Positions 1-64,000 of a stretch of 64,000 nt of DNA are shown here, piece by piece. Positions within the stretch are counted from its first letter, which is position 1. The number at the start of each line of letters is the position of its first letter. Source of the DNA: an uncultured Bacilli bacterium (lineage in GTDB: Bacteria; Bacillota_I; Bacilli_A; RF39; UBA660); NCBI GenBank assembly GCA_934098665.1, contig CAKOOO010000001.1, positions 106,752 through 170,751 of the forward strand, in the 5' to 3' direction. Under the pieces are notes generated by a model. That model was given only the letters and a program-made list of their open reading frames with translations, ran no database searches and was not told the DNA's origin. The translations under genes were made by a program, and so were the position numbers.

Positions 1-157
1 GATAATACATTAAATCCTTTCCAAGTTCACTTTCACCATATTTCTTTTCTTCAAAAATGTAAGGAACATCTATAGTTTTAGCTTTAACCTTCATAGTTAA
101 ACTTGTTAAAAAAATAGACAGTGCAAGACTTCCTGCAACAATGTTTTTTTGTTTCAT
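1..157 (-). CDS. N-terminal fragment of a secreted protein (signal peptide MKQKNIVAGSLALSIFLTSL...) that runs off the window start
   Basis: The reverse complement of 1-157 begins ATG AAA CAA AAA AAC ATT GTT GCA..., preceded by an AGGAGG RBS (plus-strand cctcct at about 163-168). The N-terminus is hydrophobic. Confidence 0.4.
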   Translation of the reverse strand, partial: MKQKNIVAGSLALSIFLTSLTMKVKAKTIDVPYIFEEKKYGESELGKDLMYY

Positions 158-224
158 TATTCCTCCTAATTTTAATTTATCAAAAAATTAAGTACTTGTA
201 AATAAAAAAATGCAAATATAACTG

Positions 225-728
225 TTAACAGCTTATTTGCACTACATTATAAGAAAAAGTTATAGGGCTAAATGTTAAATGATTTTGGTCTAATTTATTA
301 ATATAAAATTTAGTTACAATTTCATAATCTTTACTTTCATTTTCTTTTATTACAAAATCTATTAAATCAATAACATCACCTTTTTTAAAGGAAGGTATTT
401 CTTTTTCTACACCATTAAACAAAAAAGTTAACTCTTTATTTTGATTATCTACACCTATTGTTTTTTCATAATCTTCATTGCCTATTAAAACAAGCTTTAA
501 ACATTTTTTACTATCACCAACATAGCTTACATGCATGTTTGTTTTAAGACTCGTTACTTTTTCTTTATAATCAATATTTTTACTAATAACATTATCTTCA
601 TAATTTACAATTAAATAAGAATTATTTTCTTTTTGATTATAGTTTACTTTATTAATTTTTGTATAAGCTAAAACTGCAGTTATAAAAAAGAAAATCATAC
701 TTACACAAGAAATAAATATTTGTTTCAT
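225..728 (-). CDS. hypothetical N-terminally anchored protein
   Basis: ORF track 225..737. The start was moved to the MKQIFISCVSMIFFF Met so it no longer overlaps fpg. It has a single N-terminal TM/signal anchor. Confidence 0.45.
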   Translation of the reverse strand: MKQIFISCVSMIFFFITAVLAYTKINKVNYNQKENNSYLIVNYEDNVISKNIDYKEKVTSLKTNMHVSYVGDSKKCLKLVLIGNEDYEKTIGVDNQNKELTFLFNGVEKEIPSFKKGDVIDLIDFVIKENESKDYEIVTKFYINKLDQNHLTFSPITFSYNVVQISC

Positions 729-1525
729 TTTTGACACTCTTTACAATAATATGTACTTCTTCCATCTATTTTAGTTTTAATTATCTTATTATTACAATTT
801 TTACAAATATTTTTTTTATGCACAAGTAAATAATTTTGATAACTACCTATATGATTTAATGAAAAAGTATAACTTTTTATAGTGGTTCCATTATGTTTAA
901 TTGAATTATTTAATATTTCTTTCGATGAAGATAATATTAATTTCACATCATTTATAGTAATATCTTTGCCTTTTTTAAATGGGCTAATTTTGGCTTTATA
1001 TAAAATTTCATCAGCATAAATATTACCTATTCCCGAAATAATATCTTGTGAAAGAAGAAGTGTTTTAATCATTTTATTTGATTTATTAAATTTATTTAAT
1101 ACATAATCTTCCTTTATATCACTATTTGCATCAGGACCAACATTTTTAAAATAAGTATCAAGTTCATCTTTATTAATTAATTTCATTCTACCAAATTTAC
1201 GAGTATCATTATATCTTAAAGTAAATGATGGAAAAGTAAATATAACATGTTCATGTTTTTCTATTTTGTCATTTATATTTTTTATATTAAATTTACCTTC
1301 CATACGTAAATGAGAAATTAAATAATTTTGATTAGTTTCAAATATTAAGTATTTTCCCCTTCTTTTTATATTAATAAAATAGTTATTAATTAGACTATTT
1401 TTAAATTGTTCTATATCATTTTCGATCATTTTTGGATATAAAATTTGAATATCTATTATCTTTTGATTTAATATATTTTCCTTTAAATATTTTCTTACAG
1501 TTTCAACCTCTGGAAGTTCTGGCAT
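725..1525 (-). CDS. fpg: formamidopyrimidine-DNA glycosylase (Fpg/MutM)
   Basis: The N-terminus is MPELPEVE (catalytic Pro2/Glu3). The C-terminus has a zinc finger C-x2-C...C-x2-C (CKNCNNKI...YYCKECQ). Confidence 0.9.
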   Translation of the reverse strand: MPELPEVETVRKYLKENILNQKIIDIQILYPKMIENDIEQFKNSLINNYFINIKRRGKYLIFETNQNYLISHLRMEGKFNIKNINDKIEKHEHVIFTFPSFTLRYNDTRKFGRMKLINKDELDTYFKNVGPDANSDIKEDYVLNKFNKSNKMIKTLLLSQDIISGIGNIYADEILYKAKISPFKKGKDITINDVKLILSSSKEILNNSIKHNGTTIKSYTFSLNHIGSYQNYLLVHKKNICKNCNNKIIKTKIDGRSTYYCKECQK

Positions 1526-1534
1526 ATATCCTCC

Positions 1535-4081
1535 TTATTTTAATTCATACCAATTTTTACCGGTATCAGTGCTTACCTTAAGTGGTACAGCAAGTTTAAC
1601 TATATTTTCCATTTCATATTTTGCAAGTTTAATTATTTTATCAAGTTCTTCATTTTTTACATCAAATATAAGCTCATCATGGATTTGTAAAACGAGTTTA
1701 CTTTGTAAATTTTCTTTTTCTAAAATCTCATCTATTTTAATCATTGCCATTTTTATAATGTCTGCGCTAGTTCCTTGAATTGGTGTATTAATAGCCATTC
1801 TTTCACCAGCTTTTCTAACCATAAAATTAGCATCATTTATTTCACTAATTACCCTTTTTCTTCCATAGTTTGTATATACAAAACCATTTTCTTTTGCATA
1901 CTTTATCATACTATCCATATATGTTTTAACCTCAGGATAAAGTTTATAATATTTTTCTATAAACTCATCAGCTTCTTTTTTAGATATATGAAGATTTTCT
2001 CCAAGGCCAAATCCACTTATACCATAAACAATTCCAAATATAACAGCTTTCGCAGAACTTCTTTCTTTTTTTGTAACATCTTTTATATCTTTACCATGTA
2101 TATCGGCAGCTACTTTTGTATGAATATCTCCATTGTGCATAAATGTATCTATCATAGGTTTACAAGAAGCCACAGAGGCTAAAATACGTAGTTCAATTTG
2201 AGAATAATCTAAACTTAAAAAAATGTCATTACTTGGTAAAAATGCTTTTCTAATTTGTTTTCCTTCCTCGGTTTTTACTGGAATATTCTGAAGGTTTGGA
2301 TGAACGGATGAAAGTCTTCCTGTTCTAGCAACAGTTTGTTTAAAAATAGTATGGATTTTATTATCAGTGCTAATATATTCCTTTAGACCATCAATATATG
2401 TTGATTTTAATTTAGCAAGACCGCGATACTCAAGTATTAAACTAATTATTGGATGAACATCAATAAGTTTTTCTAAAGTTGCTTCATCAGTTTTATAACT
2501 TGTTTTATTTTTTTTACCTTTACCAATCATCATTTTTTCAAATAAAATACTACTTAATTGTTTTGGTGATGAAATATTAAAATTTTCACCTGCATATTCA
2601 TATATTTTATTTGTTACTTCATTAAGTCTTATATCAATATTCTCCTTTTCTTTATTAAGTATTTCTTTAGAAACTTTCATCCCATTTTTTTCCATTTTAA
2701 GAAGTACTTTTGATAATGGAAGCTCTATATTATTATAAATATCATTTTGCTTATTTTCCTTAAGTTCAGATAATATATCATTTTCTTTTTCATACATAAA
2801 TTTTACTTTTAATAATTCATTTTGAATAAAATCTTCTTCGCCCATTTTAAGTAAACTACTAAATGAAGCTATTTCATATCCATATTTTATAGATATAAAA
2901 GAAATATCGTCTTTTACATTTAAGCCATTTAAATAACAAACTAATATATAATCAGTTGTAACATCAAGATCTTGATTTAATAAATATGCATCTTTTTTAC
3001 TATCATATGAAATAACTTTTTTATTAGATAAATTTAAATATTTAAGATTATCTTTTGAAAAATAGTAAAAACGCTTTCCATCATAAATTGATGCACATAA
3101 AATATTTGCATTTGGATAATCATCACTATCACACTCTACATATAATGCTACTTTATCATTTGTTATAACATTTATATTTTCATCTGCGTTTATATAAGAT
3201 ATTTTTTCTTTTTCTTTTAAAGTATTTAGTCCATTTAAAAGTGAAGTAAACTCAAGTTCTTTGTAAATATCGAATAAAAGAGGTTCATTAATACCTTCAT
3301 ATTTTAAATCATTTAAAGTAATATCAAGTGGTACATCTTTATATATTGTAGCAAGTTTTTTAGACATAAAGGCATCATCTTTAAAGGTAACAAGTTTATC
3401 ATGAACACTTCCCTTAATTTCATCAATATTATCATAAACGTTTTCAAGTGTAGAGTATTTTTCTAAAAGTTTTAAAGCACCTTTTTCCCCAATACCCTTT
3501 ACACCAGGAATATTATCAGAACTATCTCCCATTAATGATTTTAAATCTATCATATTTATAGGTTTAATTTTATAGTCATTTATAAAAGTTTTTTCATTAT
3601 AACGTATATAACCAGTTTGTTTTAAAAGTTTAACATCTGTTTCAAAATTTATAAGTTGAAGTAAATCTTTATCTGATGAAATGATTGTCGCATCAAAATC
3701 TTTATCTTCTTCACACATTTTAACAAGTGTTCCAATTATATCATCTGCTTCATAAGGCTCAAGTTCTAAATATTTTATGCCCATAGCACTCAGTATTTTT
3801 CTAGCATAAGGCATTTGCATTTTTAGTTCATCTGGTGTATTTTGCCTTCCCTCTTTATAAAAAGAATATTCCTTTTTACGAAAGTTTTTACCTATATCAA
3901 AAGCTACGGCAATATAACTTGGATCTTCCTCTTTAATAATTTTATTTATCATATTTGCAAAAGAAAAAAGTGCATTTGTTGGAAGTCCCTTACTATTTTT
4001 CATATTTGCACCACTATAAAAAGTTGCATAATAACTACGAAACATTAAATTATTTCCATCAATTAAAATTATTTTTTTCAT
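1535..4081 (-). CDS. polA: DNA polymerase I
   Basis: 848 aa. It has a 5'-3' exonuclease N-terminus (LIDGNNLMFRSYYA), polymerase motif A (DYSQIELRILA), motif B (RRSAKAVIFGIVYG) and motif C (QIHDELIFD). Confidence 0.95.
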   Translation of the reverse strand: MKKIILIDGNNLMFRSYYATFYSGANMKNSKGLPTNALFSFANMINKIIKEEDPSYIAVAFDIGKNFRKKEYSFYKEGRQNTPDELKMQMPYARKILSAMGIKYLELEPYEADDIIGTLVKMCEEDKDFDATIISSDKDLLQLINFETDVKLLKQTGYIRYNEKTFINDYKIKPINMIDLKSLMGDSSDNIPGVKGIGEKGALKLLEKYSTLENVYDNIDEIKGSVHDKLVTFKDDAFMSKKLATIYKDVPLDITLNDLKYEGINEPLLFDIYKELEFTSLLNGLNTLKEKEKISYINADENINVITNDKVALYVECDSDDYPNANILCASIYDGKRFYYFSKDNLKYLNLSNKKVISYDSKKDAYLLNQDLDVTTDYILVCYLNGLNVKDDISFISIKYGYEIASFSSLLKMGEEDFIQNELLKVKFMYEKENDILSELKENKQNDIYNNIELPLSKVLLKMEKNGMKVSKEILNKEKENIDIRLNEVTNKIYEYAGENFNISSPKQLSSILFEKMMIGKGKKNKTSYKTDEATLEKLIDVHPIISLILEYRGLAKLKSTYIDGLKEYISTDNKIHTIFKQTVARTGRLSSVHPNLQNIPVKTEEGKQIRKAFLPSNDIFLSLDYSQIELRILASVASCKPMIDTFMHNGDIHTKVAADIHGKDIKDVTKKERSSAKAVIFGIVYGISGFGLGENLHISKKEADEFIEKYYKLYPEVKTYMDSMIKYAKENGFVYTNYGRKRVISEINDANFMVRKAGERMAINTPIQGTSADIIKMAMIKIDEILEKENLQSKLVLQIHDELIFDVKNEELDKIIKLAKYEMENIVKLAVPLKVSTDTGKNWYELK

Positions 4082-4092
4082 AAACTATCCTT

Positions 4093-4605
4093 TCATCTAT
4101 TTAAAGAAGTATCATTTGTAAAATCTTTAGTACTTACATAAATTGGATCTAAAAGTGGATTATATCTATTTTCTTCATGATAACCAAAATTATTTATATA
4201 ACTACTATCTATTATAATCATTAAAGTTGTATCTATAACTTTTCCCTCATTTAATATCCAAGTATGTCTTCCATCAATTGAGTTTACTGTACCTATTAAA
4301 AAGTCCACTGTTCCACCGCATATATATGGGCTATCAAAACTATAACTAACTTGTTTTGCACAAACTGTGCAGTATCCTAAATTAGCGCCATCTTTTAAAA
4401 CCTCTAAAAAAGAGTTTACTCCCCTTGAACGTATATTTTGGCTATCTAATTTATCAAAAAGTTCATCTGAATACCCACTTACTTTACCTAAAGAAATACC
4501 ATCATCAAGTACTTTTTTAAAGGAAGGATTTTCATTATATAATTTTTTTAATAAATCATAACACTTATAATCTTTGTAATTTTCATTTATAACATAATCT
4601 AGCAT
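4093..4605 (-). CDS. hypothetical cytoplasmic protein, possibly a papain-like/C39_2-like cysteine peptidase fold
   Basis: GYCTVCA...GRHTWILNEGKVID resembles the Cys...His arrangement of C39-like peptidase domains. There is no signal peptide. It is the first gene of the island downstream of polA. Confidence 0.35.
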   Translation of the reverse strand: MLDYVINENYKDYKCYDLLKKLYNENPSFKKVLDDGISLGKVSGYSDELFDKLDSQNIRSRGVNSFLEVLKDGANLGYCTVCAKQVSYSFDSPYICGGTVDFLIGTVNSIDGRHTWILNEGKVIDTTLMIIIDSSYINNFGYHEENRYNPLLDPIYVSTKDFTNDTSLNR

Positions 4606-4647
4606 ATATACCTCATATAATTATTTTATCATGAAAATACTATAATG

Positions 4648-5505
4648 TTAATTTAAATTTTTAGTTATTTCAGCAAAAAATTCTTTATTCCATAAATCTA
4701 AACTTTGATTATTTTTAATAAAAGGTATAACATCTTTTTTTGCTTCTTCATAATCTATTTCATTAAATTTTTTTATAAGCATATCCTTTAAAATATTAAT
4801 ATCAAATTGCTCATCTTCCTTAATAAAATTTGATGCTATTAACTTATTTTTTAATAAAGTAATATTAATTTTTACATTATTTGCTAAAAAGAACACATAA
4901 TCGTATAAATCTCTTCCTTTAACCCTAGAGTGGTAATTCCGACATAATATTGCATGCACTTTTCCCGCGAATAAAGATGATGCATCATAAAGATTTACTT
5001 GATGAGGTGAAGGAAGAAGTTTATATTTCATTTCATAGTTTGCCCCAATTGGGGGATTAATATCTACTTCAAATTTTATTTTAATATCTTTTAATAACTT
5101 ATTATACTGATTATCTTCTTTAGGGAAAAAACGTAAGATGTGTTCAAGCGTATTTCCTTTTAAAAAAGCCGATGCAATATTAGACTCAAAATTTTTTTCT
5201 TTTTTAGATATTTTTAAATTAATGCCATATGAATTTAACTCACTTTCAACAAAACTAAAATATTTACTTAAATCAAAATTTTTGTTTGGAGATATTAAAG
5301 CAAAATCTAAATCTTCCGAAAATCTATCTAAATTATAAAATATTCTTAATGCTGTTCCACCATAAAAAGCAGCGTTATTAAAAAAGTCACTTCTTGATAG
5401 TCCACTTAATACAACTTCTTGAATAATTTCTTTTAAAGCATTTATTTCATCGTTTACATTTTTTATTTCATATTTAGAAAGCATTTGATTAATAATATTA
5501 TTCAT
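4648..5505 (-). CDS. AbiEii/AbiGii-family nucleotidyltransferase toxin (type IV toxin-antitoxin)
   Basis: The motif GGTALRIFYNLDRFSEDLDFAL is typical of DUF1814/AbiEii nucleotidyltransferases. It overlaps the upstream gene by 8 nt. Confidence 0.75.
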   Translation of the reverse strand: MNNIINQMLSKYEIKNVNDEINALKEIIQEVVLSGLSRSDFFNNAAFYGGTALRIFYNLDRFSEDLDFALISPNKNFDLSKYFSFVESELNSYGINLKISKKEKNFESNIASAFLKGNTLEHILRFFPKEDNQYNKLLKDIKIKFEVDINPPIGANYEMKYKLLPSPHQVNLYDASSLFAGKVHAILCRNYHSRVKGRDLYDYVFFLANNVKINITLLKNKLIASNFIKEDEQFDINILKDMLIKKFNEIDYEEAKKDVIPFIKNNQSLDLWNKEFFAEITKNLN

Positions 5506-6136
5506 TTATATTCCTCCTTAAAAATTTTTCTAATAGAATTACATTAGTTGAGTGATATAACCTACTTAATTTTTCTATTTTATTATAATCTAATTTGTAA
5601 AATAACTCTTCATCAATTCTTAAATCATTAAATAACATACATTTTAAATTTTCTAAAGTATTTAAAGGCTTCAAAGAATATAACTTATCACATAAAGCTT
5701 TTTCTTTAGAGGCCATTATATAAGAATATTTTCCTTCATTATTTAAAAATATTTCATATGGATATGCAGATGCTGGAACATCTTCATAAGTAAATGTACC
5801 AAAATGATTACGATATATTTTTTTCTTTTTTTTATTAAATGTAGCACATGTTATTGTAGTAACTCTTTCTGGTATTAATCCATAATATGAAAGAGCGTAT
5901 TCAAAAGATATATATGATGGTCCATAAATGCTACTTGCAAGTAAATAACCGGGAGTATTTTTATCTGTTTCATATAGTCCATTAACTATTCTATATAGTT
6001 TTTTATCTCTTATCTCTCTACTTATTTTATTATTTACATTAGAATAATCCCTTAAATTATTCTTTAGCATGCCATTAGTAATTAGCATATTTTCACCTCT
6101 AAATACCATTATACGGTATTTTGTGGAGAAAATCAA
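5498..6136 (-). CDS. AbiEi-family antitoxin/transcriptional regulator
   Basis: 212 aa, located immediately upstream of and overlapping the AbiEii-like gene, which is the canonical antitoxin-then-toxin order. AbiEi_4-like C-terminal domain. Confidence 0.55.
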   Translation of the reverse strand: MIFSTKYRIMVFRGENMLITNGMLKNNLRDYSNVNNKISREIRDKKLYRIVNGLYETDKNTPGYLLASSIYGPSYISFEYALSYYGLIPERVTTITCATFNKKKKKIYRNHFGTFTYEDVPASAYPYEIFLNNEGKYSYIMASKEKALCDKLYSLKPLNTLENLKCMLFNDLRIDEELFYKLDYNKIEKLSRLYHSTNVILLEKFLRRNINE

Positions 6137-6155
6137 GTAATTAATCTTTCATAAA

Positions 6156-6214
6156 TAAAAAAAATCTATTACGCATTTTTCAAATTTTTTTGATTTTGCG
6201 TAATAGAATAAAAT
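6156..6214. repeat. copy 1 of an about 58-bp direct repeat containing a hairpin (CTATTACGCA-N21-TGCGTAATAG)
   Basis: Sequence aaaaaaatctattacgcatttttcaaatttttttgattttgcgtaatagaataaaata. A near-identical copy lies at 8205-8262. This copy acts as the terminator hairpin downstream of the AbiL-like operon. Confidence 0.8.
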
Positions 6215-6218
6215 ACTA

Positions 6219-6830
6219 TTAATTATTTAAATTATTAAATTCATCAATTGCATCTAAAATTTTATATATACTTGTATGTGGATTTGAATTTAATAAATCA
6301 CCATTATTTTTATTAATTTTTTGTTCGAGAGATTTTGCAGTATTTCTTGCATTATTTGTTAAGTCTTTAATAACTTTATACATATCCATACTTTCTTTAT
6401 AAGTACCATTTAAGTTTTGTAATTCTTTTTTTACATCTTTACTAGTTTGAAAGTTTAATCTATTAGTTCGGTAATGCATAACGTACCATATTTCAAAAGT
6501 TGGAGCTGATGATATTATTTCTATATTATTTTCGATACATTTTTGTTTTATTTCTTTTATTTCATTTATTCGACTTTTACTTAAATCTGTATCCAATACT
6601 AGAAATATTTTATAATTTTCTTCAGAAAGAATATCTTCATTATGAATATATTTTAATAAATCATCTAACATACCTTTAGGGTCAGTACTATTTCCTGTAG
6701 AAAACTGGATTCTTAAGTTTCTATTAGCAAAATTTCTAAAGTAATAATATTCCGAAGATTTTTTCCCACCCTCTGATGAAATGACAATTAAGGGTCTTTT
6801 CTTATTATGTTTTATTTGTCTTCTAGCCAT
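6219..6830 (-). CDS. RloB-like protein (AbiLii-like, TOPRIM-type partner of an OLD-like ATPase)
   Basis: The N-terminus MARRQIKHNKKRPLIVISSEGGKKSSEYYYFRNF matches the RloB signature (basic N-terminus, LIVxxEGxxTExxYF). It overlaps the upstream ATPase gene by 19 nt. Confidence 0.6.
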   Translation of the reverse strand: MARRQIKHNKKRPLIVISSEGGKKSSEYYYFRNFANRNLRIQFSTGNSTDPKGMLDDLLKYIHNEDILSEENYKIFLVLDTDLSKSRINEIKEIKQKCIENNIEIISSAPTFEIWYVMHYRTNRLNFQTSKDVKKELQNLNGTYKESMDMYKVIKDLTNNARNTAKSLEQKINKNNGDLLNSNPHTSIYKILDAIDEFNNLNN

Positions 6831-8068
6831 AGGTCAGTATCTTTTATAAATGGAATTGCTCCGTATCTTCCATTTACATATCCTTTTTGAATATTTTCAT
6901 CTTTTCTTACAGAAAATGAATCAAGTGGATATAAATCTGATATTCCATTTTCAGGATTTTTCTCTGTAAACCAAATTTGATCTCTTCTTAACAATTCCAA
7001 ATTTAATAAATTAATAGCATGAGTTGTAAATATTAACTGACTATTAGCCTTATTTATTTCATTATTATTAAATAATTTAACTATAAATTCTACTAAAGCA
7101 GGATGTAAGCTTTTTTCTAATTCATCTACTACAATAACTTTTGACGTTTCAAACGCTTTTTTTAAAAATGGTGCAAATGCAAACAGTACTTTTGTTCCTG
7201 ATGACTCTTCAATAAAATTTAATTTATATGTATGAGTTACATTTTTATCATCTATAACTTCATGTTCCAGTTCTATATTAAAATTTTTAACTTTTAACTT
7301 TCCTTTTTGATTATCTATTTGTAATGCTAATAAATTATCCACTTCTTTTTCTTCATAATCAACATTAATGTCTTTTATTAAAATATCTGCTTCCTTTAAT
7401 AATTTTAATGCAAATTCTTTTAAATTTTCTTCTTTATTACTATAATCCACTAAATCTTTATCAGCAATACTTTCAAAAGAATCATAGGTATCAATTATAT
7501 TAGCAAACCATAAATAAGCATCTTTTGTTTTGGAATAATTCCAAGTTGTAGCTGTAGATAAAAATAATTTATTTTCAGTATTATTTGTTGATAACGACTC
7601 CAATTTATTTTTATCTATATTAAATTCATAATTATTTGTTTTAGTTCTTTTAAAAATATTAGTAGGTTTTTGGCTATAATAAGCATCTAATACTTCGTCA
7701 TAAATTTTATTTGCATCAGCACTAAAAAAATACCTATACTTAATATTATTTGCTATAAATATAAATTCAAACTCACTTGGTTTATTTTTACTAACTTCAT
7801 CAAATAAGAAAGGTTTTATAAAATTCCATTTACCACCCACGGGTATCAAATTTGAATTTCTAACCATTAATATTGCACAAGTTAGAGCTTTTAATATATT
7901 AGATTTTCCTGAAGCGTTTGCGCCATATATTGCAGCACTTTTAAGTAAAGAAATATTTTCATTAGATATTACATTATCTAAATTTTCTTCTCCACTACCC
8001 TTTTCCATAGATAATGTTACTTTATTTTTAAAAGATAAAAAATTTTTTATACTAAATTCTATAAGCAT
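6812..8068 (-). CDS. AAA-family ATPase (AbiLi-like/OLD-like ABC ATPase)
   Basis: The N-terminus MLIEFSIKNFLSFKNKVTLSM is followed by a Walker A (GANASGKSNILKAL). Walker B/D-loop is VVDELEKSLHP. H-loop is FTTHA. This is the typical partner of RloB. Confidence 0.7.
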   Translation of the reverse strand: MLIEFSIKNFLSFKNKVTLSMEKGSGEENLDNVISNENISLLKSAAIYGANASGKSNILKALTCAILMVRNSNLIPVGGKWNFIKPFLFDEVSKNKPSEFEFIFIANNIKYRYFFSADANKIYDEVLDAYYSQKPTNIFKRTKTNNYEFNIDKNKLESLSTNNTENKLFLSTATTWNYSKTKDAYLWFANIIDTYDSFESIADKDLVDYSNKEENLKEFALKLLKEADILIKDINVDYEEKEVDNLLALQIDNQKGKLKVKNFNIELEHEVIDDKNVTHTYKLNFIEESSGTKVLFAFAPFLKKAFETSKVIVVDELEKSLHPALVEFIVKLFNNNEINKANSQLIFTTHAINLLNLELLRRDQIWFTEKNPENGISDLYPLDSFSVRKDENIQKGYVNGRYGAIPFIKDTDLWLEDK

Positions 8069-8204
8069 TTTTATCTCCTCCCATAAATATTATATATTAA
8101 AATTATTAAAAAGTATACTTATTTTTATTATTTTTGTGATTTTTTTACAAATTTATTAGAAATATTTTAATATTTACAATTATTTTTTAAAATTTAAATT
8201 ATTA

Positions 8205-8262
8205 AATAAAAAAATCTATTACGCATTTTTCAATTTTTTTTGATTTTGCGTAATAGAATAAT
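8205..8262. repeat. copy 2 of the about 58-bp hairpin-containing direct repeat
   Basis: Sequence aaaaaaatctattacgcatttttcaattttttttgattttgcgtaatagaataatat. It lies immediately downstream of tsf (minus strand) and looks like the tsf Rho-independent terminator. Confidence 0.8.
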
Positions 8263-8325
8263 ATATTATTTATTATTTTAAAAAATATATATACCCATGT
8301 TTGTTAAAACATGAGTATAAATTAA

Positions 8326-9198
8326 TTATTTAATTTGATTCATTACTTCTTCAGCAAAGTTATCATTTCTTTTTTCTAATCCTTCGCCAACTTCATAACG
8401 AACCATAGAAATGATTTCTCCACCATTATTTTTAACATAATCATTTACAGATATGTCGCCATTTTTAATAAATGGTTGTTCAGCAAGACAAATTTCTTTA
8501 TAATATTTTTTAATTCTTCCTTCTACCATTTTTTCAGCAATATCAGCAGGTTTTCCTTCATTAATTGCTAAATTTCTTTGAACTTCTCTTTCTGCATCTA
8601 AAACATCAGCAGGTACCTGGCTTGTAAAAACATAAAGTGGTTTCATAGCGGCAGACTGCATTGCTACATCTTTTGCTACATCTTCACTTGCACCTTTTAC
8701 TACAGTTAATACTGATATTTTACCACCCATATGGATGTATGCACCAAAATGTTCATCATCATTTTTAGTAATTTTTTCAAATCTTCTTAAAGAAAGTTTT
8801 TCACCAATTTTAGCTGTTTTTGCAACAATTAAATCATTTAATGTTTCACCAGCATATGGTAAGTTTTTTGCTTCCTCTAAAGTAGTAGCATTACCTTCTA
8901 AAATAGTTTTTCCTAAAGCATCAACAAATTCTTTAAATTCATCATTATTACTTACAAAGTCAGTTTCACTATTTACTTCGATAATAACAGCTTTATTACC
9001 ATTTACATAAATATTTGATAAACCTTCAGCAGCAATTCTACCTTCTTTTTTAGCAGATTTTGCAATACCTTTTTCTCTTAAATAATTAATTGCTTTATCT
9101 TTATCACCATCGCACTCAGATAGAGCTTTTTTACAGTCCATCATTCCTGCACCAGTAATTTCTCTTAATTCTTTTACTAAACTAGCAGTAATTTCCAT
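8326..9198 (-). CDS. tsf: elongation factor Ts
   Basis: The N-terminus MEITASLVKELREITGAGMMDCKKAL is the canonical EF-Ts start. 290 aa. Confidence 0.95.
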   Translation of the reverse strand: MEITASLVKELREITGAGMMDCKKALSECDGDKDKAINYLREKGIAKSAKKEGRIAAEGLSNIYVNGNKAVIIEVNSETDFVSNNDEFKEFVDALGKTILEGNATTLEEAKNLPYAGETLNDLIVAKTAKIGEKLSLRRFEKITKNDDEHFGAYIHMGGKISVLTVVKGASEDVAKDVAMQSAAMKPLYVFTSQVPADVLDAEREVQRNLAINEGKPADIAEKMVEGRIKKYYKEICLAEQPFIKNGDISVNDYVKNNGGEIISMVRYEVGEGLEKRNDNFAEEVMNQIK

Positions 9199-9208
9199 TA
9201 TATCCTCC

Positions 9209-10159
9209 TTAGTTTAAAGCATTTATTAATTCTTCTTTTTTCATTGAAGAATAACCTTTAACACCTTTTTCTTTAGCAATTGCTTTTAGTTCTGCAAGTG
9301 TTTTAGAACTTAAATCATCACTTTTTTCTTCTTCGTCTTCAACGATATCATTAATTAGGTAAACATCACTTTCTTTACCTTCTTTAACTTTTTCATCGAT
9401 AACTTCATCTTTAATTAATTCTTCCATTGAAGCATTTTTCTTATTTTTGTCTTCCTCAGTTACATAATCAACTATTTCTAAATTGTTTGCTTCACAAATA
9501 GCGTTTGTAAGTACTCCAAGTAAAACTTTAATACTTCTTACAGCATCATCATTTCCAGGAATAACATAGTCAACTAAATCTGGATCTCCATTAGTGTCAA
9601 CTACACCAAATACTGGAATATGAAGTTTTCTAGCTTCTTTAATTGCATTGTATTCTTTTCTTGGATCTACAATGATTAATGCCTGTGGAAGTTTAGTCAT
9701 TTCTCTAATACCACAAAGAAGTGTATTTAATTTGTCATATTCTTTCTTAATTTTAATAACTTCTTTTTTAGGTAGTGCATCAAATGTTCCATCACTTTCC
9801 ATTTTTTCAATGTCCTCAAGTCTTTTAACTCTTCTTCTAATAGTTCTAAAGTTAGTTAAAGTTCCTCCAAGCCATCTTTCAGTTACATAGTATGAACCAC
9901 TTCTAAGTGCTTCTTCTACAGCAACTTCTCCTGATTGTTTTTTAGTTCCTACAAATAAGAACTTTCCTCCATTACTAGCAATAGTCTTAATTTCTTCATA
10001 AGCCTCCTCTAGTAATTTTTGTGTTTTTTCAAGATCAATAATATAAATATCATCTCTTGAATTAAAAATGTACTCTTTCATTTTAGGATTCCATCTTTTA
10101 GTTTGATGTCCAAAATGAACTCCTGCTTCTAATAAATAACTCATAGAAACAACGGCCAT
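9209..10159 (-). CDS. rpsB: 30S ribosomal protein S2
   Basis: The N-terminus is [19 protein letters not shown]. 316 aa with an acidic C-terminal extension. Confidence 0.95.
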
Positions 10160-10303
10160 AAAATATCCCTCCTTCGTTATTACACCTTAATGCTTCTTCC
10201 TAACATTTCACCCTCTTCGGGCACTCGAAACATTAGTCCACATTAATGTTTATTTGCTTTTAAAGCCAATACTATATTATCAAATATTGTTAATAATTAC
10301 AAG

Positions 10304-10340
10304 TCTAAAAAAATCGCTCTTCACAAAAGCGAAGAACGAT
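10304..10340 (-). terminator. Rho-independent terminator of DGR target paralog A
   Basis: Hairpin cgctcttcac-aaaa-gcgaagaacg followed by a T-run on the minus strand (plus-strand A8 at 10305-10312). A homologous hairpin follows paralog B at 13202-13240. Confidence 0.6.
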
Positions 10341-11411
10341 TTATATTCCTAGTCTATAAGGATTAGTTTTACTTCCTGTTCCTCCAGTTACATACACATT
10401 AGATTTTAGATATAAGACTGGCCTAGCCGCGCGACCATAGGAAGCCGAATTGAAGTACAAATTGCCGACGCTAGTCACGGTAAGAGGAATCGAAGAATTA
10501 TGTGCACTCATAGTCCACTCTAAGCCATTTGAAAATAACCAGTTCTTATTCATATAACTTGCTGGGCTTCCAGCACTTCCTAACACTTCAGTAAATCCTT
10601 CTATTGCGTATCCCCAATCACTTGCATACATCAGTCCTATTTTTGAAGTACTTGTTGTATGAGTTGCTATTTCTTGTGTGTAGTAATTATCTGCTGTTTT
10701 ATATGTACTATCTCCTGCTCCTACATTATAGTATACATCTTCTATCATATTTCCATAATAATCACTTGCATCTATTCCATCTGATGAATAGTTACATAAT
10801 CCTACTGCTGATGTACCTGAATGGCAATAACTATCACAAGATGATGCTTTTCCTAAATAACATGTATTAAGTAAATTTTGAATATTACTTCCCATCCATG
10901 TTGAGTTACTTCCATATTTTATTGCTCCTATAGAATCATTTCTTATTAGTTTTACTCTATTTTGAGTTGTTGCACATCCACTTGTTAAGCATACTGGTAC
11001 GTTACCTATTATTCTCCATAATTCATCATTAAACCATACATAATTATTTGGATCTGTTCCTTGATATCTTTTTCCATGTATTGTAGAAGTACCTTTACTA
11101 TCAACCACATTACTTAAATTACTAGCATTTGAATTAAATGAAATATCACACGTTACTGTTCCCTTTATTTTTGTTATTTCTAGTTTCCATGTTTTAGGGT
11201 TCCATACTCCTTTTCCATGTTCACAATTAACACTTACATTATATTTTCCTTTTGATGGAAAAGATGTTGCATCATTTCCATCTACTTTTAAAGCTATAAT
11301 ACTTCCATTATAATTAAATGTTTTAATGCTTTTACTACTTATAACTATAAGTAAAGTAAAACTTATTATTATAAATATACTACATATTATTATTTTTTTG
11401 TTATATTTCAT
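10341..11411 (-). CDS. secreted surface protein, candidate DGR target (paralog A) with a C-terminal variable region (VR-A about 10425-10497)
   Basis: N-terminal signal anchor. The C-terminal about 250 aa are homologous to those of 13241..14899 (WRIIGNVPVCLTSGCATTQNRVKLIRN etc.). It ends with the VR ...NSASYGRAARPVLYLKSNVYVTGGTGSKTNPYRLGI. VR-A is flanked 3' by the GC-rich motif gcggctaggcc. Confidence 0.6.
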   Translation of the reverse strand: MKYNKKIIICSIFIIISFTLLIVISSKSIKTFNYNGSIIALKVDGNDATSFPSKGKYNVSVNCEHGKGVWNPKTWKLEITKIKGTVTCDISFNSNASNLSNVVDSKGTSTIHGKRYQGTDPNNYVWFNDELWRIIGNVPVCLTSGCATTQNRVKLIRNDSIGAIKYGSNSTWMGSNIQNLLNTCYLGKASSCDSYCHSGTSAVGLCNYSSDGIDASDYYGNMIEDVYYNVGAGDSTYKTADNYYTQEIATHTTSTSKIGLMYASDWGYAIEGFTEVLGSAGSPASYMNKNWLFSNGLEWTMSAHNSSIPLTVTSVGNLYFNSASYGRAARPVLYLKSNVYVTGGTGSKTNPYRLGI

Positions 11412-11661
11412 TTAACATCCTTCTTTCTAATAATTTTATTAATTTATATTTTGTATAATAATATAAATAATTATTTTTTTCATATTCTTTTTTTATTTCT
11501 ATTTCTAAATTATTTAATACAATATAATTTATATTATTTAAATTTTTTATATTCTTATATATTAATTTATCTTCATAAAACGTATAATATTTATTATTTT
11601 TTTTAATTAATATTAAATAATATGGATAAATCATTTTTAATACTTTATATCTTTCTTTCAT
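11401..11661 (-). CDS. hypothetical small protein, very AT-rich and of doubtful reality
   Basis: ORF track only. Composition is Lys/Tyr/Asn-rich and no motif was found. Confidence 0.2.
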   Translation of the reverse strand: MKERYKVLKMIYPYYLILIKKNNKYYTFYEDKLIYKNIKNLNNINYIVLNNLEIEIKKEYEKNNYLYYYTKYKLIKLLERRMLNEI

Positions 11662-11822
11662 ATTTATTTTATCTTTAGCGTCTATAGAAAAAATACGTAT
11701 ATTTTTTCGTCCATCTATTATTTTTTAAAAGTTAAAACTTTTAAGGATAATTAATATTTCTTATGCTAACACTTTGTATAGCCTTAACCATATAAATTTC
11801 AAACATAAGAAGTTGCTAAAAA

Positions 11823-11879
11823 AGCCGCGTTCCCGTTAGAAGCATTGTTGCTATTCACATTAAGAGGGTTCGAAGAAGA
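11823..11879 (-). repeat. DGR template-repeat (TR)-like segment
   Basis: Minus-strand reading is tct tcg AAc cct ctt AAt gtg AAt Agc AAc AAt gct tct AAc ggg AAc gcg gct (S S N P L N V N S N N A S N G N A A). It aligns with VR-B (13325-13397) and VR-A (10425-10497). The clear anchor cases are the TR AAC Asn codons matching TAC in VR-B, in the motif A-S-N-G-N versus A-S-Y-G-Y. It shares the GC-rich gcggct end, then diverges (TR gcggcttttttagc versus VR gcggctaggccagtc), as IMH* versus IMH would. Confidence 0.55.
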
Positions 11880-11910
11880 CTCCTTTTTAAAAATAATTAC
11901 CCTAATATAT

Positions 11911-12408
11911 TTAATAATATCTATTTATAATATGTTTTAATTTATCTTTGTTTACAAAATTATAACTATGTTTATAATTTTGTATTGAATAAAAATATTT
12001 TTTTATATCTATTTTAAGTGCATATATATTATTAATTTTATGTTTTAATTTTTCAATATTATATAGTAATAAATTAATAGCATATGTTAGTCCCATACCT
12101 TTTCTTGTTGCAGTAATTTCTTTACATAAATATTTTGATAATTTTGGGATTAATATATATTTTGCTACATAATGATTTATTACTTTATTAATTATATTTT
12201 CACTCATTACAACTCTTATTTTAGGATCTTTTACTAAAAATATATTATAATTACTTTTAATATATAAATTATTTTCAAGTATATATTTAATATAAATTAA
12301 ATACTCTATTTTATATTTTTCAAATGCAAGAATTTTCTTTCTATTTTTCACTCCTTTCAATATTTCATTATTATATATATCTAATAAATCATTTATTATT
12401 ACTATCAT
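11911..12408 (-). pseudogene. DGR-type reverse transcriptase, N-terminal fragment (finger domain plus motifs 1 and 2) truncated before motif 3
   Basis: 165 aa. It matches the DGR RT N-terminus and motif 1 (FLVKDPKIRVVMSENIINKVINHYV, compare Bordetella bRT FLVYEPKPRLISALEFKDRLVQHAL) and motif 2 (LKIDIKKYFYSI, compare LKSDFSKFFPSI). A stop follows motif 2 by 20 codons and no YxDD lies downstream in any frame. The TR-like segment follows immediately. Confidence 0.6.
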
Positions 12409-12730
12409 GCTCTATCTTATTATCCATCCACTTATTACACATTTTATTTATTTCACTTAACTTATAAGTAACTTTTTTTAAATTACTTTCACTAATATAA
12501 TGTTTAATAAATATTCTTTCTAATATATAATCTATAACACTAATAAATGAATTTATTTCTACTTTATATATAGATATATTTTTATAATTATTTTCATTAT
12601 TAACTTTATTTATAAAATATAATAATTTTATAGATAATTCTTTTAATTTATCTTTATAAAAATAATCTTTTTTAGGTATATTTTCTATTAAATTTATTAT
12701 ACTTTCTAAATTTTTCCATAGAACATTTAT
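12389..12730 (-). other. open frame of 113 codons lacking an ATG/GTG/TTG start; possible Avd-like accessory gene remnant
   Basis: Manual translation of the minus strand from 12730 to 12389 reads INVLWKNLESIINLIENIPKKDYFYKDKLKELSIKLLYFINKV...ILERIFIKHY...KIEHDSNNK with no stop. It is helical, roughly the size of Avd, and lies between the RT fragments. It overlaps the RT N-fragment start by 20 nt in another frame. Confidence 0.2.
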
Positions 12731-12742
12731 TTAATTTATCTA

Positions 12743-13114
12743 TTAAAAAATCCACTTTTTTTTATCTAAATTTTTAAATGACATATCTAAATATTTAGAA
12801 TAAGTATTTATTTTACCAAAGTCTTTTATTAAAGGATCTTTATCTACATCTATAATTTGATAAGATATTTTAGCATCAGATAAAGTATTAATAACTTTAT
12901 TTATTGATGTATCAGGAAAACCTGATACTCCACCTTTCAATACTTTATAACCAAATAAAGTATTCATAATATAAACATCAATATTTTTACATTGATAAAA
13001 TTTGCCATGATTTTTAAAAATTATTAAAAATGATTTATCATCATGTTTTACATCATTAGATGTATAGCACTTTACACTTTTATCTATACATTTTGGTGTA
13101 TCTACCTCCCAGTT
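12743..13114 (-). pseudogene. reverse transcriptase C-terminal fragment (motif 7-like LFGYK plus thumb), located upstream of the N-terminal fragment
   Basis: The ORF-track 74-aa ORF (12743..12967) extends without stops up to 13114: NWEVDTPKCIDKSVKCYTSNDVKHDDKSFLIIFKNHGKFYQCKNIDVYIMNTLFGYKVLKGG.... NTLFGYKVL matches RT motif 7 (FLGYR in bRT). The 67 aa after it match the length of the bRT thumb. HDD may be a degenerate YxDD. Confidence 0.35.
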
Positions 13115-13201
13115 TTACATTATTTTTACTTTTATTAAACATTTTCAAATCTAAAACTTCCTTTCTACTTTACATTGAAAATGTAATATTTACATTTTAT
13201 C

Positions 13202-13240
13202 AAAATCGGCTTCACAAAGCGAAGCACGATTTTTTATTTT
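13202..13240 (-). terminator. terminator hairpin of DGR target paralog B
   Basis: tcggcttcac-aaa-gcgaagcacga, homologous to the hairpin after paralog A. Confidence 0.5.
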
Positions 13241-14899
13241 TTATATTCCTAGTGTATAAGGATCAGTTTTACTTCCAGTACCACCAGTTTTATATACATT
13301 AGATTTTAGATATAAGACTGGCCTAGCCGCGTACCCGTAAGAAGCATTGTGGATGTCCAAATAGCCGTCGTAGTAGACGTTAAGAGGGGATGAAGAATTA
13401 TATGCACTCATTGTCCACTCATATCCATTTGAAAATAACCAGTTCTTATTCATATAACTTTCTGGGTTTCCACTTCTTCCGAGTACTTTAGTAAAACCTT
13501 CTATTGCGTATCCCCAGTCACTTGCATACATTAAGCCTATTTTTGAAGTTGCACTTGCATAACTTGCTATTTCTTTTGTATATTGGTCATCTGCATTTAC
13601 ATATGAAGCGCTTGATGGTACTCCTACATTGTAGTATACATCTTCTATCATATTTCCATAATAATCACTTGCATCTATTCCATCTGAAGAATAGTTGCAT
13701 AATCCTACTGCTGATGTAGAATATGAATAACAATAACTATCACATGAGGATACTTTTCCTAAATAACATGTATTTAGTAAATTTTGAATATTACTTCCTA
13801 TCCATGTAAATGGACTGGATGAGCTAAAGGCAGTTTGATTAAATGCTATTGCACCTATTGAATTGTTTCTTATTAGTTTTACTCTATTTTGAGTTGTTGC
13901 ACATCCACTTGTTAGACATACTGGTACGTTTCCGATTATTCTCCATAATTCATCGTTATACCACACATAGTTATCTGGATCTGTTCCTTGATATCTTATT
14001 CCATGTGTTGTACTTGTCCCTTTTGTATCTACTATAGTAGAAAGTAGCTCACTATTTGAGGGTGTTTTTTGAGTAAATGATATATCACAGTTTACAAAAT
14101 CTGACCAATTAGATATAACTAAACCATTTAATTTATTATCCCATACTGCACTATTTGTTCCACTGCAATTTGTTATACTTTTTGTATATCCTGATAAAAG
14201 GTATGCTGGAGTTGCAACATTTACTGTTACATCTTTTTCTGGTGGAAGAGGATCTCCCATTGTACATTTTGCATTAGTAACTCTATATTTACCTTTAAAA
14301 GTTTTATTTGCTAGTGCTGACTGATCTAAATCTAAATTATAAAATCTATTTGTAAAATTCCATGTTTGTTTTTTATCTTTATTTGAGGAAGAGTTTGCTA
14401 TAACTGCACCACTTACTATAGTTGCAGTTGTAGTGGTTAAATTAAAGTTTTTTTCTTCCACATAATTATTTGTTCCTGTATTTGGACCTTTTGCCTCTAA
14501 AGTAAGTTCTTTTGTTGCTCCACTTGTAACAGGCGTAGGACTTTTTCCATAAATACTTGAATCACTATCATAAGTAAATGTAATATCATATGTACAGCTT
14601 ACTGAATATTCTTCACTACCTGATATTAAAGATACTACTAAAGAAGATGTATTTTCCGCTACATAATTATCTCTATTACTTTGACTCATACCTTTAGGGT
14701 CAATTGTTAAAGCAAAATCAGCATTTGTTACATCTAAAATAGAGTTTGCTAAATTTTTTGCAGCTATATTAACATTTGCTTTATTTGAAATATCCACTAA
14801 AAAATTACCAATATATGCAAATGCCACTGATACTACAAGTACAATTAATACTACAGATATTATAATAGTTTTAATATTTTTCTTATCTAATTTTTTCAT
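13241..14899 (-). CDS. secreted protein, candidate DGR target (paralog B): TasA/camelysin-like N-terminal region with a SipW-type signal, fused to the diversified C-terminal domain (VR-B about 13325-13397)
   Basis: The N-terminus MKKLDKKNIKTIIISVVLIVLVVSVAFAYIGNF resembles the SipW-cognate signal. Residues about 30-230 are homologous to 48674..49351 and 55080..55748. The C-terminal about 250 aa are homologous to paralog A. VR is ...SPLNVYYDGYLDIHNASYGYAARP with Tyr codons where the TR has Asn. Confidence 0.6.
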   Translation of the reverse strand: MKKLDKKNIKTIIISVVLIVLVVSVAFAYIGNFLVDISNKANVNIAAKNLANSILDVTNADFALTIDPKGMSQSNRDNYVAENTSSLVVSLISGSEEYSVSCTYDITFTYDSDSSIYGKSPTPVTSGATKELTLEAKGPNTGTNNYVEEKNFNLTTTTATIVSGAVIANSSSNKDKKQTWNFTNRFYNLDLDQSALANKTFKGKYRVTNAKCTMGDPLPPEKDVTVNVATPAYLLSGYTKSITNCSGTNSAVWDNKLNGLVISNWSDFVNCDISFTQKTPSNSELLSTIVDTKGTSTTHGIRYQGTDPDNYVWYNDELWRIIGNVPVCLTSGCATTQNRVKLIRNNSIGAIAFNQTAFSSSSPFTWIGSNIQNLLNTCYLGKVSSCDSYCYSYSTSAVGLCNYSSDGIDASDYYGNMIEDVYYNVGVPSSASYVNADDQYTKEIASYASATSKIGLMYASDWGYAIEGFTKVLGRSGNPESYMNKNWLFSNGYEWTMSAYNSSSPLNVYYDGYLDIHNASYGYAARPVLYLKSNVYKTGGTGSKTDPYTLGI

Positions 14900-15009
14900 A
14901 TTTATCTTTCCTATCTTACATTTATAATAATACCATAGTCTTATTATTTTTCCAAGTACATAAATAAAAAAAGTTATAACTAAAATTAATTAATTATAAC
15001 TTATATTTT

Positions 15010-17550
15010 CTATACTCCTAAAGGAATATTTTTCTTTTTTAAAATATATTTTCTTATTAAATCTACTATAAAAATAGATAATGATAAAATAAATGTAAAT
15101 AATAACTCTTTAAAAGAAAGACCATAAGTTCTAAATAAATCTTTACCATTATAAATAATATATATTTGAACTATAAATATAAAAATATTTATTATTAAAA
15201 ACACTTTATTTTTTAAAATATGAGCAAAAATATTAAGTCTATGAGTACGTGATGTAAATGAGTTACATATACCTAAAAATATAAATAATGCAAAATATGC
15301 TGTAAATAATGTTTTTTCACTAGGAAAAAGATTTTTTATAAAAGGAAGTTTTAAAAACAAAAGACATAATATTCCTGAATAAATACCATTTATAAGAATT
15401 TGATTAAACATATATTTATTCATAACTTTTTCATTTTTAGTTTTTGGTTTTTCCTCTAAAAACTCTTTTAAAGGTGGTTCATAAGAAAATGCAAGACCTG
15501 CAAAAGTATCCATAATCATATTAAGCCAAAGCATTTGAATTATTGTAATTGGTGTTGATATACCAAGAAGTACTCCTACAATAGATAATACAAGTGCACA
15601 TACATTTACAGTAAGCTGATATATAATAAATTTTCTAATACTTTTAAAAATAGTTCTTCCATAAAGCACTGCATTACAAATTGATTTAATATTATCATCT
15701 AAAATAACTATATCACTTGCATCTTTACTTACTTCAGAACCTGATCCAAGAGCAAAACCTACATCACTTTTTTTAAGGGCAAGTGCATCATTTACGCCAT
15801 CACCTGTCATACCAACAACATAATTATAACTTTGTAAAATTGAAACAAGTCTACTTTTATCTTGGGGAAGCGCTCTTGCTATAACTTTTAAATATTTTAT
15901 TTGGCTCATAATTTGTTCATCTGATAAACTAGAAAGTTCATTATGAGTAAGTGCTATAGACCCATTTTTATAAAGACCTAACTCTTTAGCAATATTTATA
16001 GCGGTTTCTTTACTATCACCAGTAATCATAATAACTTTTATACCTGCATTTTCTATTTGTTCTAGACTTTCTTTAGCATCTTTTCTAAGTACATCAGATA
16101 TAATAATTAAGTTAATAAAAGTAAGCTCTTCTTTATTTTTTCCATAAGCATTTACTAAAACTCTATATCCTTTTGAGGTATAACTTTTTATAGTATTTTC
16201 TAATATCATTTTCGATGAAAAAAATTCTTCTTTTCCATTTAAAGTTAAATATTTAGTGCATTTTTTTAAAAGTACTTCACTTGCTCCTTTAAAATAGTAA
16301 AGATCTGATTTTACCATACTATATTTATTTTCTGATGTAAAAAGAACTTTTTCAGTTATAATATCAGTATTATTAAGTGGTCCAATAAACCTTTTAATAG
16401 CTTTATCCGTAATATTACCACCAATAATATCTTTTCCTGAAAATACACTTTCATTATTTAAAAATAAAGATTTAGAAAGTATATTATAATAATCTTTATA
16501 ATGGGTTAATTCCTCTTTTGATTTAAATATTTTTCCATTATTAGAAATAATATATTTTACATTTAACTTACCCATTGTTAATGTACCAGTTTTATCACAT
16601 AGTAAAACATTTAATGAACCACTTGTTTCTATACCTACAAGTTTACGAACAAGTACATTATCCTTTAGCATTTTTTTCATATTCGAAGAAAGTACTAAAG
16701 TAATCATCATAGGAAGGCCTTCGGGTACTGCTACAATGATAATGGTTACAGTTAATGTTAAAACGTAAAAAATATAATTAAGCATCAAAGGAATATTTTT
16801 TAAAGTAAGCACTATTAAATGGATATTAAAATTATTTTTAACAACAATTTGCATAAATAAATATGATAAACTTGCAAGAGATGCACCAATATAACCAAGT
16901 TTACTTATACTTTTTGCAAGAACACGTAATCTTCCCTTCAAAGGGCTTTCACTCTTTTTTTCTTGAACGCCTTTAGAAATATCTCCCATAAAAGTATTAT
17001 CACCAACACTAGTTACTTTTATTTTAGCTTCGCCCTTATATACTGTCGAAGAGCTATAAACAGTTTCATTATAACCTTTGGTAACTTCACGGCTTTCACC
17101 AGTAATAAAGGACTCATCTAAAGTAAGCGTGCCAGAAATAATTTTACCATCTGCCGCAATTTTATCTCCCCCTGATAAACACAAAATATCACCAACAACA
17201 ACATCTTTACTTTGAATACTTATAAGTTTATTATTACGAATTACTTTAGCACTTGTTTTTTGACTTTCTTCGAAAAGTCTTTCAAATGCTTTATTAGAAC
17301 CATATTCACTTATCGAAGATATAAAAGATGCTAAAAAAATTGCAATAACAATTCCAAGTGTTTCATACCAGTCAAAATTTTTAAATAAAAATACAACTTT
17401 TATGGCAAGAGCTATTAAAAGTATTTTAATTATAGGATCAGATAGTGACTCTAATAATATTTTTAAAAATGTATCACCTTTTTTTCTAGTTATTTCATTA
17501 CTACCATATTTTTTACGACTACTTAATACTTCATTATCATTTAGTCCCAA
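15010..17550 (-). CDS. P-type cation-transporting ATPase (Ca2+-ATPase type, P2)
   Basis: The phosphorylation motif is CDKTGTLT, the hinge motif is GMTGDGVNDALALKKSDVGFALG, and there are 10 predicted TM segments. Confidence 0.9.
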   Translation of the reverse strand: MGLNDNEVLSSRKKYGSNEITRKKGDTFLKILLESLSDPIIKILLIALAIKVVFLFKNFDWYETLGIVIAIFLASFISSISEYGSNKAFERLFEESQKTSAKVIRNNKLISIQSKDVVVGDILCLSGGDKIAADGKIISGTLTLDESFITGESREVTKGYNETVYSSSTVYKGEAKIKVTSVGDNTFMGDISKGVQEKKSESPLKGRLRVLAKSISKLGYIGASLASLSYLFMQIVVKNNFNIHLIVLTLKNIPLMLNYIFYVLTLTVTIIIVAVPEGLPMMITLVLSSNMKKMLKDNVLVRKLVGIETSGSLNVLLCDKTGTLTMGKLNVKYIISNNGKIFKSKEELTHYKDYYNILSKSLFLNNESVFSGKDIIGGNITDKAIKRFIGPLNNTDIITEKVLFTSENKYSMVKSDLYYFKGASEVLLKKCTKYLTLNGKEEFFSSKMILENTIKSYTSKGYRVLVNAYGKNKEELTFINLIIISDVLRKDAKESLEQIENAGIKVIMITGDSKETAINIAKELGLYKNGSIALTHNELSSLSDEQIMSQIKYLKVIARALPQDKSRLVSILQSYNYVVGMTGDGVNDALALKKSDVGFALGSGSEVSKDASDIVILDDNIKSICNAVLYGRTIFKSIRKFIIYQLTVNVCALVLSIVGVLLGISTPITIIQMLWLNMIMDTFAGLAFSYEPPLKEFLEEKPKTKNEKVMNKYMFNQILINGIYSGILCLLFLKLPFIKNLFPSEKTLFTAYFALFIFLGICNSFTSRTHRLNIFAHILKNKVFLIINIFIFIVQIYIIYNGKDLFRTYGLSFKELLFTFILSLSIFIVDLIRKYILKKKNIPLGV

Positions 17551-17628
17551 AGTAATATACCTCCATTTAAGTATATTAAAAAAATATAAAGTTAATGATA
17601 ATTAAAAAAGAAAGAATTTTATTTCTTT

Positions 17629-18774
17629 CTAATTTATATTTAAATTATTTTCATTTAATTTTTTATTATTATTTTTCATTCTTATAAGTAATAATGTTAT
17701 ACCTATTATTAAAACAATAATAATTACATTTAATGCACATATTAACCATATATTTGGCATATTAGATTTAGAAATATTTATTATATAACTTTGACTTTCA
17801 GTTCCATCAGTTATCTTTATTTCTATTTTGCTATTGTTTTTCAATTTTTCATTTCCAATTATTTCATAAGTTAATTTGTCATTATCATTTTCAATATTAA
17901 TATCTAGTTTATCTTCGTTATTTATTTTTAAAGTATAATTATAGTTATTTCTATAATAATTTAATATATATCCATTTACACTAATATTTTTAAGTGAAAT
18001 ACTTTCTTTACAAATAGACTCTTTTTTTACATTTAAAGTGTATTCTTTTACTTTATTATCTTCAGCTGTAACTTTAATAATAATTTTATTTTCTCCAACT
18101 TTTAAGTTTTCATTTCCGATTATTTCATATGTTGCTTTGGCATCATTTAGCGTTATATCAAGTTTTAATTTATCTACGTTTTCAGTTAATGTTAGATTAT
18201 ATTCTAAAGTATCTTTTTCAAAGTTGAAATCTTTTATTTCTTTTATACTAAATGTTTTAATACTTGCATCACTACTTTTTTGTGGTGTTGTTGTTTGAGG
18301 ATTTGATGGTTGGGGATTTGATGGTTTAGGACTTGGCGTAGGTGTTGGAGTTGGTTCTGGTGTTGGAGTTGGTTCTGGTGTTGGAGTTGTTTCTGGTTTA
18401 TTTGTAACAGTTACTGAAGCACTTCCTGAAACATTTACAGCATTTCCATCATTTGCACTTGTTACATCTCCAGAAAGTGTAAGAGTTATTGTTCCAACTC
18501 CTGTAGATGTACAAGTAACTGGAAATGATTTACTTGTATCAAGTGCATCTAATGTAGCATCAGCTATATCAAGTTTGCAACCACTTACAGGTCCTGAAGA
18601 AGCAACATGTAAATTCCACGCTGCTGCTTCATTCATATTTACATATGCTGTAAAGCTTTCACCTGAATATATGCTACTTGAACTAACTGTTAAACTAGCA
18701 CTTGCAGCATATACATTTAAGCTAACTATTAAAAATGATAATATTCCAGTTAAAATTAATTTTAATTTTTTCAT
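17629..18774 (-). CDS. cell-surface protein with a signal peptide, Ig-like N-domain, Pro/Thr linker, cadherin-like beta-sandwich repeats and a C-terminal TM anchor
   Basis: Linker TTPTPEPTPTPEPTPTPTPSPKPSNPQPSNPQ. Repeats of the type KTFSIKEIKDFNFEKDTLEYNLTL...ATYEIIGNENL. C-terminal TM is IWLICALNVIIIVLIIGITLLLI followed by basic residues. It lies 13 nt downstream of the dockerin protease. Confidence 0.6.
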   Translation of the reverse strand: MKKLKLILTGILSFLIVSLNVYAASASLTVSSSSIYSGESFTAYVNMNEAAAWNLHVASSGPVSGCKLDIADATLDALDTSKSFPVTCTSTGVGTITLTLSGDVTSANDGNAVNVSGSASVTVTNKPETTPTPEPTPTPEPTPTPTPSPKPSNPQPSNPQTTTPQKSSDASIKTFSIKEIKDFNFEKDTLEYNLTLTENVDKLKLDITLNDAKATYEIIGNENLKVGENKIIIKVTAEDNKVKEYTLNVKKESICKESISLKNISVNGYILNYYRNNYNYTLKINNEDKLDINIENDNDKLTYEIIGNEKLKNNSKIEIKITDGTESQSYIINISKSNMPNIWLICALNVIIIVLIIGITLLLIRMKNNNKKLNENNLNIN

Positions 18775-18787
18775 TTTTTTATCCTTT

Positions 18788-21700
18788 CTATCCTATTAAT
18801 TTTGTTCCTATCAAATGTTGTCTTATTCTAAGTAAGTCTGCAGAATTTACTGTGTTATCATAATTTATGTCTGATGCTGTAAAATATATTCCATTAAGTG
18901 GTTTTACCCCAATTAGATGTTGTCTTATTTTAAGTAAATCAGCTGAATTTATTATACCATCGCCAGTAATATCACCAGTAACTACATTTGTAAATTCCTT
19001 AATTAAGCTACCAGAATCATATATTCTTGTTTTAGAACCAGTATAAATTAAATTATTTGATGAATCAACAGTTACACTATAATTATCTCCAAGTCTAATA
19101 TGATTTTTAAAATTACTTTCAGTTGTTCCAACAATTATCTTATTAATTGTATTACTATTTTCATCAACTGAATAATCATTTATTGAATATGTGAAACTTG
19201 ATTTAAATATTGGATATAAAACTAATTCTTTTTCTAAAGTTATTTCATTTCCTATGCTATATTTTTGACCAGTACCATCTACTTTTGTATTCCAAGAGTC
19301 AAAATAATAACCAGCCATTTCAATAGTACAATTTTCAATTTTAATAGTTTGTCCAATTTCATATTCTTTTTCATTTTTGTTTGTACAACTATCATCTAAA
19401 CAATATATAATTTTAACTTTAATTTTTTCCCATTGAGCATATAAGGTTATATCCTCGGTAATGCTTATCAATTGTTCATCTTCATAAGATACACCCGTTC
19501 CATCTGCTTTAGTATTCCAATTTTTAAATATATAATTATCTCTTGTAAATATATTTTTAGATAAATTAGCACTCACATTTTTTATTAGTTCCATATTTGG
19601 CATATTACCAATACCTTGGTTTGGATTAAACGTAATTGTATATTTTTCTTCTTTCCATTGTGCATGTAAGGTTATATTATTTTGTTCATCAAATGGAATA
19701 TTATCAAAAATTATAGAATCACTTGATTTTGCAGAAAATTTTATTCCTGTTCCGTCTTGTTTAGTGTTCCAGTTATCAATATAATAATTTTCTTTTGAGA
19801 AATCTAAATTTCCAAATGAAATAGTTCCTTCACTAGGATAAGTCATAGTCAAATCAACTGTTTTATTATTATTTGATGTCACACCATTTCCATCAAATGT
19901 TATTTTATATTGATTTTCACTCCAAATTGCATATAATTTCAAATCTTCATTTATTCCACTTTCAATTAATTGCTCATCATAATATACTATTCCTGTACCA
20001 TCTGCTTTAGTATTCCATTCTTTAAATGTATGACCTTTATATGTAAATAAGTTTTTAACCAAATTAAACTTTCTATTAATAGCAACATCTTGTGAACTTT
20101 CTTCATTAGATGGATTGTTGCTATTAAATGTAATTGTTTTTGCTTCCATTATTGTAACCTGTATATCATCTTTATAACCATCATACAAACTAGTTATATG
20201 AATTGTCGTTACACCAATTTTCTTTGGAGTAATGACACCCGATGAACTAATAGTTAAATACTCATCATCATATGTCCATTTAATGTTCTTTGCATTATTA
20301 GTATTTGGGAAAATTAAATCATATATATTCTTTGCTTCCGAAATTTTCATTTCAAAATCATCAATTGTTTCAGTGAAGTCAAATTTATCCAGTAATGTTG
20401 TTAATATAGGAAATCTTTTATAACCGTCAATTTCTGGTTGTGTCCATTGTGACTTATGTTCAAAATAATTTGCGTAATTGTTTGCTATTAAATCATCTAA
20501 TGTTACAGCAGTATTATTATTAATCGTTTCAGTACCATTTGATGTAATTTTTCCATATAATTTGTTTTCATTTGTATACCATACACCACTTATATTTACC
20601 GAATTAGTTTGATTAATATAGCCAACAGCTGCACCTAATCTAGTTGCTACTTGTGTTTTATAACTACCAGCACTTATAGCGTTATTTATAGTAAGATTAT
20701 TTACTAAACCACTATCACCAACTATGCCTCCGATAGCACTATCACCAAGTGAGCCATTACCACTCACTTTGCTATAACTTGCTGAGTCACTAATTGTTAC
20801 GTTAAGTTTTTGCCCTTCAGCAACACCAATTATTCCTCCGGCAAAAACTGTATCTATGTTACCAACACTTACATTCGAATACAAATTGTACATATTACAA
20901 TTTACATTTTTAGTAACTGCTTTTGATACATTTATACCTCCTATTAATCCACCATTATAGTATGATGAATTAACTTTACCGCCAATAGCAGATACATTAT
21001 TAATTTCTATTTCATCTGTTATAGATATTGTACCAGCCAATGCACCAGCATCTAAATAACCATTAATATTTACATCTTTTATTATCAAATTTTTTATGTA
21101 ATTATTTTTTCCATAAATATTTCCAAATATTCCAACTGGGTCTTTACCTATATCTTTTGGTCTATTTATGTATACACCACTTATCACATGATTATTTCCA
21201 TTAAAGCTTCCATAAAAATCACTAATTGGTAACCATCCAGCACCAGAATTATAAAATAATCCTTTTGTATTAGTTGTATCATATGATAAATCTAAATCAT
21301 TAGTTAGCACATAATGATTATCTTTTGTATTTAAATTTCTTAATCCATTTAAATCGGATGCAGTTTTAATTTCATAGGGATTTTCTTTCGTTCCAATACC
21401 CAACATTTTATTATTATGTTTCGTTAGTTTCCATTCAATTTTATCATATTTTTCATTATTATAATAAACCTCAACTGTATATGTACCTAATTTCACATTT
21501 TCACTATTATATGATAAAAGTGCGTTAATATAATTAGAAACAGAATAATTTCTAAATACATGAAATAAATTTGTAACATCTTCATTATTTTGATTCAATA
21601 TTTTAAATGTTAAATTATCATTTGATGATAAATTTCTAGAAACTCCTGAAACAACAAATACATTATTATCATCAAAAGTTACTGTATGTGGATCTGAAAT

Positions 21701-23428
21701 ACATTTGTTATCATCTAAAGTACATTTAGTCAAGATTTTTTCACTTGTTGATCTAATATTTGTTAAATCAATAAATTTATCTTCACCAACATTACTTGTA
21801 TGAATAGAGCCGTAATAATCATATTTAATATTATCTCCTTTGAATGTTAATTTAAACTTTTCTGTATTTTCATCTAGAACTATATTGTTTTCTGAAATAT
21901 CAATAGTGTAAAGTCCTGGTTGAGAATATGTTTGAGATTTTAATAATTCATAACTTGAAACATATTCATAATCTGAAACAATTACTTCATTATTTCGATA
22001 ATAAACATATATAGTTTTATTGTATGAATTAACAAAAAATTTAACTTTTTTTAATAATTCTTTTGTATTTCCTTTTGTAAATGTAGTATATTGTCCAGTT
22101 GCTCTATAAGAATTGTCATAATCTACTTCACTTACATTAGTTATACTACTATAAGAACTTTTCATTGTATTATAAGGTAAGTATATAAAAGTATCATTAT
22201 TTCCCCATGAATTTTGTATTATCCATGCCCCATTTATCGTATATAAATCACCTTTAGTACAAGAATAATTATTTCCTACCTTTGTAGCATTAGTTATTTC
22301 AAAATCTGTTTTATTTAAACAAATATTATGTGTATAATTATCATCCCACCCAATTACTGAAACTGCGTGGTTCATTCCTGAACTAGGATTCCATTTATAA
22401 GGTACATAATATATAACATTTTTTCCATCAGTATTTAATGCTTTTTCTGTTCCAGTTGGTATATATTCTACCGATAAATTTGTATAAGCTCCAACAGAAA
22501 CATGTATAGAACCATTATTAACAATTTGCTCTTTTAAAAGATTTACTAAAGCATCGACGTCAGACTGATTATTGGTTGATAGCGGATTAAAAAATAGAAA
22601 TTCATTTAAACTATATTCAGTATTATCTATATTTGTGATTTCAAATGGTGAAAGTTTAGAAGTATAATTATAATCATACTTCCAATATTTATTGCTTTTT
22701 ATATTTTTATCGCTATTGTAATTTGTTCCAGCACTACAATTTCCAGCGCACAAAACTGGAGAAATACCAATTGCTGTTGAATTAGCAAATCTTAGCATAT
22801 TTCCGCCCTCATTTAGGTTGTCACCTATAACTGGACTATTATTATATAAAAATGGGTTACTACCTGCATCAATTGAATTTAAGTCTTTAGTAGTTGCATA
22901 ATCTATTTGTTTTTCAGAAAAAGTTAACATTTTAGTTTTGTTACTTTTTATAGCTAAATGGCTTTCCAAAGAAGTTGCTGAAGAAAAGGCCCAACATAAC
23001 CCCTCAGAACCTTGGTTATAAACATTTGTAATATAACCATCATCTCTTAAATTATAATATGATAATGATGTTTTTTCATTGGAATCACCTTGTTTAGTTA
23101 AAACATCATTTTTATATGAATGTTCTATTATATATATTTCTGGAATATAACCATATTCACTACTCTTACCATTTTTTAAATATTCAACATAATCAGGATT
23201 TAAGTATGGCTCTTCATCTTCCTTATTCTTTTCAGTTAAAATAATTTCACCAGTTTCATTATAAATATCCTCAATATATTTTTTAGCTTCCATAGGAAGA
23301 TAATTATAACTTTCTGATTTTAATACTCTTTCTATTTTATTAGAGCTAAAATGTTTAAATAATATAAAAGTACCTATAACCAAAACCACACTAAAAAATA
23401 AAACGATTTTTTTTACACAACTTCTCAC
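18788..23428 (-). CDS. giant (1546 aa) secreted papain-like (C1) cysteine protease with GLUG/beta-helix region, Listeria-Bacteroides (Flg_new) repeats and a C-terminal type I dockerin
   Basis: The C1 active site is QGSEGLCWAFSSATSLESH. His is in NHAVSVIGWDDN and Asn in IIQNSWGN. GTKENPYEI is followed by Gly-rich GLUG-like repeats (AGALAGT, GGLIGGI, FAGGIIGV). There are four repeats of the type YTITFNPNQG...FKNWNTKADGTGVSY. Dockerin duplicated segments are GDITGDGIINSADLLKIRQHL and SDINYDNTVNSADLLRIRQHL. Confidence 0.8.
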   Translation of the reverse strand: MRSCVKKIVLFFSVVLVIGTFILFKHFSSNKIERVLKSESYNYLPMEAKKYIEDIYNETGEIILTEKNKEDEEPYLNPDYVEYLKNGKSSEYGYIPEIYIIEHSYKNDVLTKQGDSNEKTSLSYYNLRDDGYITNVYNQGSEGLCWAFSSATSLESHLAIKSNKTKMLTFSEKQIDYATTKDLNSIDAGSNPFLYNNSPVIGDNLNEGGNMLRFANSTAIGISPVLCAGNCSAGTNYNSDKNIKSNKYWKYDYNYTSKLSPFEITNIDNTEYSLNEFLFFNPLSTNNQSDVDALVNLLKEQIVNNGSIHVSVGAYTNLSVEYIPTGTEKALNTDGKNVIYYVPYKWNPSSGMNHAVSVIGWDDNYTHNICLNKTDFEITNATKVGNNYSCTKGDLYTINGAWIIQNSWGNNDTFIYLPYNTMKSSYSSITNVSEVDYDNSYRATGQYTTFTKGNTKELLKKVKFFVNSYNKTIYVYYRNNEVIVSDYEYVSSYELLKSQTYSQPGLYTIDISENNIVLDENTEKFKLTFKGDNIKYDYYGSIHTSNVGEDKFIDLTNIRSTSEKILTKCTLDDNKCISDPHTVTFDDNNVFVVSGVSRNLSSNDNLTFKILNQNNEDVTNLFHVFRNYSVSNYINALLSYNSENVKLGTYTVEVYYNNEKYDKIEWKLTKHNNKMLGIGTKENPYEIKTASDLNGLRNLNTKDNHYVLTNDLDLSYDTTNTKGLFYNSGAGWLPISDFYGSFNGNNHVISGVYINRPKDIGKDPVGIFGNIYGKNNYIKNLIIKDVNINGYLDAGALAGTISITDEIEINNVSAIGGKVNSSYYNGGLIGGINVSKAVTKNVNCNMYNLYSNVSVGNIDTVFAGGIIGVAEGQKLNVTISDSASYSKVSGNGSLGDSAIGGIVGDSGLVNNLTINNAISAGSYKTQVATRLGAAVGYINQTNSVNISGVWYTNENKLYGKITSNGTETINNNTAVTLDDLIANNYANYFEHKSQWTQPEIDGYKRFPILTTLLDKFDFTETIDDFEMKISEAKNIYDLIFPNTNNAKNIKWTYDDEYLTISSSGVITPKKIGVTTIHITSLYDGYKDDIQVTIMEAKTITFNSNNPSNEESSQDVAINRKFNLVKNLFTYKGHTFKEWNTKADGTGIVYYDEQLIESGINEDLKLYAIWSENQYKITFDGNGVTSNNNKTVDLTMTYPSEGTISFGNLDFSKENYYIDNWNTKQDGTGIKFSAKSSDSIIFDNIPFDEQNNITLHAQWKEEKYTITFNPNQGIGNMPNMELIKNVSANLSKNIFTRDNYIFKNWNTKADGTGVSYEDEQLISITEDITLYAQWEKIKVKIIYCLDDSCTNKNEKEYEIGQTIKIENCTIEMAGYYFDSWNTKVDGTGQKYSIGNEITLEKELVLYPIFKSSFTYSINDYSVDENSNTINKIIVGTTESNFKNHIRLGDNYSVTVDSSNNLIYTGSKTRIYDSGSLIKEFTNVVTGDITGDGIINSADLLKIRQHLIGVKPLNGIYFTASDINYDNTVNSADLLRIRQHLIGTKLIG

Positions 23429-23524
23429 AAACTACCTACTTCCTATTATAAATAATAGCACAATTGATATTTTAAGTCTATAGTATTATTTTTAAAAAAA
23501 TAGACTAAATAAAAATTTGTCTAT

Positions 23525-24073
23525 CTATAAACTAACCTTTGCATCCTTTTCATTTTCATCGACTTTAAAATACTCTTCTTCTTTAAAACCATGAATTTTT
23601 GCTACAATAAGTGATGGAAAAGTAATAACCTTTTCATTATATAAAGAAACATTTGCATTATATGCCCTTCGCGAAGCAGATAAATGTTCTTCAGAATCTA
23701 TTATTGCTTTTTGTAAATTTAAAAAGTTTTCATTTGCTTTTATATCAGGATATTTTTCAATAATAATATTTATTTTATTCATTGTTTCATCAAGTGATGA
23801 ATTAATATTTTTAAGTTCATTTAAACTCATATTATTACGAAATTTTATAGCACTTAATAAAACCTCTTTTTCATGTTTTGTATACCCTTTTACAACTTCA
23901 ACAAGATTTGTTATAACATTATATCTTTTAGATAATGCTACATCTATTCCAGATAATGCTTCACTTATTTTAAGTTTATACTTTTTTAAAATATTAAGAG
24001 TTCCAATATAATTTCCTAATATAATTAAAAATATAATTCCTATAACTATTAATAAAATATGTTTTGCTTCCAT
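23525..24073 (-). CDS. lemA: LemA family protein
   Basis: 182 aa with an N-terminal TM and the LemA C-terminal signature AYNANVSLYNEKVITFPSLIVAKIHGFKEEEYF. Confidence 0.8.
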   Translation of the reverse strand: MEAKHILLIVIGIIFLIILGNYIGTLNILKKYKLKISEALSGIDVALSKRYNVITNLVEVVKGYTKHEKEVLLSAIKFRNNMSLNELKNINSSLDETMNKINIIIEKYPDIKANENFLNLQKAIIDSEEHLSASRRAYNANVSLYNEKVITFPSLIVAKIHGFKEEEYFKVDENEKDAKVSL

Positions 24074-24076
24074 TTA

Positions 24077-24982
24077 TTAATCCTCCTTAAATAAATCATT
24101 GTCTAAATCAAGCTGTTCAATAAAATTTATAATTACATCAATATCTTTTTTTATTGTATCTTTAATAATAGTTTCATTAACCTTTTTATGCATACTTGGT
24201 TCAAAAGAATCTAAATAATTATTAAGACCTAAATATAGTTTATTATTATTAAAACATAATATTAACCTGCCATTTATTTTTAAACTTAAATCTTTAATTC
24301 TTTCCATAAATGATGGTGATAAAATATAAAATGCTTCATGTTCATTTTGAGCATAAACTAAAAAGTTTTTATTAAACTCTTCATCCTCTAAAGCAATTTT
24401 TTCATAATTTAAATCATAAAAATTAATAACTGAGGAAGTTTGTGACACACATAAATTTGATTTAAATGCCCTATTAAAATCAAATATAAACCATCTACCC
24501 ATAAATAATGTTACATAATAAGTTTCTTTATTACCATCTTTATCTTCTCTTTCATGTTCTTCCTCAATATGAACATCTGATGATACAAAATTTACATCCT
24601 TGTATTTTCCTTTTATGTAATCGTTAGAATGATATCTGTCTGAGGTATCAATCATTTTAGTATCCATTAAAGTTTCCTCTGAAATGCCTTTTTCTGGTTC
24701 ATATTCTAAATCAGTAAAAATTTCTTTTAAAGCATTGTAAACAAAATAATTTTTATATAGCAAAGTATATTCTCTTACATATTTTTGACCAGGCAACCCA
24801 GCAAAAACTAAACTAAAAATTACTGTAAATGGTAAAACAATATAACAATTAAATGATAATGAAATAATTTGATGTTTACAAAGTATCACAAATAAAATGT
24901 TAAGTATAATTGCAATACTATAGCATATAGTATTACATATTGCATATTTTTTTCTAAGTAAATTTAATCTATCTATTTCCAT
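24077..24982 (-). CDS. hypothetical membrane protein (LemA-adjacent, DUF3137-like position)
   Basis: Two N-terminal TM helices. It lies 3 nt upstream of lemA in the same orientation. Confidence 0.45.
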   Translation of the reverse strand: MEIDRLNLLRKKYAICNTICYSIAIILNILFVILCKHQIISLSFNCYIVLPFTVIFSLVFAGLPGQKYVREYTLLYKNYFVYNALKEIFTDLEYEPEKGISEETLMDTKMIDTSDRYHSNDYIKGKYKDVNFVSSDVHIEEEHEREDKDGNKETYYVTLFMGRWFIFDFNRAFKSNLCVSQTSSVINFYDLNYEKIALEDEEFNKNFLVYAQNEHEAFYILSPSFMERIKDLSLKINGRLILCFNNNKLYLGLNNYLDSFEPSMHKKVNETIIKDTIKKDIDVIINFIEQLDLDNDLFKED

Positions 24983-25166
24983 AATTATTTAACTCCTTTT
25001 TAAACTCGAAAGAATCCGCTAGTTTAAAACTTATTACAAATAAAGTATATCATAACGTTTACAAAAAACAAATATTTTTAATTTTTTTTACATATTAAGT
25101 AAATCAATTTTATTGTAAAAAAAATCTTATTTTGATATAATATTTTTAGAATAAAGAGGTATTAAT

Positions 25167-26909
25167 ATGATAGGAACTATTGAACAAATAATTGGAAATG
25201 AAATTGATGTAAAACTTGCACTTGATATTAAAAAAGTACCAAATTTAATTAATTTATATGTTTTAATAAAAGATGCAAATAAATCTTTTATTGGTGAAAT
25301 AACGTCTTTATCTTTAACAGGATGTAAAGTTAATATTTTAGGAAAATTAAATGGTGATAAATTTATTTATGGTTTTGATGAAAAACCCTCTTTTGCAAGT
25401 GTAATATATTTACTTAATTATGATTTTGTAAAAAATATAGTGGGTTTTAGTGGTAATAGTTTACTCATGGGAAAAAGTCCCTATTATGAAAATGTAAATA
25501 TCTTTGCAAATACAAATAATTTATTTGGTTCTCATTTTGCAATATTTGGTTCTTCAGGAAGTGGTAAAAGTTGTGGCTTTACAAGAATTATACAAAATTT
25601 AATGAATCAAAATAATATTAATAGTAATCCTAATATTATTATTTTTGATGCTTATGGTGAGTACGCTAGTGCATTTAATTATTTAAATAATGAACCATCT
25701 TTTGCATATAAAACTTATACAACTGATATAAATAGTAGTAATGAAATTCTTACATTACCTCCATGGCTTTTAAATATTGAGGAATATGCTTTACTACTCG
25801 AAGCAAATGATAAAAGCCAATTAAGTATTTTAGAAAAAACTTTAAGATATGTTAATTTATTTATTAATAATGATGAAAATATTAAAGCATATAAAAATAC
25901 AATTTTAGCAAAAGCACTTCTTGATATATTAATAAGTGGTAAACCTGGTCCTCAAATAAGAGATCAGTTTGTAGGAGTTCTTACAAAAACTAATACCGAA
26001 GAAATTAATCTTGAAAGTCCAATTAATGAACCTGGATATTTTAGAACATTGCGTCAGTGTATGAGAGTTGATGATCATAATAAAATTAACGCTATTGAGC
26101 AAGTTACTGATTTTTTACAAGGATTTATTGGTGATGAAGTTACATTTTCACTACCTGATGGAACACAAATGTTTACACTCGAAGATGTAGCTAATGCTTT
26201 AGAGTTTGCTCTTATTGATGAAGGTATATGGAAAAATGATAGTGTTTATAATAATATGAACATTTTAAAAGTAAGACTTGATAGTATTTTAAATAGTGAT
26301 TATAAAAAATATTTCGAAGTAAATAATTATATAAGTATAGAAACATTTATAAATAATATAGTTCATACAAATGCAAATAAAAAAGCACAAATAATTAATT
26401 TTAATATTAACTATGTTACTGAAAGTTTTGGTAAAGCACTTGTTAAAATATACTCTAAATTAATATTTAATTATGTTGCTTCTTTAAAGGAAAGAGGTTC
26501 TAATCCATTTAATTTAATAATTGAGGAAGCACATAGATATGCAGGTCATGATAATGATTTAAATGTACTTGGATATAATATTTTTGAAAGAATCGCTAAA
26601 GAAGGCAGAAAATATGGGGTACTTTTAGGGCTTATTTCACAAAGACCCTCAGAAATAAGTGAAACAACACTTAGTCAATGTAATAACTTTTTAATTTTTA
26701 AAATGACTCACCCTACTGATATTTCTTACATTAGAAAAGTTGTTCCTTATATAACTGATGATATAATTGAAAAAATGAAATCAATTGTACCTGGTAATGC
26801 TTTATGTTTTGGTTCTGCATTTAAAATGCCCCTTCTTGTAAAGTTTGAATATCCAAATCCTGCTCCAAAAAGTGAAAATGTAAATTTAGATAGTGTTTGG
26901 TTTAAATAA
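25167..26909 (+). CDS. HerA-like/DUF87 ATPase
   Basis: Walker A is FGSSGSGKSC. Walker B region is LIIEEAHRYAG. The C-terminus is ...GRKYGVLLGLISQRPSEISETTLSQCNNFLIFKMTHPTD, typical of HerA/DUF87 helicase-like ATPases. Confidence 0.65.
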   Translation: MIGTIEQIIGNEIDVKLALDIKKVPNLINLYVLIKDANKSFIGEITSLSLTGCKVNILGKLNGDKFIYGFDEKPSFASVIYLLNYDFVKNIVGFSGNSLLMGKSPYYENVNIFANTNNLFGSHFAIFGSSGSGKSCGFTRIIQNLMNQNNINSNPNIIIFDAYGEYASAFNYLNNEPSFAYKTYTTDINSSNEILTLPPWLLNIEEYALLLEANDKSQLSILEKTLRYVNLFINNDENIKAYKNTILAKALLDILISGKPGPQIRDQFVGVLTKTNTEEINLESPINEPGYFRTLRQCMRVDDHNKINAIEQVTDFLQGFIGDEVTFSLPDGTQMFTLEDVANALEFALIDEGIWKNDSVYNNMNILKVRLDSILNSDYKKYFEVNNYISIETFINNIVHTNANKKAQIINFNINYVTESFGKALVKIYSKLIFNYVASLKERGSNPFNLIIEEAHRYAGHDNDLNVLGYNIFERIAKEGRKYGVLLGLISQRPSEISETTLSQCNNFLIFKMTHPTDISYIRKVVPYITDDIIEKMKSIVPGNALCFGSAFKMPLLVKFEYPNPAPKSENVNLDSVWFK

Positions 26910-26935
26910 TTGATATAATATAGATGAGGTGAAAT

Positions 26936-27322
26936 ATGAATTGTTTATTTTGCAGTATTGCACAAAATCAAAATGAAAGAATGACTATTTATGAAGATGA
27001 AAGATTAGTCCTTATTATGGATAAATTTCCTATTTGTGATGGACATGCACTTATTATTCCTAAAAAGCATTTCGAAGATATTTATGAAGTTGATGAAAAA
27101 ACTTTTAATCATATGTTTGAAGTTGCTAAAAATTATGCTAAAGTTTTAATGGATGTAACAAATGAAAAAGGATGCACTTTTTCAATTAACTATGGTGATA
27201 AACAAGAAATAAAACATTTGCACTTACATATCATGCCAAATTATAAGGTTAAACCTTCTAAAAAAGTAAGCGATGTATATAATTTAGTAGTGAGTACTTA
27301 TGAAAAAGAAAAGAAAAATTAA
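26936..27322 (+). CDS. HIT-family nucleotide hydrolase
   Basis: The histidine triad is KHLHLHIMP. The N-terminus CLFCSI is typical of HIT proteins. Confidence 0.8.
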   Translation: MNCLFCSIAQNQNERMTIYEDERLVLIMDKFPICDGHALIIPKKHFEDIYEVDEKTFNHMFEVAKNYAKVLMDVTNEKGCTFSINYGDKQEIKHLHLHIMPNYKVKPSKKVSDVYNLVVSTYEKEKKN

Positions 27323-28532
27323 AAAAAGTATTAAATTTATTTTTACATTTATAATGTTAATTTCAATAACAATTACTTCTTATTTTTTAATAAGCAAAGA
27401 TGATAATAAGTTTAATTTTAATAAAATTGTTAATGAAAATAAAGTTACTTATCCTATTATTAAAAAAATCTCTTTAGTGGCTACCGGTGATGCTCTTTTA
27501 CATAATCCAGTATATTTAAGTGCTTATGATAAAGAAACAGATACTTTTAATTTTGCTCCTCAACTAGAACTTGTTAAGGAACAAATAAAGGATTATGATA
27601 TAAAATACTATAATCAAGAAACAGTTTTTGGTGGTAAACTTACAGATAGATTTAACTGTAAATATAATATGCCGGGTTATTGTTCATATCCATATTTTAA
27701 CACTCCATCAGAGTTTGGTGATGCAATGGTTGATGCTGGATTTAATATGGTATCACTTGCATCAAATCATAGTGCAGACTGCACTTATGCATCAGACACA
27801 TGTTTAACTAATTCCTATAATTTTTGGAAGAATAAAAATGTAGTTTTTGATGGATTTAATGAAGATGAAACAATGGAAAATAAATATAATATTTCTGAAA
27901 AAAATGGAATAAAGTATGGTTTTTTAAATTATACAAATACTTTAAATGGACTTGATAACTCAGTTAGTAATATTAAATATAAAATTGATATTTATGATGA
28001 AGAAACTGCTAAAAAAGAAATTGAAGATTTAAAAACAAAAGTGGATGTAATTATTGTAGCAATGCATTGGCATAAAGCAAGTGCTGAATATGAAACAGTT
28101 CCTACTGCATCTAATAAAGAAATAGCAAATTATCTTGCTTCTCTAGGAGTAAATATTATTTTAGGAACATATTCACACTGTCTTCAACCATTTGACATTA
28201 TTGGAAATACTGTGGTTTTCTATTCACTTGGTAATTTTATTTCTAACCAAGGAGATTTGCTTGATATGATAGGATATAAAGGTATTGTGGGAGTTCTTGC
28301 CTCAATGGATATAACCAAAACTACTTATGAAGATGGTACATCAGAAATTAAAGTAGATAATATTGGTGCAGATCTTACCTATACATATAATAAAAATCAT
28401 AAAGATTATAAAGTTATTCCTTTTAGTAAAATGAATGAAAGTTATAATAAAGATTATAAATCAATTTATGAAGAATATAAAAATGTTCTTACTTCTTTAA
28501 ATCAAAATATTAATGTTAAACCCGTAAATTAA
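27300..28532 (+). CDS. CapA/PGA_cap-family metallophosphatase-like protein (poly-gamma-glutamate capsule synthesis family)
   Basis: N-terminal TM. VATGDALLHNPVY is the CapA N-terminal motif. Also IVAMHWH and ILGTYSH. Confidence 0.7.
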   Translation: MKKKRKIKKSIKFIFTFIMLISITITSYFLISKDDNKFNFNKIVNENKVTYPIIKKISLVATGDALLHNPVYLSAYDKETDTFNFAPQLELVKEQIKDYDIKYYNQETVFGGKLTDRFNCKYNMPGYCSYPYFNTPSEFGDAMVDAGFNMVSLASNHSADCTYASDTCLTNSYNFWKNKNVVFDGFNEDETMENKYNISEKNGIKYGFLNYTNTLNGLDNSVSNIKYKIDIYDEETAKKEIEDLKTKVDVIIVAMHWHKASAEYETVPTASNKEIANYLASLGVNIILGTYSHCLQPFDIIGNTVVFYSLGNFISNQGDLLDMIGYKGIVGVLASMDITKTTYEDGTSEIKVDNIGADLTYTYNKNHKDYKVIPFSKMNESYNKDYKSIYEEYKNVLTSLNQNINVKPVN

Positions 28533-28641
28533 TGAACTAAATTAGTTCATTTTTTTTATTTATAATTTAAATTAAATTATATCTTTAAAAATCAAACATT
28601 TTTATATTAATTTCACATTTTTTTGACCACTTTTAAAAAAT

Positions 28642-28672
28642 AGTATAAAAAAAGAAAAGCATTTGCTTTTCC
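28642..28672 (-). terminator. Rho-independent terminator for the small minus-strand genes
   Basis: gaaaagca-tt-tgcttttc, preceded on the plus strand by an A-run (a T-run on the minus strand). Confidence 0.5.
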
Positions 28673-28674
28673 TC

Positions 28675-28794
28675 TTAGATAATTGGTCCTATAATTATTG
28701 CAAGTAAGATATAAAGTATTAAAACTATGAAAAAATAATTGTTAAATCCGTTAGAGCATTTATCCTCTGGATTTTTTTTATTACAGCAGCTCAT
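28675..28794 (-). CDS. YjcZ-like small hydrophobic sporulation-type protein (39 aa)
   Basis: Manual translation: MSCCNKKNPEDKCSNGFNNYFFIVLILYILLAIIIGPII, with RBS gaggtgaga upstream. It is not in the ORF track because it is under 60 aa. Confidence 0.4.
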   Translation of the reverse strand: MSCCNKKNPEDKCSNGFNNYFFIVLILYILLAIIIGPII

Positions 28795-28803
28795 ATCTCA
28801 CCT

Positions 28804-28890
28804 CTAAATATAGGCGCCAACTATGATTATAAGAAGTATAAATAATACTAATATAATCGCAGCTCCAAGACTACCTGCACAATGATTCAT
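28804..28890 (-). CDS. YjcZ-like small hydrophobic protein (28 aa)
   Basis: Manual translation: MNHCAGSLGAAIILVLFILLIIIVGAYI, with RBS aaaggagg upstream. It is a tandem paralog of the previous gene. Confidence 0.4.
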   Translation of the reverse strand: MNHCAGSLGAAIILVLFILLIIIVGAYI

Positions 28891-28956
28891 ATAAATTCCT
28901 CCTTTTTGTCTTTTCATAATATTAAATGCTAAATATTATTTTTTGACACAACGAAG

Positions 28957-29475
28957 TTATTTATCTTCTTCATCGAGTAATTTAATTATCTTATCTTGAT
29001 TTGCTATTATCTTTTCTATTTTATTATATAAAGTTTCAATGATAAGTTCAGTTTTTAAATCTGTTTTATAATCATTTTCACTACGAAGTCTATCTTTTTT
29101 AGCTTCCCTATTTTGACTCATCATAATTATTGGTGCTTGAAGTGCCGCTATACAAGATAAAAGTAGGTTCAAAAGAATAAACGGATATGGATCAGCCTCT
29201 TTTAAAACATATAAATTAAGAATTATCCATAAAATTAAAAATATAATTAAACCTATTATAAATGGCCAACTACCCGCTATTTGAGTTATTTTATCCGCTA
29301 AAAAATCTCCAAAAGACCTATTTGTATCAATTTCTTTATCGGTATCTATTGATATAGGACTTTTTGTAAGCATATCTACAAGTTCCTCTTCGCTTTTACC
29401 CTCTAAATTTTCTTTTAAAAGTAATTTTACAAGTTCCTTTTTATTATTTTGCATATTATCTATCACCATATTCAT
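28957..29475 (-). CDS. small membrane protein (DUF1003-like, two TM)
   Basis: 172 aa with a central pair of TM helices flanked by charged helical regions. Confidence 0.45.
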   Translation of the reverse strand: MNMVIDNMQNNKKELVKLLLKENLEGKSEEELVDMLTKSPISIDTDKEIDTNRSFGDFLADKITQIAGSWPFIIGLIIFLILWIILNLYVLKEADPYPFILLNLLLSCIAALQAPIIMMSQNREAKKDRLRSENDYKTDLKTELIIETLYNKIEKIIANQDKIIKLLDEEDK

Positions 29476-29521
29476 AATATCACTAAAAAAATGACATGTA
29501 AATTAAAAAAATATAATTAAG

Positions 29522-30613
29522 CTAAAATAGTTTAATTATATCGTTAATTGTTACAATTATCATTAAAAGGAATATTAAGATAAAACCTATTAAATGACAA
29601 GTACTTTCAAATTTAGAGTTAACAGGACTTCCTTTTATTTTCTCCACTAAAAGGAAGAATACATGTCCACCATCAAATGCTGGGAATGGTAATATATTTA
29701 TAAAACCAACATTAATAGATAAAAATGCTAATATATATAAGAAATATTTAATACCATAGTTAACAGTTTCGCCAACGACTTCATAAATACCCACAGGTCC
29801 TGATAAAGCAGAAAGTCCTATTTTACCAGTTATTAAACCAGTAATTGTATAAAACATTGAACTCATAATTGAATTAAATTTTTTAATACTATAAACAAAT
29901 GCTTTAAACACATTAGAGGTATCAAAAGTTGCTATTTGAATACCAAATAGTTTTGACTCACTACCAGTTTTTTCATCTTTAATAATTTCGGGGACAATTT
30001 TAATTTCCTCTTTAGTTCCATCAGGATGTTTTACATCAAAAGTATAAAATTCATTTTTATTTTTATAATATAAAATAATTTGTGCTTTATCCCAAGATGA
30101 TACTTTATAACCGTTTATACTTGTAATAACATCACCAGTTTTTATTCCAGCACTTTCTGCAGGTTTTCCTGAAACTACATTTTCTACTTTCGGAGTAATT
30201 GCTCCTCCACCCCAAATAAGGGTATACACAAATAATACTATAATTGCTAAAATAAAATTATTAACAACACCTGCTACTAAAATGATTAATCTTTGCCACC
30301 ATTTTTTATTACACATTAATTTATCTTTTTTTATTTTTTTATTATTTAAATCTACATCATCATTATCATATACTTCACCAGCCATAGATACAAACCCTCC
30401 AATAGGAATTGCTCTAATATTATAATTTATACCGTCTTTTTTACCTTTATGAGTATGTAAAACTGGTCCCATACCTATTGAAAATTCATAAATATACACT
30501 CCAAAAGTTTTAGCCCAAATAAAATGACCAAACTCATGAACTAATATTATAATTCCTAACATAAATAATAATAATAATATTTTTAAAATAAATAATCCTA
30601 TACTTGTAAACAT
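29522..30613 (-). CDS. rseP: RIP site-2 metalloprotease RseP (M50, PDZ-containing)
   Basis: HEFGHFIWAK is the HExxH motif in TM1. A PDZ-like central region and the second zinc ligand region NILPFPAFDGGH are present. Confidence 0.85.
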   Translation of the reverse strand: MFTSIGLFILKILLLLFMLGIIILVHEFGHFIWAKTFGVYIYEFSIGMGPVLHTHKGKKDGINYNIRAIPIGGFVSMAGEVYDNDDVDLNNKKIKKDKLMCNKKWWQRLIILVAGVVNNFILAIIVLFVYTLIWGGGAITPKVENVVSGKPAESAGIKTGDVITSINGYKVSSWDKAQIILYYKNKNEFYTFDVKHPDGTKEEIKIVPEIIKDEKTGSESKLFGIQIATFDTSNVFKAFVYSIKKFNSIMSSMFYTITGLITGKIGLSALSGPVGIYEVVGETVNYGIKYFLYILAFLSINVGFINILPFPAFDGGHVFFLLVEKIKGSPVNSKFESTCHLIGFILIFLLMIIVTINDIIKLF

Positions 30614-30626
30614 TTTAAATTCTCCT

Positions 30627-31415
30627 TTATAATAATATTAATGATAATGCTACATATGTAAGAAATATTACAAGTGTGCTATCAAATCTATCAAGTGCCC
30701 CGCCATGACCTGGCATTATATTTGAAAAATCTTTAATTGAATTTTCTCTTTTTAATTTACTAAATATTAAATCACCAACTTGATCCATAATACTTAAAAT
30801 AACTGTTATTAAAATAACTTCTAAACTTAACTTTTTAAAAAATAAATAATAAATAATTATGGGAATAATCGTTCCAAACAAAGTGCCACCAATACTTCCC
30901 TCCCAAGTCTTTTTTGGTGAAATATTTGGGCATAATTTGTTTTTACCAAATAGACTTCCTGCAAAAAGTGCAAATGAATCTGTAACTACTGAAATAGAAA
31001 CTAAATATAAAAATAAATTTAGTCCCATATTTCTTACTAATATTATACTATTAAATCCAAGTCCTATAAATAAAATTAAACCAATTAAATGAAATGCATC
31101 TTTTATTGAATATTTTTCATCAAATATAACTGGCACAATAAGACTAAAACAAATTATAGCTAAATATACATAAGAAACACCACTATAATATAAAGAATAT
31201 GTTGTATTTGCAAATACAATTAAAAGTAAACTTAAAAGTCCTAAATATTTTGGAATGTTGGGAATATTTTCATGAGTTTTCTTTAAATCCATAATTTCTT
31301 TATAAGACCATAAACATATAAGTCCTATTGCTATTTTAAATGGATATCCACCCAAATAAACAAAAGGAATAGCAATAATAATTGCTACTATAGCACTAAT
31401 AATTCTTGTTTTCAT
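30627..31415 (-). CDS. cdsA: phosphatidate cytidylyltransferase
   Basis: The C-terminal signature is FSKLKRENSIKDFSNIMPGHGGALDRFDS. Confidence 0.85.
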   Translation of the reverse strand: MKTRIISAIVAIIIAIPFVYLGGYPFKIAIGLICLWSYKEIMDLKKTHENIPNIPKYLGLLSLLLIVFANTTYSLYYSGVSYVYLAIICFSLIVPVIFDEKYSIKDAFHLIGLILFIGLGFNSIILVRNMGLNLFLYLVSISVVTDSFALFAGSLFGKNKLCPNISPKKTWEGSIGGTLFGTIIPIIIYYLFFKKLSLEVILITVILSIMDQVGDLIFSKLKRENSIKDFSNIMPGHGGALDRFDSTLVIFLTYVALSLILL

Positions 31416-31840
31416 TTTAACCTTTCATCAAATTTATCCATTTCGTCAACCTGTGATTCCACCAAAGCAATAAATCTTTTTTTATAACTTATTACTTTTC
31501 TTTGTAATTCTTCTGCTTCTCTTTCAATATTTTGTGCTTTTAAAAGTGAATTATTAACAATTTTCGAAGCATTATTTTTGGCATCTTCCACAATTAATTT
31601 ACTCTGAGCAAAAGCTGCTTTTTGAGCATTAGCACTAGTTTCTTGAGCAAGCAAAAGAGTGTCGTTTAAAGTCTTTTCTAAATTTTTATATTTTTCATTT
31701 TCCTCTTTAAGACTTTGTGCCTCTAAAGTAACATTTTTTAATTTTTCATAAATACTTTCATATTCACTAGCTACTTCACCCACAAATTTAGCGACATCAC
31801 TTTTATTATAACCATAGATATTAGTTCTAAATTTAACCAT
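31412..31840 (-). CDS. DivIVA-domain cell-division protein
   Basis: The N-terminus FRTNIYGYNKSDVAKFVGEVASEYE follows the DivIVA pattern (F..RGY...V..FL..V). The rest is coiled-coil. Confidence 0.65.
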   Translation of the reverse strand: MVKFRTNIYGYNKSDVAKFVGEVASEYESIYEKLKNVTLEAQSLKEENEKYKNLEKTLNDTLLLAQETSANAQKAAFAQSKLIVEDAKNNASKIVNNSLLKAQNIEREAEELQRKVISYKKRFIALVESQVDEMDKFDERLK

Positions 31841-31852
31841 GGATTACCCTTT

Positions 31853-32260
31853 CTACCAATCTATTTCCTCAGTTTCTTCCTTTTCTTTCTTATCAGTATC
31901 ATCAGTTATTTTACCTTGTACATTAACATTTTTTGGTGTACATAAGTAAATACCAACACCTATTTTTTGCATTGAACCACCGATTGCATAAATGCAACCA
32001 CTTAAAAAATCAATAATTCTTTTTGCTTGAGGTGCTGTAACTCTTTTTAAATTAACAACAACTGAATTACGATTTTTAAGATGATCAGCAATTTGTTGTG
32101 ATTCAGAATATGCACGTGGTTCAAGTAAAATCATTTTATTACCTGTTTTGTCTGCCTCTTTTACAGCATCTTCTTTACTAATGGTATAAAATTCATCTTC
32201 ACTTACACTTTGCATTTCATCATCATTATCTTCGAATAATTTTTTAAATTTAAACGCCAT
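31853..32260 (-). CDS. sepF: cell division protein SepF
   Basis: 135 aa. The C-terminal SepF domain is VVVNLKRV...AKRIIDFLSGCIYAIGGSMQKIG. Confidence 0.75.
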   Translation of the reverse strand: MAFKFKKLFEDNDDEMQSVSEDEFYTISKEDAVKEADKTGNKMILLEPRAYSESQQIADHLKNRNSVVVNLKRVTAPQAKRIIDFLSGCIYAIGGSMQKIGVGIYLCTPKNVNVQGKITDDTDKKEKEETEEIDW

Positions 32261-32394
32261 ACTTTATCCTCCTAGTATCTATTTAATTATACTAAAAAAA
32301 AATCTACTTTGCAATAATGCTAAAATAGATTTTTCATAATTTTGTTACTAGACACATTTAAACAAATCTTGTATAATTTAAATGGTGATAAAAA

Positions 32395-33003
32395 TTGAAA
32401 AAGAAAATACTTATGCTTTTACTTTTAATGTTTATGATATGTAGTTGTGCTCAAAATAAACCAATGCCAAAGGAAAATCCTATTGTAACTATGGATATTA
32501 AAGATTTTGGACAAATTAAAATAGAACTTTATCCGAATATTGCCTTTAATACGGTGGCAAATTTTGTAAACTTAACTGAAGAAGGATTTTATGATAATAA
32601 CACAATTCATAGAGTTCAAAAAGGTTTTGTAATTCAAGGTGGTGATCCCACTGGTACTGGAACTGGTGGACCTGGTTATTCCATTAAAGGTGAATTTAGT
32701 CAAAATGGTTTTAATAACACTTTATCTCATACAAAAGGAGTTATATCAATGGCCAGAAATGCAGACCCAAATTCCGCGGGAAGTCAATTTTTCATAGTGC
32801 TATCTGATGATGCTAAAACTTCTCTTGATGGACTATATGCATCATTTGGAAAAGTAATCGAAAAAATGGATGTAATTGAAAAGATAGAAAATACTGATTT
32901 TGAAATTGATAATACCGCTTTTGGAACACTAAAAAAACCTCTTATAATTGAAAAAACTACAGTTGATACAAAAGGCTATACATATAAAGTAACTAAAAAT
33001 TAG
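32395..33003 (+). CDS. cyclophilin-type peptidyl-prolyl cis-trans isomerase, lipoprotein
   Basis: Lipobox LLMFMICSC. Cyclophilin motifs HRVQKGFVIQGGDPTGTGTGGPGY and SMARNADPNSAGSQFFI. Confidence 0.9.
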   Translation: MKKKILMLLLLMFMICSCAQNKPMPKENPIVTMDIKDFGQIKIELYPNIAFNTVANFVNLTEEGFYDNNTIHRVQKGFVIQGGDPTGTGTGGPGYSIKGEFSQNGFNNTLSHTKGVISMARNADPNSAGSQFFIVLSDDAKTSLDGLYASFGKVIEKMDVIEKIENTDFEIDNTAFGTLKKPLIIEKTTVDTKGYTYKVTKN

Positions 33004-33031
33004 TTACTTTTTTTAAAGCAAAAAAGGATAG

Positions 33032-36000
33032 TTAATCTACCCTTTTAATATTGATACCAACATTATAATTATTAAGCACTATATCTTTATTTAAACTTTC
33101 ATCATAGTTTAGTGTTACCGCTAAAGTTTCATTTTTTACATATTCTTCGTTATCTTTAATCGAAGAGATAAACTCTTTTTCACCATTTAAAGTGATAATA
33201 ATTCTATCTGCTATATCAAAATCTCTTTCTTTTCTAATAGCTTGAACTTTTGAAACAAATTCTCTAGCATTACCTTCTTTTTTAAGCTCATCAGTAATAA
33301 CTGCATTAAGTATAACAAATTTGCCATTATCCATGCCAATATCAAAGCCTTCTTTAGCACTATATCTTATATCAATTAAATCTTTATTAATTGCATAATC
33401 ATTGCCATCAAAATTTAATGAAATTTCTTTATCATTAATTAATAAATCAATATCCTCTTTACTTAACTTTCCTAATAATGCTTGATATTCTTTCATATTT
33501 TTGCCAAATACTTTACCTGCTTCTTTGAAATTAGGTTTAATTTCAAAATTCATATAAGTATTTACATCTTGAATATATTTTACTTCTTTGACATTTAATT
33601 CCTCTTTTATTAAAGAAGTAAGTAAACCAATAATATCTTTATATTTTCCATCAATTAATACCTCTGATAAAGGTTGACGTACTTTAATTTTATTTTCTTC
33701 ACGAACATATCTTCCGATAGAAATTAAATCTCTTACTAAATCCATTTTTTCTTCTAAAGGGTTATCAATTAATTTTTCATTGCAAACTGGATACTCTGCT
33801 AAATGAACAGAAGTTTCACTTGTTAAGTTTGTATAAATTTCTTCACTTACAAAAGGAGCAATTGGAGCTATTAGTTTGCATAATCCACTTAAAACTTCGT
33901 AAGTTGTTTTGTATACACTTTTTTTAGAATTATCAAGTTTGTTTCCCCAGAATCTATTACGATTACGTCTTATATACCAGTTAGATAAATCATCTGAAAC
34001 AAATGATGTAATATATCTTGTAACTTTATTTAAATCATATTCATCGAATGCATTTCTAACATTTTTCACTAAATTATTATATTTAGAAAGTAACCATTTA
34101 TCTATTTCTTCACGTAAAGAATATTCAATTTCACATTCACTAATATTAATATTATCTACATTTGCATACATCTGGAAGAATGAATAAGTATTTTTTAAAG
34201 GATTTACAAATTTTGAATAAACTTCCTTGACACCATCCTCATCGAATTTAAGCGGAGTCCATACTGGAGAAGCATAAAGCATATACCATCTTATAGAGTC
34301 TGCTCCATATTTTTCCATAATAGCTACAGGGTCAATAATATTTCCAGTAGATTTACTCATTTTTTTACCATTTTTATCAAGCATCATATCATTAACTACA
34401 ACATTTTTAAATGATGAAGTTCCACTTATAATTGTACTTATTACAAGTAGTACATAAAACCATCCACGAGTTTGATCAATACCCTCTGCAATAAAATCTG
34501 CTGGGAAATGTTTATCAAACCACTCTTTATTTTCAAAAGGATAATGGCATTGTGCATAAGGCATTGAACCTGAATCAAACCAAACATCAGCTACATCACT
34601 TACTCTATGCATTGTACCACCACAAGAACACTTCATTGTAATATTATCTACATATGGTCTATGTAAATCTATATCTTCATATTTAAGCTTTTGGTCAGCT
34701 TTTTCAATTAATTCTTCACGAGAACCAATTACATCAAATTTACCACAATCATCACATACCCAAAATGGAAGTGGACAACCCCAGTATCTATTTCTAGAAA
34801 TTCCCCAGTCTACCATATTATCAAGCCAGTTACCAAATCTTTTTGTACCAACATACTGTGGATACCAATTGATTTTATTATTTTCTTCGATTATTTTATC
34901 TTTATAATCAGTTGTTTTTACATACCACGCTGGCTTAGCAAAATAAATAAGTGGACTTTTACATCTCCAGCAATGAGGATAGTCGTGCTCAATTTTTATT
35001 TTTTTAAATAATTTATCATTTTCTTTTAGCCATTTGATAATTGTTATTTCTAAGTCTTTATCAGTAACTAAAGTACCTTTCCAAGGACCAACTGTATATT
35101 TACCTGCAAGGTCTACACTTTGAGTCCAACCAAAGCCATTTTCTTGGCAAACTCTATTATCATCTTCTCCATATGCTGGTGCAATGTGAACAATACCAGT
35201 TCCGTCAGTAGATGTTACATAGCTATCTGCAACTACTTCAAATGCTTTACCACCTTCAACAGTTGCAAATGGCATTAATTGTTCATATTTAAGCCCTACT
35301 AAGTCAGTTCCTTTAAATGTTTCTAAAACTTTATAATCTTCACCTAAAACTTTATCTGCAAGGTCTTTACATAGTATAAATTTATATCCCATAGACTGTG
35401 CTTTAATGTAGTCATAATCTGGATTAACACATGCAGCAACATTATCAAGAAGTGTCCATGGTGTTGTAGTCCAAACAAGTAAGTATTCATCTTTACCAAC
35501 TAATTTAAATGGAACAATTACTGTATTAACTGGATCTAATTGATATCCTTGATCGACTTCAAACTTAGCAAGTTCTGTACCACATCTTGGACAATATGGA
35601 AGTATTTTATTACTATGATAAATAGCACCTTTTTTATGCATTTCTTTAAGTAAATACCATTCAGTTTCATGATAATCATTTTCACAAGTAATATACGGAT
35701 GTTCTTCATCAATAAATTGGCCCATCATATCAGTAACTTTTTTTACTTCACTAATATTTAAAGCTGTATTTTTTTTACATTCTTCAATAAACTTTTCAAT
35801 TCCCATTGCTTCAATGTCTTTTTTGCCATTAATGCCTAATTTCTTTTCAACATTATACTCAATAGGAAGTCCGTTACAATCAAGTCCAATTTTTCTATCA
35901 ACTCTATATCCGTTCATAACATTATACTTACAAAAAGCATCTTTAATTGTTTTAGCAAATACATGATGAATTCCAGGTTTAGCATTAGCGTAAATTGGTC

Positions 36001-36139
36001 CATCATAAAATACAAAGTTTTCATCTCCTTTTGTAGTAAGTGATAAAATATCTTCTTTTTGCCAAGTATCTAATATACTTTTTTCTACTTCATTAGTACT
36101 TCTTTCATCTAATTTTTTAAACATCTTTCTTCCCTCCAT
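33032..36139 (-). CDS. ileS: isoleucyl-tRNA synthetase
   Basis: 1035 aa. A HIGH-like PGIHHVF and KMSKS are present. A C-terminal Zn-binding CxxC region is seen in the sequence. Confidence 0.95.
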   Translation of the reverse strand: MEGRKMFKKLDERSTNEVEKSILDTWQKEDILSLTTKGDENFVFYDGPIYANAKPGIHHVFAKTIKDAFCKYNVMNGYRVDRKIGLDCNGLPIEYNVEKKLGINGKKDIEAMGIEKFIEECKKNTALNISEVKKVTDMMGQFIDEEHPYITCENDYHETEWYLLKEMHKKGAIYHSNKILPYCPRCGTELAKFEVDQGYQLDPVNTVIVPFKLVGKDEYLLVWTTTPWTLLDNVAACVNPDYDYIKAQSMGYKFILCKDLADKVLGEDYKVLETFKGTDLVGLKYEQLMPFATVEGGKAFEVVADSYVTSTDGTGIVHIAPAYGEDDNRVCQENGFGWTQSVDLAGKYTVGPWKGTLVTDKDLEITIIKWLKENDKLFKKIKIEHDYPHCWRCKSPLIYFAKPAWYVKTTDYKDKIIEENNKINWYPQYVGTKRFGNWLDNMVDWGISRNRYWGCPLPFWVCDDCGKFDVIGSREELIEKADQKLKYEDIDLHRPYVDNITMKCSCGGTMHRVSDVADVWFDSGSMPYAQCHYPFENKEWFDKHFPADFIAEGIDQTRGWFYVLLVISTIISGTSSFKNVVVNDMMLDKNGKKMSKSTGNIIDPVAIMEKYGADSIRWYMLYASPVWTPLKFDEDGVKEVYSKFVNPLKNTYSFFQMYANVDNINISECEIEYSLREEIDKWLLSKYNNLVKNVRNAFDEYDLNKVTRYITSFVSDDLSNWYIRRNRNRFWGNKLDNSKKSVYKTTYEVLSGLCKLIAPIAPFVSEEIYTNLTSETSVHLAEYPVCNEKLIDNPLEEKMDLVRDLISIGRYVREENKIKVRQPLSEVLIDGKYKDIIGLLTSLIKEELNVKEVKYIQDVNTYMNFEIKPNFKEAGKVFGKNMKEYQALLGKLSKEDIDLLINDKEISLNFDGNDYAINKDLIDIRYSAKEGFDIGMDNGKFVILNAVITDELKKEGNAREFVSKVQAIRKERDFDIADRIIITLNGEKEFISSIKDNEEYVKNETLAVTLNYDESLNKDIVLNNYNVGINIKRVD

Positions 36140-36410
36140 TAAAAAAAGTGGTTACCAAAAGGGTGCTATTGCACGGTACCACCTTTATATTTAACTTATT
36201 ATCCTTAATGCGGATTAAACATTTTATCCTATTTATTTAGATAAACAACTCCCAAGTGATCTAAATTACTTATTACTATTAACTTTCACCAAACGTTAAC
36301 TCTCTTAAAGTTTTTAGGTAATTTCGTCTTGTTCATAGTCTTTTCAAAACACATCTAAATTATATGCTTTTTTTATATAATTGTCAAACAAAATATTTTG
36401 GTTATTTTTA
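36140..36410 (-). promoter_or_regulatory. T-box riboswitch leader of ileS
   Basis: The minus strand contains AAAGGTGGTACCGTGCAATAGCACCC (T-box consensus AATTAGGGTGGTACCGCG) at plus 36155-36180, overlapping the 5' arm of a terminator hairpin (ggtggtacc...ggtaaccac) followed by TTTTTTT (plus-strand aaaaaaa 36134-36140). Confidence 0.7.
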
Positions 36411-38537
36411 CTATGATTTTGGGGCCCATAGTCCATTTGATGATTTACAGCATTTTTTTCCCATTTCAACAGTTTCGCATTGTACTTTGTTATTATAATA
36501 TCCAGTAGGACAATTATTATTACCACCAGTGTTACTTCCACCACCGGAAGAGCCACCTCCATTACCATACTTCGAACATTTTTGTGGGTAACTTAATACA
36601 CTTTTTTTAATTGTTCCATCCACACCATGGCCATCTCTTGCAGTATATTTACATAATTTGCCACAACTTGATGGTTGACACGAGTGAATATAATAAAGCA
36701 CATCTTCCACAGTATTGCACCTATTACCACGTAGTGACGTATCTGTGTACTCACAACTAACACCAGGATTTGGACTTGGTTCGGGTTCAGGCGTTGGTGT
36801 AGGAGTTGGTTCTGGATTAACACAAGTACAAGGTATATATGTAGGTTCAGCATTACCACAATATCTATTATCAAATGTTGAATATTTTTCATAGTTAATA
36901 ATTATTTGGCCATAACCAAACAGTGGACTACATTGACAAACGCCAGGATATCTTTTTAAGATTGTATCACTACAAGCATTATAAAGTGTGTATGTTACAT
37001 CTTTTTTTTGAATATTACCTACATTATCTTTAGCAAAAATATTTATATTGAAAGTCTGCCCACTTCCATTTTCTGATGGTAACGTTATTTGTTTAGTGCA
37101 TAAATAACTATCACCATTTTTTTGACAATTATTTATATTTATAAATTCATAATCATTTGGATAATTATACATATTATAACCAATGTAATAACTATTCATA
37201 CCACTGTGATTATCTTTTACAGTAAATGTTACGTTAATAGTATTATTATTATAATTTAAAGTTCCATTTACTCTTTCATTACTAATTTTAGGTTTTTCTT
37301 TATCAATATAAACATCAATTTTATCAGTTGCATTTATAGGACATGTTTGATTATTACCTGCTTTATCATATATAATAAAACTTCCTATAGTATCTTTTAT
37401 TCTTTCTTTTGTGGCGGTTTTAGAAAATGTTTTTACTGCATAAACATTATTATTTTTTTCTATGACTTTTTCATAAGCACCATTTAATTTAATTTTTGCT
37501 TCACAACCACTTTCATTATCATGACAACCAAACATTAAGTCTTTATTATTATTTGACCATACATTACTACCAATATAATCACATTGTGGAGCTATATTAT
37601 CAATTTTTTGAACATTTAAAGTTTTATCATATTTTGTTATGTTACCTGCTTTATCCGCTACACATAAATAATAATTTCCCTCTTTAGTTACAGTATGACT
37701 ACGCTTTACTTCATTTCCATTTTTATAGAATTTTTTTGTCCAATTTTTATAATCATCATTACAAGGACTATTTGATATAATATAACTATATATTCCAGAA
37801 CCAATATCTTTTAAGGAAAGTCTAATTTCTTTTTCTTTTGTCCAAATATCATTATTTATTATTTCAACGTTTTCAATAACTGGAAATACGCCATCTATTT
37901 TTACTTTTTCACCTTTTGATTTTAAAACTTTACCTGACGCACTTTCATAGCCATTTACATAAAATACATCATTTATGACATTTCCTCTTTCATTATAAAT
38001 ATTTGTTAAATCAAATTTAATACCATTATTTACTGTATTAGGATTTAAATCAGTAGTCCAAGTAAAACTATCAATATTTTTACCTTTTTTATCTACAATT
38101 AACATTAAGGGATGATTATACCAAATATCCTCTAAAGGGGCATTTTCTAATTTAATTTTAAGATCATAATTATCCTCAAGTGGACTACTACAATTACTAT
38201 CTTTTTGGTAATTTAATATAACTTTATCTTGTTCATTTACACTTAAAATTTGACATTTTAATGATTTTCCATCACGAGGGTCTAATATATCCATATTACT
38301 ATTTGCTTTTAAATAGCCTTCATCAATTAATGTTTTAACAAAAAATGTTGTACTTTCTGTATCTACATAATAATTTTTGCCCGCTAGCTCGATTTCTTTT
38401 TTTAAATTTTCATACTGTTTTGCTAAAATATTTTCTCGTATTCTAATACTTGTAAATATACCAATAGTTAATATTACCCCAATTAAAACTATAACACTTA
38501 AAAGTTCTATTAATGTAAATCCTTTTTTACTTCTCAT
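36411..38537 (-). CDS. large type IV pilin/pseudopilin-like protein (708 aa) with a PT-linker and a Cys-rich C-terminal domain
   Basis: The class III signal MRSKKGFTLIELLSVIVLIGVIL carries the prepilin peptidase site G/FTLIE. The linker is PEPTPTPTPEPEPSPNPG. The C-terminus has at least 14 Cys and a Gly/Ser-rich GGGSSGGGSNTGGNNN. Confidence 0.65.
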   Translation of the reverse strand: MRSKKGFTLIELLSVIVLIGVILTIGIFTSIRIRENILAKQYENLKKEIELAGKNYYVDTESTTFFVKTLIDEGYLKANSNMDILDPRDGKSLKCQILSVNEQDKVILNYQKDSNCSSPLEDNYDLKIKLENAPLEDIWYNHPLMLIVDKKGKNIDSFTWTTDLNPNTVNNGIKFDLTNIYNERGNVINDVFYVNGYESASGKVLKSKGEKVKIDGVFPVIENVEIINNDIWTKEKEIRLSLKDIGSGIYSYIISNSPCNDDYKNWTKKFYKNGNEVKRSHTVTKEGNYYLCVADKAGNITKYDKTLNVQKIDNIAPQCDYIGSNVWSNNNKDLMFGCHDNESGCEAKIKLNGAYEKVIEKNNNVYAVKTFSKTATKERIKDTIGSFIIYDKAGNNQTCPINATDKIDVYIDKEKPKISNERVNGTLNYNNNTINVTFTVKDNHSGMNSYYIGYNMYNYPNDYEFININNCQKNGDSYLCTKQITLPSENGSGQTFNINIFAKDNVGNIQKKDVTYTLYNACSDTILKRYPGVCQCSPLFGYGQIIINYEKYSTFDNRYCGNAEPTYIPCTCVNPEPTPTPTPEPEPSPNPGVSCEYTDTSLRGNRCNTVEDVLYYIHSCQPSSCGKLCKYTARDGHGVDGTIKKSVLSYPQKCSKYGNGGGSSGGGSNTGGNNNCPTGYYNNKVQCETVEMGKKCCKSSNGLWAPKS

Positions 38538-38599
38538 AAATCCTCTACTCTATGATTAGTTTATCATAAAAAAAATAAAAATGCCATAATTATAGCATT

Positions 38600-39091
38600 T
38601 TATTCATATATTACAATATCATTATTTTTTAAACTTTTTTGAACATCTATTACTCTTTGATTTGAGGACCCTTTCCATTTTAAAGTTGGATTAGAAAGAC
38701 TATTTACAAACTGTCCATCCACTAAAACATCAATGTAATTAAGTACTTCTTTACCTTTTAAATCTTTATCAAATAGAAAACCACTCCATACCCATAAAGT
38801 TTTATTTGGATATTTTTCTTTAAAAGCTTTAGCAAGCATTGTAGTACCCTCAATATTATTTGGATGCATAGGCTCACCTCCTAAAATGGAAAGCCCTGTT
38901 ATAAAATCTTTAGAACAAAGGTTTAATACTTCTTCAATGGTTGTTTCATTAAATTCTTTACCGCCATTAAAGTCCCAAGTTTCAGGATTAAAGCAATTTT
39001 CACAGTGAAAAGCACATCCTTGCATAAATACTGAAACTCTTACTCCAGGTCCATTAGAAATATCCATTTTTCTAATTTTATGATATCTCAT
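38600..39091 (-). CDS. nrdG: anaerobic ribonucleoside-triphosphate reductase activating protein
   Basis: The radical-SAM cluster motif is CAFHCENCFNPE. 163 aa. It lies directly downstream of nrdD. Confidence 0.85.
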   Translation of the reverse strand: MRYHKIRKMDISNGPGVRVSVFMQGCAFHCENCFNPETWDFNGGKEFNETTIEEVLNLCSKDFITGLSILGGEPMHPNNIEGTTMLAKAFKEKYPNKTLWVWSGFLFDKDLKGKEVLNYIDVLVDGQFVNSLSNPTLKWKGSSNQRVIDVQKSLKNNDIVIYE

Positions 39092-39093
39092 AT

Positions 39094-41247
39094 TTAAGCA
39101 TCCTTATTATCTATATGCATTACTCTTTCTTTTATTTCTTCAGTTCTACCTTTATTCCAAAAGTTAGTTCCAATATAACCACAAGTTCTACGAGCAACAT
39201 TTAATTTATCATGATCTTTGTTTCCACAGTTTGGACAATACCACTCTAAATTATCATCAATTAAAATTTCACCAGTATAACCACACGCTTGGCAATAATC
39301 AGATTTTGTATTAAGTTCAGCATACATAATATTATTATAAATATATTCAATAACTTCCATTACAACATCTAAATTATTTTCAAGGTTTGGTGTTTCAATA
39401 TAACTAATTGCTCCTCCTGGAGAAAGTTTTTGAAATTCACTTTCAAGTTTTAATTTTGTAAAGGCATCAATTTCTTCAAATACTGGTACATGGTATGAAT
39501 TAGTAATGTAATTTCTATCTGTAATTCCTTTTACAATACCAAATCTATCTTTTAAACATTTAGCAAATTTATAAGTAGTAGATTCAATTGGTGTTCCATA
39601 TACTGAATAATCAATGTCTTCTTCTTCTTTCCATTTTTTACATTTATTATTCATATACTCCATTACTTTTAAGCCAAATTCTTTACCAACAGATTCATCA
39701 GTATGAGAATGACCTGTCATATATTTAACACATTCATAAAGTCCTGCATAACCAAGTGAAATTGTTGAATAACCATGATGTAAAAGATCATGAATACTTT
39801 CACCTTTACCAAGTCTTGCAAGTGCTCCGTGTTGCCATAAAATTGGTGCTACATCGCTTGTAACTTTTGAAAGTCTTTTATGTCTTATTTGAAGTGCTCT
39901 ATGACATAGTTCTAATCTATCATCAAATATTTTCCAGAATAGTTCCATATCTTTGTCTGATGAAAGTGCAACATCAGGAAGATTAATAGTAACAACACCT
40001 TGATTAAATCTACCATAGTATTTTGGATTACCTTTTTCATCAACATATGGAGTTAAGAAACTACGGCATCCCATACAAGGATAACATTGACCATTTCCAT
40101 TTTTATCAATCTTAAGTTCTTTCATAATCTTTTCAGAAATATAATCTGGAACCATTCTTTTTGCTGTACATTTAGCGGAAAGCTGAGTTAAATAATAATA
40201 TTTACTACCTGGTTTAATATTATCTTCCTCAAGAACATATAAAAGTTTTGGAAATGCTGGTGTTATATAAACACCTTTTTCATTTTTCATACCTTGAATT
40301 CTTTGTTTTAAAACTTCCTCAATAATCATTGCAAGTTCATCTTTATATTCGTTAGTTTCTCCAAGATACATACATACGCTTAAAAATGGTGCTTGACCAT
40401 TAGTCGTGGTCATTGAATTAATTTGATATTGAAATGTTTGTACTCCATCAGTAATTTCTTTTTGTAAATCTTCTTTTGCATATTTTTCAGCATCTTCTTT
40501 TTTAAATTTTCTTGCTTTATATTTATCTAAATATCTTTCATAACTACATCTAACAAAAGGTGCTAAATGAGTAAGAGTTATAGTGCATCCTCCATATTGT
40601 GATGATGATACAGCAGTAATAATTTGTGTAGCAATAGTCATTGCAGTTAAGAATCTATGAGGTTTTTCTATCATTACACCATTAATATTTGTTCCATTTT
40701 GAAGCATATCCTCAAGGTTAATTAAATCGCAGTTATGAAGTGCATTTTGAGCAAAATAATCTGCATCATGAAAATGAATAATACCCTCATCATGAGCTTT
40801 TACAATATCTTCAGTAAGTAAAAATCTACGAGTAATATCTGTTGAAGTAATACCTGCTAAATAATCTCTTTGAGTAGTAACAATCTTAGCATTTTTATTA
40901 GAATTTTCTGTATTCCAATATTCACTTTCACCATCAATTAATTCTTTAATTGAAAGGTCTGTTGTATTACTTTTTCTAACTAATTCTCTTGTATATCTAT
41001 AAGTAATATATTCTTTTGCAAGAGCATATTTAGAAAGAGCCATTAATCTATATTCAATAATATCTTGAATATCCTCAACAAGCATTCTTTTTTTCTTTAA
41101 GCCTTCAATATATTTAATAATATTTTTGATTTGAATATCGCTTACTCTATCTTCTTCAGCAACCTCATCATTGGCTTTTTTAATTGCCATTTCAATTTTC
41201 TCTGGACAATAATCTACTATATGTCCATCTCTTTTAACTATTTTCAT
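39094..41247 (-). CDS. nrdD: anaerobic ribonucleoside-triphosphate reductase
   Basis: 717 aa with an N-terminal ATP-cone. The C-terminal glycyl-radical region is RRTCGYIG and a Zn ribbon is CQACG...CPNCG. Confidence 0.9.
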   Translation of the reverse strand: MKIVKRDGHIVDYCPEKIEMAIKKANDEVAEEDRVSDIQIKNIIKYIEGLKKKRMLVEDIQDIIEYRLMALSKYALAKEYITYRYTRELVRKSNTTDLSIKELIDGESEYWNTENSNKNAKIVTTQRDYLAGITSTDITRRFLLTEDIVKAHDEGIIHFHDADYFAQNALHNCDLINLEDMLQNGTNINGVMIEKPHRFLTAMTIATQIITAVSSSQYGGCTITLTHLAPFVRCSYERYLDKYKARKFKKEDAEKYAKEDLQKEITDGVQTFQYQINSMTTTNGQAPFLSVCMYLGETNEYKDELAMIIEEVLKQRIQGMKNEKGVYITPAFPKLLYVLEEDNIKPGSKYYYLTQLSAKCTAKRMVPDYISEKIMKELKIDKNGNGQCYPCMGCRSFLTPYVDEKGNPKYYGRFNQGVVTINLPDVALSSDKDMELFWKIFDDRLELCHRALQIRHKRLSKVTSDVAPILWQHGALARLGKGESIHDLLHHGYSTISLGYAGLYECVKYMTGHSHTDESVGKEFGLKVMEYMNNKCKKWKEEEDIDYSVYGTPIESTTYKFAKCLKDRFGIVKGITDRNYITNSYHVPVFEEIDAFTKLKLESEFQKLSPGGAISYIETPNLENNLDVVMEVIEYIYNNIMYAELNTKSDYCQACGYTGEILIDDNLEWYCPNCGNKDHDKLNVARRTCGYIGTNFWNKGRTEEIKERVMHIDNKDA

Positions 41248-41303
41248 TTTTTCCTCCTACATCTATCTTAAATCTATTAAAACTATATCACATATTTAAA
41301 AAA

Positions 41304-41329
41304 TATATTGTTGCAATTGCAACAATATA
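41304..41329. promoter_or_regulatory. perfect 26-bp palindrome TATATTGTTGCAATTGCAACAATATA between divergent nrdDG and the crp/fnr-family gene; candidate operator
   Basis: It is its own exact reverse complement. It lies about 55 nt upstream of nrdD and about 35 nt upstream of the regulator gene. Confidence 0.6.
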
Positions 41330-41363
41330 AAAAAAATGATAAAATTTTACATGAGAGGTGTAA

Positions 41364-42005
41364 ATGATAAAATTATTTGATAATATTTCTATAAAAGAAA
41401 AAAATAAATTAATAAATTATCTCGAAGGGCTTTTCTTTAATTTCAAAAAAAATGCCGATATTTCTAAAACTCTTAAAGACAATATTATAGGTATTATAAT
41501 AAGTGGTAGTGCTAAAATAGTATATACAGATTATAATGGAAATAAGCTTGTTATCGAAGAACTTTATGAGGATGACATTTTTGGTTCAAACTTATCATAT
41601 TTATATAATAAAGAGTATGAAGTGCTAGCAAGTGAGGATACAACAGTACTTGTTTTTGATTATGATTTTATTATTAAAAACAAATTAAATACCGATTACT
41701 TTAATACATTTTTAAAAAATATTATAATAATATTTAATGATAAAATTAGAAAAAAAAATGATAGACTACAAATAATTTCTAAAAAAACAATTAGAGATAA
41801 ACTTCTTGAATATTTTGATATTGAAAGCAGTTTGCATGGAAGTAGCATAATTTATTTAACTATATCTTTTTCAGAGCTCGCAGATTTTCTTGCAATTGAC
41901 AGAAGTGCTATGCATAGAGAACTCAAAAATTTAAAAGATGAAGGTATAATAGATGTTAAAGGTAAAAAAATTACTTTATTATATCGTCACTCGTTTGCTA
42001 TCTAG
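41364..42005 (+). CDS. Crp/Fnr-family transcriptional regulator
   Basis: cNMP-binding-like N-domain. The C-terminal HTH is SELADFLAIDRSAMHRELKNLKDEGII. There is no N-terminal Cys cluster, so it is Crp-like rather than Fnr. Confidence 0.8.
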   Translation: MIKLFDNISIKEKNKLINYLEGLFFNFKKNADISKTLKDNIIGIIISGSAKIVYTDYNGNKLVIEELYEDDIFGSNLSYLYNKEYEVLASEDTTVLVFDYDFIIKNKLNTDYFNTFLKNIIIIFNDKIRKKNDRLQIISKKTIRDKLLEYFDIESSLHGSSIIYLTISFSELADFLAIDRSAMHRELKNLKDEGIIDVKGKKITLLYRHSFAI

Positions 42006-42045
42006 TTTATTTTAAAGTATAATATATTTGAAAGGAAGAAGAAAA

Positions 42046-43401
42046 ATGTTTGAAAATAAAAAAATTCACATGATAGGTATCGGAGGCATTTCCATGAGTG
42101 GTATTGCTATGATATTAAAATCATTTAATGCAAGTGTAACAGGATATGATGCTACAAAAACACCACTAACAGAAAATCTTGAAAAAAGCGGCATAAAAGT
42201 TACTTATGAAACAAATTTAAAAAATGTAAAAGATGCAGATATAATTATATATACTGCTGCAATACACGAAGATAATGAAGAGTTAAAATATGCAAGAAAA
42301 GAAAATAAATGTATTTATGAAAGAAGTACTGCTCTAGGGCTTTTAATGAAAGAATATGAAAATGTATTATGTATTTCAGGTACTCATGGAAAAAGCACTA
42401 CAACAGGAATGATAAGTACTATATTTATGAAAGCTGGTCTTAATCCTACTATAATGATAGGTGCTATACTTCCTATAATAAACTCTAATAATCATATTGG
42501 CTCTAAAAAATATTTTATTGCTGAAAGCTGTGAATACGTAGATAGTTTTTTAGAATTTTATCCTACAAGTGAAATAGTTTTAGATATTGATGATGATCAT
42601 CTTGATTACTTTAAAAATATCGAAGGAATTATATCTTCATTTAAAAAATTTACTAGCAAACTTAATAATAATGGAAATTTAATTATAAATAAAGATGATG
42701 AAAATACTGTTTTAATGGCAAAAGATGAAAATAAAATAACTTATGGTATTAATAATAATTCAAATTATATGGCTAAAAATATTTCATATAACAATAATGG
42801 TCATGCAAGTTATGATTTATTTATAGATGGAAGTTACATTGATAAAATAAATTTATCTGTATCAGGCAAACATAATGTTTATAACTCACTTGCGGCAATT
42901 GCAATGTGCAAACTATATGATATTTCATTAGAAAATATTAAAGATGGGTTGAGTGCTTATACTGGTGTAGGAAGAAGATTTGAACTTATTGGTAAATATA
43001 ATGATGCACTTGTTTATGATGATTATGCACACCATCCAAGTGAAATTAAAACTACACTTGATTCAGTTAAAAAAGTAAATCATAATAAAGACTATGCAAT
43101 ATTTCAATCACATACTTATTCAAGAACAATAGAACATTTAAATGAATTTGCAGATGTACTTTCTAAATTTGATAATATTATTATTGCCCCTATTTACCCC
43201 GCAAGAGAAAAAAATATTTGGGGTGTTAAAGAAGAAATGCTTGTAGATTTAATTAAAGAAAAAAATCCAAATGTAATATATTTAGATTCATTTGATAAAA
43301 TAAAAAATTATATTAAATCTACTATAAAGCCTAATGATTTAGTTATAACTATTGGAGCTGGACCAATTAATGAAGTTGCAAAGGAAATTGTAAATGAATA
43401 A
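42046..43401 (+). CDS. murC: UDP-N-acetylmuramate--L-alanine ligase
   Basis: IHMIGIGGISMSGIA is the MurC N-terminus. The P-loop is GTHGKSTTT. The start was moved to the ATG at 42046, which has the RBS aaaggaag; the ORF track begins at a TTG at 42028. Confidence 0.9.
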   Translation: MFENKKIHMIGIGGISMSGIAMILKSFNASVTGYDATKTPLTENLEKSGIKVTYETNLKNVKDADIIIYTAAIHEDNEELKYARKENKCIYERSTALGLLMKEYENVLCISGTHGKSTTTGMISTIFMKAGLNPTIMIGAILPIINSNNHIGSKKYFIAESCEYVDSFLEFYPTSEIVLDIDDDHLDYFKNIEGIISSFKKFTSKLNNNGNLIINKDDENTVLMAKDENKITYGINNNSNYMAKNISYNNNGHASYDLFIDGSYIDKINLSVSGKHNVYNSLAAIAMCKLYDISLENIKDGLSAYTGVGRRFELIGKYNDALVYDDYAHHPSEIKTTLDSVKKVNHNKDYAIFQSHTYSRTIEHLNEFADVLSKFDNIIIAPIYPAREKNIWGVKEEMLVDLIKEKNPNVIYLDSFDKIKNYIKSTIKPNDLVITIGAGPINEVAKEIVNE

Positions 43402-43900
43402 AAAAAATGGATTTTTAGTTTGGATAATATCAACAATTATTATAATATTTTTAATCTTTGCGGTATTTTACTTTATAAGAAGTGATAAAAAAAATAAATT
43501 TGATAAACTACTTAATGAGCCTTACTATTTAAGAGTAAATTTTGGTGCATCATCAAAAGTAAATACCTTAAAAGATGTTTCCCCTTTTCTAAAGGAAACT
43601 AATATTGAAAGAAATTATTATTTATATATTACTAAAACAAATATAATTTTTGCATACTACACAGATTACTACTATATTTTTGATCCTCTTCATGGATATC
43701 ATATTGATTTTGAGGCTAATTCAACAAATGAAAATATTCAAAATATTTTAAATGAAATTAATCAAATAAAAGTAAGCACTTTAACAAATAAAAATGAAAG
43801 TGAATACTCAGAAATAAGAATAAACAATGAAAATGGCTTTATAAATACAAAAGATTTATTATTAATACTTCAAAAATATAACTATTTTGTAGAAATTTAA
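43394..43900 (+). CDS. hypothetical N-terminally anchored protein
   Basis: 168 aa with one TM after the start. It overlaps the murC stop by 8 nt. Confidence 0.45.
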   Translation: MNKKNGFLVWIISTIIIIFLIFAVFYFIRSDKKNKFDKLLNEPYYLRVNFGASSKVNTLKDVSPFLKETNIERNYYLYITKTNIIFAYYTDYYYIFDPLHGYHIDFEANSTNENIQNILNEINQIKVSTLTNKNESEYSEIRINNENGFINTKDLLLILQKYNYFVEI

Positions 43901-43924
43901 AAAAAGTTCGAATTTGAACTTTTT

Positions 43925-44899
43925 TTATTGTAAACTTTTTAAATAATCATCAAGTATTTTTATAATGTTTACATAAGAAATTTCTTTACATATCATATTT
44001 TTTATTTCACCACTATTAGGCATACCTTTTAAATAGTAAAGAAAATGAGTTCTAATTTCAAGTACCGCATTTTTTTCACCTTTTTCATTTACTAAACCAG
44101 TTAAATGATTTTTCATCATATTTATTTTTTCTTCATAACTTATAGTTTTTGGAAGAATACCTTTTTCTAAATACTCATTGCACTCTTTTACAAGCCAAGG
44201 ATTACCTAAAAGTCCTCTTCCTATCATAACTAAATCGCAACCAGTTTCTAAAAGCATCTTTTTTGCATCATAACATGTAATAACATCACCATTTCCAATA
44301 ACGGGAATACTTACACTTTCTTTTACCTTTTTTATTAAAGACCAGTCGCTATGACCAGAGTATCCTTGACTTCTTGTTCTTGCATGAAGTGTTATAGCAT
44401 CAGCACCGGCTTTTTCACATATTTTAGCAACCTGCACGCAGTTTATACTATTTTCATCCCAACCACTACGAATTTTAACTGTTACTGGACATGGAACACT
44501 TTCTTTGACTGCCTTAACTATTTCAAATATTTTTTCAGGATTTTTCAAAAGTGCACTACCCGCTTGTGATTTTATAGCAATTTTAGGTACAGGACAACCC
44601 ATATTGATATCAATTATATCTGGGTTCATATATTCATAAACTTTTTTAGCGGCAATGCAAAAACTTTCTTTATCACTTCCAAATATTTGTTGAGATATAG
44701 GACGCTCTTTTTCATCCATTTCAAGAAGTTTTTTAGTTTTTTCATTTTCGTAAATAATAGCTTTATCAGATACCATTTCGCCAACTACTAAAGCACAGCC
44801 GAACTTTTTACATATCATCCTAAAAGTTTTATTAGTTATTCCCGCCATCGGAGCAAGTACTATTTTACCATTTATTTCTACATTACCTATTTTAACCAT
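43925..44899 (-). CDS. tRNA-dihydrouridine synthase
   Basis: VLAPMAGITNKTFR and DINMGCPVPKI are Dus motifs. The start is probably the internal Met (MVKIGNVEI) rather than the ORF-track start at 44953. Confidence 0.85.
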   Translation of the reverse strand: MVKIGNVEINGKIVLAPMAGITNKTFRMICKKFGCALVVGEMVSDKAIIYENEKTKKLLEMDEKERPISQQIFGSDKESFCIAAKKVYEYMNPDIIDINMGCPVPKIAIKSQAGSALLKNPEKIFEIVKAVKESVPCPVTVKIRSGWDENSINCVQVAKICEKAGADAITLHARTRSQGYSGHSDWSLIKKVKESVSIPVIGNGDVITCYDAKKMLLETGCDLVMIGRGLLGNPWLVKECNEYLEKGILPKTISYEEKINMMKNHLTGLVNEKGEKNAVLEIRTHFLYYLKGMPNSGEIKNMICKEISYVNIIKILDDYLKSLQ

Positions 44900-45080
44900 A
44901 AAAAATCTTTCCTTTTCAAGAAAGATTATAACATTTTTACTTTTTTCATACAACTTTATTTTTTCATCTGCTACAAAATTATATTAATGCGCTATAATTA
45001 TATTTAATTATCAATTTCAAAGTACAATTTTTGCACTTTAGAACATTCTTTTTACACTTTGACATTAAAAAAAGATGAAT

Positions 45081-45644
45081 TTAATCATCTATAATAACAC
45101 CATCATCACCTTGATTAAGTAAAAATGCACATGCATCGTCTGTATCAAGATGTAATTCATAATATGCTTTATCTTTCACTTTATAAAAGCACTCAATATA
45201 ACCTATTTTTTCTTTTCCAACTTTTACTAAAACAGACTGCCCATCTTTAATATTATTTTTTAAAGCATCCTCTTTAGAAATATGAATATGTCTTTGAGCA
45301 ATTATAGCACTATTTAAACTAACTTCATTTTTACTTGTTTTTAATGTAATATTTTCTGCATCAATTAAATCACCGCTTTTTCTTACCGGAGGATTAATTC
45401 TAAATTTTATTGCATCACTTCTTGAAATTTCTACCTGAGTATAATCTCTAAAAGGACCTAAAACCTTAACATTTTCTATTTCATAAAATTCTGTTTTTAA
45501 GGTAATAACCTTATCTGTTACATATTCTCCAGGTTCTGATAAGTACTTTATAATACTATAATCATCATCAAAAAGTAAATCATAAACCTTTTTTGTTAAA
45601 TGAATATGTCTGTTACTAATTCCAATACTAACTTTATTTTCCAT
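45081..45644 (-). CDS. PduL-like phosphate acyltransferase (phosphotransacylase)
   Basis: Duplicated PduL motifs ISNRHIHLT... and IAQRHIHIS with GPFRDYTQVEISRSDA. About 187 aa. Confidence 0.65.
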   Translation of the reverse strand: MENKVSIGISNRHIHLTKKVYDLLFDDDYSIIKYLSEPGEYVTDKVITLKTEFYEIENVKVLGPFRDYTQVEISRSDAIKFRINPPVRKSGDLIDAENITLKTSKNEVSLNSAIIAQRHIHISKEDALKNNIKDGQSVLVKVGKEKIGYIECFYKVKDKAYYELHLDTDDACAFLLNQGDDGVIIDD

Positions 45645-45650
45645 TAATCA

Positions 45651-45746
45651 ATTACAAGCGTAATAGCTTTAGCAATTGCTATACCAAACACTATTAATGA
45701 ACAAGAAAATACAATACTTAAAATTATATTTTTTTTCATATTTTTT
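45651..45746 (-). CDS. possible 31-aa hydrophobic micro-protein
   Basis: Manual translation of the minus strand: MKKNIILSIVFSCSLIVFGIAIAKAITLVID. Evidence is weak. Confidence 0.2.
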
Positions 45747-45753
45747 TCCTTTC

Positions 45754-46368
45754 CTAAAAATAAACTTTTTCAATATTTATAATATTTTTATCTTCGAATA
45801 AAAGTTTATATATAAAGTAATCTTCTTTAACATCATTATATAAAATATTTTCATTATAATCTAAAACTAAATTATCCTCGAGTGTATAACTATAGTTACA
45901 TTTACATGTTAAATATCCAAGTATTAATCTTTGATGAGTAAATATAACAACTTTATTTAAATTATTAAGATATACAATATGATTTATTTCTTTATCTAGT
46001 CTTTTACCAGCTTCATTTAGACTTTCACCACCTGTAAGTTTTATATTAAAATCATGTTCTTGCATGAAATAAACATCTTTTATACTTTGCAAGTGAATAT
46101 TTCCAAGTTTTGCATCATTTAATGTTTCGAGTTCATAAACTGGCTTATTTATTCTTTTACTTAAAGTTTTTGCAAATAAAATTGCACTTGGTGATAATGA
46201 TGAATATATTGCATTTGCATTATTAAATATACTTAAAAGTGAAACATCTTTAGCTAAATCTTTCATCCTATTTACAAGAGGTAATCTAATTTTATTTTTA
46301 TCTATTTTTAAATTTGAATATATTAAATTATTTTCTATTACGTTATTACTAACTAAAATAATTTCCAT
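45754..46368 (-). CDS. hypothetical protein
   Basis: 204 aa with no confident motif. Its C-terminal VVIFTHQRLI resembles histidine-phosphatase-like endings, but no RHG motif was found. Confidence 0.4.
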   Translation of the reverse strand: MEIILVSNNVIENNLIYSNLKIDKNKIRLPLVNRMKDLAKDVSLLSIFNNANAIYSSLSPSAILFAKTLSKRINKPVYELETLNDAKLGNIHLQSIKDVYFMQEHDFNIKLTGGESLNEAGKRLDKEINHIVYLNNLNKVVIFTHQRLILGYLTCKCNYSYTLEDNLVLDYNENILYNDVKEDYFIYKLLFEDKNIINIEKVYF

Positions 46369-47217
46369 CTATTCCTCTTTTAGATATTTTGCACTTAAAA
46401 AATAGCCTAAAATAAGAAGTATTAAACCTATAATTAACTCTAAAGATTTAATTTCATAACCAGTAATTAAAACAATTATGTTAATTATTGAGGCAAATAC
46501 AAAACCTACAATTGCAAAATATGTTTTAATAGTATGTTTTTTAAGTAAATAATTCATAAGTTTACTCATACCAATAATTCCAAGAAGCATTCCAATACCA
46601 AATATCATTATTATAAAAATATTAGGATTTAAACTATTAAAATGAGCTGTATCACTAATTATTTTCAAAAGTGGTGAATAATATCCCAAAATAACTAAAA
46701 TAGCGCTTCCAGAAACACCTGGGACAATCATTGAACCTGCAGCAATAATGCCCACTACAAAAAGCTTTATATATCCACTTAAATTGGCATTTATAACGGC
46801 ATCAGCATTTCCCCTTAAAAATGATAAAGAAAGTAGTAAAGCTCCACCTACTATTAAACAAATAATATTAGATACGTTAAACTTATTATCACATTTTTTT
46901 ACTATCATTTTTATGCCACCAAGTATTAAACCTACAAAAAATAATAAGGTTGCCACAGGATACTTATTAAGGGTAATATTAAGAAGCAAACAACATGTTA
47001 TTGCAGAAACAATTACTCCTAAAACAAATGATATAATAAATATCTTGTTTTGTTTAAATTTTGAAAAAAAGTTATTAATTACATCCAGAAGTCTTTCATA
47101 TATTCCCATTGTCATTGCAAGTACTGAAGAGCTTATTGGAAATATAATTCCAAAACCAATTATAAATCCTTGCATAAATATTAATAATGGATTTTCTTTT
47201 TTACTGCTCTTTTTCAT
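46369..47217 (-). CDS. DUF368-family membrane protein (undecaprenyl-phosphate translocase-like)
   Basis: Polytopic, with the DUF368 signature IVPGVSGSAILVILGYY. Confidence 0.75.
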   Translation of the reverse strand: MKKSSKKENPLLIFMQGFIIGFGIIFPISSSVLAMTMGIYERLLDVINNFFSKFKQNKIFIISFVLGVIVSAITCCLLLNITLNKYPVATLLFFVGLILGGIKMIVKKCDNKFNVSNIICLIVGGALLLSLSFLRGNADAVINANLSGYIKLFVVGIIAAGSMIVPGVSGSAILVILGYYSPLLKIISDTAHFNSLNPNIFIIMIFGIGMLLGIIGMSKLMNYLLKKHTIKTYFAIVGFVFASIINIIVLITGYEIKSLELIIGLILLILGYFLSAKYLKEE

Positions 47218-48283
47218 TTTTCACCTCAATTTCCTTGAACTCTACTTTATTTATAGAATCAAATTTTTTAGTAATTTTATCAGTTGTTGTTGAAAGTTCA
47301 TCAACAGAATTATTAACGGCTTTAATATTTTTAGAAAGTTTTGCCCATCTGTCTTTATATCTTGAAAATTCTATAGATAATTTATTTAATTCATCATGAA
47401 TAACTTTTGCATATTTATCTCTTTCCATATTTTTAATAATCATAGATATTGTAGATAAAGTTGATATTAATGTAGTTGGTCCAGTTATCCATACTTTATT
47501 ATTATAAGCATATGTAATAAGTTCTGGATGATATGCATTAATCTCCGCAAAAATTGCTTCCGCAGGTAAAAACATTATTGCTTCATCTGTAGTTACTCCG
47601 GGAATTATATATTTAGTTTTTATATCATTAATATGTTTTTTTACATCTTGAACAAACATTTTTTCATAGACAATTCTTTCTTCCTTTGAATATGCTCTAT
47701 TAACCATTTTTTGATAATTTTCCAAAGGAAACTTACTATCAATAGATATTGTTCCAAGAGGTGCTGGTGCATATAAAAGAGCATCAACAATATACCCATT
47801 ATCAAACTTAACTTGCGTATTATATATTCCACTTGAGGATGGTCCAAAAGCATTATTTAAAATGTACTCTAAATTTACTTCCCCAAATGTACCTCTTGTT
47901 TTTTTATCAGTAAGTACTCCCTGAAGTGAAATAATATCCACTCCTAGATCATCAATTTTCTTTTGAGCTTCATCAATTTTTGTTAAACGCTCTAAAACGT
48001 TATTGAAAGTTTTATTACTTTTCTCGAAATTCTTATCAAGTCTTTCATTAACCATATCATTAATTAAAGTAAGTTTTCTTTCAATTTTTTCACTTAAAAC
48101 TTCAAAATCTTTATTTAAACTACTTGAAAAATCATATTTAAAATCATAAATAGACTTTGTAATATCTGTTTCAAATTTACCTAGTTTTTCTATTATATCG
48201 CTATTATTATTTTTTCTTAAAACTAAAATAATTAGTAAAACGATTATTAAAAAAAGCATGCCAATTATTATGTAATCAATCAT
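47201..48283 (-). CDS. rmuC: DNA recombination protein RmuC
   Basis: N-terminal TM, a long coiled-coil, and the RmuC C-terminal region YIIPGVTTDEAIMFLPAEAIFAEI. Confidence 0.8.
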   Translation of the reverse strand: MIDYIIIGMLFLIIVLLIILVLRKNNNSDIIEKLGKFETDITKSIYDFKYDFSSSLNKDFEVLSEKIERKLTLINDMVNERLDKNFEKSNKTFNNVLERLTKIDEAQKKIDDLGVDIISLQGVLTDKKTRGTFGEVNLEYILNNAFGPSSSGIYNTQVKFDNGYIVDALLYAPAPLGTISIDSKFPLENYQKMVNRAYSKEERIVYEKMFVQDVKKHINDIKTKYIIPGVTTDEAIMFLPAEAIFAEINAYHPELITYAYNNKVWITGPTTLISTLSTISMIIKNMERDKYAKVIHDELNKLSIEFSRYKDRWAKLSKNIKAVNNSVDELSTTTDKITKKFDSINKVEFKEIEVKNEKEQ

Positions 48284-48684
48284 TTTTCTACCTTTCTTAT
48301 AATTTTTAATAATGTATTATCCATTTTTATAGGACTTAAATAAATTTCTTTACCATTTTTTAAAGTAATAGCTATTCTTTTTATCGAAGATGAATAAAAT
48401 GGATTAATATTTTTTATTATATAACATTTTTGAATATCTTTGTAGTAAATATTTTTATTTATAAAACCCGCCCTTATAGTTATATAATCTTTTGTTAAAT
48501 AATAAGTTCTTACATAGAAAAATATCATCATAAGAACTATTATAACAAATAAAGCCAGTCCCATTACAACATATAAAGTATTTACCTTTAAAACAAATAC
48601 TATTGTTAAAAGAGATAAACAAACTATAAAGTATATTCCAAAAAATAAATAATTAAATGTATCATAATAATTTTTAACCTTCAT
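48280..48684 (-). CDS. hypothetical membrane protein
   Basis: 134 aa with two N-terminal TM helices. Confidence 0.4.
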   Translation of the reverse strand: MKVKNYYDTFNYLFFGIYFIVCLSLLTIVFVLKVNTLYVVMGLALFVIIVLMMIFFYVRTYYLTKDYITIRAGFINKNIYYKDIQKCYIIKNINPFYSSSIKRIAITLKNGKEIYLSPIKMDNTLLKIIRKVEK

Positions 48685-49351
48685 TATTTACTCCACATCT
48701 AACATTTTCTACATAAAAGTTACCACTAAAGTTTTGTCCCTGAAGGGCTGCTTGACTTTCAGAAAGTAAATAAAATTTTAAGTTAATATTCCAAGACTGT
48801 GTTGTTCCTGAAGTGGTATTATCATTTATCACAGCATCCTTTACAACTGTCATCTTTTTATTTGAACAAGATGAAGCAAAAGAAAAGTTTTTTTCTTCAG
48901 AAAAGCTATTTGTTCCAGTACTTGGTCCGCTTATTTTTAAAGTAAGTTCCTTATCTACAGAAGATGTAACTGGAGTACTACCACAACCATACATTAAACT
49001 ATCACTTTCATATTCATAAACTATATCATATTTACAGTTATAACTAGACTGTGTTGAACCAAAAGTTAAGGTTACATTTAAGTTTGAATTACTATCCGCT
49101 ACAACTTCACCTACACTTTTTTCAATCATATTTGCAAGCGTTGCATGTAAATTAAGTGGCGCAGACGTTGAAATAAATGAAGTATTAAGACCTGCTCCAG
49201 TATTTACATTTACATTAGCGTGGTCTTTAGTATTTTGACTAAATGAACCAAAGTATGCAAAAGATGCCCCTATTACGATAAGTGTCAAAAAAGCCATTGC
49301 AATTAAACTAACTACTTTAATTTTTTTATTTTCCATTTCCATATTTATCAT
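48674..49351 (-). CDS. TasA/camelysin-like secreted protein with a SipW-cognate-type signal peptide
   Basis: The signal is MENKKIKVVSLIAMAFLTLIVIGASFAYFGSFSQ (compare G-G-T-F-A-Y-F-S-D of SipW substrates). It is homologous to 55080..55748 and to the N-region of 13241..14899 (PVTSSVDKELTLKISGPSTGTN, QAALQGQNFSGNFYV). Confidence 0.6.
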   Translation of the reverse strand: MINMEMENKKIKVVSLIAMAFLTLIVIGASFAYFGSFSQNTKDHANVNVNTGAGLNTSFISTSAPLNLHATLANMIEKSVGEVVADSNSNLNVTLTFGSTQSSYNCKYDIVYEYESDSLMYGCGSTPVTSSVDKELTLKISGPSTGTNSFSEEKNFSFASSCSNKKMTVVKDAVINDNTTSGTTQSWNINLKFYLLSESQAALQGQNFSGNFYVENVRCGVNNEG

Positions 49352-49385
49352 ATCCTTATACTAATATATTACTATATTTTCAAAG

Positions 49386-49424
49386 TAAAAAAAAGAACAA
49401 AAGTAAAATTTGTTCTTTTTTTGT
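49386..49424. terminator. bidirectional Rho-independent terminator
   Basis: aaaaaaa-agaacaaa-agtaaaa-tttgttct-ttttttt. Confidence 0.6.
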
Positions 49425-49434
49425 AAAAAATTTA

Positions 49435-50910
49435 TTAATAATATACAATAGTTGCAAATATTAATAAAACAGCTAACATTGCTAAAGCAAACATCCAAAT
49501 ATATTTGAACCATGATTTGTAATCAACTTTTAAGTATGAAAGACCAACCATTAATAGTCCACTTACTGGCATGAAGATTTGGGCAAGACCATAAGTAGTT
49601 GTATAAATAGTTTGAATTAATGTAACATTACCTAAATAACTTGCATTAAATAAACTTCCAACTGCATAACCAGTAAAGCCTAAATCTGCATGGAAAATGG
49701 ATGTTATAAATGCTACAACTGTTGCAATGTAAGGATTAAACTTTTTAGTTAAACCATAAGCCCAGTTAGTAAATGCTGGAATAAATGGTGTAGTATATGC
49801 AACAATAAATACTACATAAACTAAAACATATAAACTTACAGGTTTTAACATTTTTTTAGCTCCGTCACCGAAATTAGTTAAGAATTCATTAACTTTTTGC
49901 TTACTTGCTAGAGCAATAATAACTGAAGAAACAAGTAAAATTGTTATTAATGAAGTAAGTTCAAATTTACCAAATTCTGTAGCACTAGCTCCTAAAATGT
50001 AACTAAAGATTTCAAAGTCTTTACCAATTTTTAAACCAGTAAGCCACTCATGGAATTTTGTAAATACACTTATATTCCAGTTATCACTCCAAGCAACAAA
50101 TCCTAAAATTGTAAATACAAATAATACTGCAAATAAGATAATTACTGGAACAGTTGATACTTTTCCTTTAACTTCAACTGCAGCATATGGATCTATTTCT
50201 TCTTCTTTATCAGTTTTAGTTTTTTTCTTATTACTTCTTACTAAATGAAATGCAAGTAAACCTTCATATAAAACTAGAGCAACACATGCAATAATAACAC
50301 GGTAAATTAGTCCTGAAGTCATTTGTGTATTCATATAATAATGTAAGAAATTAAGACCATCTGTTCCATATGTTGCAGCACAAAGTCCAGCTAAAAGTGA
50401 ACCAAAAGTTACTGCAAAAGTAGTTAGTTTATTTGTTTTCATACTAAGTAATATTGAAACTATAAATGGAATAAATATTAAAAGTGCAAAAGTATTTTTA
50501 ACAAGTGAAGTTAAAATAACAATTATACTTGAAATTATTACCATAAATAAAGTTTCTTTACCTTTAAATTTTTTACTTATATTCTTAACAAGCATGCTAT
50601 ATGAATTAGTTTTTGATAAAACACCATAAAAACCGCCAAGAATAAATAAGTAAATAATTGATTGTAAGCCGAAATAAGCAGCATAATATAGTATAGATGG
50701 TATGTCTGTAAGACCAACTCTTTTCATAGCATATTCTGTATAAGTTGCACCATTAAATTGTCCATAAGGAACGATCCAAGTAATACATACTGCTACAAAA
50801 ATTGCTATTAAAATCCATTTGTATAAGTCACTATATTTGCTCTTGCAAGTCATTACTGCAAAAAAAGCAGCTACTGCAAGTACTAAAACAATTCCGATAA
50901 CTATTCCCAT
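49435..50910 (-). CDS. YfcC/DcuC-like polytopic membrane transporter
   Basis: 491 aa with about 12 TM segments and a charged central loop KKKTKTDKEEEIDPY. Confidence 0.6.
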   Translation of the reverse strand: MGIVIGIVLVLAVAAFFAVMTCKSKYSDLYKWILIAIFVAVCITWIVPYGQFNGATYTEYAMKRVGLTDIPSILYYAAYFGLQSIIYLFILGGFYGVLSKTNSYSMLVKNISKKFKGKETLFMVIISSIIVILTSLVKNTFALLIFIPFIVSILLSMKTNKLTTFAVTFGSLLAGLCAATYGTDGLNFLHYYMNTQMTSGLIYRVIIACVALVLYEGLLAFHLVRSNKKKTKTDKEEEIDPYAAVEVKGKVSTVPVIILFAVLFVFTILGFVAWSDNWNISVFTKFHEWLTGLKIGKDFEIFSYILGASATEFGKFELTSLITILLVSSVIIALASKQKVNEFLTNFGDGAKKMLKPVSLYVLVYVVFIVAYTTPFIPAFTNWAYGLTKKFNPYIATVVAFITSIFHADLGFTGYAVGSLFNASYLGNVTLIQTIYTTTYGLAQIFMPVSGLLMVGLSYLKVDYKSWFKYIWMFALAMLAVLLIFATIVYY

Positions 50911-51031
50911 ATTTTTTACCTCCTTAAATAGATTATACTACGTAAAATCAAAAAAAAAAAGTAAATTTAAGTATTTTTGGCTATTTTTAGGGCAAAAAAA
51001 AGCAAATGATTAAACATTTACTTCATATAAA

Positions 51032-52522
51032 TTATTTATTAATGTTTTTCATCGTTGGAAATAAGATAACATCTCTTATAGAATCACATTCTGTAAATAA
51101 CATACATAGTCTATCAATTCCATAGCCTATTCCACCTGCTGGAGGCATACCATATTCTAATGCTTCAATAAAGTCCATATCAATATCATTTGCTTCATCA
51201 TTTCCAAGATCCCTTTCTTTTAATTGTTCTTCAAATCTATCAAGTTGAGTTATTGGGTCATTAAGCTCTGTATATGCATTGGCAAATTCTTTTCCACCAA
51301 TAAATAATTCAAATCTTTGAGTAAATCTAGGATCAGATGGCATAGCTTTTGTAAGTGGACTTATTTCTACTGGATGGCCATATAAAAATGTTGGTTGAAT
51401 TAAAGTTTCTTCAACATATTTTTCAAAAAATAAATTAATAATATGACCTACAGTATGTTCATGTTCTTGAACTTCTATTTGATGCTCACTAGCAAGATTT
51501 AAAGCCTCTTCTACACTCATTTCTTTAGAAAAATCAATACCAGTTACTTCTTTAATAGAGTCAACCATACTAATTCTTTTCCAAGGTCCTGAAAGATTTA
51601 TATCATAACCACACCAATTATATTCCATTTTACCAATTACTTTTGTAGCAATTTCTTGATACATTGTTTCAGTCATATCCATCATACCCTCAAGGTCAGA
51701 ATATGCAAGGTATGCTTCCATTAAAGTAAATTCTGGATTATGTTTAGGGTCCATGCCTTCATTTCTGAAAGTTCTACCTATTTCATAAACTGCTTCCATG
51801 CCACCAACAAGTAATCTTTTAAGTGGAAGCTCTAAAGCAATTCTTAAATACATATCAATATCTTGCGTATTATGATGAGTTATAAATGGTCTTGCGGAAG
51901 CTCCTGTTAAAAGTGTTTGTAAAACTGGTGTTTCAACCTCTGTAAATCCACGATTATCCATAAAGTTTTGAATACATCTAATAATTTTAGGTCTAGTAAA
52001 GGCAACTTTACGAGAATCTTCGTTCATAATAAGATCAACATATCTACGTCTATATCTTTCTTCTATATCAGTAAGACCATGAAATTTTTCTGGAAGTGGA
52101 CGAAGTGCTTTAACTAAATGAGTGTACTCTAAACATTTAATAGTTACCTCACCTGTTCCAGTTTTCATTACTTTACCTTTAACACCAACAATATCTCCAA
52201 TATCTGCAGTTTTAAATAAATCATATGTTTTTTCACCAACATCATTAATTGAAATATATATTTGAATATTACCAGTTCTATCTTTAATTGAGAAAAATGA
52301 TGCTTTACCCATTTTTCTTATAAACATAATTCTTCCGGCAACAACCTCAATATCATTTCTATTTTCAAATTCATCATGAGAAATATCTTGATATTTTTCT
52401 TTTATATCTAAAGCATAACCAGTTCTTTCAAATCTATGCCCAAAAGGATCAATACCTAGATTTACTAAATTTTCAAGTTTATTTCTTCTAACTAATTCTT
52501 GTTCTGTAAAATTTCTTTCCAT
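51032..52522 (-). CDS. lysS: lysyl-tRNA synthetase (class II)
   Basis: N-terminal OB-fold anticodon-binding domain. Class II motifs FRNEGMDPKHNPEFTLMEAY and GGIGYGIDRLCMLF. Confidence 0.95.
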   Translation of the reverse strand: MERNFTEQELVRRNKLENLVNLGIDPFGHRFERTGYALDIKEKYQDISHDEFENRNDIEVVAGRIMFIRKMGKASFFSIKDRTGNIQIYISINDVGEKTYDLFKTADIGDIVGVKGKVMKTGTGEVTIKCLEYTHLVKALRPLPEKFHGLTDIEERYRRRYVDLIMNEDSRKVAFTRPKIIRCIQNFMDNRGFTEVETPVLQTLLTGASARPFITHHNTQDIDMYLRIALELPLKRLLVGGMEAVYEIGRTFRNEGMDPKHNPEFTLMEAYLAYSDLEGMMDMTETMYQEIATKVIGKMEYNWCGYDINLSGPWKRISMVDSIKEVTGIDFSKEMSVEEALNLASEHQIEVQEHEHTVGHIINLFFEKYVEETLIQPTFLYGHPVEISPLTKAMPSDPRFTQRFELFIGGKEFANAYTELNDPITQLDRFEEQLKERDLGNDEANDIDMDFIEALEYGMPPAGGIGYGIDRLCMLFTECDSIRDVILFPTMKNINK

Positions 52523-52579
52523 AATATCACCACTTCTCGTTTATTTTAACATAAATTATTTTATATATAAAGTGTTTTC

Positions 52580-52608
52580 ATAAAAAAATCTACCATAAAG
52601 GTAGATTA
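52580..52608 (-). terminator. Rho-independent terminator downstream of the NPETG protein gene
   Basis: atctacc-ataaa-ggtagat with a plus-strand A-run before it (a T-run on the minus strand). Confidence 0.55.
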
Positions 52609-52623
52609 AAAATTACAAATCAA

Positions 52624-53202
52624 TTAAATTTTATAAAGTTTTGTTCTTTTTTTAGTTCCAAAATATACACCAGTACCAACAGCAAGTCCTATAGCTACAA
52701 TTGTTAAAGGAAGGCTAGCACCAGTTTCTGGATTTTTAGTACCAGTAGAATTTCCACTTTCATATCCGATTGAACAATCTTCATCAGCGGAATCTTTTTT
52801 TACAGTTACTACTAATGAACCAATTTGGAAATTATTACCAGTATCAGTTGAACCATTTTTATCAAATGTACATGTTAATGTAGATGTTCCATCTGAATTT
52901 TTAGTAACAGTACCACCATCAGTTACATATTCACCAAAGTCAGAACATTTAGCTTCAGTAATTGCTTTTCCTAAAGTGAACTTAATAGTTTTTTGAGTAA
53001 CCTTATGATTTTCAGTATTATTTTCAAGAGTAATCATAATTTTGTATGTTCTTTGTTCATCTCCTGAAGAAAGTGTTGTAGTGGTAAAATCACCAGCATT
53101 GCCTGGAACATTAATTGTTTCCTTGTAATCAGCTGCTTTTACCATAAAAGGCATACATAAAAAGGCTCCCATAACTAGTAAATAACTAAAAAACTTTTTC
53201 AT
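52624..53202 (-). CDS. small sortase-anchored surface protein (NPETG sorting signal)
   Basis: It has a signal peptide. The C-terminus is ...GTKNPETGASLPLTIVAIGLAVGTGVYFGTKKRTKLYKI, that is NPxTG followed by a hydrophobic stretch and a basic tail. Confidence 0.7.
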   Translation of the reverse strand: MKKFFSYLLVMGAFLCMPFMVKAADYKETINVPGNAGDFTTTTLSSGDEQRTYKIMITLENNTENHKVTQKTIKFTLGKAITEAKCSDFGEYVTDGGTVTKNSDGTSTLTCTFDKNGSTDTGNNFQIGSLVVTVKKDSADEDCSIGYESGNSTGTKNPETGASLPLTIVAIGLAVGTGVYFGTKKRTKLYKI

Positions 53203-53288
53203 CCATCAACTCTCCTATCTTTATTATGACCTAATTATATCATAAAATTCAAAAAAACAATATATTTTTAAAAAATTTCTATTAAAAA

Positions 53289-54896
53289 GTGTCAAATTGT
53301 GTTATCATAATTAATATAAGGTGGATAAAAGTGAAGATATTAGTAAAAATTAAAAATAACAAATTATGTTTTATTAATCGAAAAAAATTAAATCCAGACT
53401 ACAAAAATATGCTTAATACAAATGTAATAAGTAATAATGAACTGGTTTTTAGTGATGAATATATTATTTTAAATCAAAAAATAATAACTACTTTTTTAAA
53501 TGAACTTGTTAAAACATATAATCTTTCTACTTTAACATTTCAAAATTTAGAGTTACTTTACATTTTCTTACCATTTTTATCTAAAATAAAAGGAATTAAT
53601 TCACTTTACATAGAATCAAATGAAGTAATGCCTTATAAAGTTTGTGAAAAATTAAATAAAATAAATATTAAATATATAAGTTTTGAATATATACCAAAAT
53701 ATATGTTTGAAATATTAGATAAATCTGGTCATATACCTGAGTCTAGAAATGAAATACTATTTACATCACTTTTTATGCAAACAAATAACTTAAACAATTA
53801 TTCATCAATATATTATAAAAACAATATTTATTTACAGTTTCCCCTTTCTTATGAAGATATAAATGATTTTAATGTATTTTGTGATATAAATAAAAATTTA
53901 AAAGTTATTCACATAAATAAACTTAATAAAGTTGATTTAGAAAAAGTATTAAAAATAATTATTTATAATAAAAAAAGAAATATTAAAATATATCTTCATG
54001 GAGATGAACATGAAAGTGATGCTATAGAATATTTAAAAAAGAATAATAAAGTATTAAAGAAAAAATATAAAATATCATTTTCATTAAAATACTCAAATAA
54101 ATATATTAGTGAAAATATTGCAAAAGAAACAAATAATACAGTTCTTCGAATGATTGCACTATTAATACTAATTATTATAATATTTTCTTTTATATATATA
54201 TTTTATGATAACTATAAATCTATGATGAAAGTTAGTAAAATACAAAATGATGTAGTAAAATATATTAATGCTAAAGATACTGAAGAAATAAATACAACAA
54301 AAGTATTAAATGGTTTAGAGGTTAAAAATAATTACATCTATTCTTTAAAAGATATTAATAATGATATAACATCATGGCTTAAAGTTAATAATACAAATAT
54401 AGACTATCCAATAGTTAAAACAGATAATAACTTATATTATTTAGATTATAACTTAAAAAAAGAAAAAGATCCTAATGGATGGTTATTTCTAGATTATCGT
54501 AATAGTGATGTTAAATTAGATGATAATACTATCATATATGGCCATAATAGATTTGTAAACGGTGTAATGTTTGGTACACTACATAAAACACTTTATAAAA
54601 ATTGGTATACAGATAAAGAAAATCAAATAATAAATTATGATACAGTTTATGGTTCATACCAATTTAAAATATTTTCAATTTATATAGTTCCTACAACAAC
54701 AGATTATATAAAAACAAATTTTGATAGTGATGATGAAAAACAAGAATTTTTAAATAAAATAAAAGGAAGAAGTATTTATGATTTTAAAGTAGATGTTGAT
54801 GTTAATACAAAAGTTCTTACCCTTTCTACATGTCAAAGTGATACAACAAGGCTAGTATTACATGCAGCTTTAATAAACAAAACTGATGAAAATTAA
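53289..54896 (+). CDS. class B sortase with a large N-terminal cytoplasmic extension
   Basis: The C-terminal about 200 aa are sortase B-like (NGWLFLDY...IIYGHN...TLSTC with the catalytic Cys in the TLxTC motif). A TM at about residue 285 (TVLRMIALLILIIIIFSFIYIFY) precedes it. The N-terminal about 280 aa have no recognised domain. It is transcribed divergently from the NPETG protein. Confidence 0.7.
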   Translation: MSNCVIIINIRWIKVKILVKIKNNKLCFINRKKLNPDYKNMLNTNVISNNELVFSDEYIILNQKIITTFLNELVKTYNLSTLTFQNLELLYIFLPFLSKIKGINSLYIESNEVMPYKVCEKLNKINIKYISFEYIPKYMFEILDKSGHIPESRNEILFTSLFMQTNNLNNYSSIYYKNNIYLQFPLSYEDINDFNVFCDINKNLKVIHINKLNKVDLEKVLKIIIYNKKRNIKIYLHGDEHESDAIEYLKKNNKVLKKKYKISFSLKYSNKYISENIAKETNNTVLRMIALLILIIIIFSFIYIFYDNYKSMMKVSKIQNDVVKYINAKDTEEINTTKVLNGLEVKNNYIYSLKDINNDITSWLKVNNTNIDYPIVKTDNNLYYLDYNLKKEKDPNGWLFLDYRNSDVKLDDNTIIYGHNRFVNGVMFGTLHKTLYKNWYTDKENQIINYDTVYGSYQFKIFSIYIVPTTTDYIKTNFDSDDEKQEFLNKIKGRSIYDFKVDVDVNTKVLTLSTCQSDTTRLVLHAALINKTDEN

Positions 54897-55021
54897 TTCA
54901 CCAGTTTTTGTTTTGCTCAAGTTTTCATCCGTACATTTTTAAGACTTTTAACCGTAAGATTTTAAGATATACTAATAAAAGGACAATTATATATTATAAA
55001 AAAATATAACAAATTTATCAC

Positions 55022-55052
55022 AAAAAAACGACCATAAAGATCGTCGTTTATA
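55022..55052. terminator. bidirectional terminator between the sortase gene and the TasA-like gene
   Basis: aaaaaaa-aaacgac-cataaagatc-gtcgttt-at. Confidence 0.55.
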
Positions 55053-55079
55053 TTATTAAATTGTTAACTTGTTTTACTA

Positions 55080-55748
55080 CTAATTAGCAACAGTATTACA
55101 TTTAACGTTTTCAACAGCTAAAGTACCTGTGAAACTTTTATTTGCTAAAGCACTTTGATCTTGGCTTGGCATGTTTTTAAATGTAGTAGCTAAAGTATAA
55201 ACAGCTGTAGTAGCGTTAGCTTCAACATCAGCACTGCTTATTGATTCACCAGTAGCAATAGTAACTTTTGCACCAGTTTGTAGTAATTCCATACTCTTAT
55301 CAGCACCAACTACAGTTTCAGTTCTAGTTCCAGGAGTAAATTTACCAGTTACAGCTGCTGGAGCAGTTAAAGTATAAATAAATTCACCTTCTACAACTTT
55401 AGTATAAGCAGGAGTACCAGTATATACTACATCATATGTACATGTAGTTGTAGCTGCTGTAGTACCAGCAGATAAACTAACTGTTAAACTACCATCACCT
55501 TTACCAGCTTCAACAAATTCAGTTCCTTCACCAGCACCCATTTTGTTATCAGGTACAGTATAATTCATATCTTTACCAGTAGTTTTAAATACTACTGATT
55601 GTCCTGAACCTGTAGTAACGTTAACGTTTGATGGTTTAAGATCGTCAGTACTAAATGAACCAAAGTATGCAAATGTTGCTCCTACTACTGCTACAAGTAA
55701 TGTAGCTACTGCGATAACAGTTAACAATAAAGTATTTTTCTTTTCCAT
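55080..55748 (-). CDS. TasA/camelysin-like secreted protein with a SipW-cognate-type signal peptide
   Basis: The signal is MEKKNTLLLTVIAVATLLVAVVGATFAYFGSFS. The C-terminus QDQSALANKSFTGTLAVENVKC matches the paralogs at 48674 and 13241. Confidence 0.6.
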   Translation of the reverse strand: MEKKNTLLLTVIAVATLLVAVVGATFAYFGSFSTDDLKPSNVNVTTGSGQSVVFKTTGKDMNYTVPDNKMGAGEGTEFVEAGKGDGSLTVSLSAGTTAATTTCTYDVVYTGTPAYTKVVEGEFIYTLTAPAAVTGKFTPGTRTETVVGADKSMELLQTGAKVTIATGESISSADVEANATTAVYTLATTFKNMPSQDQSALANKSFTGTLAVENVKCNTVAN

Positions 55749-55840
55749 CTTGTTTTCCTATCTCCTTTCTATTATAAATTTATCACAAATTATAATCATA
55801 AATCAAGTCCTTTTTGTAAGTTTTTAATTTTTTTTAATTT

Positions 55841-56935
55841 TTACTTACTCAAGGTTAAGGTTTTATCAGCATTTAAGGCCACATTTATACCTGTAATATT
55901 TTGGACAGAAATTGAGTCTTGTCCTTGCACAACATAAGATGGTGGTACATTTACACTACTTGTAAGTGCACTATTTGAATATCCAACATAAGATGAATAA
56001 TTTATAATTTTACTAACAGTTGTATAGTTTGTATAAGCACATGCTTGTAAGTATGAACCAGCTGCACATGTAGTGGCACTTCTTGGGCTTACTAAAGATG
56101 TATCCCCATTTTGAACATGAATTGTAGTTTCATAAGTATTACCAGAATAAGTTACAATTAAATTATATGTTCCATTTGGTACACCTAAAAGTGAAAAAGT
56201 TCCATCAGAGGCTGTTGTTACAGTAGATTTATTTTTCATATCATTATTTTGAATAGATATTACTGCCCCACTTACAGCACTAGAACCATTTTTTACAGTT
56301 CCAGATAAATTATATAGTGATTTGGCTATTAAAGGTTCCTGATTAATACTAGCATCTAAATAAATAAGCTTTTCATCAAACTCATCTGGTGTATTTGGAT
56401 TAAGCCATGCTTTTATATAATAAGTTTTACTATCACTACTTGCTGCAAAATTAGCATACGAAAGAAGATAAACATCATTATAATGATCTGATGTATCTAC
56501 TGAAGATAGCGGAAGCTCAGTAATTGAAACAGGCCCTACAATTGGCGTAGTACTACTTTCACTATCAAATACAGCTATTCTAACAAACTCTAAAGGTACT
56601 AAATCTTCTTTAACATTTCCTGATGGAATACTTTTCACAGAATATGAAAAATTTATACTATAAAAAACGGTATATTGATTATTTTTAGAAACAGAAAGTT
56701 TAGCATAAGTAGTCTGATTTATTCCCTCTTCATCTGTCAAAGGAACAATTTCAGCATTAGTTAAAGTAGTGTATGAAACAGTTGCATTTAAATTACCCGT
56801 TTTAATATTTTGATTAACAGTATTCGAAGAAAGTTTAGAAATAAACGCATAACTTGTTCCAAGCGAAACACATGCAAAAGAAATAATTGCAAAAATAGTA
56901 ACAATCATCATACCTTTTCTTTTCATACCCTTCAC
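55841..56935 (-). CDS. secreted protein with a carboxypeptidase-regulatory-like (CarboxypepD_reg) domain
   Basis: The N-terminal signal carries SYAFISK. The C-terminal region SGTVKNGSSAVSGAVISIQNND...ASDGTFSLLGVPNGTYNLIV is CarboxypepD_reg-like. Confidence 0.5.
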   Translation of the reverse strand: MKGMKRKGMMIVTIFAIISFACVSLGTSYAFISKLSSNTVNQNIKTGNLNATVSYTTLTNAEIVPLTDEEGINQTTYAKLSVSKNNQYTVFYSINFSYSVKSIPSGNVKEDLVPLEFVRIAVFDSESSTTPIVGPVSITELPLSSVDTSDHYNDVYLLSYANFAASSDSKTYYIKAWLNPNTPDEFDEKLIYLDASINQEPLIAKSLYNLSGTVKNGSSAVSGAVISIQNNDMKNKSTVTTASDGTFSLLGVPNGTYNLIVTYSGNTYETTIHVQNGDTSLVSPRSATTCAAGSYLQACAYTNYTTVSKIINYSSYVGYSNSALTSSVNVPPSYVVQGQDSISVQNITGINVALNADKTLTLSK

Positions 56936-56975
56936 CTATTATAAATAATAACACAATTTTTTCTTTGAAACAATA

Positions 56976-57320
56976 TCATAAAAAGTTATTTTTACTTTTT
57001 TCAAAATTTTGTAAATAAAAACTTTCCTTTTTACCTAAAAATTTTTTTATATTTTGATTAAAAATTTTTATTATTTCAGCATTTATTTTTTTATCAGTAT
57101 TTTTATTAAATATGATTAGTTTAATATCTAAACTTAATTTACTAAACATATTTTCCATAAAAAAAATATTTTTCTTAAGTAATTTATTTTTTAAATATTC
57201 ATACTTATTTATTTCATATTTTATTTTTTCTTTTAAAGTTTTATCTTTTGCATTAAAATAATAATATTTTAGTTTTTCTACAGTATCATTTAAACATATA
57301 TAAATTTCTTTATGATTCAC
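56976..57320 (-). CDS. hypothetical protein
   Basis: 114 aa, Lys-rich, with no motif found. Confidence 0.35.
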   Translation of the reverse strand: MNHKEIYICLNDTVEKLKYYYFNAKDKTLKEKIKYEINKYEYLKNKLLKKNIFFMENMFSKLSLDIKLIIFNKNTDKKINAEIIKIFNQNIKKFLGKKESFYLQNFEKSKNNFL

Positions 57321-57360
57321 AAAAAAACACCTATATTTAGTATAAGTGTTTTTATAATAA

Positions 57361-58995
57361 TTATACTTCTTGAACTACTGCTATAATCATTGGTTTACAT
57401 TCAGTTTCTTCGTATAAATATTTTCCTAATTCTTCTCTAATTTGAGTTCTAATTAAATTATAATCAACATATTTTGGAGTAATATTATCATTAATTACTT
57501 TTTCACATATTTTTTTAATTTCTTCGATCATTTCTTTAGAATCTTTTACATATATAAAACCACGAGTTACTATTTCTGGTCCCACTAAAAGAACTTTATC
57601 TTTTTTAGAAACAGTGGCGCTTATTAAAACAATTCCATTTTCTGCTAAAACTTCCCTATCTTTAATTACTAAATCACCTATATCATCAGATGATTTTCCA
57701 TCTATAAAGATATCATCAACGTTAAAATGATTAAATTTATCTAATAGGGTTTTATCTTCAATTTCTACAACATCACCATTTTGTTTTAAAATAATATTTT
57801 CACTACTTATACCAAGAGCACTTGCAACATTTGCATTACCTACCATATATCTATAATCACCTTTTACAGGCATATAATATGTTGGACTTACAAGTTTTAT
57901 CATTAGCATTAAATCTTCTTTTGAGGCATGTTGAAGTACTGAATATTTTTTTGGAATATCAATTACATTACATCCATATTTAGCAAGTTCATTTTCCATT
58001 TTAACAAATAATTTTTCACTACTATCATATTTTGGCTCTGCGAAAACAATTGTATCACTATTAAGAAGCGATACATATTTATCATATCCTGTATAAATTT
58101 TATTTATGCTTGCATAAGGATTTGCTCTATCATCACAAATAAGTATTATAACGTTTTCATCCTTTAAATTAGATAAATCTCCTATAGTATTTTCTGGTAT
58201 AGTTAAATAACCATTTTGAATAGAATATGATATCATATTCTGAAGTTTTTTACCCATTAACACAACTTTACGATGAGTATTTTCTACAGCATGAAATATT
58301 TCTGCAATAGTATATAAATGATCAGGAAACACACTAAAAATTATTCTTTTTTCGTTATGTTTTACTACATCTTTAAAAAAATCAATTAATTTATGTTTCG
58401 GCGATGTATGTCCTGGATTTTCAGAAAATATTGATTCACTTAATAAACATAAAACGCCTTGTTTACCTACATAAGCTATTTTACCTAAATCTGTTTCGTA
58501 ACTTCCCATCATACTTGGATCAATAGTAAAATCTCCGGTATAACAAATACTTCCATCTTTTGTATATAAAACATACATTAATGCATCAGGAATAGAATGA
58601 GAAATAGCGATTGGAAATATTGAACACTCACCAAAAGATATTTTTTTATGAGCTTTAATTTCTATAATATTCTTTTCATTTACGCCATCTTCCATTAAAC
58701 AAAATTTTGTAAATTTACTTGCATAAATCTTCAAAGTAGGAATTTGCATTAATAAATCGCATACACTTCCCATATTTTCTTGATGACCATGAGTTATAAA
58801 TACACCTTTAATTCTTTTTTTATTTTTAATTAAATAAGAAAAATCTGGTATTATATAATCTATTCCTAAAAGGTTACCAGTTGCATATTTAAGTCCAGCA
58901 TCAAATACAAATATATCATCGTCAACTTCAACGACATAGCAGTTTTTACCATTTTCGTTCAAACCACCCAAACCAAAAATTTTAATTTTACTCAT
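57361..58995 (-). CDS. rnj: ribonuclease J
   Basis: 544 aa. The metallo-beta-lactamase motif is HGHQENMG and the N-terminus is KIFGLGGLNENGKNCYVV. Confidence 0.9.
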   Translation of the reverse strand: MSKIKIFGLGGLNENGKNCYVVEVDDDIFVFDAGLKYATGNLLGIDYIIPDFSYLIKNKKRIKGVFITHGHQENMGSVCDLLMQIPTLKIYASKFTKFCLMEDGVNEKNIIEIKAHKKISFGECSIFPIAISHSIPDALMYVLYTKDGSICYTGDFTIDPSMMGSYETDLGKIAYVGKQGVLCLLSESIFSENPGHTSPKHKLIDFFKDVVKHNEKRIIFSVFPDHLYTIAEIFHAVENTHRKVVLMGKKLQNMISYSIQNGYLTIPENTIGDLSNLKDENVIILICDDRANPYASINKIYTGYDKYVSLLNSDTIVFAEPKYDSSEKLFVKMENELAKYGCNVIDIPKKYSVLQHASKEDLMLMIKLVSPTYYMPVKGDYRYMVGNANVASALGISSENIILKQNGDVVEIEDKTLLDKFNHFNVDDIFIDGKSSDDIGDLVIKDREVLAENGIVLISATVSKKDKVLLVGPEIVTRGFIYVKDSKEMIEEIKKICEKVINDNITPKYVDYNLIRTQIREELGKYLYEETECKPMIIAVVQEV

Positions 58996-59164
58996 ATTAT
59001 CACTCTTTTCTTTAAAGTTTTCTTGGCTAGAAGTATTGTATCAAATAATCAAAGATTTTTCAAGTACAGTAAGTTTATAACTTTTATAAAAATAATGTAA
59101 AAGCACTTGAAAGTTAGTAAAACATTTGATAAAATAGTTATGCAAAAAGGAAGGAAGAAAAATT

Positions 59165-59428
59165 ATGGCAAATATCAAAAGTTCAAAAAAAGCAATTAAA
59201 GTTATCGCAAAAAAAACTGATAATAACCATGAAGCAAAAGCAAAAGTTAAAAATTTAATCAAAGATATAGAAAAACTAATTGCTGCTGAAGATAAAGAAG
59301 GTGCTTCAAAATTATATAGTACTTTTCAAAAAGCATGTGATAACGCTTTAAGTAAAGGCTTAATTAAAGCTAATACTGCTGATAGACAAAAATCAAGATT
59401 ATCATTAAAAATCAAAAATATGAAGTAG
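59165..59428 (+). CDS. rpsT: 30S ribosomal protein S20
   Basis: MANIKSSKKAIKV... with a typical basic 87-aa S20. Confidence 0.9.
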   Translation: MANIKSSKKAIKVIAKKTDNNHEAKAKVKNLIKDIEKLIAAEDKEGASKLYSTFQKACDNALSKGLIKANTADRQKSRLSLKIKNMK

Positions 59429-59477
59429 TTATTAAAAACTGCTTTTTTTATTTAATAATTTTTGTTAAAATAATGTT

Positions 59478-60458
59478 ATGAGAAAATTTATTGTTAGCAT
59501 TATATGTGCCATTTTATTATTAATAGTTTCTTATAAAGCAAATTTTATAAGTGATTTTATATCAAAAAAAATAACCGAAAATCCTAAACTTATCATAAAT
59601 GATAAAAATGAATATGCTATAGAAAATAATTTTTTATTTGTACAAAATACAAAATCATTTACTGCCTATTCATATAATGATTTACTTAATATAATTTACA
59701 CTACTATAAATTATGGTTGGGATAACTTTACATTTTATTGTCCTAATGAATATACATCATGTATGAAAGATATAGAAAATATTTCAAAAGATGATTTAAC
59801 CTTAACTCATATTAATAATTATGTTCATCCATTCAATAGTTTTACAAACATGAAAACAAGTATAATGGAATCTGGTGAAATTACTTTAGAAATAAATTAT
59901 TTATATACAAAAGAGGAAATAGAAAAAATAAATGAAAAGGTTAATAGTCTTTTAAGTGAACTTATTACTGAAAATGAATCAAACTATGAAAAAATCAAAA
60001 TAATACATGATTATATTATAAATAATACTAAATATGATGTTGAAAGAAATAAAAATGGTGATAGTCCATATAAATCATATTTAGCATGGGGTCCCCTTTT
60101 TGAGGGCTATGCAACATGTAATGGTTATACTGATTTAATGGCAATATTTTTAAATAAACTAAATATAGTTAACTATAAAATAGCTACTACTAAAGAAAGT
60201 ATTAATACTTCTTCGAATGGCCATATTTGGAATGGTGTATATCTTGATGGTAAATGGCTACATTTAGATTTAACATGGGACGACCCAGTAAGTGAAGATG
60301 GAAAAGATTATTTATATCATAAATACTTTTTAGTGGATACCAAGTCACTTATGGAAGTTGATAGTGGTAAAGTTGAAATCGAAGAACATAATTTTGATAA
60401 AAATTATTATTTAGAGTATAATGATCAAATTAATAATTTAAAAACTGAAAAGAACTAA
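59478..60458 (+). CDS. transglutaminase-like superfamily cysteine-protease-domain protein, N-terminally anchored
   Basis: Catalytic triad context YATCNGYTDL...NGHIWNGVYLDGKWLHLDLTWDD. Confidence 0.65.
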   Translation: MRKFIVSIICAILLLIVSYKANFISDFISKKITENPKLIINDKNEYAIENNFLFVQNTKSFTAYSYNDLLNIIYTTINYGWDNFTFYCPNEYTSCMKDIENISKDDLTLTHINNYVHPFNSFTNMKTSIMESGEITLEINYLYTKEEIEKINEKVNSLLSELITENESNYEKIKIIHDYIINNTKYDVERNKNGDSPYKSYLAWGPLFEGYATCNGYTDLMAIFLNKLNIVNYKIATTKESINTSSNGHIWNGVYLDGKWLHLDLTWDDPVSEDGKDYLYHKYFLVDTKSLMEVDSGKVEIEEHNFDKNYYLEYNDQINNLKTEKN

Positions 60459-61315
60459 TTATCCTTTCCAGTTTTTTTTATAAATTCATATATTTCATTT
60501 TCTGTTTTTGAAAAATTTTCTATATCTATATTAAACCAATTTAAATTAAGTTGATTATTAAACCAAGTATATTGTCTTTTTACATAATGTCTTGTATTTT
60601 TTTTAATATTTTCTATAGCATTTTCTAAAGTTTCATTTCCTTTTAAATATTCAATTAACTCTTTATAACCTATGGCTCTTTTTAATATTTTACTTTCAGG
60701 ATACTTTTTATATAAATCAGTAGTCTCCTTCAAAAGGCCTTTTTTCATCATATTATCTACTCTTTTATCACATAAAGAATAAATAGTTTTTCTTTCTGTA
60801 GTAAGTCCAATAAAAATAACATCATATAAAAGTTTATCTTTGTTAAAAGTTTGCCTTTCTCTATTTAAAAAATTAATTAATCTTACTCTATTATTTTCAT
60901 GTAATGGAAAGTTTTCATCTTTTTGTTTTGCTAAAAGATATAATTCATGGTTTGTTAAATTATCATAATTTTCCTCTTTTTTTTCAAAAAATTTATAATC
61001 ATAAAATAATGATTTAATATAAAGGCCTGTTCCCCCAACAACTATAATATTTTTATTTTTATTTTTATTTAAAATTTTTCGAGCATCATTTTGATAATTC
61101 ATTACACTATAATCTTCATTAGGATTTTTTATATCAAAAAGATAATGCTCTTGTACTTTCATTTCTTCTTTAGTAATTTTTGCACTTCCTATATTAAGCT
61201 TTTTATATATTTGAGTTGCATCAGCATTTATTATAATACCATTTAATTTTTCAGCAATAAATTCACTTACTCTTGTTTTACCTACTCCAGTTGGTCCACA
61301 TATACATATAATCAT
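60455..61315 (-). CDS. miaA: tRNA dimethylallyltransferase
   Basis: The P-loop is IICICGPTGVGKT. The start was placed at that internal Met; the ORF-track start at 61384 would overlap the tmcAL start codon. Confidence 0.9.
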   Translation of the reverse strand: MIICICGPTGVGKTRVSEFIAEKLNGIIINADATQIYKKLNIGSAKITKEEMKVQEHYLFDIKNPNEDYSVMNYQNDARKILNKNKNKNIIVVGGTGLYIKSLFYDYKFFEKKEENYDNLTNHELYLLAKQKDENFPLHENNRVRLINFLNRERQTFNKDKLLYDVIFIGLTTERKTIYSLCDKRVDNMMKKGLLKETTDLYKKYPESKILKRAIGYKELIEYLKGNETLENAIENIKKNTRHYVKRQYTWFNNQLNLNWFNIDIENFSKTENEIYEFIKKTGKDN

Positions 61316-61382
61316 AAAATTTCCTTTCAAGTTTATTATATTATAAATTGACAAATAATGAAATATTTTATATATTAATTGC

Positions 61383-62486
61383 ATGGAAATAATAGGAATA
61401 ATTGCAGAATATAATCCATTTCACAATGGACATTTATATCATATTAATAAAATAAAAAAAATGTATCCAAAAAGCATATTAATTGCCGTTATAAATGGAT
61501 ACTTTTTACAGCGTGGTGAAGTAAGTATAATACCTAAATATGCAAAAGCTAAAATAGCCTTAAACTCTAAAGTTGATATTGTTATTTCTCTTCCTTCACT
61601 TTATGGAACCCAAAGTGCGGATAATTTTGCAGATGCAAGCATAAAATTACTAAATCATTTAGGATGTAAAAAAATAATTTTTGGTAGTGAGTGTAATGAT
61701 ATTGAAAAACTTAAAAAAATTGCATATAAATCACTTGCACTTGAAAAAGATAAAAATGTAAAAGAAAATTTAAAAAGTGGAATAAATTATCCCACTGTAC
61801 TTTCTAAATTAATTAATGAAGACTTTAATTATAATCCAAATGATTTACTTGGAATATGTTATATAAAATCTATAATAAAAAATAATTTTGATATTTCCCC
61901 TATTACAATTCAAAGAACAAATGATTATCTTGATAAAGAAAGTAATGAAAAAATAGTTAGTGCATTAAATATTCGAAGTAAAATTAAAAATAACGAAGAT
62001 ATAAGTAAATTTTTACCTAGTTATTCAAAAAATGAAATAATTAAAGTTAATCAAAATCTATTATTTAATTTAATAAAAATAACTATTTTAAATAATGATA
62101 TAAGTGATATTTTAGATGTAGATGTATCACTTAATAATAAATTAAAAAAAGTTATTAAAAATGTAAATAGTTATGAAATGTTAATAAATAGTTTAAAATC
62201 TAAAAAATATACTTATAACAAAATAAATAGAATGCTTATACATATACTACTCAATATTAAAAAAGATGATGCAAATAATAAAATAACATATATAAATATA
62301 CTAGGATTTAATAAAACAGGTAAAAATTATTTAAATAGTATTAAAAGTAATTTAGATGTTTCTTTAAAAAAAGATAAAAATTCAAAATGCTTTGATATAG
62401 AATATAAATCATCAATTATATATGATATGTTGACAAATTTAAATGAACAAAAAAAAGAGTTAGAAAATAGACCAATTATTTTCTAA
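61383..62486 (+). CDS. tmcAL: tRNA(Met) cytidine acetate ligase (TmcAL/YlbM-family nucleotidyltransferase)
   Basis: MEIIGIIAEYNPFHNGHLYHI is the HxGH nucleotidyltransferase motif characteristic of YlbM/TmcAL. Confidence 0.75.
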   Translation: MEIIGIIAEYNPFHNGHLYHINKIKKMYPKSILIAVINGYFLQRGEVSIIPKYAKAKIALNSKVDIVISLPSLYGTQSADNFADASIKLLNHLGCKKIIFGSECNDIEKLKKIAYKSLALEKDKNVKENLKSGINYPTVLSKLINEDFNYNPNDLLGICYIKSIIKNNFDISPITIQRTNDYLDKESNEKIVSALNIRSKIKNNEDISKFLPSYSKNEIIKVNQNLLFNLIKITILNNDISDILDVDVSLNNKLKKVIKNVNSYEMLINSLKSKKYTYNKINRMLIHILLNIKKDDANNKITYINILGFNKTGKNYLNSIKSNLDVSLKKDKNSKCFDIEYKSSIIYDMLTNLNEQKKELENRPIIF

Positions 62487-62491
62487 CTTTT

Positions 62492-63535
62492 TTAACTTAA
62501 TGAACAAGTATATTTTTGAGTATTACGATAATAATTACTTATCATACTATATGATTTTGGAAATGAACCATTATATTCTTTATCTAAAATATCTGTAGTT
62601 AAAAGCTGTGCAAGTGTTATTTCATTATTATCATAATCAAGTATTGCATAACCTTTAGTATCATCAACTGTAAGTATACCATCATTAATAGTTCTTACAG
62701 CATTTTCATATTCATTTTTAGTATCATATTTATGTTTAAACATCCTTATTGAGGCATTCATATTTTCTTTTTCATTATTAAAAACTATTTTATCAGTAAC
62801 CATTTCATTTGGACTTACACAACTGAAAATCATTTTAGGTTCACTATCAAGAACATATACAAAAGATGTAACTATATTTTCATTATTTTCTAAATCTGCT
62901 ACTTTTATATTAATACCATGAATACCACTTTCATTTAATGCGGCACTAACTTCATCAGTATTTTCAAATGTATATGTATAGTTTTCTGTAGATGTTACAA
63001 GTCTTTGTGCATTAACTTCATTACCCTTTGTAACATAAATAAGATTTGTTTTAACATTTAATAGTTTTGTTTGCTCTTTTAAAATAACTTTATACACTCC
63101 AGATTTTTTTTCATTATTACATGTAACAAAGTAAGTATATTCACCTTCTTTAGTAATATCAACTTTACTTACATCTAATATGCATGAGGTTATATCGACT
63201 TTTGAAAAGTTACCATAATCATTAATATTTTGAGATATTGTTCCATTAACATAAGACTCCATATTACTTAAAATAAATAGATTCTCATTTGTATTATTTG
63301 CATTATCATTATTTTTAGCAAGACGTAAATAATAGTAAACACCAAAAGCTACACCACCCATTAAAATAAGTATTAAAAGTGTAAAAAGAAAATTTTTTAT
63401 AAATGAAGTTTTTTTCTTTGGTTTATTTTCATTAGAATTATTTTCTTTTTGTTTATTTTCCTCAGGTACATCTAAAGTTTCAATAACATCCACTAAAGTA
63501 GGATCTGTTCCTATTTCATTTTTCACATTTATCAC
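62492..63535 (-). CDS. hypothetical N-terminally anchored extracellular protein
   Basis: 347 aa with a charged N-terminus, one TM (FLFTLLILILMGGVAFGVYYYL) and an Asn-rich linker. Confidence 0.45.
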   Translation of the reverse strand: MINVKNEIGTDPTLVDVIETLDVPEENKQKENNSNENKPKKKTSFIKNFLFTLLILILMGGVAFGVYYYLRLAKNNDNANNTNENLFILSNMESYVNGTISQNINDYGNFSKVDITSCILDVSKVDITKEGEYTYFVTCNNEKKSGVYKVILKEQTKLLNVKTNLIYVTKGNEVNAQRLVTSTENYTYTFENTDEVSAALNESGIHGINIKVADLENNENIVTSFVYVLDSEPKMIFSCVSPNEMVTDKIVFNNEKENMNASIRMFKHKYDTKNEYENAVRTINDGILTVDDTKGYAILDYDNNEITLAQLLTTDILDKEYNGSFPKSYSMISNYYRNTQKYTCSLS

Positions 63536-63566
63536 CCTTTATTCTTATATTTAAATTATATAATTT

Positions 63567-64000
63567 TTACATATTTTTTGCAAGACCAGTAAATTCATCT
63601 CCACGAGTTTCAAATTTATCATATTGATCCCAACTTGCACTCGCAGGAGATAAAAGAACTACACCTTTTTTTAGGTTATCATTTTTTATACTTTGCATTG
63701 CTACATTTAAAGTATAACATTTTTCACACAAAATATTCATGCTTTTTGCATACTCATAAACTTCATCAGTTGTTTCTCCAATAGCATATATTTTTTTTAC
63801 ATTTTTAATTGCATTATCAAGTTCATGAAAATTTTGGTTTCTTTGCATACCCCCTAAAATAAGATAAGTATCTTCCTCAAAAGCATTTAAGGCAGTAATT
63901 GTACTTGTTGGATTAGTGGCTTTTGAGTCATTAAAATATTTTACGCCATCCTTTTCACATATAAATTCAATACGATGTTTTACACCTTTAAAATGTTTAA
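63567..64000 (-). CDS. murD: UDP-N-acetylmuramoylalanine--D-glutamate ligase, C-terminal part (the gene continues beyond the window)
   Basis: Translating the minus strand past the ORF-track Met gives ...HRIEFICEKDGVKYFNDSKATNPTSTITALNAFEEDTYLILGGMQRNQNF..., which is the MurD C-terminal domain. Confidence 0.85.
   Translation of the reverse strand, partial: KHFKGVKHRIEFICEKDGVKYFNDSKATNPTSTITALNAFEEDTYLILGGMQRNQNFHELDNAIKNVKKIYAIGETTDEVYEYAKSMNILCEKCYTLNVAMQSIKNDNLKKGVVLLSPASASWDQYDKFETRGDEFTGLAKNM

Follow-up and report, generated by a model that had tools for sequence, protein, structure and literature searches.

Bacterial defence genes cluster in hotspots, and how single modules are swapped within them is mostly unexplained outside integrons and prophage-like islands. 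The closest described systems include integron cassettes with their attC palindromes, the short extragenic palindromes of REPIN-RAYT pairs and islands lying between direct repeats. Integrons are not known in Firmicutes. Here we describe HP, a new family of 41-bp palindromes found in uncultured gut Bacilli of very high AT content. Two copies of HP bracket an AbiL operon between tsf and polA in the window, by which we mean the whole 64-kb stretch of DNA that was analysed. Based on sequence comparison we favour, at a probability of roughly 0.6, that an AbiL block with HPs at its ends was inserted in the gap between tsf and an AbiE operon that predates it, that the HP copies probably serve as terminators and that recombination between them probably gave rise to the strain alleles carrying a single HP.

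All genes around the HP pair lie on the minus strand. The interval is composed as follows.

8326-9198, minus strand: tsf (EF-Ts)
8290-8319, minus strand: the canonical intrinsic terminator of tsf itself, with a 13-bp stem, a 4-nt loop and a T-rich tail (fold -14.4 kcal/mol)
8069-8207, minus strand: AbiL leader, homologous to AbiL leaders of other species from about 8195 downward
6812-8068, minus strand: abiLi, AAA_21 ATPase of 418 aa (PADLOC AbiLi, E 7.5e-95; Pfam AAA_21)
6219-6830, minus strand: abiLii, RloB-like, 203 aa, with the native C-terminus ..EFNNLNN* (PADLOC AbiLii 1.3e-13; Pfam RloB 3e-23)
6108-6136, minus strand: promoter-like site of AbiE, TTGATT-17-TATAAT, in a leader that, in the sister species, comes right after the tsf terminator
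5498-6088, minus strand: abiEi, 196 aa from ATG (PADLOC AbiEi 4.9e-64)
4648-5505, minus strand: abiEii, nucleotidyltransferase toxin (PADLOC AbiEii 2e-103)
4093-4605, minus strand: p170, a 170-aa gene of unknown family and the conserved right border of the variable interval
1535-4081, minus strand: polA

The open reading frames of abiLi and abiLii overlap by 19 nt, and the pairing of an AAA ATPase with a RloB-like protein in one operon identifies the system as AbiL. Next door, the AbiEi antitoxin/regulator and the AbiEii nucleotidyltransferase identify AbiE (PADLOC). A separate ATACC-N7-GGTAT repeat is located on the AbiE -10 box. The repeats themselves and the sequence elements adjoining them are these.

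8215-8257, minus strand: HP_A, the tsf-proximal copy, a 43-nt palindromic core with arms TCTATTACGCA and TGCGTAATAGA and a 21-nt A/T spacer
6165-6207, minus strand: HP_B, the second copy of the 43-nt core, starting 11 nt past the abiLii stop codon
8208-8214, minus strand: T7 tract adjoining the 3' end of HP_A on the coding (minus) strand, kept in all alleles
6157-6164, minus strand: T8 tract adjoining the 3' end of HP_B on the coding strand
8201-8290, no strand: extended direct repeat, copy A, with 87% identity to 6151-6240
6151-6240, no strand: extended direct repeat, copy B, overlapping the final abiLii codons
8193-8207, no strand: 15-mer TTTAAATTATTAAAT, the copy with which the AbiL leader begins
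6226-6240, no strand: 15-mer TTTAAATTATTAAAT, copy within the abiLii coding sequence (EFNNLN)

Our analysis confirmed that the repeat pair is real and non-random. The degenerate pattern TCTATTACGCATTTTTCAA[A/T]TTTTTTTGATTTTGCGTAATAGA matched both cores with 0 mismatches, and neither a search allowing up to 3 mismatches nor relaxed arm searches returned a third copy in the 64-kb window (chance expectation 0). The two cores differ in a single loop base. A direct-repeat search extended the pair to about 90 nt at a spacing of 2050 nt, and on the side facing tsf or abiLii 19 of 23 bases outside the core are identical between the copies (P ~1e-4 against the AT-rich 23-mers of the window). Each copy holds an inverted repeat of 10-11 bp, with folding energies of -15.8 and -16.4 kcal/mol and z-scores of -4.7 and -3.5. 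The 11-bp stem has 3 G-C pairs, and the 21-nt loop contains an inner stem of 4-5 bp. The initial annotation of this DNA, which described near-identical repeats with a 10-bp inverted repeat in each copy, bracketing exactly two AbiL-like genes, was therefore accurate on these points: abiLi and abiLii are enclosed and nothing else.

It had further described an AT-rich motif duplicated beside both repeats. The 15-mer is indeed an exact duplicate (0.09 copies expected), but its copies lie on opposite sides of the hairpins and both are inside the cassette. One copy (8193-8207) coincides in part with the beginning of the AbiL leader that foreign cassettes conserve; that at 6226-6240 encodes the AbiLii C-terminus. 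We considered this C-terminus, together with the 15-mer, as a recombination junction, as one strain contig (L107) diverges right there. The candidate was rejected because the window-type C-terminus is native, being common to 77 of 120 homologues, and L107 is therefore the rearranged form.

The upstream copy had been taken for the natural terminator of tsf. The actual tsf terminator is a separate structure at 8290-8319, and HP_A lies 32 nt past the end of its stem. A sister species (identical RpsB, tsf with 91.6% nt identity) was informative: its tsf terminator abuts the AbiE leader directly, and there is no HP within ~17 kb. This makes AbiE the older operon and rules out HP as the tsf terminator. 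As the same AbiE leader exists there without HP, we also rejected HP_B as a part of AbiE, be it an AbiEi operator or the 5' end of an AbiE cassette. A metagenome scan with Tsf returned just distant genera (at most 73% identity), which had no HP after tsf and no polA synteny. The annotation's model held that the cassette was inserted at, or by duplication of, the natural tsf terminator, with single-copy strains representing the unoccupied site. One copy does follow tsf, both copies have U-tracts, single-copy alleles exist and the repeat is slightly longer than the palindrome, as in a target duplication. However, tsf has its own canonical terminator, and the junction in the sister species contradicts the model.

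The proposed resemblance to Rho-independent terminators held in part. A stable hairpin is followed by T7 or T8, but the stem has few G-C pairs and the loop is long, and a terminator scan of the locus reported the tsf terminator alone and neither HP. U-tracts follow both window HPs in every allele; HP family members elsewhere mostly have none. HP_B occupies the position where foreign AbiL cassettes have their own terminator. The HP copies thus resemble intrinsic terminators in the hairpin with T7-8 on the coding strand and in the placement of HP_B, and differ from them in the 21-nt loop, in having just 3 G-C pairs and in that the same sequence recurs at unrelated loci, where it mostly has no U-tract and in some cases belongs to a promoter. 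At the tsf locus they probably act as terminators.

Foreign AbiL cassettes share ~80% identity with that of the window, and the homology begins just past the T-tract of HP_A and ends a few nt before HP_B. HP was found in 0 of 32 fetched foreign AbiL loci (three foreign AbiLii look-ups, differing genomic contexts), which have their own terminator instead. For this reason we rejected the idea that HP travels with AbiL. The initial annotation had named the same cassette without flanking repeats in related genomes as a finding that would speak against it, and other species hold just that.

To compare strains we collected alleles, defined as contigs that encode a Tsf, AbiLi, p170 or AbiEii identical to that of the window. 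All data are metagenome assemblies, which are prone to breaks and mis-joins at repeats, and three of the alleles (L005, L107 and L108) are represented by single contigs each. The arrangement HP-AbiL-HP-AbiE was present in at least 15 contigs. In L005 the starts of two HPs are 190 nt apart, and just a decayed AbiL leader separates the two. L108 has kept AbiL and lost AbiE by deletion. L006 and L007 have a single HP, whose left flank is of the HP_A type and whose right flank is of the HP_B type, and they show the same AbiE deletion scar as L108. Presence and absence of AbiL and AbiE occurred in all four combinations. In the rearranged contig L107, which may be chimeric, PARIS (AriAB) follows AbiL. 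No allele has AbiL with just one of the two HPs, save L107. Hence the repeats do mark the ends of a unit that some strains with identical Tsf have and others lack (HP-AbiL-HP, two HPs without AbiL genes, single HP), and the suspected hotspot of defence-gene exchange is a variable defence locus between tsf and polA that holds AbiL, AbiE and, in one contig, PARIS.

Single-repeat relatives, which had been suggested as a check, exist as L006 and L007, but they are better read as deletion scars than as empty or virgin sites. The single HP combines the left flank of HP_A with the right flank of HP_B and is accompanied by the shared AbiE scar; deletions alone would therefore derive every allele from the full form. 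Because the scar is shared with an AbiL-positive allele, the single-HP alleles would be derived, and this argues further against the insertion of AbiL at an unoccupied tsf terminator, a model we now regard as very improbable. The single-HP strains fall inside the SNP diversity of the full-form strains. Recombination between HP_A and HP_B probably made the single-HP alleles. L005 is explained neither by a simple event between the two HPs nor by a simple internal deletion, as the 3' part of its spacer matches neither allele. The proposed direction, loss rather than gain, rests on parsimony and on one sister lineage; as the sequence 3' of tsf, terminator included, is entirely different there, this lineage does not represent a clean empty site.

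According to the reading that we prefer, the HP-AbiL-HP block would have entered whole, or into an earlier HP-bounded cassette, and not by duplication of the resident tsf terminator. Each window HP with its coding-strand U-tract would function as an intrinsic terminator or insulator, HP_B replacing the native terminator of AbiL. The direct repeats would make AbiL a unit of loss, with recombination of HP_A and HP_B removing the operon and leaving one HP that has A's flank on its left and B's flank on its right. The flanking core genes would permit exchange of the locus between strains by ordinary homologous recombination.

HP is not specific to this locus but is a dispersed family associated with genes for the PDC-S01 ATPase. 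We defined family members by the arms CTATTACGCA/TGCGTAATAG or a compensated variant and an A/T spacer of 20-22 nt, and both window copies fit. The proposed search for further copies returned none in the window and 16 loci with unrelated flanks in 15 other MAGs (at least 15 species), a distribution that is also at odds with an origin from the tsf terminator. A total of 41 distinct copies was collected from other loci; the spacer is 21 +/- 1 nt in all of them and the length is fixed at 40-42 nt. Representative genomes have 1-2 matches to the strict pattern, which undercounts, and up to 3 copies per locus were seen with a relaxed match. There is no HP entry in Rfam, plasmid and phage collections gave no match, and literature searches by sequence and keywords returned nothing relevant. 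A match to a viral contig (L024) was discarded as an unrelated tandem CTATTACGCA repeat.

HP bounds gene cassettes, mostly of known or candidate defence genes, that differ between strains and species. Such module borders were found at tsf-polA, in the interval from an HD-domain gene to spoIVA, behind a diversity-generating retroelement and beside a conjugative-element-like topoisomerase. Between the HD gene and spoIVA, L139 has three HPs and two cassettes and L013 has one cassette at the same place; the ATPase indel that distinguishes them comprises the cargo plus one HP. At L157-162, HP-ATPase-HP lies inside a ~90-nt direct repeat. HP often follows the terminator of a resident gene by 0-32 nt, and further copies are placed between two convergent genes (L022, L023) or past the 3' end of an ATPase gene. 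The family is thus dispersed but located at cassette boundaries, and it is not the genome-wide repeat without association to variable cargo that would have undermined the initial annotation.

HP could alternatively be a selfish element of the REP or MITE type, with two independent intergenic insertions unconnected to the cassette. It is a dispersed extragenic palindrome of conserved sequence with unrelated flanks, and it is absent from the orthologous site of the sister species. We nevertheless consider such an origin highly improbable. Copies are very few (2 in 64 kb and, under strict matching, 1-2 in each representative genome), the window copies are significantly alike beyond the palindrome and AbiL occurs with just one HP solely in the rearranged L107. 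The arms could pass as inverted repeats of a MITE, but target-site duplications are missing: no direct duplication flanks any of ~20 independent copies. No RAYT gene (IS200/IS605-like Y1 transposase) was seen in any fetched locus. A RAYT-like link of HP to an Rpn-like PD-(D/E)XK 'transposase' gene (L019) was rejected, as this gene lies beside HP at one orthologous locus only, in four species.

Elsewhere, HP is usually located on the promoter, and often on both flanks, of the gene for a candidate defence ATPase (PADLOC PDC-S01; AAA_14+DUF4143). At 7 of 7 distinct ATPase loci examined the start codon is preceded, at a distance of 15-34 nt, by HP or a variant, and at 3 of the 7 the element is present on both flanks of the gene. 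We speculated that HP might be a dedicated recombination or recognition site for a protein, with the PDC-S01 ATPase as the obvious candidate and AbiL as hitch-hiking cargo mobilised in trans, loosely integron-like or solo-LTR-like. In a 69%-identical ATPase lineage the same 10-21-10 architecture is retained and both arms are changed in a compensated way (CTATTTCCCA...TGGGAAATAG); on the alignment, 3 pairs are changed at both positions, and none of 500 shuffles reached the covariation score. The fixed spacer, the frequent position just past resident terminators and the indels between genomes that consist of cargo plus one HP, seen at two independent loci, point in the same direction. ATPase contigs are often just 1.3-2 kb long, suggesting repeats at both ends. 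DUF4143 has been placed in the PD-(D/E)XK nuclease superfamily (PMC3424549), and a structure model of the ATPase weakly resembles DNA-binding AAA+ proteins of the Orc1/Cdc6/archaeal-ATPase type. Its pLDDT is 70, however, with Foldseek TM-scores of at most 0.36, and no sequence homologue was found in the PDB.

Several observations weaken the notion of a protein-recognised site. No homologue of the ATPase is encoded within the 64-kb window, and no known recombinase or transposase domain is involved. The repeats run into host sequence at two loci (~23 nt in the window; 45 nt including the host terminator at L160), a pattern for which gene conversion or events driven by homology are a better fit than clean crossover at a specific site. 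Moreover, HP overlaps the ATPase promoter, so the covariation of the arms could reflect autoregulation only. We consider a recognition site for the ATPase unlikely. A bolder proposal, that HP is the cognate site of the PDC-S01 AAA+/PD-(D/E)XK ATPase and that both form a new cassette system in Firmicutes-type bacteria, strikes us as rather unlikely. The ATPase would bind or nick the palindrome that flanks and covaries with its own gene. Segments between two HPs, such as the AbiL operon of the window, could then undergo excision, loss, capture or exchange at positions immediately past host terminators.

The overlap with the ATPase promoter raises the question of whether HP is merely regulatory, i.e. 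a promoter-operator palindrome of the ATPase that was re-used as a terminator and has no role in rearrangement, its positions beside AbiL being a by-product of stitching in imported genes. At the ATPase loci a -35 element (TTGAAA or TTGATT) lies in the spacer, and an extended -10 box follows 17 nt later, just 3' of HP. Arm covariation and fixed spacing would fit an operator, and both window copies have U-tracts. Four of five single-arm transitions, not counting the outermost pairs, preserve G-U pairing on the sense strand. Against this, there is no usable -10 box downstream of the window HPs, and AbiL and AbiE have their own promoters. HP copies between convergent genes and downstream of ATPase genes do not suit a promoter element, and the coincidence of HP with indel borders at at least three loci would need explaining. 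We consider a purely regulatory HP improbable and retain the insertion of an HP-bounded AbiL block as the best reading.

The borders of modules at several loci, and in many species of this uncultured lineage from the gut, thus bear a specific 41-bp palindrome, and HP provides a sequence handle for locating variable cassettes in these genomes. HP breaks short-read assemblies, and the defence content of these MAGs is therefore probably under-called. The tie of HP to the PDC-S01 family offers a testable idea on what PDC-S01 proteins recognise. If the two do act together, this candidate defence gene would gain a second or alternative role as a cassette mobiliser.

How does HP compare with described systems? 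Like integron attC sites, among them the Vibrio cholerae repeats (VCRs), HPs are imperfect palindromes in the same orientation between mostly single-operon cassettes, and they can form a multi-cassette array (three HPs and two cassettes at L139). Many of the genes carried are for defence or toxin-antitoxin systems, and the cassette content varies between close relatives. In contrast to attC, HP has no RYYYAAC/GTTRRRY core sites, and its stem of 10-11 bp is too short for R and L boxes. HP cassettes have their own promoters, and the repeats sometimes run into host sequence. Neither intI nor a tyrosine recombinase (PF00589) was found across the tsf locus +/-10 kb or across the 3-8 kb of flank fetched for the HP arrays in L138-L180. 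An Xer/dif-type site (dif modules, IMEX), with arms of ~11 bp and a centre of 6-8 bp, does not match the spacer of 21 +/- 1 nt in 41 of 41 copies.

With REP/BIME sequences and REPIN-RAYT pairs HP shares the nature of a short extragenic palindrome that is conserved across loci and species and often lies just past gene ends, and it may likewise serve as a terminator, an RNA-stabilising hairpin or a rearrangement substrate. Unlike these, HP occurs in a handful of copies per genome instead of hundreds, with an A/T spacer of fixed length (21 nt), and it is consistently paired with an AAA+/DUF4143 ATPase gene, overlapping the promoter of that gene. CIRCE-type operators resemble HP in having conserved arms and fixed spacing on a promoter and in a potential to act on both DNA and RNA, but HP has no known regulator, many copies are not upstream of genes and HP coincides with rearrangement borders.

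The alleles of the tsf locus recall islands between direct repeats and solo-LTR scars, since two-copy and one-copy forms differ by the cargo plus one repeat and the single copy has both outer flanks. The HP repeats, however, are just 41-90 bp long and do not stem from a known integrase or from reverse transcription. The fixed interval from tsf to p170/polA, with differing combinations of AbiL, AbiE and PARIS in one species, is typical of defence-island hotspots; here the borders of one module are marked by a palindrome family instead of tRNA genes, integrases or prophage ends. Were the proposed partnership of HP and PDC-S01 true, the two would be a functional analogue of integron cassettes or REPIN-RAYT pairs, built on unrelated machinery.

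A 43-nt palindromic core, TCTATTACGCA-N21-TGCGTAATAGA, occurs twice in the window (G+C content 25%), at 8215-8257 next to tsf (HP_A) and at 6165-6207 after abiLii (HP_B), both on the minus strand. The two cores differ by a single loop base, and no further copy was found in the 64 kb, even when three mismatches were allowed or the arms alone were specified. On the coding strand the folding energy of each hairpin repeat (HP) is about -16 kcal/mol; the outer stem has 11 bp and the inner one 4-5 bp, and T7 or T8 follows directly 3'. Similarity of the pair extends over 6151-6240 and 8201-8290 (87% identity); outside the palindrome, 19 of 23 flanking positions match (P ~1e-4 against AT-rich 23-mers from the window). 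AbiLi and AbiLii lie between the copies, AbiEi and AbiEii are encoded next, and all genes around the pair are on the minus strand:

9209-10159, minus strand, rpsB
8326-9198, minus strand, tsf
6812-8068, minus strand, abiLi (418 aa)
6219-6830, minus strand, abiLii (203 aa)
5498-6088, minus strand, abiEi
4648-5505, minus strand, abiEii
4093-4605, minus strand, 170-aa gene
1535-4081, minus strand, polA

The initial annotation had described near-identical hairpin repeats bracketing the AbiL genes, which these cores and folds bear out. The feature is real; its earlier interpretation needs correcting. An adjacent motif was said to be duplicated, and an exact 15-mer is indeed present twice, but the copies are not equivalent: one consists of codons of the native AbiLii C-terminus, the other is the start of the AbiL leader. 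The resemblance to a Rho-independent terminator holds for the hairpin and U-tract but not for the short loop and G+C-rich stem expected of intrinsic terminators. Neither Pfam nor PADLOC nor NCBIfam gave a match to the 170-aa gene that separates AbiE from polA; every allele keeps this gene, which delimits the variable interval on the right. An inverted repeat at ~6105-6123, ATACC-N7-GGTAT, overlies the AbiE promoter's -10 box, is also present in the sister species and is likely an AbiEi autoregulation operator.

The proposal that the upstream copy is the natural tsf terminator did not survive. A separate terminator (13-bp stem, 4-nt loop, T-rich tail) serves tsf; it lies at 8290-8319, a few bases past the stop codon. 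It was the only site reported by a terminator scan, and HP_A starts 32 nt past the end of its stem. A sister species (identical RpsB; 275 of 290 Tsf residues identical; tsf 91.6% identical at the nucleotide level) has a different tsf terminator and no HP within ~17 kb in its contigs, and none was found after tsf in more distant genera. HP is therefore not the ancestral tsf terminator. The AbiE leader (TACTTGAAATTC...) starts one base past the T-tract of the sister terminator without an intervening HP, which places AbiE beside tsf before the split and the arrival of HP and AbiL later, in the window lineage. One sister contig retains abiEi at ~80% identity; the others retain no more than ~25 nt from the start of the AbiE leader, followed by uvrB, so that the window's tsf-polA adjacency is specific to its lineage. 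These contigs (L190-L198) show AbiE decaying beside tsf, with an orphan abiEi in one of them and uvrB convergent. Another contig (L105/L189) is identical to the window from the 170-aa gene to polA but differs at 30 tsf positions, where it is nearer to the sister species; this sequence pattern suggests recombination between lineages inside the locus.

AbiLii has hundreds of homologues at ~80% identity. Across three locus sets drawn from other species, the AbiL operon resides in other defence islands or a capsule locus, and none of these loci carries an HP. They have in common a leader, beginning at about -130, and a terminator of their own after the stop codon (gcaccagtacaaacttg...caagtgttgtattggtg plus T-tract), and the cargo differs immediately past it. 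Window homology to these foreign cassettes runs from ~8195, just past the HP_A T-tract, to ~6218, a few bases past the stop codon. HP_B occupies the place of the native AbiL terminator, and the HPs exactly bound the imported block. In two groups of foreign contigs (L181-L188, L122-L129) the cargo beside AbiL switches directly after the T-tract of the AbiL terminator (downstream AAA_15 versus DUF8370/8371; upstream integrase, RecG, GmrSD or OLD), indicating that there, too, module borders are marked by terminator hairpins.

Look-ups of exact protein matches to Tsf, AbiLi, AbiEii and the 170-aa product retrieved several dozen independent contigs from metagenome assemblies of uncultured organisms, on which the whole analysis rests; the rare alleles are single contigs. 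Most of the contigs (at least 15) are arranged as in the window and carry both HPs. AbiL and AbiE occur in all four combinations of presence and absence. In L108, HP-AbiL-HP is intact, and all that is left of AbiE is its leader, two codons (ATG CTA) and a few final codons of abiEii. Comparison of the tsf-polA interval among related strains, a check suggested at the outset, also yielded single-HP alleles: L006 and L007 come from two different samples, and each has one HP followed by an AbiE deletion scar and a mutated -10 box identical to those of L108. This HP is flanked on the left as HP_A and on the right as HP_B, and the strains sit within the SNP diversity of full-form strains. As the three contigs have one AbiE scar in common, the simplest history runs from the full form through AbiE loss to AbiL loss between the HPs. 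A simple event does not account for L005, in which two HPs, 190 nt apart from start to start, enclose a diverged AbiL leader and the AbiL genes are absent. L107 matches the window at 99.9% identity between position 8861, inside tsf, and 6223; beyond this HP_B is absent, and a fused PARIS gene (AriAB, PADLOC 1.9e-67) follows AbiL. Its 649-aa product (L107 2763-4712) stands where HP_B and AbiE would be, and further on lies a 93%-identical paralogue of window 55678-55849. This single short contig may be chimeric, as a product of assembly, or may carry a third type of cargo.

A search for other copies, likewise suggested initially, uncovered a dispersed family. One strict pattern, applied to one genome per species and hence undercounting, identified 16 loci. 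They belong to 15 other MAGs, whose labels are uncultured Bacilli or Tenericutes, with a few Muribaculaceae that are probably mis-binned. Their flanks are all unrelated and none of the 16 adjoins tsf. The HP contigs L009, L016 and L018 from Muribaculaceae-labelled MAGs are AT-rich and Bacilli-like, and in L016 a G+C-rich stretch abuts HP; mis-binning or chimeric contigs are likely. The 41 distinct HP sequences gathered have near-invariant arms, 40-42 nt between arm ends and an A/T-rich spacer with an inner repeat TCAA...TTGA; 856 kb of distant control loci gave one fuzzy match. HP often lies 0-32 nt past the terminator of a resident gene, and outside the tsf locus a U-tract usually does not follow, so termination is not the family's primary role.

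Five genes beside the original matches encode AAA_14+DUF4143 ATPases similar to the PADLOC candidate defence protein PDC-S01 (4e-145). Three further homologues were looked up independently of HP, and in all three the palindrome precedes the start codon by 15-34 nt. The 64 kb of the window encode no homologue of the ATPase. At ATPase loci the spacer holds TTGAAA or TTGATT, with an extended -10 box 17 nt later. DUF4143 is a member of the PD-(D/E)XK superfamily (PMC3424549), and a predicted ATPase structure (pLDDT 70) shows only a weak resemblance to DNA-binding AAA+ proteins of the Orc1/Cdc6 type. In the interval from an HD-domain gene to spoIVA, L138, L139 and L142 read term1 (a terminator), HP, ATPase, HP, 350-aa and 270-aa genes, HP, term1. 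At the same site another species (L013) has HP, a membrane-protein gene and HP; its first HP has the left flank of the first and the right flank of the second L139 copy, making the ATPase indel cargo plus one HP, like AbiL in the window. Many ATPase contigs barely exceed gene length and many spoIVA contigs end at HP or term1, which fits repeats at cassette ends. In L157-162 the ATPase is flanked by a ~90-nt direct repeat (RT gene terminator, 17-nt linker, HP and 4 nt) after a diversity-generating retroelement, which is intact (bAvd, RVT_1) and directly upstream of HP-ATPase-HP. HP represents a new palindrome family at the borders of variable cassettes, most of which hold known or candidate defence genes; we found no Rfam family, plasmid or phage match, or paper for its sequence.

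Window 10341-14899 looks, from its sequence, like a decayed diversity-generating retroelement: two surface-protein-like genes on the minus strand (356 aa, 10341-11411; 552 aa, 13241-14899) have a near-identical C-terminal ~250 aa in common and enclose ORFs of 86, 165 (11911-12408) and 74 aa, the second reading as reverse-transcriptase-like with no NCBIfam match. Elsewhere, an Rpn-like PD-(D/E)XK 'transposase' gene (L019 1566-2543) is followed by HP after 9-10 nt, and three other species have only an 80-88-aa C-terminal ORF with HP (L022 3096-3362, L023 38-280, L020 1220-1438), reminiscent of the small intragenic Rpn antitoxins.

How might these borders work? Most likely, the window copies would serve as terminators or insulators, the 41-76 bp direct repeats would let the AbiL block be deleted to leave a single-HP scar, and homologous recombination in tsf and polA would suffice for strain-to-strain transfer. 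The repeat extends past HP into adjoining sequence (window, L160), and small loop variants of HP_A and HP_B are shuffled among strains; both point to homology-driven events or gene conversion, not a clean site-specific crossover. HP may also be a protein-recognised site with the ATPase as candidate recogniser, given the fixed spacer length, HPs on both sides of the ATPase gene and the recurrent 'cargo plus one HP' indels. The arms also covary with ATPase lineage: a 69%-identical lineage keeps the 10-21-10 layout, but its arms read CTATTTCCCA/TGGGAAATAG and the gene is followed by a second copy; in the alignment both sides are changed at three stem positions, and none of 500 shuffles reached the observed covariation score. 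However, HP overlaps the ATPase promoter, so autoregulation alone could also produce this covariation.

Among known systems, HP resembles REP as an element; its low copy number rules out REP/RAYT membership, and no RAYT was seen in the loci fetched. The absence of core sites, and of an integrase within 10 kb on either side of the tsf locus and in the 3-8 kb flanks fetched for HP arrays, excludes attC, the absence of target duplication excludes MITEs and the 21-nt spacer excludes dif-type sites. The arrangement works like a small cassette array of the integron/VCR kind, and also like an island between flanking repeats that decays until one solo repeat is left.

Follow-up and report, generated by a model that had tools for sequence, protein, structure and literature searches.

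The gene pair analysed here is, with high confidence, an AbiL-family defence module, and we consider it probable that it forms a functional two-gene defence operon of AbiL type, located on the chromosome of a gut bacterium and acting along the ATPase-nuclease scheme proposed below. The copy is an ordinary but intact example of the known AbiL system and holds nothing categorically new; it is compact (2 kb), well delimited and endowed with clear catalytic residues. New here are the direct hairpin/terminator repeats that bracket the abiL cassette, and the presence/absence polymorphism of AbiL and AbiE among related strains. AbiL is among the older named abortive-infection systems, and represents the least studied of the ABC ATPase plus TOPRIM-type pairings in comparison with OLD, Gabija and PARIS.

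The gene pair and its family assignment

An earlier note on this DNA had read an ATPase ORF with a downstream overlapping RloB ORF as an AbiLi/AbiLii architecture, and both the ORFs and the architecture held, at the exact positions, on the minus strand and with a 19-nt overlap (Table 1; the window is the whole 64-kb stretch of DNA analysed). In profile searches with the Pfam families that it had named, the 418-aa protein matched AAA_21 (2.4e-35) and the 203-aa protein matched RloB (PF13707; 3e-23, 83.5 bits against a cut-off of 31.5), so that the latter was not assigned to an unrelated family. Furthermore, the PADLOC models AbiLi (7.5e-95, 315.7 bits; runner-up model, 119.8 bits) and AbiLii (1.3e-13) were recovered for the respective proteins. 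Identical copies of both proteins were found on many independent contigs from gut metagenomes, and comparison with an 84%-identical copy gave dN/dS values of 0.118 for abiLi and 0.157 for abiLii. Given the profile E-values, the identical proteins on independent contigs and these ratios, the ORFs are not chance occurrences, and both genes are, as judged from dN/dS, under purifying selection.

The genes abiLi and abiLii are adjacent and co-directional and, between one promoter region and one terminator, make up a cassette that is complete in itself. Upstream of abiLi stands a strong Shine-Dalgarno sequence (GGGAGGAG), whereas none was found for abiLii when the sequence before its start was inspected; this lack, together with the 19-nt overlap, suggests that abiLii is translationally coupled to abiLi. 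The ATPase-first gene order and the coupling are consistent with an AAA antitoxin/TOPRIM toxin pair.

Table 1. Features of the abiL cassette and the adjoining abiE pair, in positions of the window.
Feature	Positions	Strand	Description	Basis or location
abiLi-like gene	6812..8068	minus	418-aa ABC-type (AAA_21) ATPase, MLIEFSIKNF...GANASGKSN	Pfam AAA_21 + PADLOC AbiLi
abiLii-like gene	6219..6830	minus	203-aa RloB-family TOPRIM-like predicted nuclease, MARRQIKHNKKRPLIVISSEGGKKSSEYYYF	Pfam RloB + PADLOC AbiLii
abiLi/abiLii overlap	6812..6830	minus	19 nt; abiLii ATG within abiLi 3' end	read from sequence
abiL cassette 5' region	8069..8152	minus	promoter-like hexamers 8140-8112, Shine-Dalgarno 8082-8075	promoter scan + sequence
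hairpin repeat copy A	8201..8262	minus	core 8216-8256, then T-run	just past tsf terminator, upstream of abiL
hairpin repeat copy B	6151..6216	minus	core 6166-6206	starts 3 nt after abiLii stop, downstream of abiL
abiEi-like antitoxin/regulator gene	5498..6088	minus	196 aa from ATG 6088; mechanical ORF from TTG 6136	PADLOC AbiEi 4.9e-64
abiEii-like nucleotidyltransferase toxin gene	4648..5505	minus	285 aa	Pfam AbiEii 2.5e-28, PADLOC AbiEii 2e-103

Predicted catalytic features and relation to known systems

AbiLi belongs to the AAA_15/21 group of ABC-type ATPases, which also serves OLD, PARIS, Gabija and Septu. It carries a Walker A motif at G49-S56 (GANASGKS), a signature at E288-S289-x-G291-T292, Walker B at D315-E316 and an H-loop at H350, with about 230 aa inserted between Walker A and the signature. 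These residues do not vary when AbiLi is aligned with plasmid homologues at 32-39% identity, and the catalytic motifs are all intact. The ATPase profile aligned with the P2 Old ATPase (hhalign E 3e-4), with signature, Walker B and H-loop in register, and partial PADLOC matches to Old and GajA were obtained at about 1e-6. An ABC-transporter or RecF/SMC affiliation, named in the earlier note as incompatible with its reading, did not emerge, since no ABC-transporter family was reported for AbiLi in the profile scan and the RecF signal reached 16 bits against a cut-off of 172, over the P-loop only. Secondary PADLOC matches to HEC-01A and mad3 scored far below AbiLi, as did those of RloB relatives to HEC-01B and mad4 in relation to AbiLii; the PADLOC candidates HEC-01 (A/B) and MADS mad3/mad4 are sister families and not the best assignment. 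Sequence and profile searches of PDB sequences with AbiLi and the RloB protein found no relative with a solved structure, and a mixed-alignment homology search for distant ATPases returned the same close relatives only. An AlphaFold2 model of AbiLi was set aside (pLDDT 37.8, from an alignment of 76-86%-identical sequences only).

The AlphaFold2 model of AbiLii has a pLDDT of 96.2 and the order b1-a1-b2-a2-b3-a3-b4, with acidic sites at E20 after b1, followed by E27, at D80-x-D82 at the end of b3, and at E113, with W115, after b4; the N-terminal tail is basic. In an alignment of 119 RloB sequences, G21, E27, D80, E113, W115 and Y144 are invariant and E20 and D82 nearly so, and the conserved residues lie at the C-terminal ends of b1, b3 and b4 in the model. 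In this prediction, AbiLii is a small single-domain protein that follows the TOPRIM topology and has conserved the acidic residues of a putative metal-dependent nuclease. When the model was compared with the PDB by Foldseek, no hit reached E<=1e-3, the best being a Csm6 chain (E 4e-3); topoisomerase TOPRIM domains appeared at E ~1e-2 (TM ~0.28), and the top 50 held no OLD, GajA or AriB chain. Against a viral library, the single find was an RloB-like protein of a Myoviridae (E 2e-6, TM 0.71). In hhalign, the EG..KTE motif of RloB was matched with VEG-KTE in the TOPRIM of P2 Old, over 17 columns only and not significantly (E 0.11). The term "OLD-like" used in the earlier note is thus apt in a broad sense, given the alignment of the ATPase with P2 Old and the TOPRIM layout of RloB, but a direct statistical link between RloB and the TOPRIM domain of OLD was not obtained.

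The AbiL system (AbiLi/AbiLii), which is catalogued by PADLOC and DefenseFinder, was reportedly described by Deng et al. in 1999 from the Lactococcus lactis plasmid pND861. The present pair resembles it as a two-gene operon in which an AAA_21/Rad50-like ABC ATPase is followed by an RloB/TOPRIM-like protein, matched through the PADLOC models, and differs from it in being chromosomal, in an uncultured gut host of ~25% GC, rather than on a dairy plasmid. In Lactococcus, AbiL gives abortive infection, and it has been grouped with PARIS as an ABC ATPase plus TOPRIM system (PMC13064643, PMC11464382). Likewise, PARIS (AriA/AriB) is a tight operon with a split ABC ATPase (AAA_15/21) and a separate TOPRIM-type effector, although its effector belongs to DUF4435 (AriB), whereas here it is RloB, and AbiLii (203 aa) is smaller than AriB, given as 35 kDa. 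All of the 119 diverse RloB representatives matched PADLOC AbiLii, and none matched AriB, Old or GajA in the top-25 family summaries, from which DUF4435 was also absent; the 203-aa protein itself had no DUF4435 or AriB match. Since, moreover, published models of AbiLii and AriB give a poor superposition (PMC13064643), the analogy with PARIS is architectural and not one of close homology. P2 Old and the OLD family (classes 1-3, including Gabija GajA) share the ATPase group and the TOPRIM EG..KTE and DxD motifs, but OLD and GajA combine the ATPase and TOPRIM parts in a single polypeptide, whereas two ORFs are present here, a split arrangement that resembles class 4 (PARIS) only.

Defence islet, hairpin repeats and strain variation

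The neighbouring AbiEi/AbiEii pair proposed earlier was recovered by its PADLOC matches (Table 1) and directly follows the abiL pair. It joins a regulator/antitoxin and a nucleotidyltransferase in the bicistronic arrangement by which AbiE is recognised, with an 8-nt overlap; abiEi has its own promoter in the promoter scan (TTGATT-17-TATAAT, 6136-6108) and is called as 196 aa on related metagenome contigs. The islet is flanked on one side by tsf, which has its own terminator (8290-8319), and on the other by a conserved 170-aa gene and polA, with mutM nearby. Since these flanks are housekeeping genes, a prophage or integrative element around the islet in the host genome was considered and rejected; no integrase or transposase was found among the genes of the window. 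In Rfam and tRNA scans of the islet, neither a known RNA antitoxin nor a tRNA attachment site was detected. The host is an uncultured human-gut bacterium of low GC (~25%) that carries the locus on its chromosome, with "Candidatus Pelethosoma" and "Mycoplasma sp. CAG:472" as named relatives.

The earlier description of a compact defence islet is correct and could be sharpened, since each of the two modules is present in some related strains and absent from others. Related gut-metagenome contigs, presumably from the same species, display four arrangements (AbiL and AbiE, AbiL only, AbiE only, and neither), and a fifth related contig carries AbiL with a different downstream gene. Alleles without AbiL occur in strains whose tsf product is identical, related species lack the AbiL pair while retaining the 170-aa gene and polA, and two related contigs (L020 and L013) have split abiLi or abiE genes. 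In a sister lineage, a copy of 84% nucleotide identity (L026; blastn, window 8152 to 6218) is carried by an integrative mobilizable element that also has genes for an integrase, Mob_Pre and AAA_25, and the abiL 5' region (8069..8152) forms the left end of the segment common to the window and this copy. Furthermore, the ATPase-then-RloB pairing occurs on plasmids of Clostridium, Shinella, Enterococcus and Phocaeicola (four phyla), as stand-alone genes that overlap or lie 2-14 nt apart; a tblastn search of PLSDB with both AbiL proteins gave no Lactococcus record among the matches listed. The cassette has moved horizontally and been gained or lost among strains, and such mobility and turnover are typical of defence genes. 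This natural set of strains, with every combination of AbiL and AbiE presence and absence, could be used to probe function in an uncultured gut lineage.

As in known variable defence hotspots, which are defence islands free of mobile elements, a slot between core genes holds differing combinations of defence modules in related strains; the difference is that a short hairpin, in direct copies, flanks the AbiL unit on both sides. The repeat spans roughly 62 nt, with a 41-nt core hairpin (CTATTACGCA-N21-TGCGTAATAG), and two copies were found, with none expected by chance, at a start-to-start spacing of 2050 nt. The predicted RNA fold has -17.3 kcal/mol (z -5.8) for copy A and -16.4 kcal/mol (z -4.7) for copy B; the latter is followed by U8 and probably serves as intrinsic terminator for the abiL operon. 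At a second locus, an accessory gene of an unrelated kind (AAA_14/DUF4143 ATPase) lies between copies of this hairpin, and the empty allele retains one hairpin. Two hairpins around a cassette and a single one in the empty allele are what would result if a small circular cassette were integrated at, and excised from, a resident site, and the 41-nt hairpin, beyond being a duplicated terminator, might conceivably act in this gut lineage as the site at which a cassette-exchange system recombines, a proposal to which we give a low probability. In such a system, an attC-like or REP-like hairpin site would be served by an enzyme encoded elsewhere, and defence and other accessory genes would be shuffled without a linked integrase. 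An integron or IS200/IS605-type origin of the hairpins was rejected, as the window is without integrase or transposase and seamless IS200-type excision leaves no hairpin; homologous recombination between the repeats is the simpler account. An attC core motif (GTTRRRY-type) was not seen on reading the repeat by eye. The hairpin-bracketed layout offers a modest clue to the gain and loss of defence genes where a hotspot has no mobile element.

Proposed mode of action and alternative readings

The mechanism of AbiL itself is still unsolved (PMC13064643), and the scheme considered here is drawn by analogy with PARIS, P2 Old and AAA/TOPRIM toxin-antitoxin pairs. An AbiLi ATPase oligomer would bind the AbiLii nuclease and keep it inactive, in the double role of sensor and antitoxin; a cue from the phage would alter the conformation of the ATPase, and the nuclease, thereby freed or activated, would cut an essential nucleic acid, with tRNA or another RNA as the likeliest substrate and DNA as a less likely one, so that translation stops and the infection is aborted. 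PARIS is the likely template for such a sensor/antitoxin and nuclease mechanism (PMC11464382). TOPRIM_OLD toxins are neutralised by AAA antitoxins, and the labelling pattern is one typical of toxins that target translation (PMC10440598); AriB and P2 OLD are tRNases (PMC12409363; bioRxiv 10.64898/2026.07.10.737580). On these parallels, we lean towards a nuclease restrained by its ATPase, while tRNA or RNA as the specific target is put forward only tentatively.

The state of the locus bears on whether it is an inactive relic, recently acquired and no longer expressed or functional. The split genes of L020 and L013 and the ongoing deletion of both modules in the population would fit such decay; nevertheless, in the window the ORFs are full length with all catalytic residues intact, dN/dS is 0.12-0.16, and promoter-like hexamers, a Shine-Dalgarno sequence and a terminator are present, making a relic very unlikely. 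Gene context speaks to two further readings. As the RloB family was named from genes in Campylobacter type I R-M loci (cited in PMC10440598, PMC13064643), and RloA/RloB of Campylobacter jejuni pairs the same RloB Pfam family with an ATPase, the present genes could be an accessory that modulates or backs up type I restriction. However, the pair lies outside any hsd locus, no hsd or other R-M gene was found nearby or in the Pfam annotations across the 64-kb window, and the plasmid homologues are also stand-alone pairs; such a role is highly improbable. Adjoining polA and mutM, the weak RecF signal at Walker A and the TOPRIM domain of RecR would in turn suit a housekeeping DNA repair pair (RecF/SMC-like ATPase with RecR-like TOPRIM), a reading rendered scarcely credible by the limits of that signal, by the lack of the pair in related strains and species, and by its carriage as mobile-element cargo in the sister lineage.

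The alternative closest to an AbiL-type defence operon is that the pair is mainly a toxin-antitoxin addiction module, with AbiLii as toxin and AbiLi as antitoxin, that secures its own maintenance or that of the islet, with no role dedicated to phage defence. Indeed, AAA/TOPRIM_OLD pairs acted as toxin-antitoxin systems in neutralisation assays (PMC10440598), abiL adjoins AbiE, another system of the toxin-antitoxin type, and the sister-lineage copy rides on a mobile element. An effective addiction module should nonetheless resist loss, whereas this one is easily lost in strains with an identical tsf product, and the founding AbiL, like the related PARIS system, makes its host resistant to phage (PMC13064643, PMC11464382); we therefore regard addiction as the main role as unlikely. 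Addiction and anti-phage roles can both hold at once.

Gene pair and family assignment

Both genes that the earlier note had described as an AbiL-like anti-phage module were read from the sequence at the coordinates it had proposed, on the minus strand, and the AbiEi/AbiEii pair that it had placed beside them was recovered on the same strand by ORF calls and Pfam/PADLOC searches. The start codon of abiLii lies 19 nt within the abiLi ORF; abiLi has a strong ribosome-binding site, and since abiLii has none of its own, its translation is probably coupled to that of abiLi, with which it appears to be co-transcribed. The islet, with a G+C content of about 23-25%, has rpsB-tsf as its neighbours at one end; at the opposite end lie a conserved 170-aa gene, polA and mutM.

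Features of the islet and its surroundings (window coordinates)
Feature	Coordinates	Strand	Description
Direct repeat, hairpin copy A	8201-8290		upstream of abiLi
abiLi ribosome-binding site	8082-8075		GGGAGGAG
abiLi	6812-8068	-	418 aa; start MLIEFSIKNF; contains GANASGKSN
abiLii	6219-6830	-	203 aa; start MARRQIKHNKKRPLIVISSEGGKKSSEYYYF
Direct repeat, hairpin copy B	6151-6240		hairpin just after abiLii stop
AbiEi-like gene	5498-6088	-	downstream of the AbiL pair
AbiEii-like gene	4648-5505	-	overlaps AbiEi-like gene by 8 nt
170-aa gene	4093-4605	-	immediately upstream of polA
Paralogous genes	10341-14899	-	356 aa and 552 aa; no Pfam match

The ATPase was assigned to Pfam AAA_21 (2.4e-35) and, as the best PADLOC model by far, to AbiLi (7.5e-95, 315.7 bits), as had been expected. 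The second-ranked PADLOC model (119.8 bits) looks like a generic AAA_21-type profile filed under AriA, since its length is 304 profile positions and its score nearly equals that of Pfam AAA_21. A RecF assignment, one of the competing outcomes named in the earlier note, was represented by a single signal of 16 bits (cut-off 172). In an alignment with plasmid homologues from Clostridium, Selenomonas, Shinella, Enterococcus and Phocaeicola (32-39% identity), the invariant residues comprised those of Walker A (G49, N51, S53, G54 and K55), the signature (E288, S289, G291 and T292) and Walker B (D315 and E316), together with H322, Q344 and the H-loop H350. The signature, Walker B and H-loop were also in register with those of the phage P2 Old ATPase (hhalign E 3e-4). 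By its sequence AbiLi is an intact ABC ATPase.

The RloB identity suggested for the 203-aa protein held as well (Pfam RloB 3e-23, 83.5 bits, cut-off 31.5; PADLOC AbiLii 1.3e-13). This family is large: 1,089 clusters of 50% identity were matched at E<=1e-3, and its members are mostly single-domain proteins of about 200-215 aa. Among 119 diverse full-length members, G21, E27, D80, E113, W115 and Y144 were invariant, and E20, Y30, T49, D50, D82, S108, P110, F112 and H119 nearly so, as was position 26, where most members have Thr and the window protein has Ser. The AlphaFold2 model built from this alignment (pLDDT 96.2, pTM 0.90) has the core order b1(14-18)-a1-b2(39-43)-a2-b3(73-80)-a3-b4(103-109), with E20 directly after b1 and D80-x-D82 at the end of b3, which we take to be the textbook TOPRIM layout, reportedly set out by Aravind, Leipe and Koonin (1998). 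AbiLii is modelled as TOPRIM-like and intact, and its acidic cluster is conserved.

The more distant relationships of this protein were also searched. The motif EG-x-NKTE pairs with VEG-KTE of the P2 Old TOPRIM over 17 columns only, which is not significant (hhalign E 0.11). Foldseek searches of the PDB with the model gave no match at E<=1e-3, reached topoisomerase II/IV TOPRIM domains only at E ~1e-2, and placed no OLD, GajA or AriB chain among the top 50 matches; sequence and profile searches of PDB sequences found no solved-structure relative of either AbiL protein. The one match in the viral structure library was an RloB-like protein of a Myoviridae (E 2e-6, TM 0.71). Among the 119 relatives, cross-matches were to DUF4276 (6), DUF3854 (4) and Toprim (2) in Pfam and to HEC-01B and mad4 in PADLOC, and DUF4435, AriB, Old and GajA were absent from these family-level summaries.

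Classification and proposed mechanism

Since both proteins were matched and are adjacent and co-directional, the locus can be classed, from its sequence, as an AbiL member by the operational definition. Its effector is not DUF4435, hence it is not PARIS; OLD and GajA are fused, whereas the ATPase and RloB protein are separate here, and unlike RloAB the pair is not embedded in a restriction-modification locus. AbiL is already known, and the present locus is a further member, in a lineage without cultured representatives.

In Lactococcus, AbiL confers abortive infection and acts after phage transcription by an unknown mechanism (PMC13064643), and it has been classed with PARIS, OLD, Gabija and MADS as an ABC ATPase plus TOPRIM system (PMC11464382, PMC12409363). 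In PARIS, AriB is sequestered by an AriA hexamer and its release is triggered by a phage protein; freed AriB cuts tRNA (PMC12409363), and P2 OLD is also a tRNase according to a 2026 preprint (10.64898/2026.07.10.737580). TOPRIM_OLD toxins are neutralised by AAA antitoxins, and in one labelling experiment the pattern was called characteristic of translation-targeting toxins (PMC10440598). By analogy, AbiLi would be sensor and antitoxin in one, and AbiLii an effector nuclease released or activated upon infection, for which RNA, especially tRNA, would be a somewhat likelier target than DNA. The analogy with PARIS is architectural, RloB being no close relative of AriB.

Pairing and mobility of the cassette

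Of five plasmid homologues examined, four have an annotated 'RloB family protein' gene right after the ATPase gene, overlapping it or 2-14 nt apart, and these pairs span four phyla; AbiLi and AbiLii thus appear to be conserved as a pair. On one such plasmid (Phocaeicola vulgatus pPvulCL10_1, L044, 3001-7296), a distant AbiLi/RloB pair is followed directly by TIR-domain, SIR2-family and second TIR-domain genes, which suggests that a larger defence cluster is carried by this plasmid.

Gut metagenomes abound in proteins with 78-86% identity to the two products; the labels on some of them are Bacilli bacterium or Candidatus Pelethosoma merdigallinarum, whose genus NCBI places in Mycoplasmatota incertae sedis. 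In this sister lineage (contigs L026-L030, about 6900-17000), the pair lies between a Transposase_mut fragment and an unknown 364-aa gene, at one edge of an integrative mobilizable element that encodes a tyrosine integrase, a Mob_Pre relaxase and an AAA_25 protein. The two copies share 84% nucleotide identity over 1,952 aligned bases (blastn), with dN/dS of 0.118 for abiLi and 0.157 for abiLii. Within the window, homology extends from 8152, a point 84 nt before abiLi begins, to the abiLii stop codon at 6218, and the exchanged unit is therefore the promoter plus two genes.

Hairpin repeats and strain polymorphism

The direct repeats that bracket the cassette are 87% identical over 90 nt and spaced 2,050 nt apart, with a nearly identical core of about 62 nt centred on a 41-nt hairpin, CTATTACGCA-N21-TGCGTAATAG. 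Exactly two copies occur in the window, where none is expected by chance, and both are predicted to fold stably (copy A, -17.3 kcal/mol, z -5.8; copy B, -16.4 kcal/mol, z -4.7) and are followed by a T-run. Copy A sits after tsf's own terminator, and copy B looks like the AbiL operon terminator.

Contigs whose tsf products are identical, and which presumably belong to one species, differed in the content of the slot.

States of the slot beside tsf
Modules	Contigs	Structure
AbiL + AbiE	most contigs	both modules, two hairpins
AbiL only	L004	AbiE deleted, boundaries as in empty allele (window 6082-4668)
AbiE only	L056 and one similar place	both hairpins kept
Neither	L057, L058	one hairpin and AbiE scar
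AbiL, other neighbour	L003	abiLii 3' end and all downstream replaced by 649-aa AAA_21 protein

A sample of eight contigs anchored on tsf, which introduces no bias regarding the islet, contained four with both modules, two with AbiE only and two with neither. The empty allele maps to window 8346-8212, then 6162-6083, then 4667-4594, with a single hairpin in place of the 2,050-nt AbiL unit; the AbiE deletion begins just after abiEi codon 2 and ends some 20 nt short of the abiEii stop codon. The AbiE-only allele keeps the first ~100 nt of the abiL upstream region and reads window 8348-8119, about 47 nt of unrelated filler and hairpin B. The 170-aa gene, whose product had no Pfam, PADLOC or NCBIfam match, holds its position beside polA in related species (52-70% identity), so that it forms a fixed boundary on the right of the variable slot and lies outside the islet; three more distant species retain this gene and polA with differing upstream neighbours.

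These states are most simply explained by deletion through recombination of the hairpin repeats with each other, by an independent loss of AbiE, and by reassortment as strains recombined. No integrase or transposase gene was found among the window's genes, and we consider it quite improbable that the hairpin is a true site-specific recombination site rather than a mere substrate for homologous recombination. A metagenome scan found the hairpin in two contigs otherwise without similarity to the window: L059 has a single copy (5522-5562) between yabQ and an asparagine synthase gene, and L060 has two direct copies (8478-8518 and 9775-9815), without a following T-run, around an unrelated gene for a 406-aa AAA_14/DUF4143 ATPase, whose insertion point lies between spoIVA and an HD-domain gene. 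Given these copies, and its absence from viral contigs and from the examined loci of other species, the hairpin is a dispersed element, apparently restricted to this lineage, with accessory cassettes between its copies at two loci or more; a REP-like or attC-like element specific to the lineage is one possible identity. Both the polymorphism among strains and the cassette's hairpin borders merit recording, yet are consistent with known defence hotspots.

Elsewhere in the window, the 356-aa and 552-aa paralogues are 83-97% identical in nucleotide sequence across the ~800 nt at their 3' ends and enclose ORFs of 86, 165 and 74 aa, where G+C falls to 0.16; these small ORFs were not called in some related contigs, and the 165-aa ORF has a weak, sub-threshold reverse-transcriptase match (RVT_1, E 0.0012). 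This stretch may represent a decayed diversity-generating retroelement or other retroelement.

What the first reader, a model, noticed from the sequence alone, without database searches (positions are those of the whole stretch)
10341..14899. Diversity-generating retroelement (DGR)-like locus with two paralogous target genes
A reverse transcriptase with DGR-type motifs sits between two paralogous secreted proteins, 10341..11411 and 13241..14899, whose C-terminal about 250 aa are homologous. Each paralog ends in a hypervariable stretch, VR-A at about 10425-10497 and VR-B at about 13325-13397. Immediately 3' of each VR is an identical GC-rich motif, gcggctaggccagtc, in a genome that is otherwise about 25% GC. 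A third, shorter copy of this stretch lies beside the RT at 11823-11879. It is rich in AAC/AAT Asn codons, the classic TR signature. The paralogs' 3' flanks, including their terminator hairpins (10304-10340 and 13202-13240), are duplicated too. One target (paralog B) fuses a TasA/camelysin-like SipW-type N-terminal module to the diversified C-terminal domain.
Basis: partly seen in the sequence, partly recalled or inferred. Interest (0 to 1): 0.9.

Follow-up and report, generated by a model that had tools for sequence, protein, structure and literature searches.

The report
Decayed diversity-generating retroelement, variable regions frozen
This locus is the wreck of a diversity-generating retroelement in an uncultured gut bacterium: the two target genes and the template repeat survive, but the reverse transcriptase has lost its catalytic core, so the once hypervariable tips are now fixed.

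Summary
Two paralogous surface-protein genes each end in a divergent 72-nt stretch followed by the identical GC-rich GCGGCTAGGCCAGTC. An Asn-codon-rich third copy lies beside a reverse-transcriptase (RT) ORF.

Close relatives, which are uncultured gut Bacilli MAGs including 'Mycoplasma sp. CAG:472', carry the same cassette intact. Its order is target, MutS-like accessory, Avd, 354-aa RT with YMDD, TR, structured RNA, small ORF, target. There, 65 of 68 TR/VR mismatches fall at TR adenines. The family is therefore a genuine DGR of a known architecture.

The window's copy is dead:
- The RT lacks 567 nt (189 codons, motifs 4-7 including YMDD).
- The accessory/Avd ORFs are fused and frameshifted.
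- The TR is 18 nt shorter than both VRs.
- Only 15 of 27 TR/VR mismatches are at adenines.

The locus recurs, with both VRs and the TR identical, in two other assemblies whose neighbouring tsf/rpsB differ at 30-60 sites. The exact target proteins occur on at least 9 and 6 contigs. A relative with an intact RT shows over 100 VR variants in the same database.

The 'TasA/SipW module' claim and the assignment of 12743-13114 to the RT are not supported.

Verdict: a fossil DGR, a new member of a known kind, of modest interest.

The parts
13241..14899 (-). Target gene B (552 aa). It has an N-terminal membrane anchor and a beta-rich N-terminal module, followed by the shared C-terminal variable domain.
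   Evidence: ORF. The exact protein occurs on at least 6 contigs from several samples. There are no Pfam or NCBIfam hits.
13325..13396 (-). VR-B core (72 nt)
   Evidence: Aligns to the TR with an 18-nt gap, 7 mismatches at TR adenines and 5 elsewhere. It is identical in L088, L089, L099, L100 and L101.
13316..13330 (-). GC-rich IMH-like motif GCGGCTAGGCCAGTC at the 3' end of VR-B
   Evidence: One of only two exact matches in the window. The TR copy diverges after GCGGCT.
13209..13225 (-). Terminator-like hairpin after target B
12743..12967 (-). Remnant of accessory gene acc1, MutS-domain-I-like (MSL type). It is 74 aa from its ATG and is cut short by frameshifts. Homology without a start codon extends upstream to about 13084.
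   Evidence: Aligns to the 101-147 aa acc1 of relatives. A family member in L029 hits Pfam MutS_I at E 6e-9. The window frame ends KNLDKKKWIF*, whereas L099 reads through.
12389..12730 (-). Avd remnant. It lacks the N-terminal 25 or so residues and has no ATG/GTG/TTG start.
   Evidence: Aligns to residues 18-127 of the L010 Avd. L010 Avd hits bAvd PF22296 at E 9e-7 and NF033474 at E 5e-7, full length but below the curated cut-offs. In L099, acc1 and Avd are fused in frame by a deletion between two LIEN-coding repeats.
11911..12408 (-). RT remnant (165 aa). It comprises RT residues 1-144 joined in frame to about 321-354. Motifs 4-7, including YMDD, and most of the thumb are missing.
   Evidence: tblastn with the intact L007 RT. 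DNA alignment with L007, L008 and L010. Pfam RVT_1 reaches only E 1e-3 and covers profile positions 7-90 of 205.
11987..12002 (-). Deletion junction: a single copy of AAAAATATTTTTATTC. Intact relatives have this repeat twice, 567 nt apart.
11823..11876 (-). Template repeat (TR) core, 54 nt, encoding SSNPLNVNSNNASNGNAA. It is 18 nt shorter than both VRs and than the TRs of relatives.
   Evidence: It is identical in L088 and L089.
11680..11812 (-). Conserved structured RNA 3' of the TR. A long-range stem encloses a GGTTAAGGCTA hairpin (11757-11812). A second domain (11680-11718) contains a 9-bp stem capped by a UACG tetraloop (11687-11708).
   Evidence: 16-locus alignment A5. RNAalifold finds 31 pairs, 22 of them with compensatory changes. 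96% of cells are paired, against 42-47% when the partners are slid. It matches the 'Avd-binding stem-loop just downstream of TR' class described in 10.1101/2023.10.23.563531, section 10.
11401..11661 (-). Small conserved ORF (86 aa) between the TR and target A; function unknown
   Evidence: Present at this position in all relatives examined. No family hit. hhalign against the acc1 family was not significant, with probability 2%.
10341..11411 (-). Target gene A (356 aa). It has an N-terminal membrane anchor and a C-terminal C-type-lectin-fold variable domain.
10425..10496 (-). VR-A core (72 nt)
   Evidence: 8 mismatches to the TR at adenines and 7 elsewhere, plus the 18-nt gap. It is invariant in all 4 members of the 90% cluster, although their N-terminal halves differ by 2-5%.
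10416..10430 (-). GC-rich IMH-like motif at the 3' end of VR-A
10314..10332 (-). Terminator-like hairpin after target A

Best explanation
The locus is a chromosomal DGR cassette of the MSL + Avd + RT + TR type with two flanking target genes, in an uncultured, very AT-rich gut Bacilli lineage (RF39-like, by my reading of names such as 'Mycoplasma sp. CAG:472').

In intact relatives the working mechanism is the standard one, inferred here from established DGR biology. The TR and its 3' structured RNA are transcribed. RT-Avd reverse-transcribes the TR with misincorporation opposite adenines. The cDNA then replaces the 72-nt VR at the C-terminal, C-type-lectin-fold tip of each membrane-anchored target protein. 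It homes through the GC-rich IMH-like motif that the VRs have and the TR lacks.

In this window the cassette has decayed and no longer diversifies anything:
- Recombination or slippage between two 16-nt direct repeats removed 567 nt of the RT, including the catalytic YMDD.
- The MSL and Avd genes were fused by a second deletion and then frameshifted.
- The TR lost 18 nt.

The two VRs are therefore frozen records of past mutagenic homing. They now evolve like ordinary sequence, by point substitution and possibly by exchange between the paralogs.

Shown here: the anatomy, the lesions, adenine specificity in the relatives, and VR invariance across samples. Inferred: the homing mechanism itself and the order of the lesions.
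For: Family identity:
- Relatives L007 and L009-L012 have a 353-354-aa RT with YMDD.
- The best PDB match of the L010 RT is Bordetella bRT 8ub7, E 3.5e-13.
- The neighbouring gene hits bAvd/DivGenRetAVD over its full length.
- The acc1 family aligns with an ORF that hits MutS_I at E 6e-9.
- In relatives the TR and VR are the same length, and 65 of 68 core mismatches are at TR adenines.
- The modelled variable domain has a C-type-lectin fold like TvpA, TaqVP and Lcl.
- The RNA 3' of the TR carries a covarying 9-bp/UACG stem-loop.

Decay in the window:
- The RT matches only residues 1-144 and 321-354, and the junction is a single copy of the 16-nt repeat.
- There is no other RT anywhere in the 64 kb.
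- The Avd frame has no start codon and lacks its N-terminus, and acc1 is frameshifted.
- The TR is 18 nt short, and only 15 of 27 mismatches fall at adenines.

Frozen state:
- L088 and L089, from other samples, are 100% identical to the window across both VRs and the TR. They differ at 30 and about 60 sites in the adjacent tsf/rpsB.
- The exact target A protein is on at least 9 contigs from 8 samples, and exact target B on at least 6 contigs.
- Cluster members that are 2-5% diverged in the N-terminal half of target A keep an identical VR.

Positive control: the L016-type target family, whose RT is intact, shows 117 near-identical proteins that differ almost only at VR positions.
Against: - Only 64 kb of the genome is visible, so a second, intact DGR elsewhere cannot be excluded. 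MAG CAKONK01 does have one broken cassette (L008) and one intact cassette (L010).
- Metagenome assemblies report a consensus, so low-frequency VR variants within a sample would go unseen.
- The mismatches that remain are still enriched at TR adenines (Fisher p about 0.01 for each VR). This records past activity but gives no date for the inactivation.
- The RNA element, the ORF86 gene and both target ORFs are still intact, so the decay is incomplete.
Confidence: 0.9

Rival explanations
1. The locus is an active DGR. The VRs are still diversified, either by the local 165-aa RT remnant or in trans by an intact RT/Avd encoded elsewhere in the genome.
For: TR, IMH-like motifs, the 3' structured RNA and both target ORFs are intact. 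Mismatches are still enriched at adenines. One related MAG carries both a broken and an intact cassette.
Against: - The remnant lacks the two catalytic aspartates of YMDD and motifs 4-7.
- The local Avd is truncated.
- The TR is 18 nt shorter than both VRs, so any homing from it would shorten them.
- Both VRs are identical across independent assemblies, and the exact proteins recur in at least 8 samples, while neighbouring genes vary.
- An active relative shows abundant VR variants in the same database.
- In L008/L010, each cassette's VRs match their own TR and not the other's.
Confidence: 0.05
2. This is not a DGR at all. It is merely two diverging paralogs plus a chance AT-rich ORF with weak RT similarity.
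For: In the window alone, Pfam RVT_1 reaches only E 1e-3, below threshold. In addition, 44% of TR/VR mismatches are at non-adenine positions.
Against: - The ORF is 83-91% identical over 144 residues to intact 354-aa RTs.
- Those RTs sit in the same gene order with Avd, a TR and adenine-specific VRs.
- The GC-rich motif and the TR copy are far beyond chance.
Confidence: 0.01
3. The breakage is an assembly or sequencing artefact, and the real genome carries an intact cassette.
For: The region is 6-20% GC and full of homopolymers, so it is prone to indel errors and misassembly.
Against: - The same 567-nt deletion, the same frameshifts and the same short TR appear in independent assemblies from different samples and assemblers: L087, L088, L089 and L090-L101.
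- The deletion is in frame and is bounded by a 16-nt direct repeat.
- A diverged lineage (L103-L112, 24 contigs) carries it with an extra frameshift.
Confidence: 0.03

Closest known systems
MSL-containing DGRs ('Architecture D', avd-RT-TR core order as in B2) of Wu et al. 2018, Nucleic Acids Res 46:11 (PMC5758913). The Legionella DGR is one example.
   Same: It combines a small MutS-like accessory gene with Avd, the RT and a TR downstream of the RT, all on one strand with flanking target genes.
   Different: - Here there are two targets, one on each side, plus an extra conserved 86-96-aa ORF between the TR and the second target.
- The host is an uncultured, AT-rich gut Bacilli lineage.
- In this window the RT, Avd and MSL genes are all broken.
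Bordetella phage BPP-1 DGR (mtd-avd-TR-brt), the prototype. The bRT-Avd-RNA structure is PDB 8ub7 (10.1101/2023.10.23.563531).
   Same: - The RT of intact relatives has bRT as its best solved homologue.
- An Avd homologue is present.
- The VR lies at the C-terminal tip of a C-type-lectin-fold protein.
- A GC-rich IMH sits at the VR 3' end and is altered in the TR.
- A stem-loop with a UNCG tetraloop lies just 3' of the TR.
   Different: - The gene order differs, with the RT before the TR.
- The cassette is chromosomal, not phage-borne.
- There are two targets and an extra MSL gene.
- The window copy cannot reverse-transcribe.
Treponema denticola strains that keep DGR target genes but lack RT and TR (Nimkulrat et al. 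2016, PMC4891356)
   Same: A DGR is inactivated or lost within a species while the formerly variable target genes persist.
   Different: In T. denticola the RT/TR core is absent altogether. Here the wreck is still in place, so the individual lesions can be read: a repeat-mediated deletion, a gene fusion, frameshifts and a shortened TR.

Membership tests
Diversity-generating retroelement (functional) | DGR-clade reverse transcriptase with a complete catalytic core (motifs 1-7, YxDD) | tested here: not met
   The window ORF covers RT residues 1-144 and 321-354 only and has no YMDD. The feature is met in relatives L007 and L009-L012, with 354 aa, YMDD, RVT_1 at E 5.6e-16 and bRT 8ub7 at E 3.5e-13.
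Diversity-generating retroelement (functional) | TR/VR pair of equal length whose mismatches are almost all at TR adenines | tested here: not met
   In the window the TR is 18 nt shorter than both VRs, and 15 of 27 mismatches are at A (56%, Fisher p 0.012 and 0.016). In intact relatives, 65 of 68 mismatches are at A with no gaps.
Diversity-generating retroelement (functional) | VR sequence differs between cells, strains or samples while the TR is constant | tested here: not met
   Both VRs are identical in every independent contig recovered. The control family with an intact RT is hypervariable at its VR positions.
Diversity-generating retroelement (by descent) | Orthology of the cassette to DGRs with a demonstrated adenine signature | tested here: met
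   The gene order is the same, and RT identity over the retained part is 83-91% to L007-L012. The TR, the IMH-like motif and the 3' RNA align.
Diversity-generating retroelement (by descent) | GC-rich IMH at the 3' end of the VR, with a divergent IMH* in the TR | tested here: met
   GCGGCTAGGCCAGTC is present at both VRs and nowhere else in the window. The TR reads GCGGCTTTTTTAGCAAC instead. Its function in homing was not tested.
Diversity-generating retroelement (by descent) | Avd accessory protein | tested here: inconclusive
   A 113-codon frame aligns to residues 18-127 of the Avd of relatives but lacks a start codon and the N-terminus. The intact homologue hits bAvd/DivGenRetAVD at E about 5e-7 to 9e-7, below the curated cut-offs.
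Diversity-generating retroelement (by descent) | VR located in the C-terminal part of a C-type-lectin-fold (or Ig-fold) variable protein | tested here: met
   [not shown]
TasA/camelysin family with SipW-type signal peptide (claimed for target B N-terminus) | Significant match to the TasA/camelysin (peptidase M73) or SipW-cognate signal models | tested here: not met
   There are no Pfam or NCBIfam hits at E up to 1, and none among 56 homologues. The full-length model is poor, at pLDDT 42. Foldseek returns only generic beta-sandwich matches with TM at most 0.41.

The most novel reading that the evidence does not exclude
In this gut Bacilli species complex the DGR RT has been knocked out repeatedly and independently. 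The lesions seen are:
- the 567-nt repeat-mediated deletion;
- a 5-nt duplication in L008;
- a deletion of about 32 nt in L002-L006;
- several other truncated ORFs of 95-220 aa on long contigs.

Meanwhile the targets, the TR and the RNA element persist. One reading is that selection repeatedly 'locks in' a successful VR by killing the RT. Afterwards, exchange between the paralogous targets, seen as two VR alleles swapping places in L103-L112, becomes the only source of variation.
Probability: 0.3. Interest if true: 0.45.

Novelty: new member of a known kind. Interest (0 to 1): 0.3.

Why it matters
This is a clean, readable example of how a DGR dies. It shows a repeat-mediated in-frame deletion of the RT core, a fusion and frameshifting of the accessory genes, and a shortened TR. 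Population data show that the VRs froze afterwards.

It is a practical warning for DGR finders. A TR/VR pair, an IMH-like motif and an RT-like ORF do not prove activity.

The intact relatives form a large clade of MSL+Avd DGRs in RF39-like gut Bacilli, for which one literature search found no report. They carry a well-supported structured RNA next to the TR. That clade could be useful for comparative work on DGR ribonucleoproteins. None of this changes how DGRs are understood.

Tried and rejected
1. Alternative genetic code as the cause of the short RT: rejected. The stop codon is TAA, and neighbouring genes read normally in table 11.
2. A second RT elsewhere in the window: none found by tblastn with the intact L007 RT.
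3. Pfam, NCBIfam and PDB sequence searches of the target proteins and 56 homologues returned nothing.
4. The full-length target B structure failed, with pLDDT 42, and its Foldseek matches are generic. The N-terminal module therefore stays unassigned.
5. hhalign of the ORF86 family against the MSL-like acc1 family was not significant, at probability 2%. ORF86 is left as 'unknown'.
6. An Rfam scan of the locus gave only a sub-threshold plastid group II intron match (25.8 bits against 55.2 needed), which I take as chance.
7. L001, the contig bearing the only database RT protein with a complete C-terminus (P0045), has an unrelated GC-rich upstream gene and a different RT N-terminus at 2x coverage. 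It may be chimeric, so I used it only to recognise the C-terminal repeat.
8. I tested whether VR-A fits the L008 TR better than the local TR. It does not, with 14 non-A mismatches.
9. A literature search for DGRs in RF39 found nothing.


Full report
**1. What is in the sequence**

All genes of the locus lie on the minus strand. Read 5' to 3' on that strand, they are:
- target B (14899..13241, 552 aa);
- a 74-aa ORF (12967..12743);
- a 113-codon open frame with no start codon (12730..12389);
- a 165-aa ORF with weak RVT_1 similarity (12408..11911; Pfam E 1e-3, profile positions 7-90 of 205);
- a 54-nt Asn-codon-rich repeat (11876..11823);
- about 160 nt of non-coding sequence;
- an 86-aa ORF (11661..11401);
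- target A (11411..10341, 356 aa).

The two targets share about 775 nt at 83% identity at their 3' ends. GACTGGCCTAGCCGC occurs exactly twice in the 64 kb, at 10416 and 13316, against 0.01 expected by chance. Each target is followed by a terminator-like hairpin.

The cassette between the targets is 6-20% GC, the window as a whole is 25%, and the VR regions reach 44-45%.

**2. What the family is**

The RT fragment finds a family of proteins and, in species-representative genomes, more than 400 related loci. These come from uncultured gut Bacilli, 'Tenericutes' and 'Mycoplasma sp. CAG:472' MAGs from humans and animals.

The closest representatives with an intact gene are L007, L009, L010, L011 and L012 (83-91% identity). 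Where the contig is long enough, they share one architecture:
- target of about 570 aa;
- acc1 of 101-147 aa;
- a 127-aa protein;
- a 353-354-aa RT with YMDD;
- a TR starting about 30 nt after the RT stop codon;
- non-coding RNA;
- an 89-aa ORF;
- a target of about 375 aa.

The components are identified as follows:
- The 127-aa protein hits bAvd (PF22296, E 9e-7) and DivGenRetAVD (NF033474, E 5e-7) over its full length, below the curated cut-offs.
- The RT's best solved homologue is the Bordetella DGR enzyme bRT (8ub7, E 3.5e-13).
- The acc1 family aligns with an L029 ORF that hits MutS domain I at E 6e-9. This corresponds to the 'MSL' accessory class, which co-occurs with avd in 'Architecture D' of Wu et al. 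(PMC5758913).

In L010, L011 and L012 the TR and both VRs have the same length. Of 68 core mismatches, 65 are at TR adenines.

The RNA just 3' of the TR is conserved in structure across 16 loci whose RTs are as little as 45-60% identical:
- 31 pairs, 22 with compensatory changes;
- 96% of cells paired, against 42-47% when the partners are slid.

Its last helix is a 9-bp stem capped by UACG. This is the kind of 'Avd-binding stem-loop just downstream of TR' that Handa et al. report in 207 of 278 Avd-containing DGRs (10.1101/2023.10.23.563531, section 10).

The family is thus a genuine DGR of a known architecture.

**3. What has happened to the window's copy**

*RT.* tblastn with the intact L007 RT matches the window at residues 1-144 and 321-354 only, and nowhere else in the 64 kb. 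At the DNA level, intact genes carry AAAAATATTTTTATTC twice, 567 nt apart: once in motif 3 (IDIKKYFYSI) and once near the C-terminus (FEKYFYS). The window has a single copy at 11987-12002, with everything between deleted. The loss is in frame. It removes motifs 4-7, including both aspartates of YMDD, so the product cannot polymerise; this last step is an inference from general RT enzymology.

*Accessory genes.* In a sister allele (L099), the 3' end of acc1 is fused in frame to Avd codon 27 or so, through a deletion between two LIEN-coding repeats. The window has that fusion plus two frameshifting indels. As a result acc1 stops at KNLDKKKWIF*, and the Avd part has no ATG/GTG/TTG start.

*TR.* The core is 54 nt, against 72 nt in both local VRs and in the TRs of relatives. 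The missing 18 nt lie between repeated AAC codons.

*TR/VR mismatches.* There are 7 at adenines and 5 elsewhere for VR-B, and 8 and 7 for VR-A. Adenines are still enriched (Fisher p 0.012 and 0.016), but the pattern is far from the 96% seen in intact relatives.

**4. Are the VRs still changing?**

The same locus was recovered from other metagenome assemblies.
- L088 and L089 are identical to the window across both VRs and the TR.
- They differ from the window at 30 and about 60 positions respectively in the adjacent tsf and rpsB genes.
- The exact 356-aa target A is on at least 9 contigs from 8 samples, including Hadza and other cohorts. The exact 552-aa target B is on at least 6 contigs.
- Within the 90%-identity cluster of target A, members differ by 2-5% in the N-terminal half yet are identical over the last 150 or so residues, the VR included.
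- One diverged allele of target B (P0053, 92% identity) carries a different VR with Tyr/His/Asp/Asn-type replacements. This is a trace of earlier diversification.

As a positive control, the L016-type target family has an intact neighbouring RT. It yields 117 near-identical proteins whose differences are concentrated at discrete VR positions. The database does therefore capture DGR variation when it exists.

A second lineage with a dead RT (L103-L112) has the same 567-nt deletion plus a frameshift and is found on 24 contigs. It shows only two VR alleles, which sit in either of the two paralogous targets in different samples. That pattern indicates exchange between paralogs and not mutagenic homing. 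Its TR has lost several adenines.

**5. How it works**

In intact relatives the mechanism is presumably the canonical one. This is inferred from established DGR biology (PMC6182149; 10.1101/2023.10.23.563531) and not shown here. The TR and its flanking RNA assemble with RT-Avd. cDNA is made with misincorporation opposite adenines. The cDNA then replaces the VR, and directionality is set by the IMH-like motif present at the VRs but altered in the TR. The result is variation of the ligand-binding face of a membrane-anchored C-type-lectin-fold surface protein.

In the window this process has stopped. The VRs are fossils, and the two proteins are now fixed-sequence surface proteins.

**6. Rivals**

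- Trans-activation by an unseen second DGR is possible in principle, since CAKONK01 carries both L008 (broken) and L010 (intact). It is contradicted by the VR invariance, by the TR length mismatch, and by each cassette's VRs matching their own TR.
- Assembly artefact is excluded by recurrence of the same lesions in independent assemblies.
- 'Not a DGR' is excluded by the orthology to intact cassettes.

**7.

- The 12743-13114 frame is the MSL-like accessory gene, not RT.
- The 'TasA/camelysin, SipW-type' N-terminal module of target B has no support from Pfam or NCBIfam. The only structural model of it is of low confidence and matches generic beta-sandwiches. It remains unassigned.

**8. Novelty and score**

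DGRs, MSL/Avd accessories, C-type-lectin-fold targets, Avd-binding stem-loops and strain-level DGR loss (T. denticola, PMC4891356) are all known. New here are the host clade and a well-resolved case of decay. One search found no paper pairing DGRs with RF39. There are also hints that the RT has been inactivated several times independently in this species complex. Besides the lesions verified at DNA level in the window, L008, L002-L006 and L103-L112, the 90% cluster holds ORFs of 95, 106, 114, 119 and 133 aa on long contigs; these were judged from the protein ends only. I rate the finding as a new member of a known kind, with interest about 0.3.

Noticed in passing
window 11680-11812 (minus strand); alignment A5 of 16 loci: A structured RNA immediately 3' of the TR has strong covariation: 22 of 31 pairs show compensatory changes. 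It includes an invariant GGTTA(A/T)GGCTA hairpin and a 9-bp stem with a UACG tetraloop. It has no Rfam family. It is still intact in the window although the RT is dead.
   Followed up: yes
L103-L112: This is a second lineage with a dead RT. Only two VR alleles exist across 10 samples, and they swap between the 432-aa and 364-aa paralogous targets, which suggests gene conversion. Its TR differs from the L008 TR mainly by A-to-N changes, as if the TR itself had been overwritten or eroded.
   Followed up: partly
Proteins P0006, P0011 and P0057-P0064; L002-L006, L008: The RT of this species complex occurs in many differently truncated forms of 95-220 aa on long contigs. DNA-verified lesions are a 5-nt duplication in L008 and a deletion of about 32 nt in L002-L006. 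This suggests repeated independent inactivation.
   Followed up: partly
[not shown]
   Followed up: no
L001 2500-2840: This contig joins a GC-rich, unrelated 701-aa gene to an RT whose first 75 or so residues differ from the family and which lacks the usual N-terminus, at 2x coverage. It may be a chimeric assembly or a recombinant cassette.
   Followed up: no
window 6219-8068 (minus strand): A 418-aa AAA_21 ATPase and an overlapping 203-aa RloB-family gene lie next to tsf, according to the Pfam marks on the identical genes in L088. This looks like a two-gene defence-type module.
   Followed up: no
window 17629-23428 (minus strand): Two large predicted surface proteins lie upstream of the P-type ATPase. 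One is 381 aa with a Pro/Thr-rich linker; its allele in L089 hits Cadherin-like. The other is 1546 aa. The neighbourhood is rich in surface proteins.
   Followed up: no
window 11300-13200: The cassette is extremely AT-rich, at 6-20% GC in 100-nt windows, well below the 25% of the window. It is full of short direct repeats and homopolymers, which probably explains the repeat-mediated deletions and frameshifts.
   Followed up: partly

Follow-up and report, generated by a model that had tools for sequence, protein, structure and literature searches.

A putative recipient-side junction in the target genes of a decayed DGR from an uncultured Bacilli bacterium

Two genes in the 64-kb stretch of DNA analysed here (the window) carry the same short GC-rich motif, GCCTAGCCGCG on the plus strand and CGCGGCTAGGC on the coding, minus strand. 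Does this motif mark the recipient side of a DGR, in the manner of an IMH, or does it simply encode the end of a conserved protein domain? The first-pass annotation had placed identical copies at 10421-10431 and 13321-13331. Both are exact, and the whole 64-kb window holds no further copy, even with up to two mismatches permitted. The GC-rich run is also as conspicuous in this genome as that annotation supposed, since the 12-mer CGCGGCTAGGCC has a G+C content of 10/12 against 25.4% for the window. Its core, CGCGGCT, occurs on the minus strand only three times in 64 kb: in VR1 (10425-10431), in the TR (11823-11829), and in VR2 (13325-13331). The TR had been described as keeping gcggct and then departing from the VRs, and it does so; after the common stretch the TR reads GCGGCTTTTTTAGCAAC, and the VRs read GCGGCTAGGCCAGTC.

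The recipient side of the locus comprises the following features.

13241-14899, minus strand: target gene 2, an ORF of 552 aa with VR2 near its 3' end, paralog of target 1.
13325-13399, minus strand: VR2, 75 nt, with 3' end CGCGGCT, from alignment to the TR remnant; 48% G+C versus 25% for the window.
13296-13324, minus strand: VR-only flank of VR2, AGGCCAGTCTTATATCTAAAATCTAATGT, encoding RPVLYLKSNV; the motif at 13321-13331 spans its 5' edge.
13209-13225, minus strand: terminator-like hairpin 3' of target 2, ~70 nt (71-100 nt) past the end of the VR-only flank.
10341-11411, minus strand: target gene 1, an ORF of 356 aa with VR1 near its 3' end.
10425-10499, minus strand: VR1, 75 nt, with 3' end CGCGGCT, from the TR/VR alignment.
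10396-10424, minus strand: VR-only flank of VR1, with the same sequence as that of VR2; the motif at 10421-10431 spans its 5' edge.
10314-10332, minus strand: terminator-like hairpin 3' of target 1; the terminator hairpins lie ~100 nt past the junction.

The position of the motif is striking. Over the 75-nt VR, the two targets are identical at 50/75 positions (67%), and from CGCGGCT on they are identical at 36/36 (100%). The motif thus does lie at the 3' boundary of variability, as had been claimed. The target genes are, however, paralogs that are 81% identical and share other identical runs of 56, 49, and 36 nt, so that the sameness of the two motif copies is unsurprising by itself. What is informative about the motif is its location and its comparison with the TR, rather than the identity of its copies. 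Indeed, these paralog identities suit an explanation by coding alone. Both copies would then encode the end of a structural domain, AARPVLYL, kept identical by duplication, gene conversion, and purifying selection, with no role in cis; similarity to the TR would stop at this point simply because that part of the gene is where the TR came from. On whether the VRs are displayed on a C-type lectin or Ig fold, as expected of a DGR, the searches gave little to go on: target 2 has no Pfam domain, none of 547 target-1 homologs has one, a PDB profile search for the target fold gave noise only, and an AlphaFold2 model of the target from a 43-sequence alignment reached a pLDDT of 33.

Between the two targets lies the retroelement. 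Read along the minus strand, the order is target 2, MSL, avd, RT, TR, a conserved non-coding stretch, an 86-aa ORF, and target 1.

12743-12967, minus strand: MSL (MutS-like) accessory ORF, 74 aa as called, from a family with a MutS_I match.
12389-12730, minus strand: avd remnant, an open frame of 113 codons that lacks a start codon (Pfam bAvd).
11911-12408, minus strand: reverse transcriptase remnant, 165 aa, a partial Pfam RVT_1 match at profile positions 7-90 only.
11823-11879, minus strand: TR remnant, in aligned blocks 11857-11879 and 11823-11856, with 3' end AACGCGGCT.
11805-11822, minus strand: TR-only flank (IMH*-like), TTTTTAGCAAC and then TTCTTAT, the 5' strand of helix 1.
11401-11661, minus strand: small conserved ORF of 86 aa between the TR RNA element and target 1, found in nearly all related loci.

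Several lines of sequence evidence identify this locus as a probable DGR. Besides an RVT_1 fragment, it has a frame that resembles bAvd (E 1.3e-5, covering profile positions 12-105 out of 107, though below Pfam's curated cutoff), and its relatives carry intact RTs. The comparison set comprised 80 to ~90 related loci from gut Bacilli MAGs and genomes, with source labels of uncultured Bacilli, Tenericutes, Mollicutes, and Mycoplasma sp. CAG:472, the last being the source of L013. Three of these loci (L012, L013, L014) hold an intact cassette in the same gene order, with the RT followed directly by the TR and with a pair of equally long VRs; of their TR-VR mismatches, 83-100% fall at TR adenines. 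TR indels caused an automated screen for A bias to pass over the window and a number of decayed loci, which were examined manually instead.

The small ORF that precedes avd can be assigned to the MSL accessory class described by Wu et al. 2018, because its family matches MutS domain I: 13 of 18 members match Pfam MutS_I (best E 1.8e-5), and a PDB search returned MSH6 at E 0.04. In the window a deletion has cut off its 3' end, and its reading frame extends upstream of the ATG. The 86-aa ORF was considered as a second MutS-like protein and set aside as marginal (MutS_I in 4 of 20 members, E 0.03; hhalign probability 16%). As a whole the locus resembles architectures B2 and D of Wu et al. 2018 (PMC5758913), arranged as target, MSL, avd, RT, TR, and target, with the avd-RT-TR order of B2, two targets with C-terminal VRs, and an AAC-rich TR. 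It differs from them in that the MSL proteins of its relatives are ~100-130 aa long, a second small conserved ORF follows the TR, the target domain has no Pfam family, and the copy in the window is degenerate. With phage origin in mind, viral contigs were searched for the VR flank and gave no exact match.

The DGR in the window is a fossil. Its RT has lost the catalytic core, its avd the start codon, and its TR 18 nt, and its VRs are frozen alleles. Alignment with full-length relatives reveals an in-frame loss of 188 aa from the RT, including YxDD, that joined the motif-2 sequence KKYFYSI to the C-terminal EKYFYSLENY...RYY; the ends of the deletion are two KYFYS repeats. The RTs of close relatives (83-91% identical; L009, L011-L014) are intact at 353 aa, with YxDD at residue 232, and intact catalytic motifs of a DGR RT are absent from the window. 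A second deletion of ~80 nt, relative to L010 and L013, took away the start of avd along with the 3' end of the MSL gene. The 18 nt missing between the two blocks of the TR are present in both VRs and in the TRs of relatives. Adenines account for 6 of 12 TR-VR mismatches at VR2 and 9 of 20 at VR1. Each VR has one and the same sequence in three samples (the window, L089, and L090), while the flanking rpsB and tsf differ by dozens of SNPs, so that ongoing VR diversification is not seen despite diverged neighbours. The two samples other than the window carry the same deleted RT together with the window's VR1 and VR2 alleles, and the exact target-1 protein is found on 9 contigs. With the RT dead, the TR deleted, and the VRs frozen, no homing direction is set in this genome.

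Decay of this kind is common in the gut-Bacilli DGR family. In L004-L008 the RT is split, the TR is 6 nt shorter than the VRs, and the VRs are identical in five samples. In L002 the RT is frameshifted and the TR carries an insertion of ~300 nt. In L094 avd and the RT were lost almost entirely between two KDKLK repeats.

An intact DGR elsewhere in the genome, outside the window, might nonetheless still serve this cassette, and the motif would then be a working IMH. No more than 64 kb of the genome is in view, some genomes have several DGRs (PMC5758913), and some related MAGs gave more than one locus. Against such supply in trans, the window contains no second RT, TR, VR, or VR-type flank; its VRs stayed the same in three samples with differing flanking genes, and the exact target-1 protein recurs on 9 contigs; half of the TR-VR mismatches are at bases other than adenine; and the VRs exceed the TR in length by 18 nt. 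We consider a supply of this kind very improbable.

If the system is dead, what the motif once was can be asked of its relatives. In the window (a slash marks the junction) the 3' end of the TR reads GCGGCT/TTTTTAGCAAC and that of the VRs GCGGCT/AGGCCAGTC. The corresponding ends in L012-L014 are GGTTATGCAGTT/TTTTATAGCTTCTTATG in the TR versus GCAGTT/AGGCCAGTCTTATATCT in the VRs, and in L010 they are GCAGCT/TTTTATAAC versus GCAGCT/AGACCAGTC. The 6 nt on the 5' side of the junction vary by genome (GCGGCT, GCAGTT, GCAGCT, TCTGCC, TCGGCC, and GCCGCT), and they usually match the TR of their own genome. GCAGCT in the TR corresponds to GCGGCT in the VR of L094 and L096; the change from GCA to GCG indicates that adenine mutagenesis extends to 4 nt from the junction.

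The TR-VR identity profile over 39 pairs, in which related sequences of common ancestry make the counts non-independent events, falls in steps. It is 92-100% over the 7 nt before the Arg codon, 58-76% over the Arg-Pro codons, and 15% at the second base of the Val codon (GTC in VRs, GCC or GAC in TRs); the next bases are at 61-66%, and homology is then lost. The Arg-Pro codons are common to TR and VR in most clades and are replaced in the window's clade. This profile implies that the 11-mer is a composite, in which the end of the templated segment (CGCGGCT) is fused to the start of a recipient-only flank (AGGCC). Judged from these alignments, CGCGGCT is the lineage-specific end of the TR-templated stretch, and AGGCC alone is part of the VR-only flank. 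Further downstream in this flank lies its conserved core, CCNGTCTTNTATCT, which encodes RPVLYL and occurs in the window only at the two VRs.

These observations can be set against what is known of the IMH and IMH*. Operationally, such a pair is an imperfect TR-VR repeat that comes straight after the A-to-N region and has a GC-rich start, and nearly every DGR has a predictable pair of this kind (Wu et al. 2018, PMC5758913). Only 34% of DGRs have GC-rich inverted repeats downstream of it (Wu et al. 2018, PMC5758913), so a hairpin is not strictly defining for an IMH. Here, the motif is located at the 3' boundary of A-to-N variability, and a GC-rich segment, CGCGGCT (ACGCGGCT in VR2), is identical in TR and VR. 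It is followed by an imperfect repeat with differences at bases other than adenine: in the wider family the VRs read CGNCCAGTCCTTTATCT and the TRs CGNCCAGCCCTTTAT(AG/TA), and in the window's clade the flanks read AGGCCAG-TCTTAT in the VR and TTTTTAGCAAC-TTCTTAT in the TR. No GC-rich inverted repeat lies shortly downstream; the only hairpins are the terminators, ~70 nt past the VR-only flank. Similarly, no conserved or significant DNA hairpin was found within 70 nt of the VR end when 71 nt from six VR flanks were folded (z from -1.8 to +1.4), and a CCAGT...ACTGG repeat at VR2, considered as a shared hairpin, is unconserved.

It is useful to compare this junction with the best-studied pair, that of BPP-1 (Doulatov 2004; Guo 2008/2011; summarised in PMC3240598 and PMC5758913). 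Like the BPP-1 IMH, it sits at the 3' end of the VR after an adenine-mutagenised region, it opens with GC-rich sequence that TR and VR have in common, and it continues as an imperfect repeat with fixed non-adenine differences; by analogy, its TR copy would also lie in an RNA duplex by the cDNA start. Unlike the 14-nt GC block of BPP-1, the block here is 7-8 nt and contains a mutable A in relatives, which speaks against its being a protected element. BPP-1 has 5 point differences over 21 bp, whereas the TR here swaps 7 nt (AGGCCAG) for 9-11 unrelated nt. The GC-rich GRNA-loop hairpin that lies 4-34 bp downstream in BPP-1 has no counterpart, and the VR flank is inside coding sequence, 27 codons before the stop. 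The IMH/IMH* reading offered by the first-pass annotation therefore stands in part. The operational definition applies, and the asymmetry of donor and recipient is backed by the comparison; the 11-mer, however, merges two distinct parts, and the retroelement is dead and directs nothing. Recipient-side boundaries of this kind are already known in DGRs, and that of the window is a further example in a non-functional copy.

Does the recipient-only flank carry more than a peptide? RPVLYL is near-invariant across 53 distinct VR flanks and 43 aligned proteins, as coding alone would predict, and elsewhere, too, it is the IMH region that codes for the constant residues at the 3' side of VRs (Wu et al., PMC5758913). 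The first-pass annotation had itself named a conserved peptide of a large paralog family as the finding that would overturn its reading. The peptide is indeed invariant there, yet in the sequences examined it was found only at VR ends, and the choice of its codons is restricted. Of the 53 flanks, 51 use GTC for Val, and all have CTN, never TTA, at the second Leu, while the Arg (AGG, AGA, CGN) and Pro codons vary; the 53 flanks were collected by a regex that required parts of the RPVLYL coding pattern and left the choice of Val and Leu codons free. Among the window's other genes, GTC makes up 1.6% of Val codons, CTA 6.6% and TTA 60% of Leu codons, AGG 7.1% of Arg codons, and GCG 3.7% of Ala codons. 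Synonymous alternatives to AGGCCAGTC exist, for example AGACCTGTT. The flank thus appears to be conserved beyond what the peptide needs, which argues against a purely protein-level cause. Two further observations run counter to that cause: the 6 nt before the junction covary with the TR of each genome, and a fixed non-adenine TR difference at the Val codon (GCC or GAC versus GTC) spans many clades. That coding alone accounts for the motif therefore seems to us quite unlikely.

On the donor side, conservation within the family extends to the sequence 3' of the TR. Four helices are supported by an alignment of 34 examples, and three of them are placed in the window as follows.

11758-11764, minus strand: 3' strand of helix 1, ATAAGAA, supported by covariation; a candidate analog of the Bordetella Sp primer strand.
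11773-11796, minus strand: helix 2, a hairpin with a UUAAGG loop and compensatory changes at 8/9 pairs.
11687-11711, minus strand: helix 4, a stem-loop of ~9 bp with a UACG tetraloop and compensatory changes at 9/9 pairs; a candidate analog of the Avd-binding stem-loop.

In this structure 88.6% of cells are paired, versus 66.6% in shuffles. The covariation score of 0.604, versus 0.226, was reached by none of 500 shuffles, and slid controls gave 0.06-0.28. Helix 1 of the window pairs UUCUUAU (11811-11805) with AUAAGAA (11764-11758), its strands ~40 nt apart, and elsewhere the pairing is CCUUUAU with AUAAAGG. Compensatory changes affect 3 of its 6 pairs (CG:18/UA:10, CG:27/UA:6, UA:18/CG:10). 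A competing pairing, of AAGGA with an invariant downstream AUCC, was rejected, since AUCC stays unchanged when AAGGA changes, whereas the TR flank changes too. An Rfam scan of 10000-15000 at E<=1 gave one sub-threshold chance intron match within target 1 and none for the RNA downstream of the TR.

This RNA recalls the Bordetella system, in which TR117-129 and Sp47-56 form a template:primer duplex and the cDNA starts at TR G117, within the IMH*; of 278 DGRs, 207 have an Avd-binding tetraloop stem-loop shortly after the TR. Like the Bordetella TR:Sp RNA, the RNA here has a helix between the TR 3' end and a downstream strand, and a ~9-bp stem-loop with a UNCG tetraloop (UACG here). Unlike it, the RNA comes after the RT gene, not between the TR and the RT gene, and its sequence is unrelated and belongs to no Rfam family. 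By analogy, the TR-only flank would be the template strand of a template:primer duplex. The fit is poor in one respect. Between the end of homology and helix 1 lie unmatched nucleotides, 11 in the window's TR and 9 in the relatives of its clade, and a cDNA started at helix 1, as in Bordetella, would begin with sequence unlike the VR.

The RNA could be the whole explanation. The start of the cDNA would be fixed beside helix 1, and the VR would need only homology to the cDNA ends; its flank would then be no recognition element, and its conservation would stem from effects on mRNA or translation or from a common 3' origin of TR and VR. The covariation between the TR 3' flank and its downstream strand, the RNA-positioned priming within the Bordetella IMH*, the lack of a hairpin beside the VR here, and the fact that retrohoming into the VR is incompletely understood are all in line with this. 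In Bordetella, however, the target IMH and stem-loop were enough to make a heterologous gene a site of homing, and directionality is reported to be determined by the 21-bp part of the IMH. Moreover, the fixed T/C difference between VR and TR flanks persists over wide divergence, which is unexpected if homology alone matters. We regard an explanation confined to the RNA as unlikely.

The motif is best read, in our judgment with a probability of roughly three in four, as the recipient-side junction of a DGR target, with an asymmetry of the IMH/IMH* type, in a system that is now fossil. The anatomy of the locus, the comparative pattern, the decay, and the RNA covariation are direct observations; from them we infer a possible role of either half in cDNA integration or directionality. 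(A)CGCGGCT is the last stretch copied from the TR, GC-rich and common to donor and recipient, and may have served as the 3' homology anchor for the incoming cDNA. AGGCC... opens the target-only flank AGGCCAGTCTTATATCT, with its invariant RPVLYL, and could mark the gene as recipient. The TR departs from homology at the same nucleotide and enters TTTTTAGCAAC-TTCTTAT, whose TTCTTAT pairs with ATAAGAA ~40 nt downstream. This helix 1 is part of a structured RNA of ~130 nt that would position the start of self-primed reverse transcription, by analogy with the Bordetella phage DGR RNA.

A more specific form of this junction reading is tentative. Donor and recipient might be told apart by a tiny code at the nucleotide level, with the VR carrying CCNGTCTTNTATCT and its near-invariant, rare GTC, and the TR carrying GCC or GAC or a replaced block. 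On that equally speculative footing, RNA folding may have shaped the IMH*, as the template:primer strand, and DNA recognition the IMH, with directionality perhaps set by a single T/C difference. If this is true, the naturally broken cassettes, with RT deletions between short repeats, a split TR, and loss of avd and RT, would form a series of frozen and active alleles.

Finally, the state of this locus bears on how it should be described. The window's two surface-protein genes are fixed alleles left by a defunct retroelement, and their annotation as actively hypervariable is unwarranted. More broadly, the gut-Bacilli family presents a compact IMH/IMH* pair in dozens of genomes, with nucleotide constraint on one side and RNA-helix covariation on the other, and this combination allows clear mutational tests to be designed.

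The reverse transcriptase (RT) of the diversity-generating retroelement (DGR) in the window survives as a remnant, having lost in frame the stretch that lay between two short direct repeats, KKYFYSI of motif 2 and EKYFYSL close to the C-terminus. This 165-aa form is present in at least three samples and makes up a protein cluster (P0001) with 39 members. The remnant and three neighboring elements of the cassette are placed as follows:

11401-11661, minus strand: small conserved ORF (86-95 aa) with homologs in nearly all loci
11687-11811, minus strand: structured RNA of ~130 nt, 3' of the template repeat (TR)
11911-12408, minus strand: RT remnant with the in-frame deletion
12743-13040, minus strand: MutS-like accessory ORF, including its upstream frame

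The open frame of the MutS-like ORF extends upstream of the first ATG (…KSFLIIFKNHGKFYQCKNIDVYIMNTLFGYKV…), and this extension matches the N-terminal half of full-length relatives, which are ~120 aa long. At its other end, one deletion cut the 3' end of the ORF and also took away the start of the accessory variability determinant gene (avd). The 86-95-aa ORF is flanked by the TR RNA element and by the downstream target, with whose start it overlaps; it resembles MutS domain I and the MutS-like family only marginally. An alignment of post-TR sequences (A4) supports four helices with covariation in the structured RNA. One loop reads UUAAGG, a hairpin is capped by a UACG tetraloop, and an AUCC sequence is invariant. 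No Rfam family matched this RNA, which probably corresponds to the Sp-like portion of the DGR transcript.

Of the two variable regions (VRs), the middle part of VR1 (10425-10499) is closer to the TR of a related locus, L010 (…AACTCGGCTTCGAATGGC…), than to the window's own TR; VR2 (13325-13399) agrees with the latter. The two may have been last written from different TR versions. Elsewhere in the window, a gene on the minus strand (18788-23428) encodes a 1546-aa protein in which modules of ~75 aa recur and whose C-terminus carries two dockerin-like repeats; directly downstream lies a gene for a 381-aa Pro/Thr-rich putative surface protein (17629-18774).

Comparison of the window with L089 and L090, two loci sharing its deleted RT, revealed dozens of SNPs and one indel in rpsB and tsf (window 8300-10160), whereas the adjoining 6-kb DGR cassette differs at only 2-6 positions. 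This pattern suggests either flank recombination or recent spread of the cassette allele. At L001 (513-2618), the cassette may be rearranged or chimeric, since its upstream VR-type target does not match its TR. That target is of a different, GC-rich type (…GNFSYNYADAREVDTSGFVSSGVNYSRGVRPSVSIKPG…) and precedes an N-terminally truncated RT.

Decayed DGR loci occur in related gut Bacilli genomes:

L002, 6001-7480
L004-L008, 6001-7030
L094, ~8370-8570, reverse strand
L010, L016, L024 and L029

Among them are RTs that are frameshifted or split and TRs that are 3-18 nt shorter than their own VRs. In L002, the TR is interrupted by an AT-rich insertion of ~300 nt (7136-7440), and in L094 nearly all of avd and RT is gone between two KDKLK repeats. 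The same DGR family has decayed independently in many lineages.
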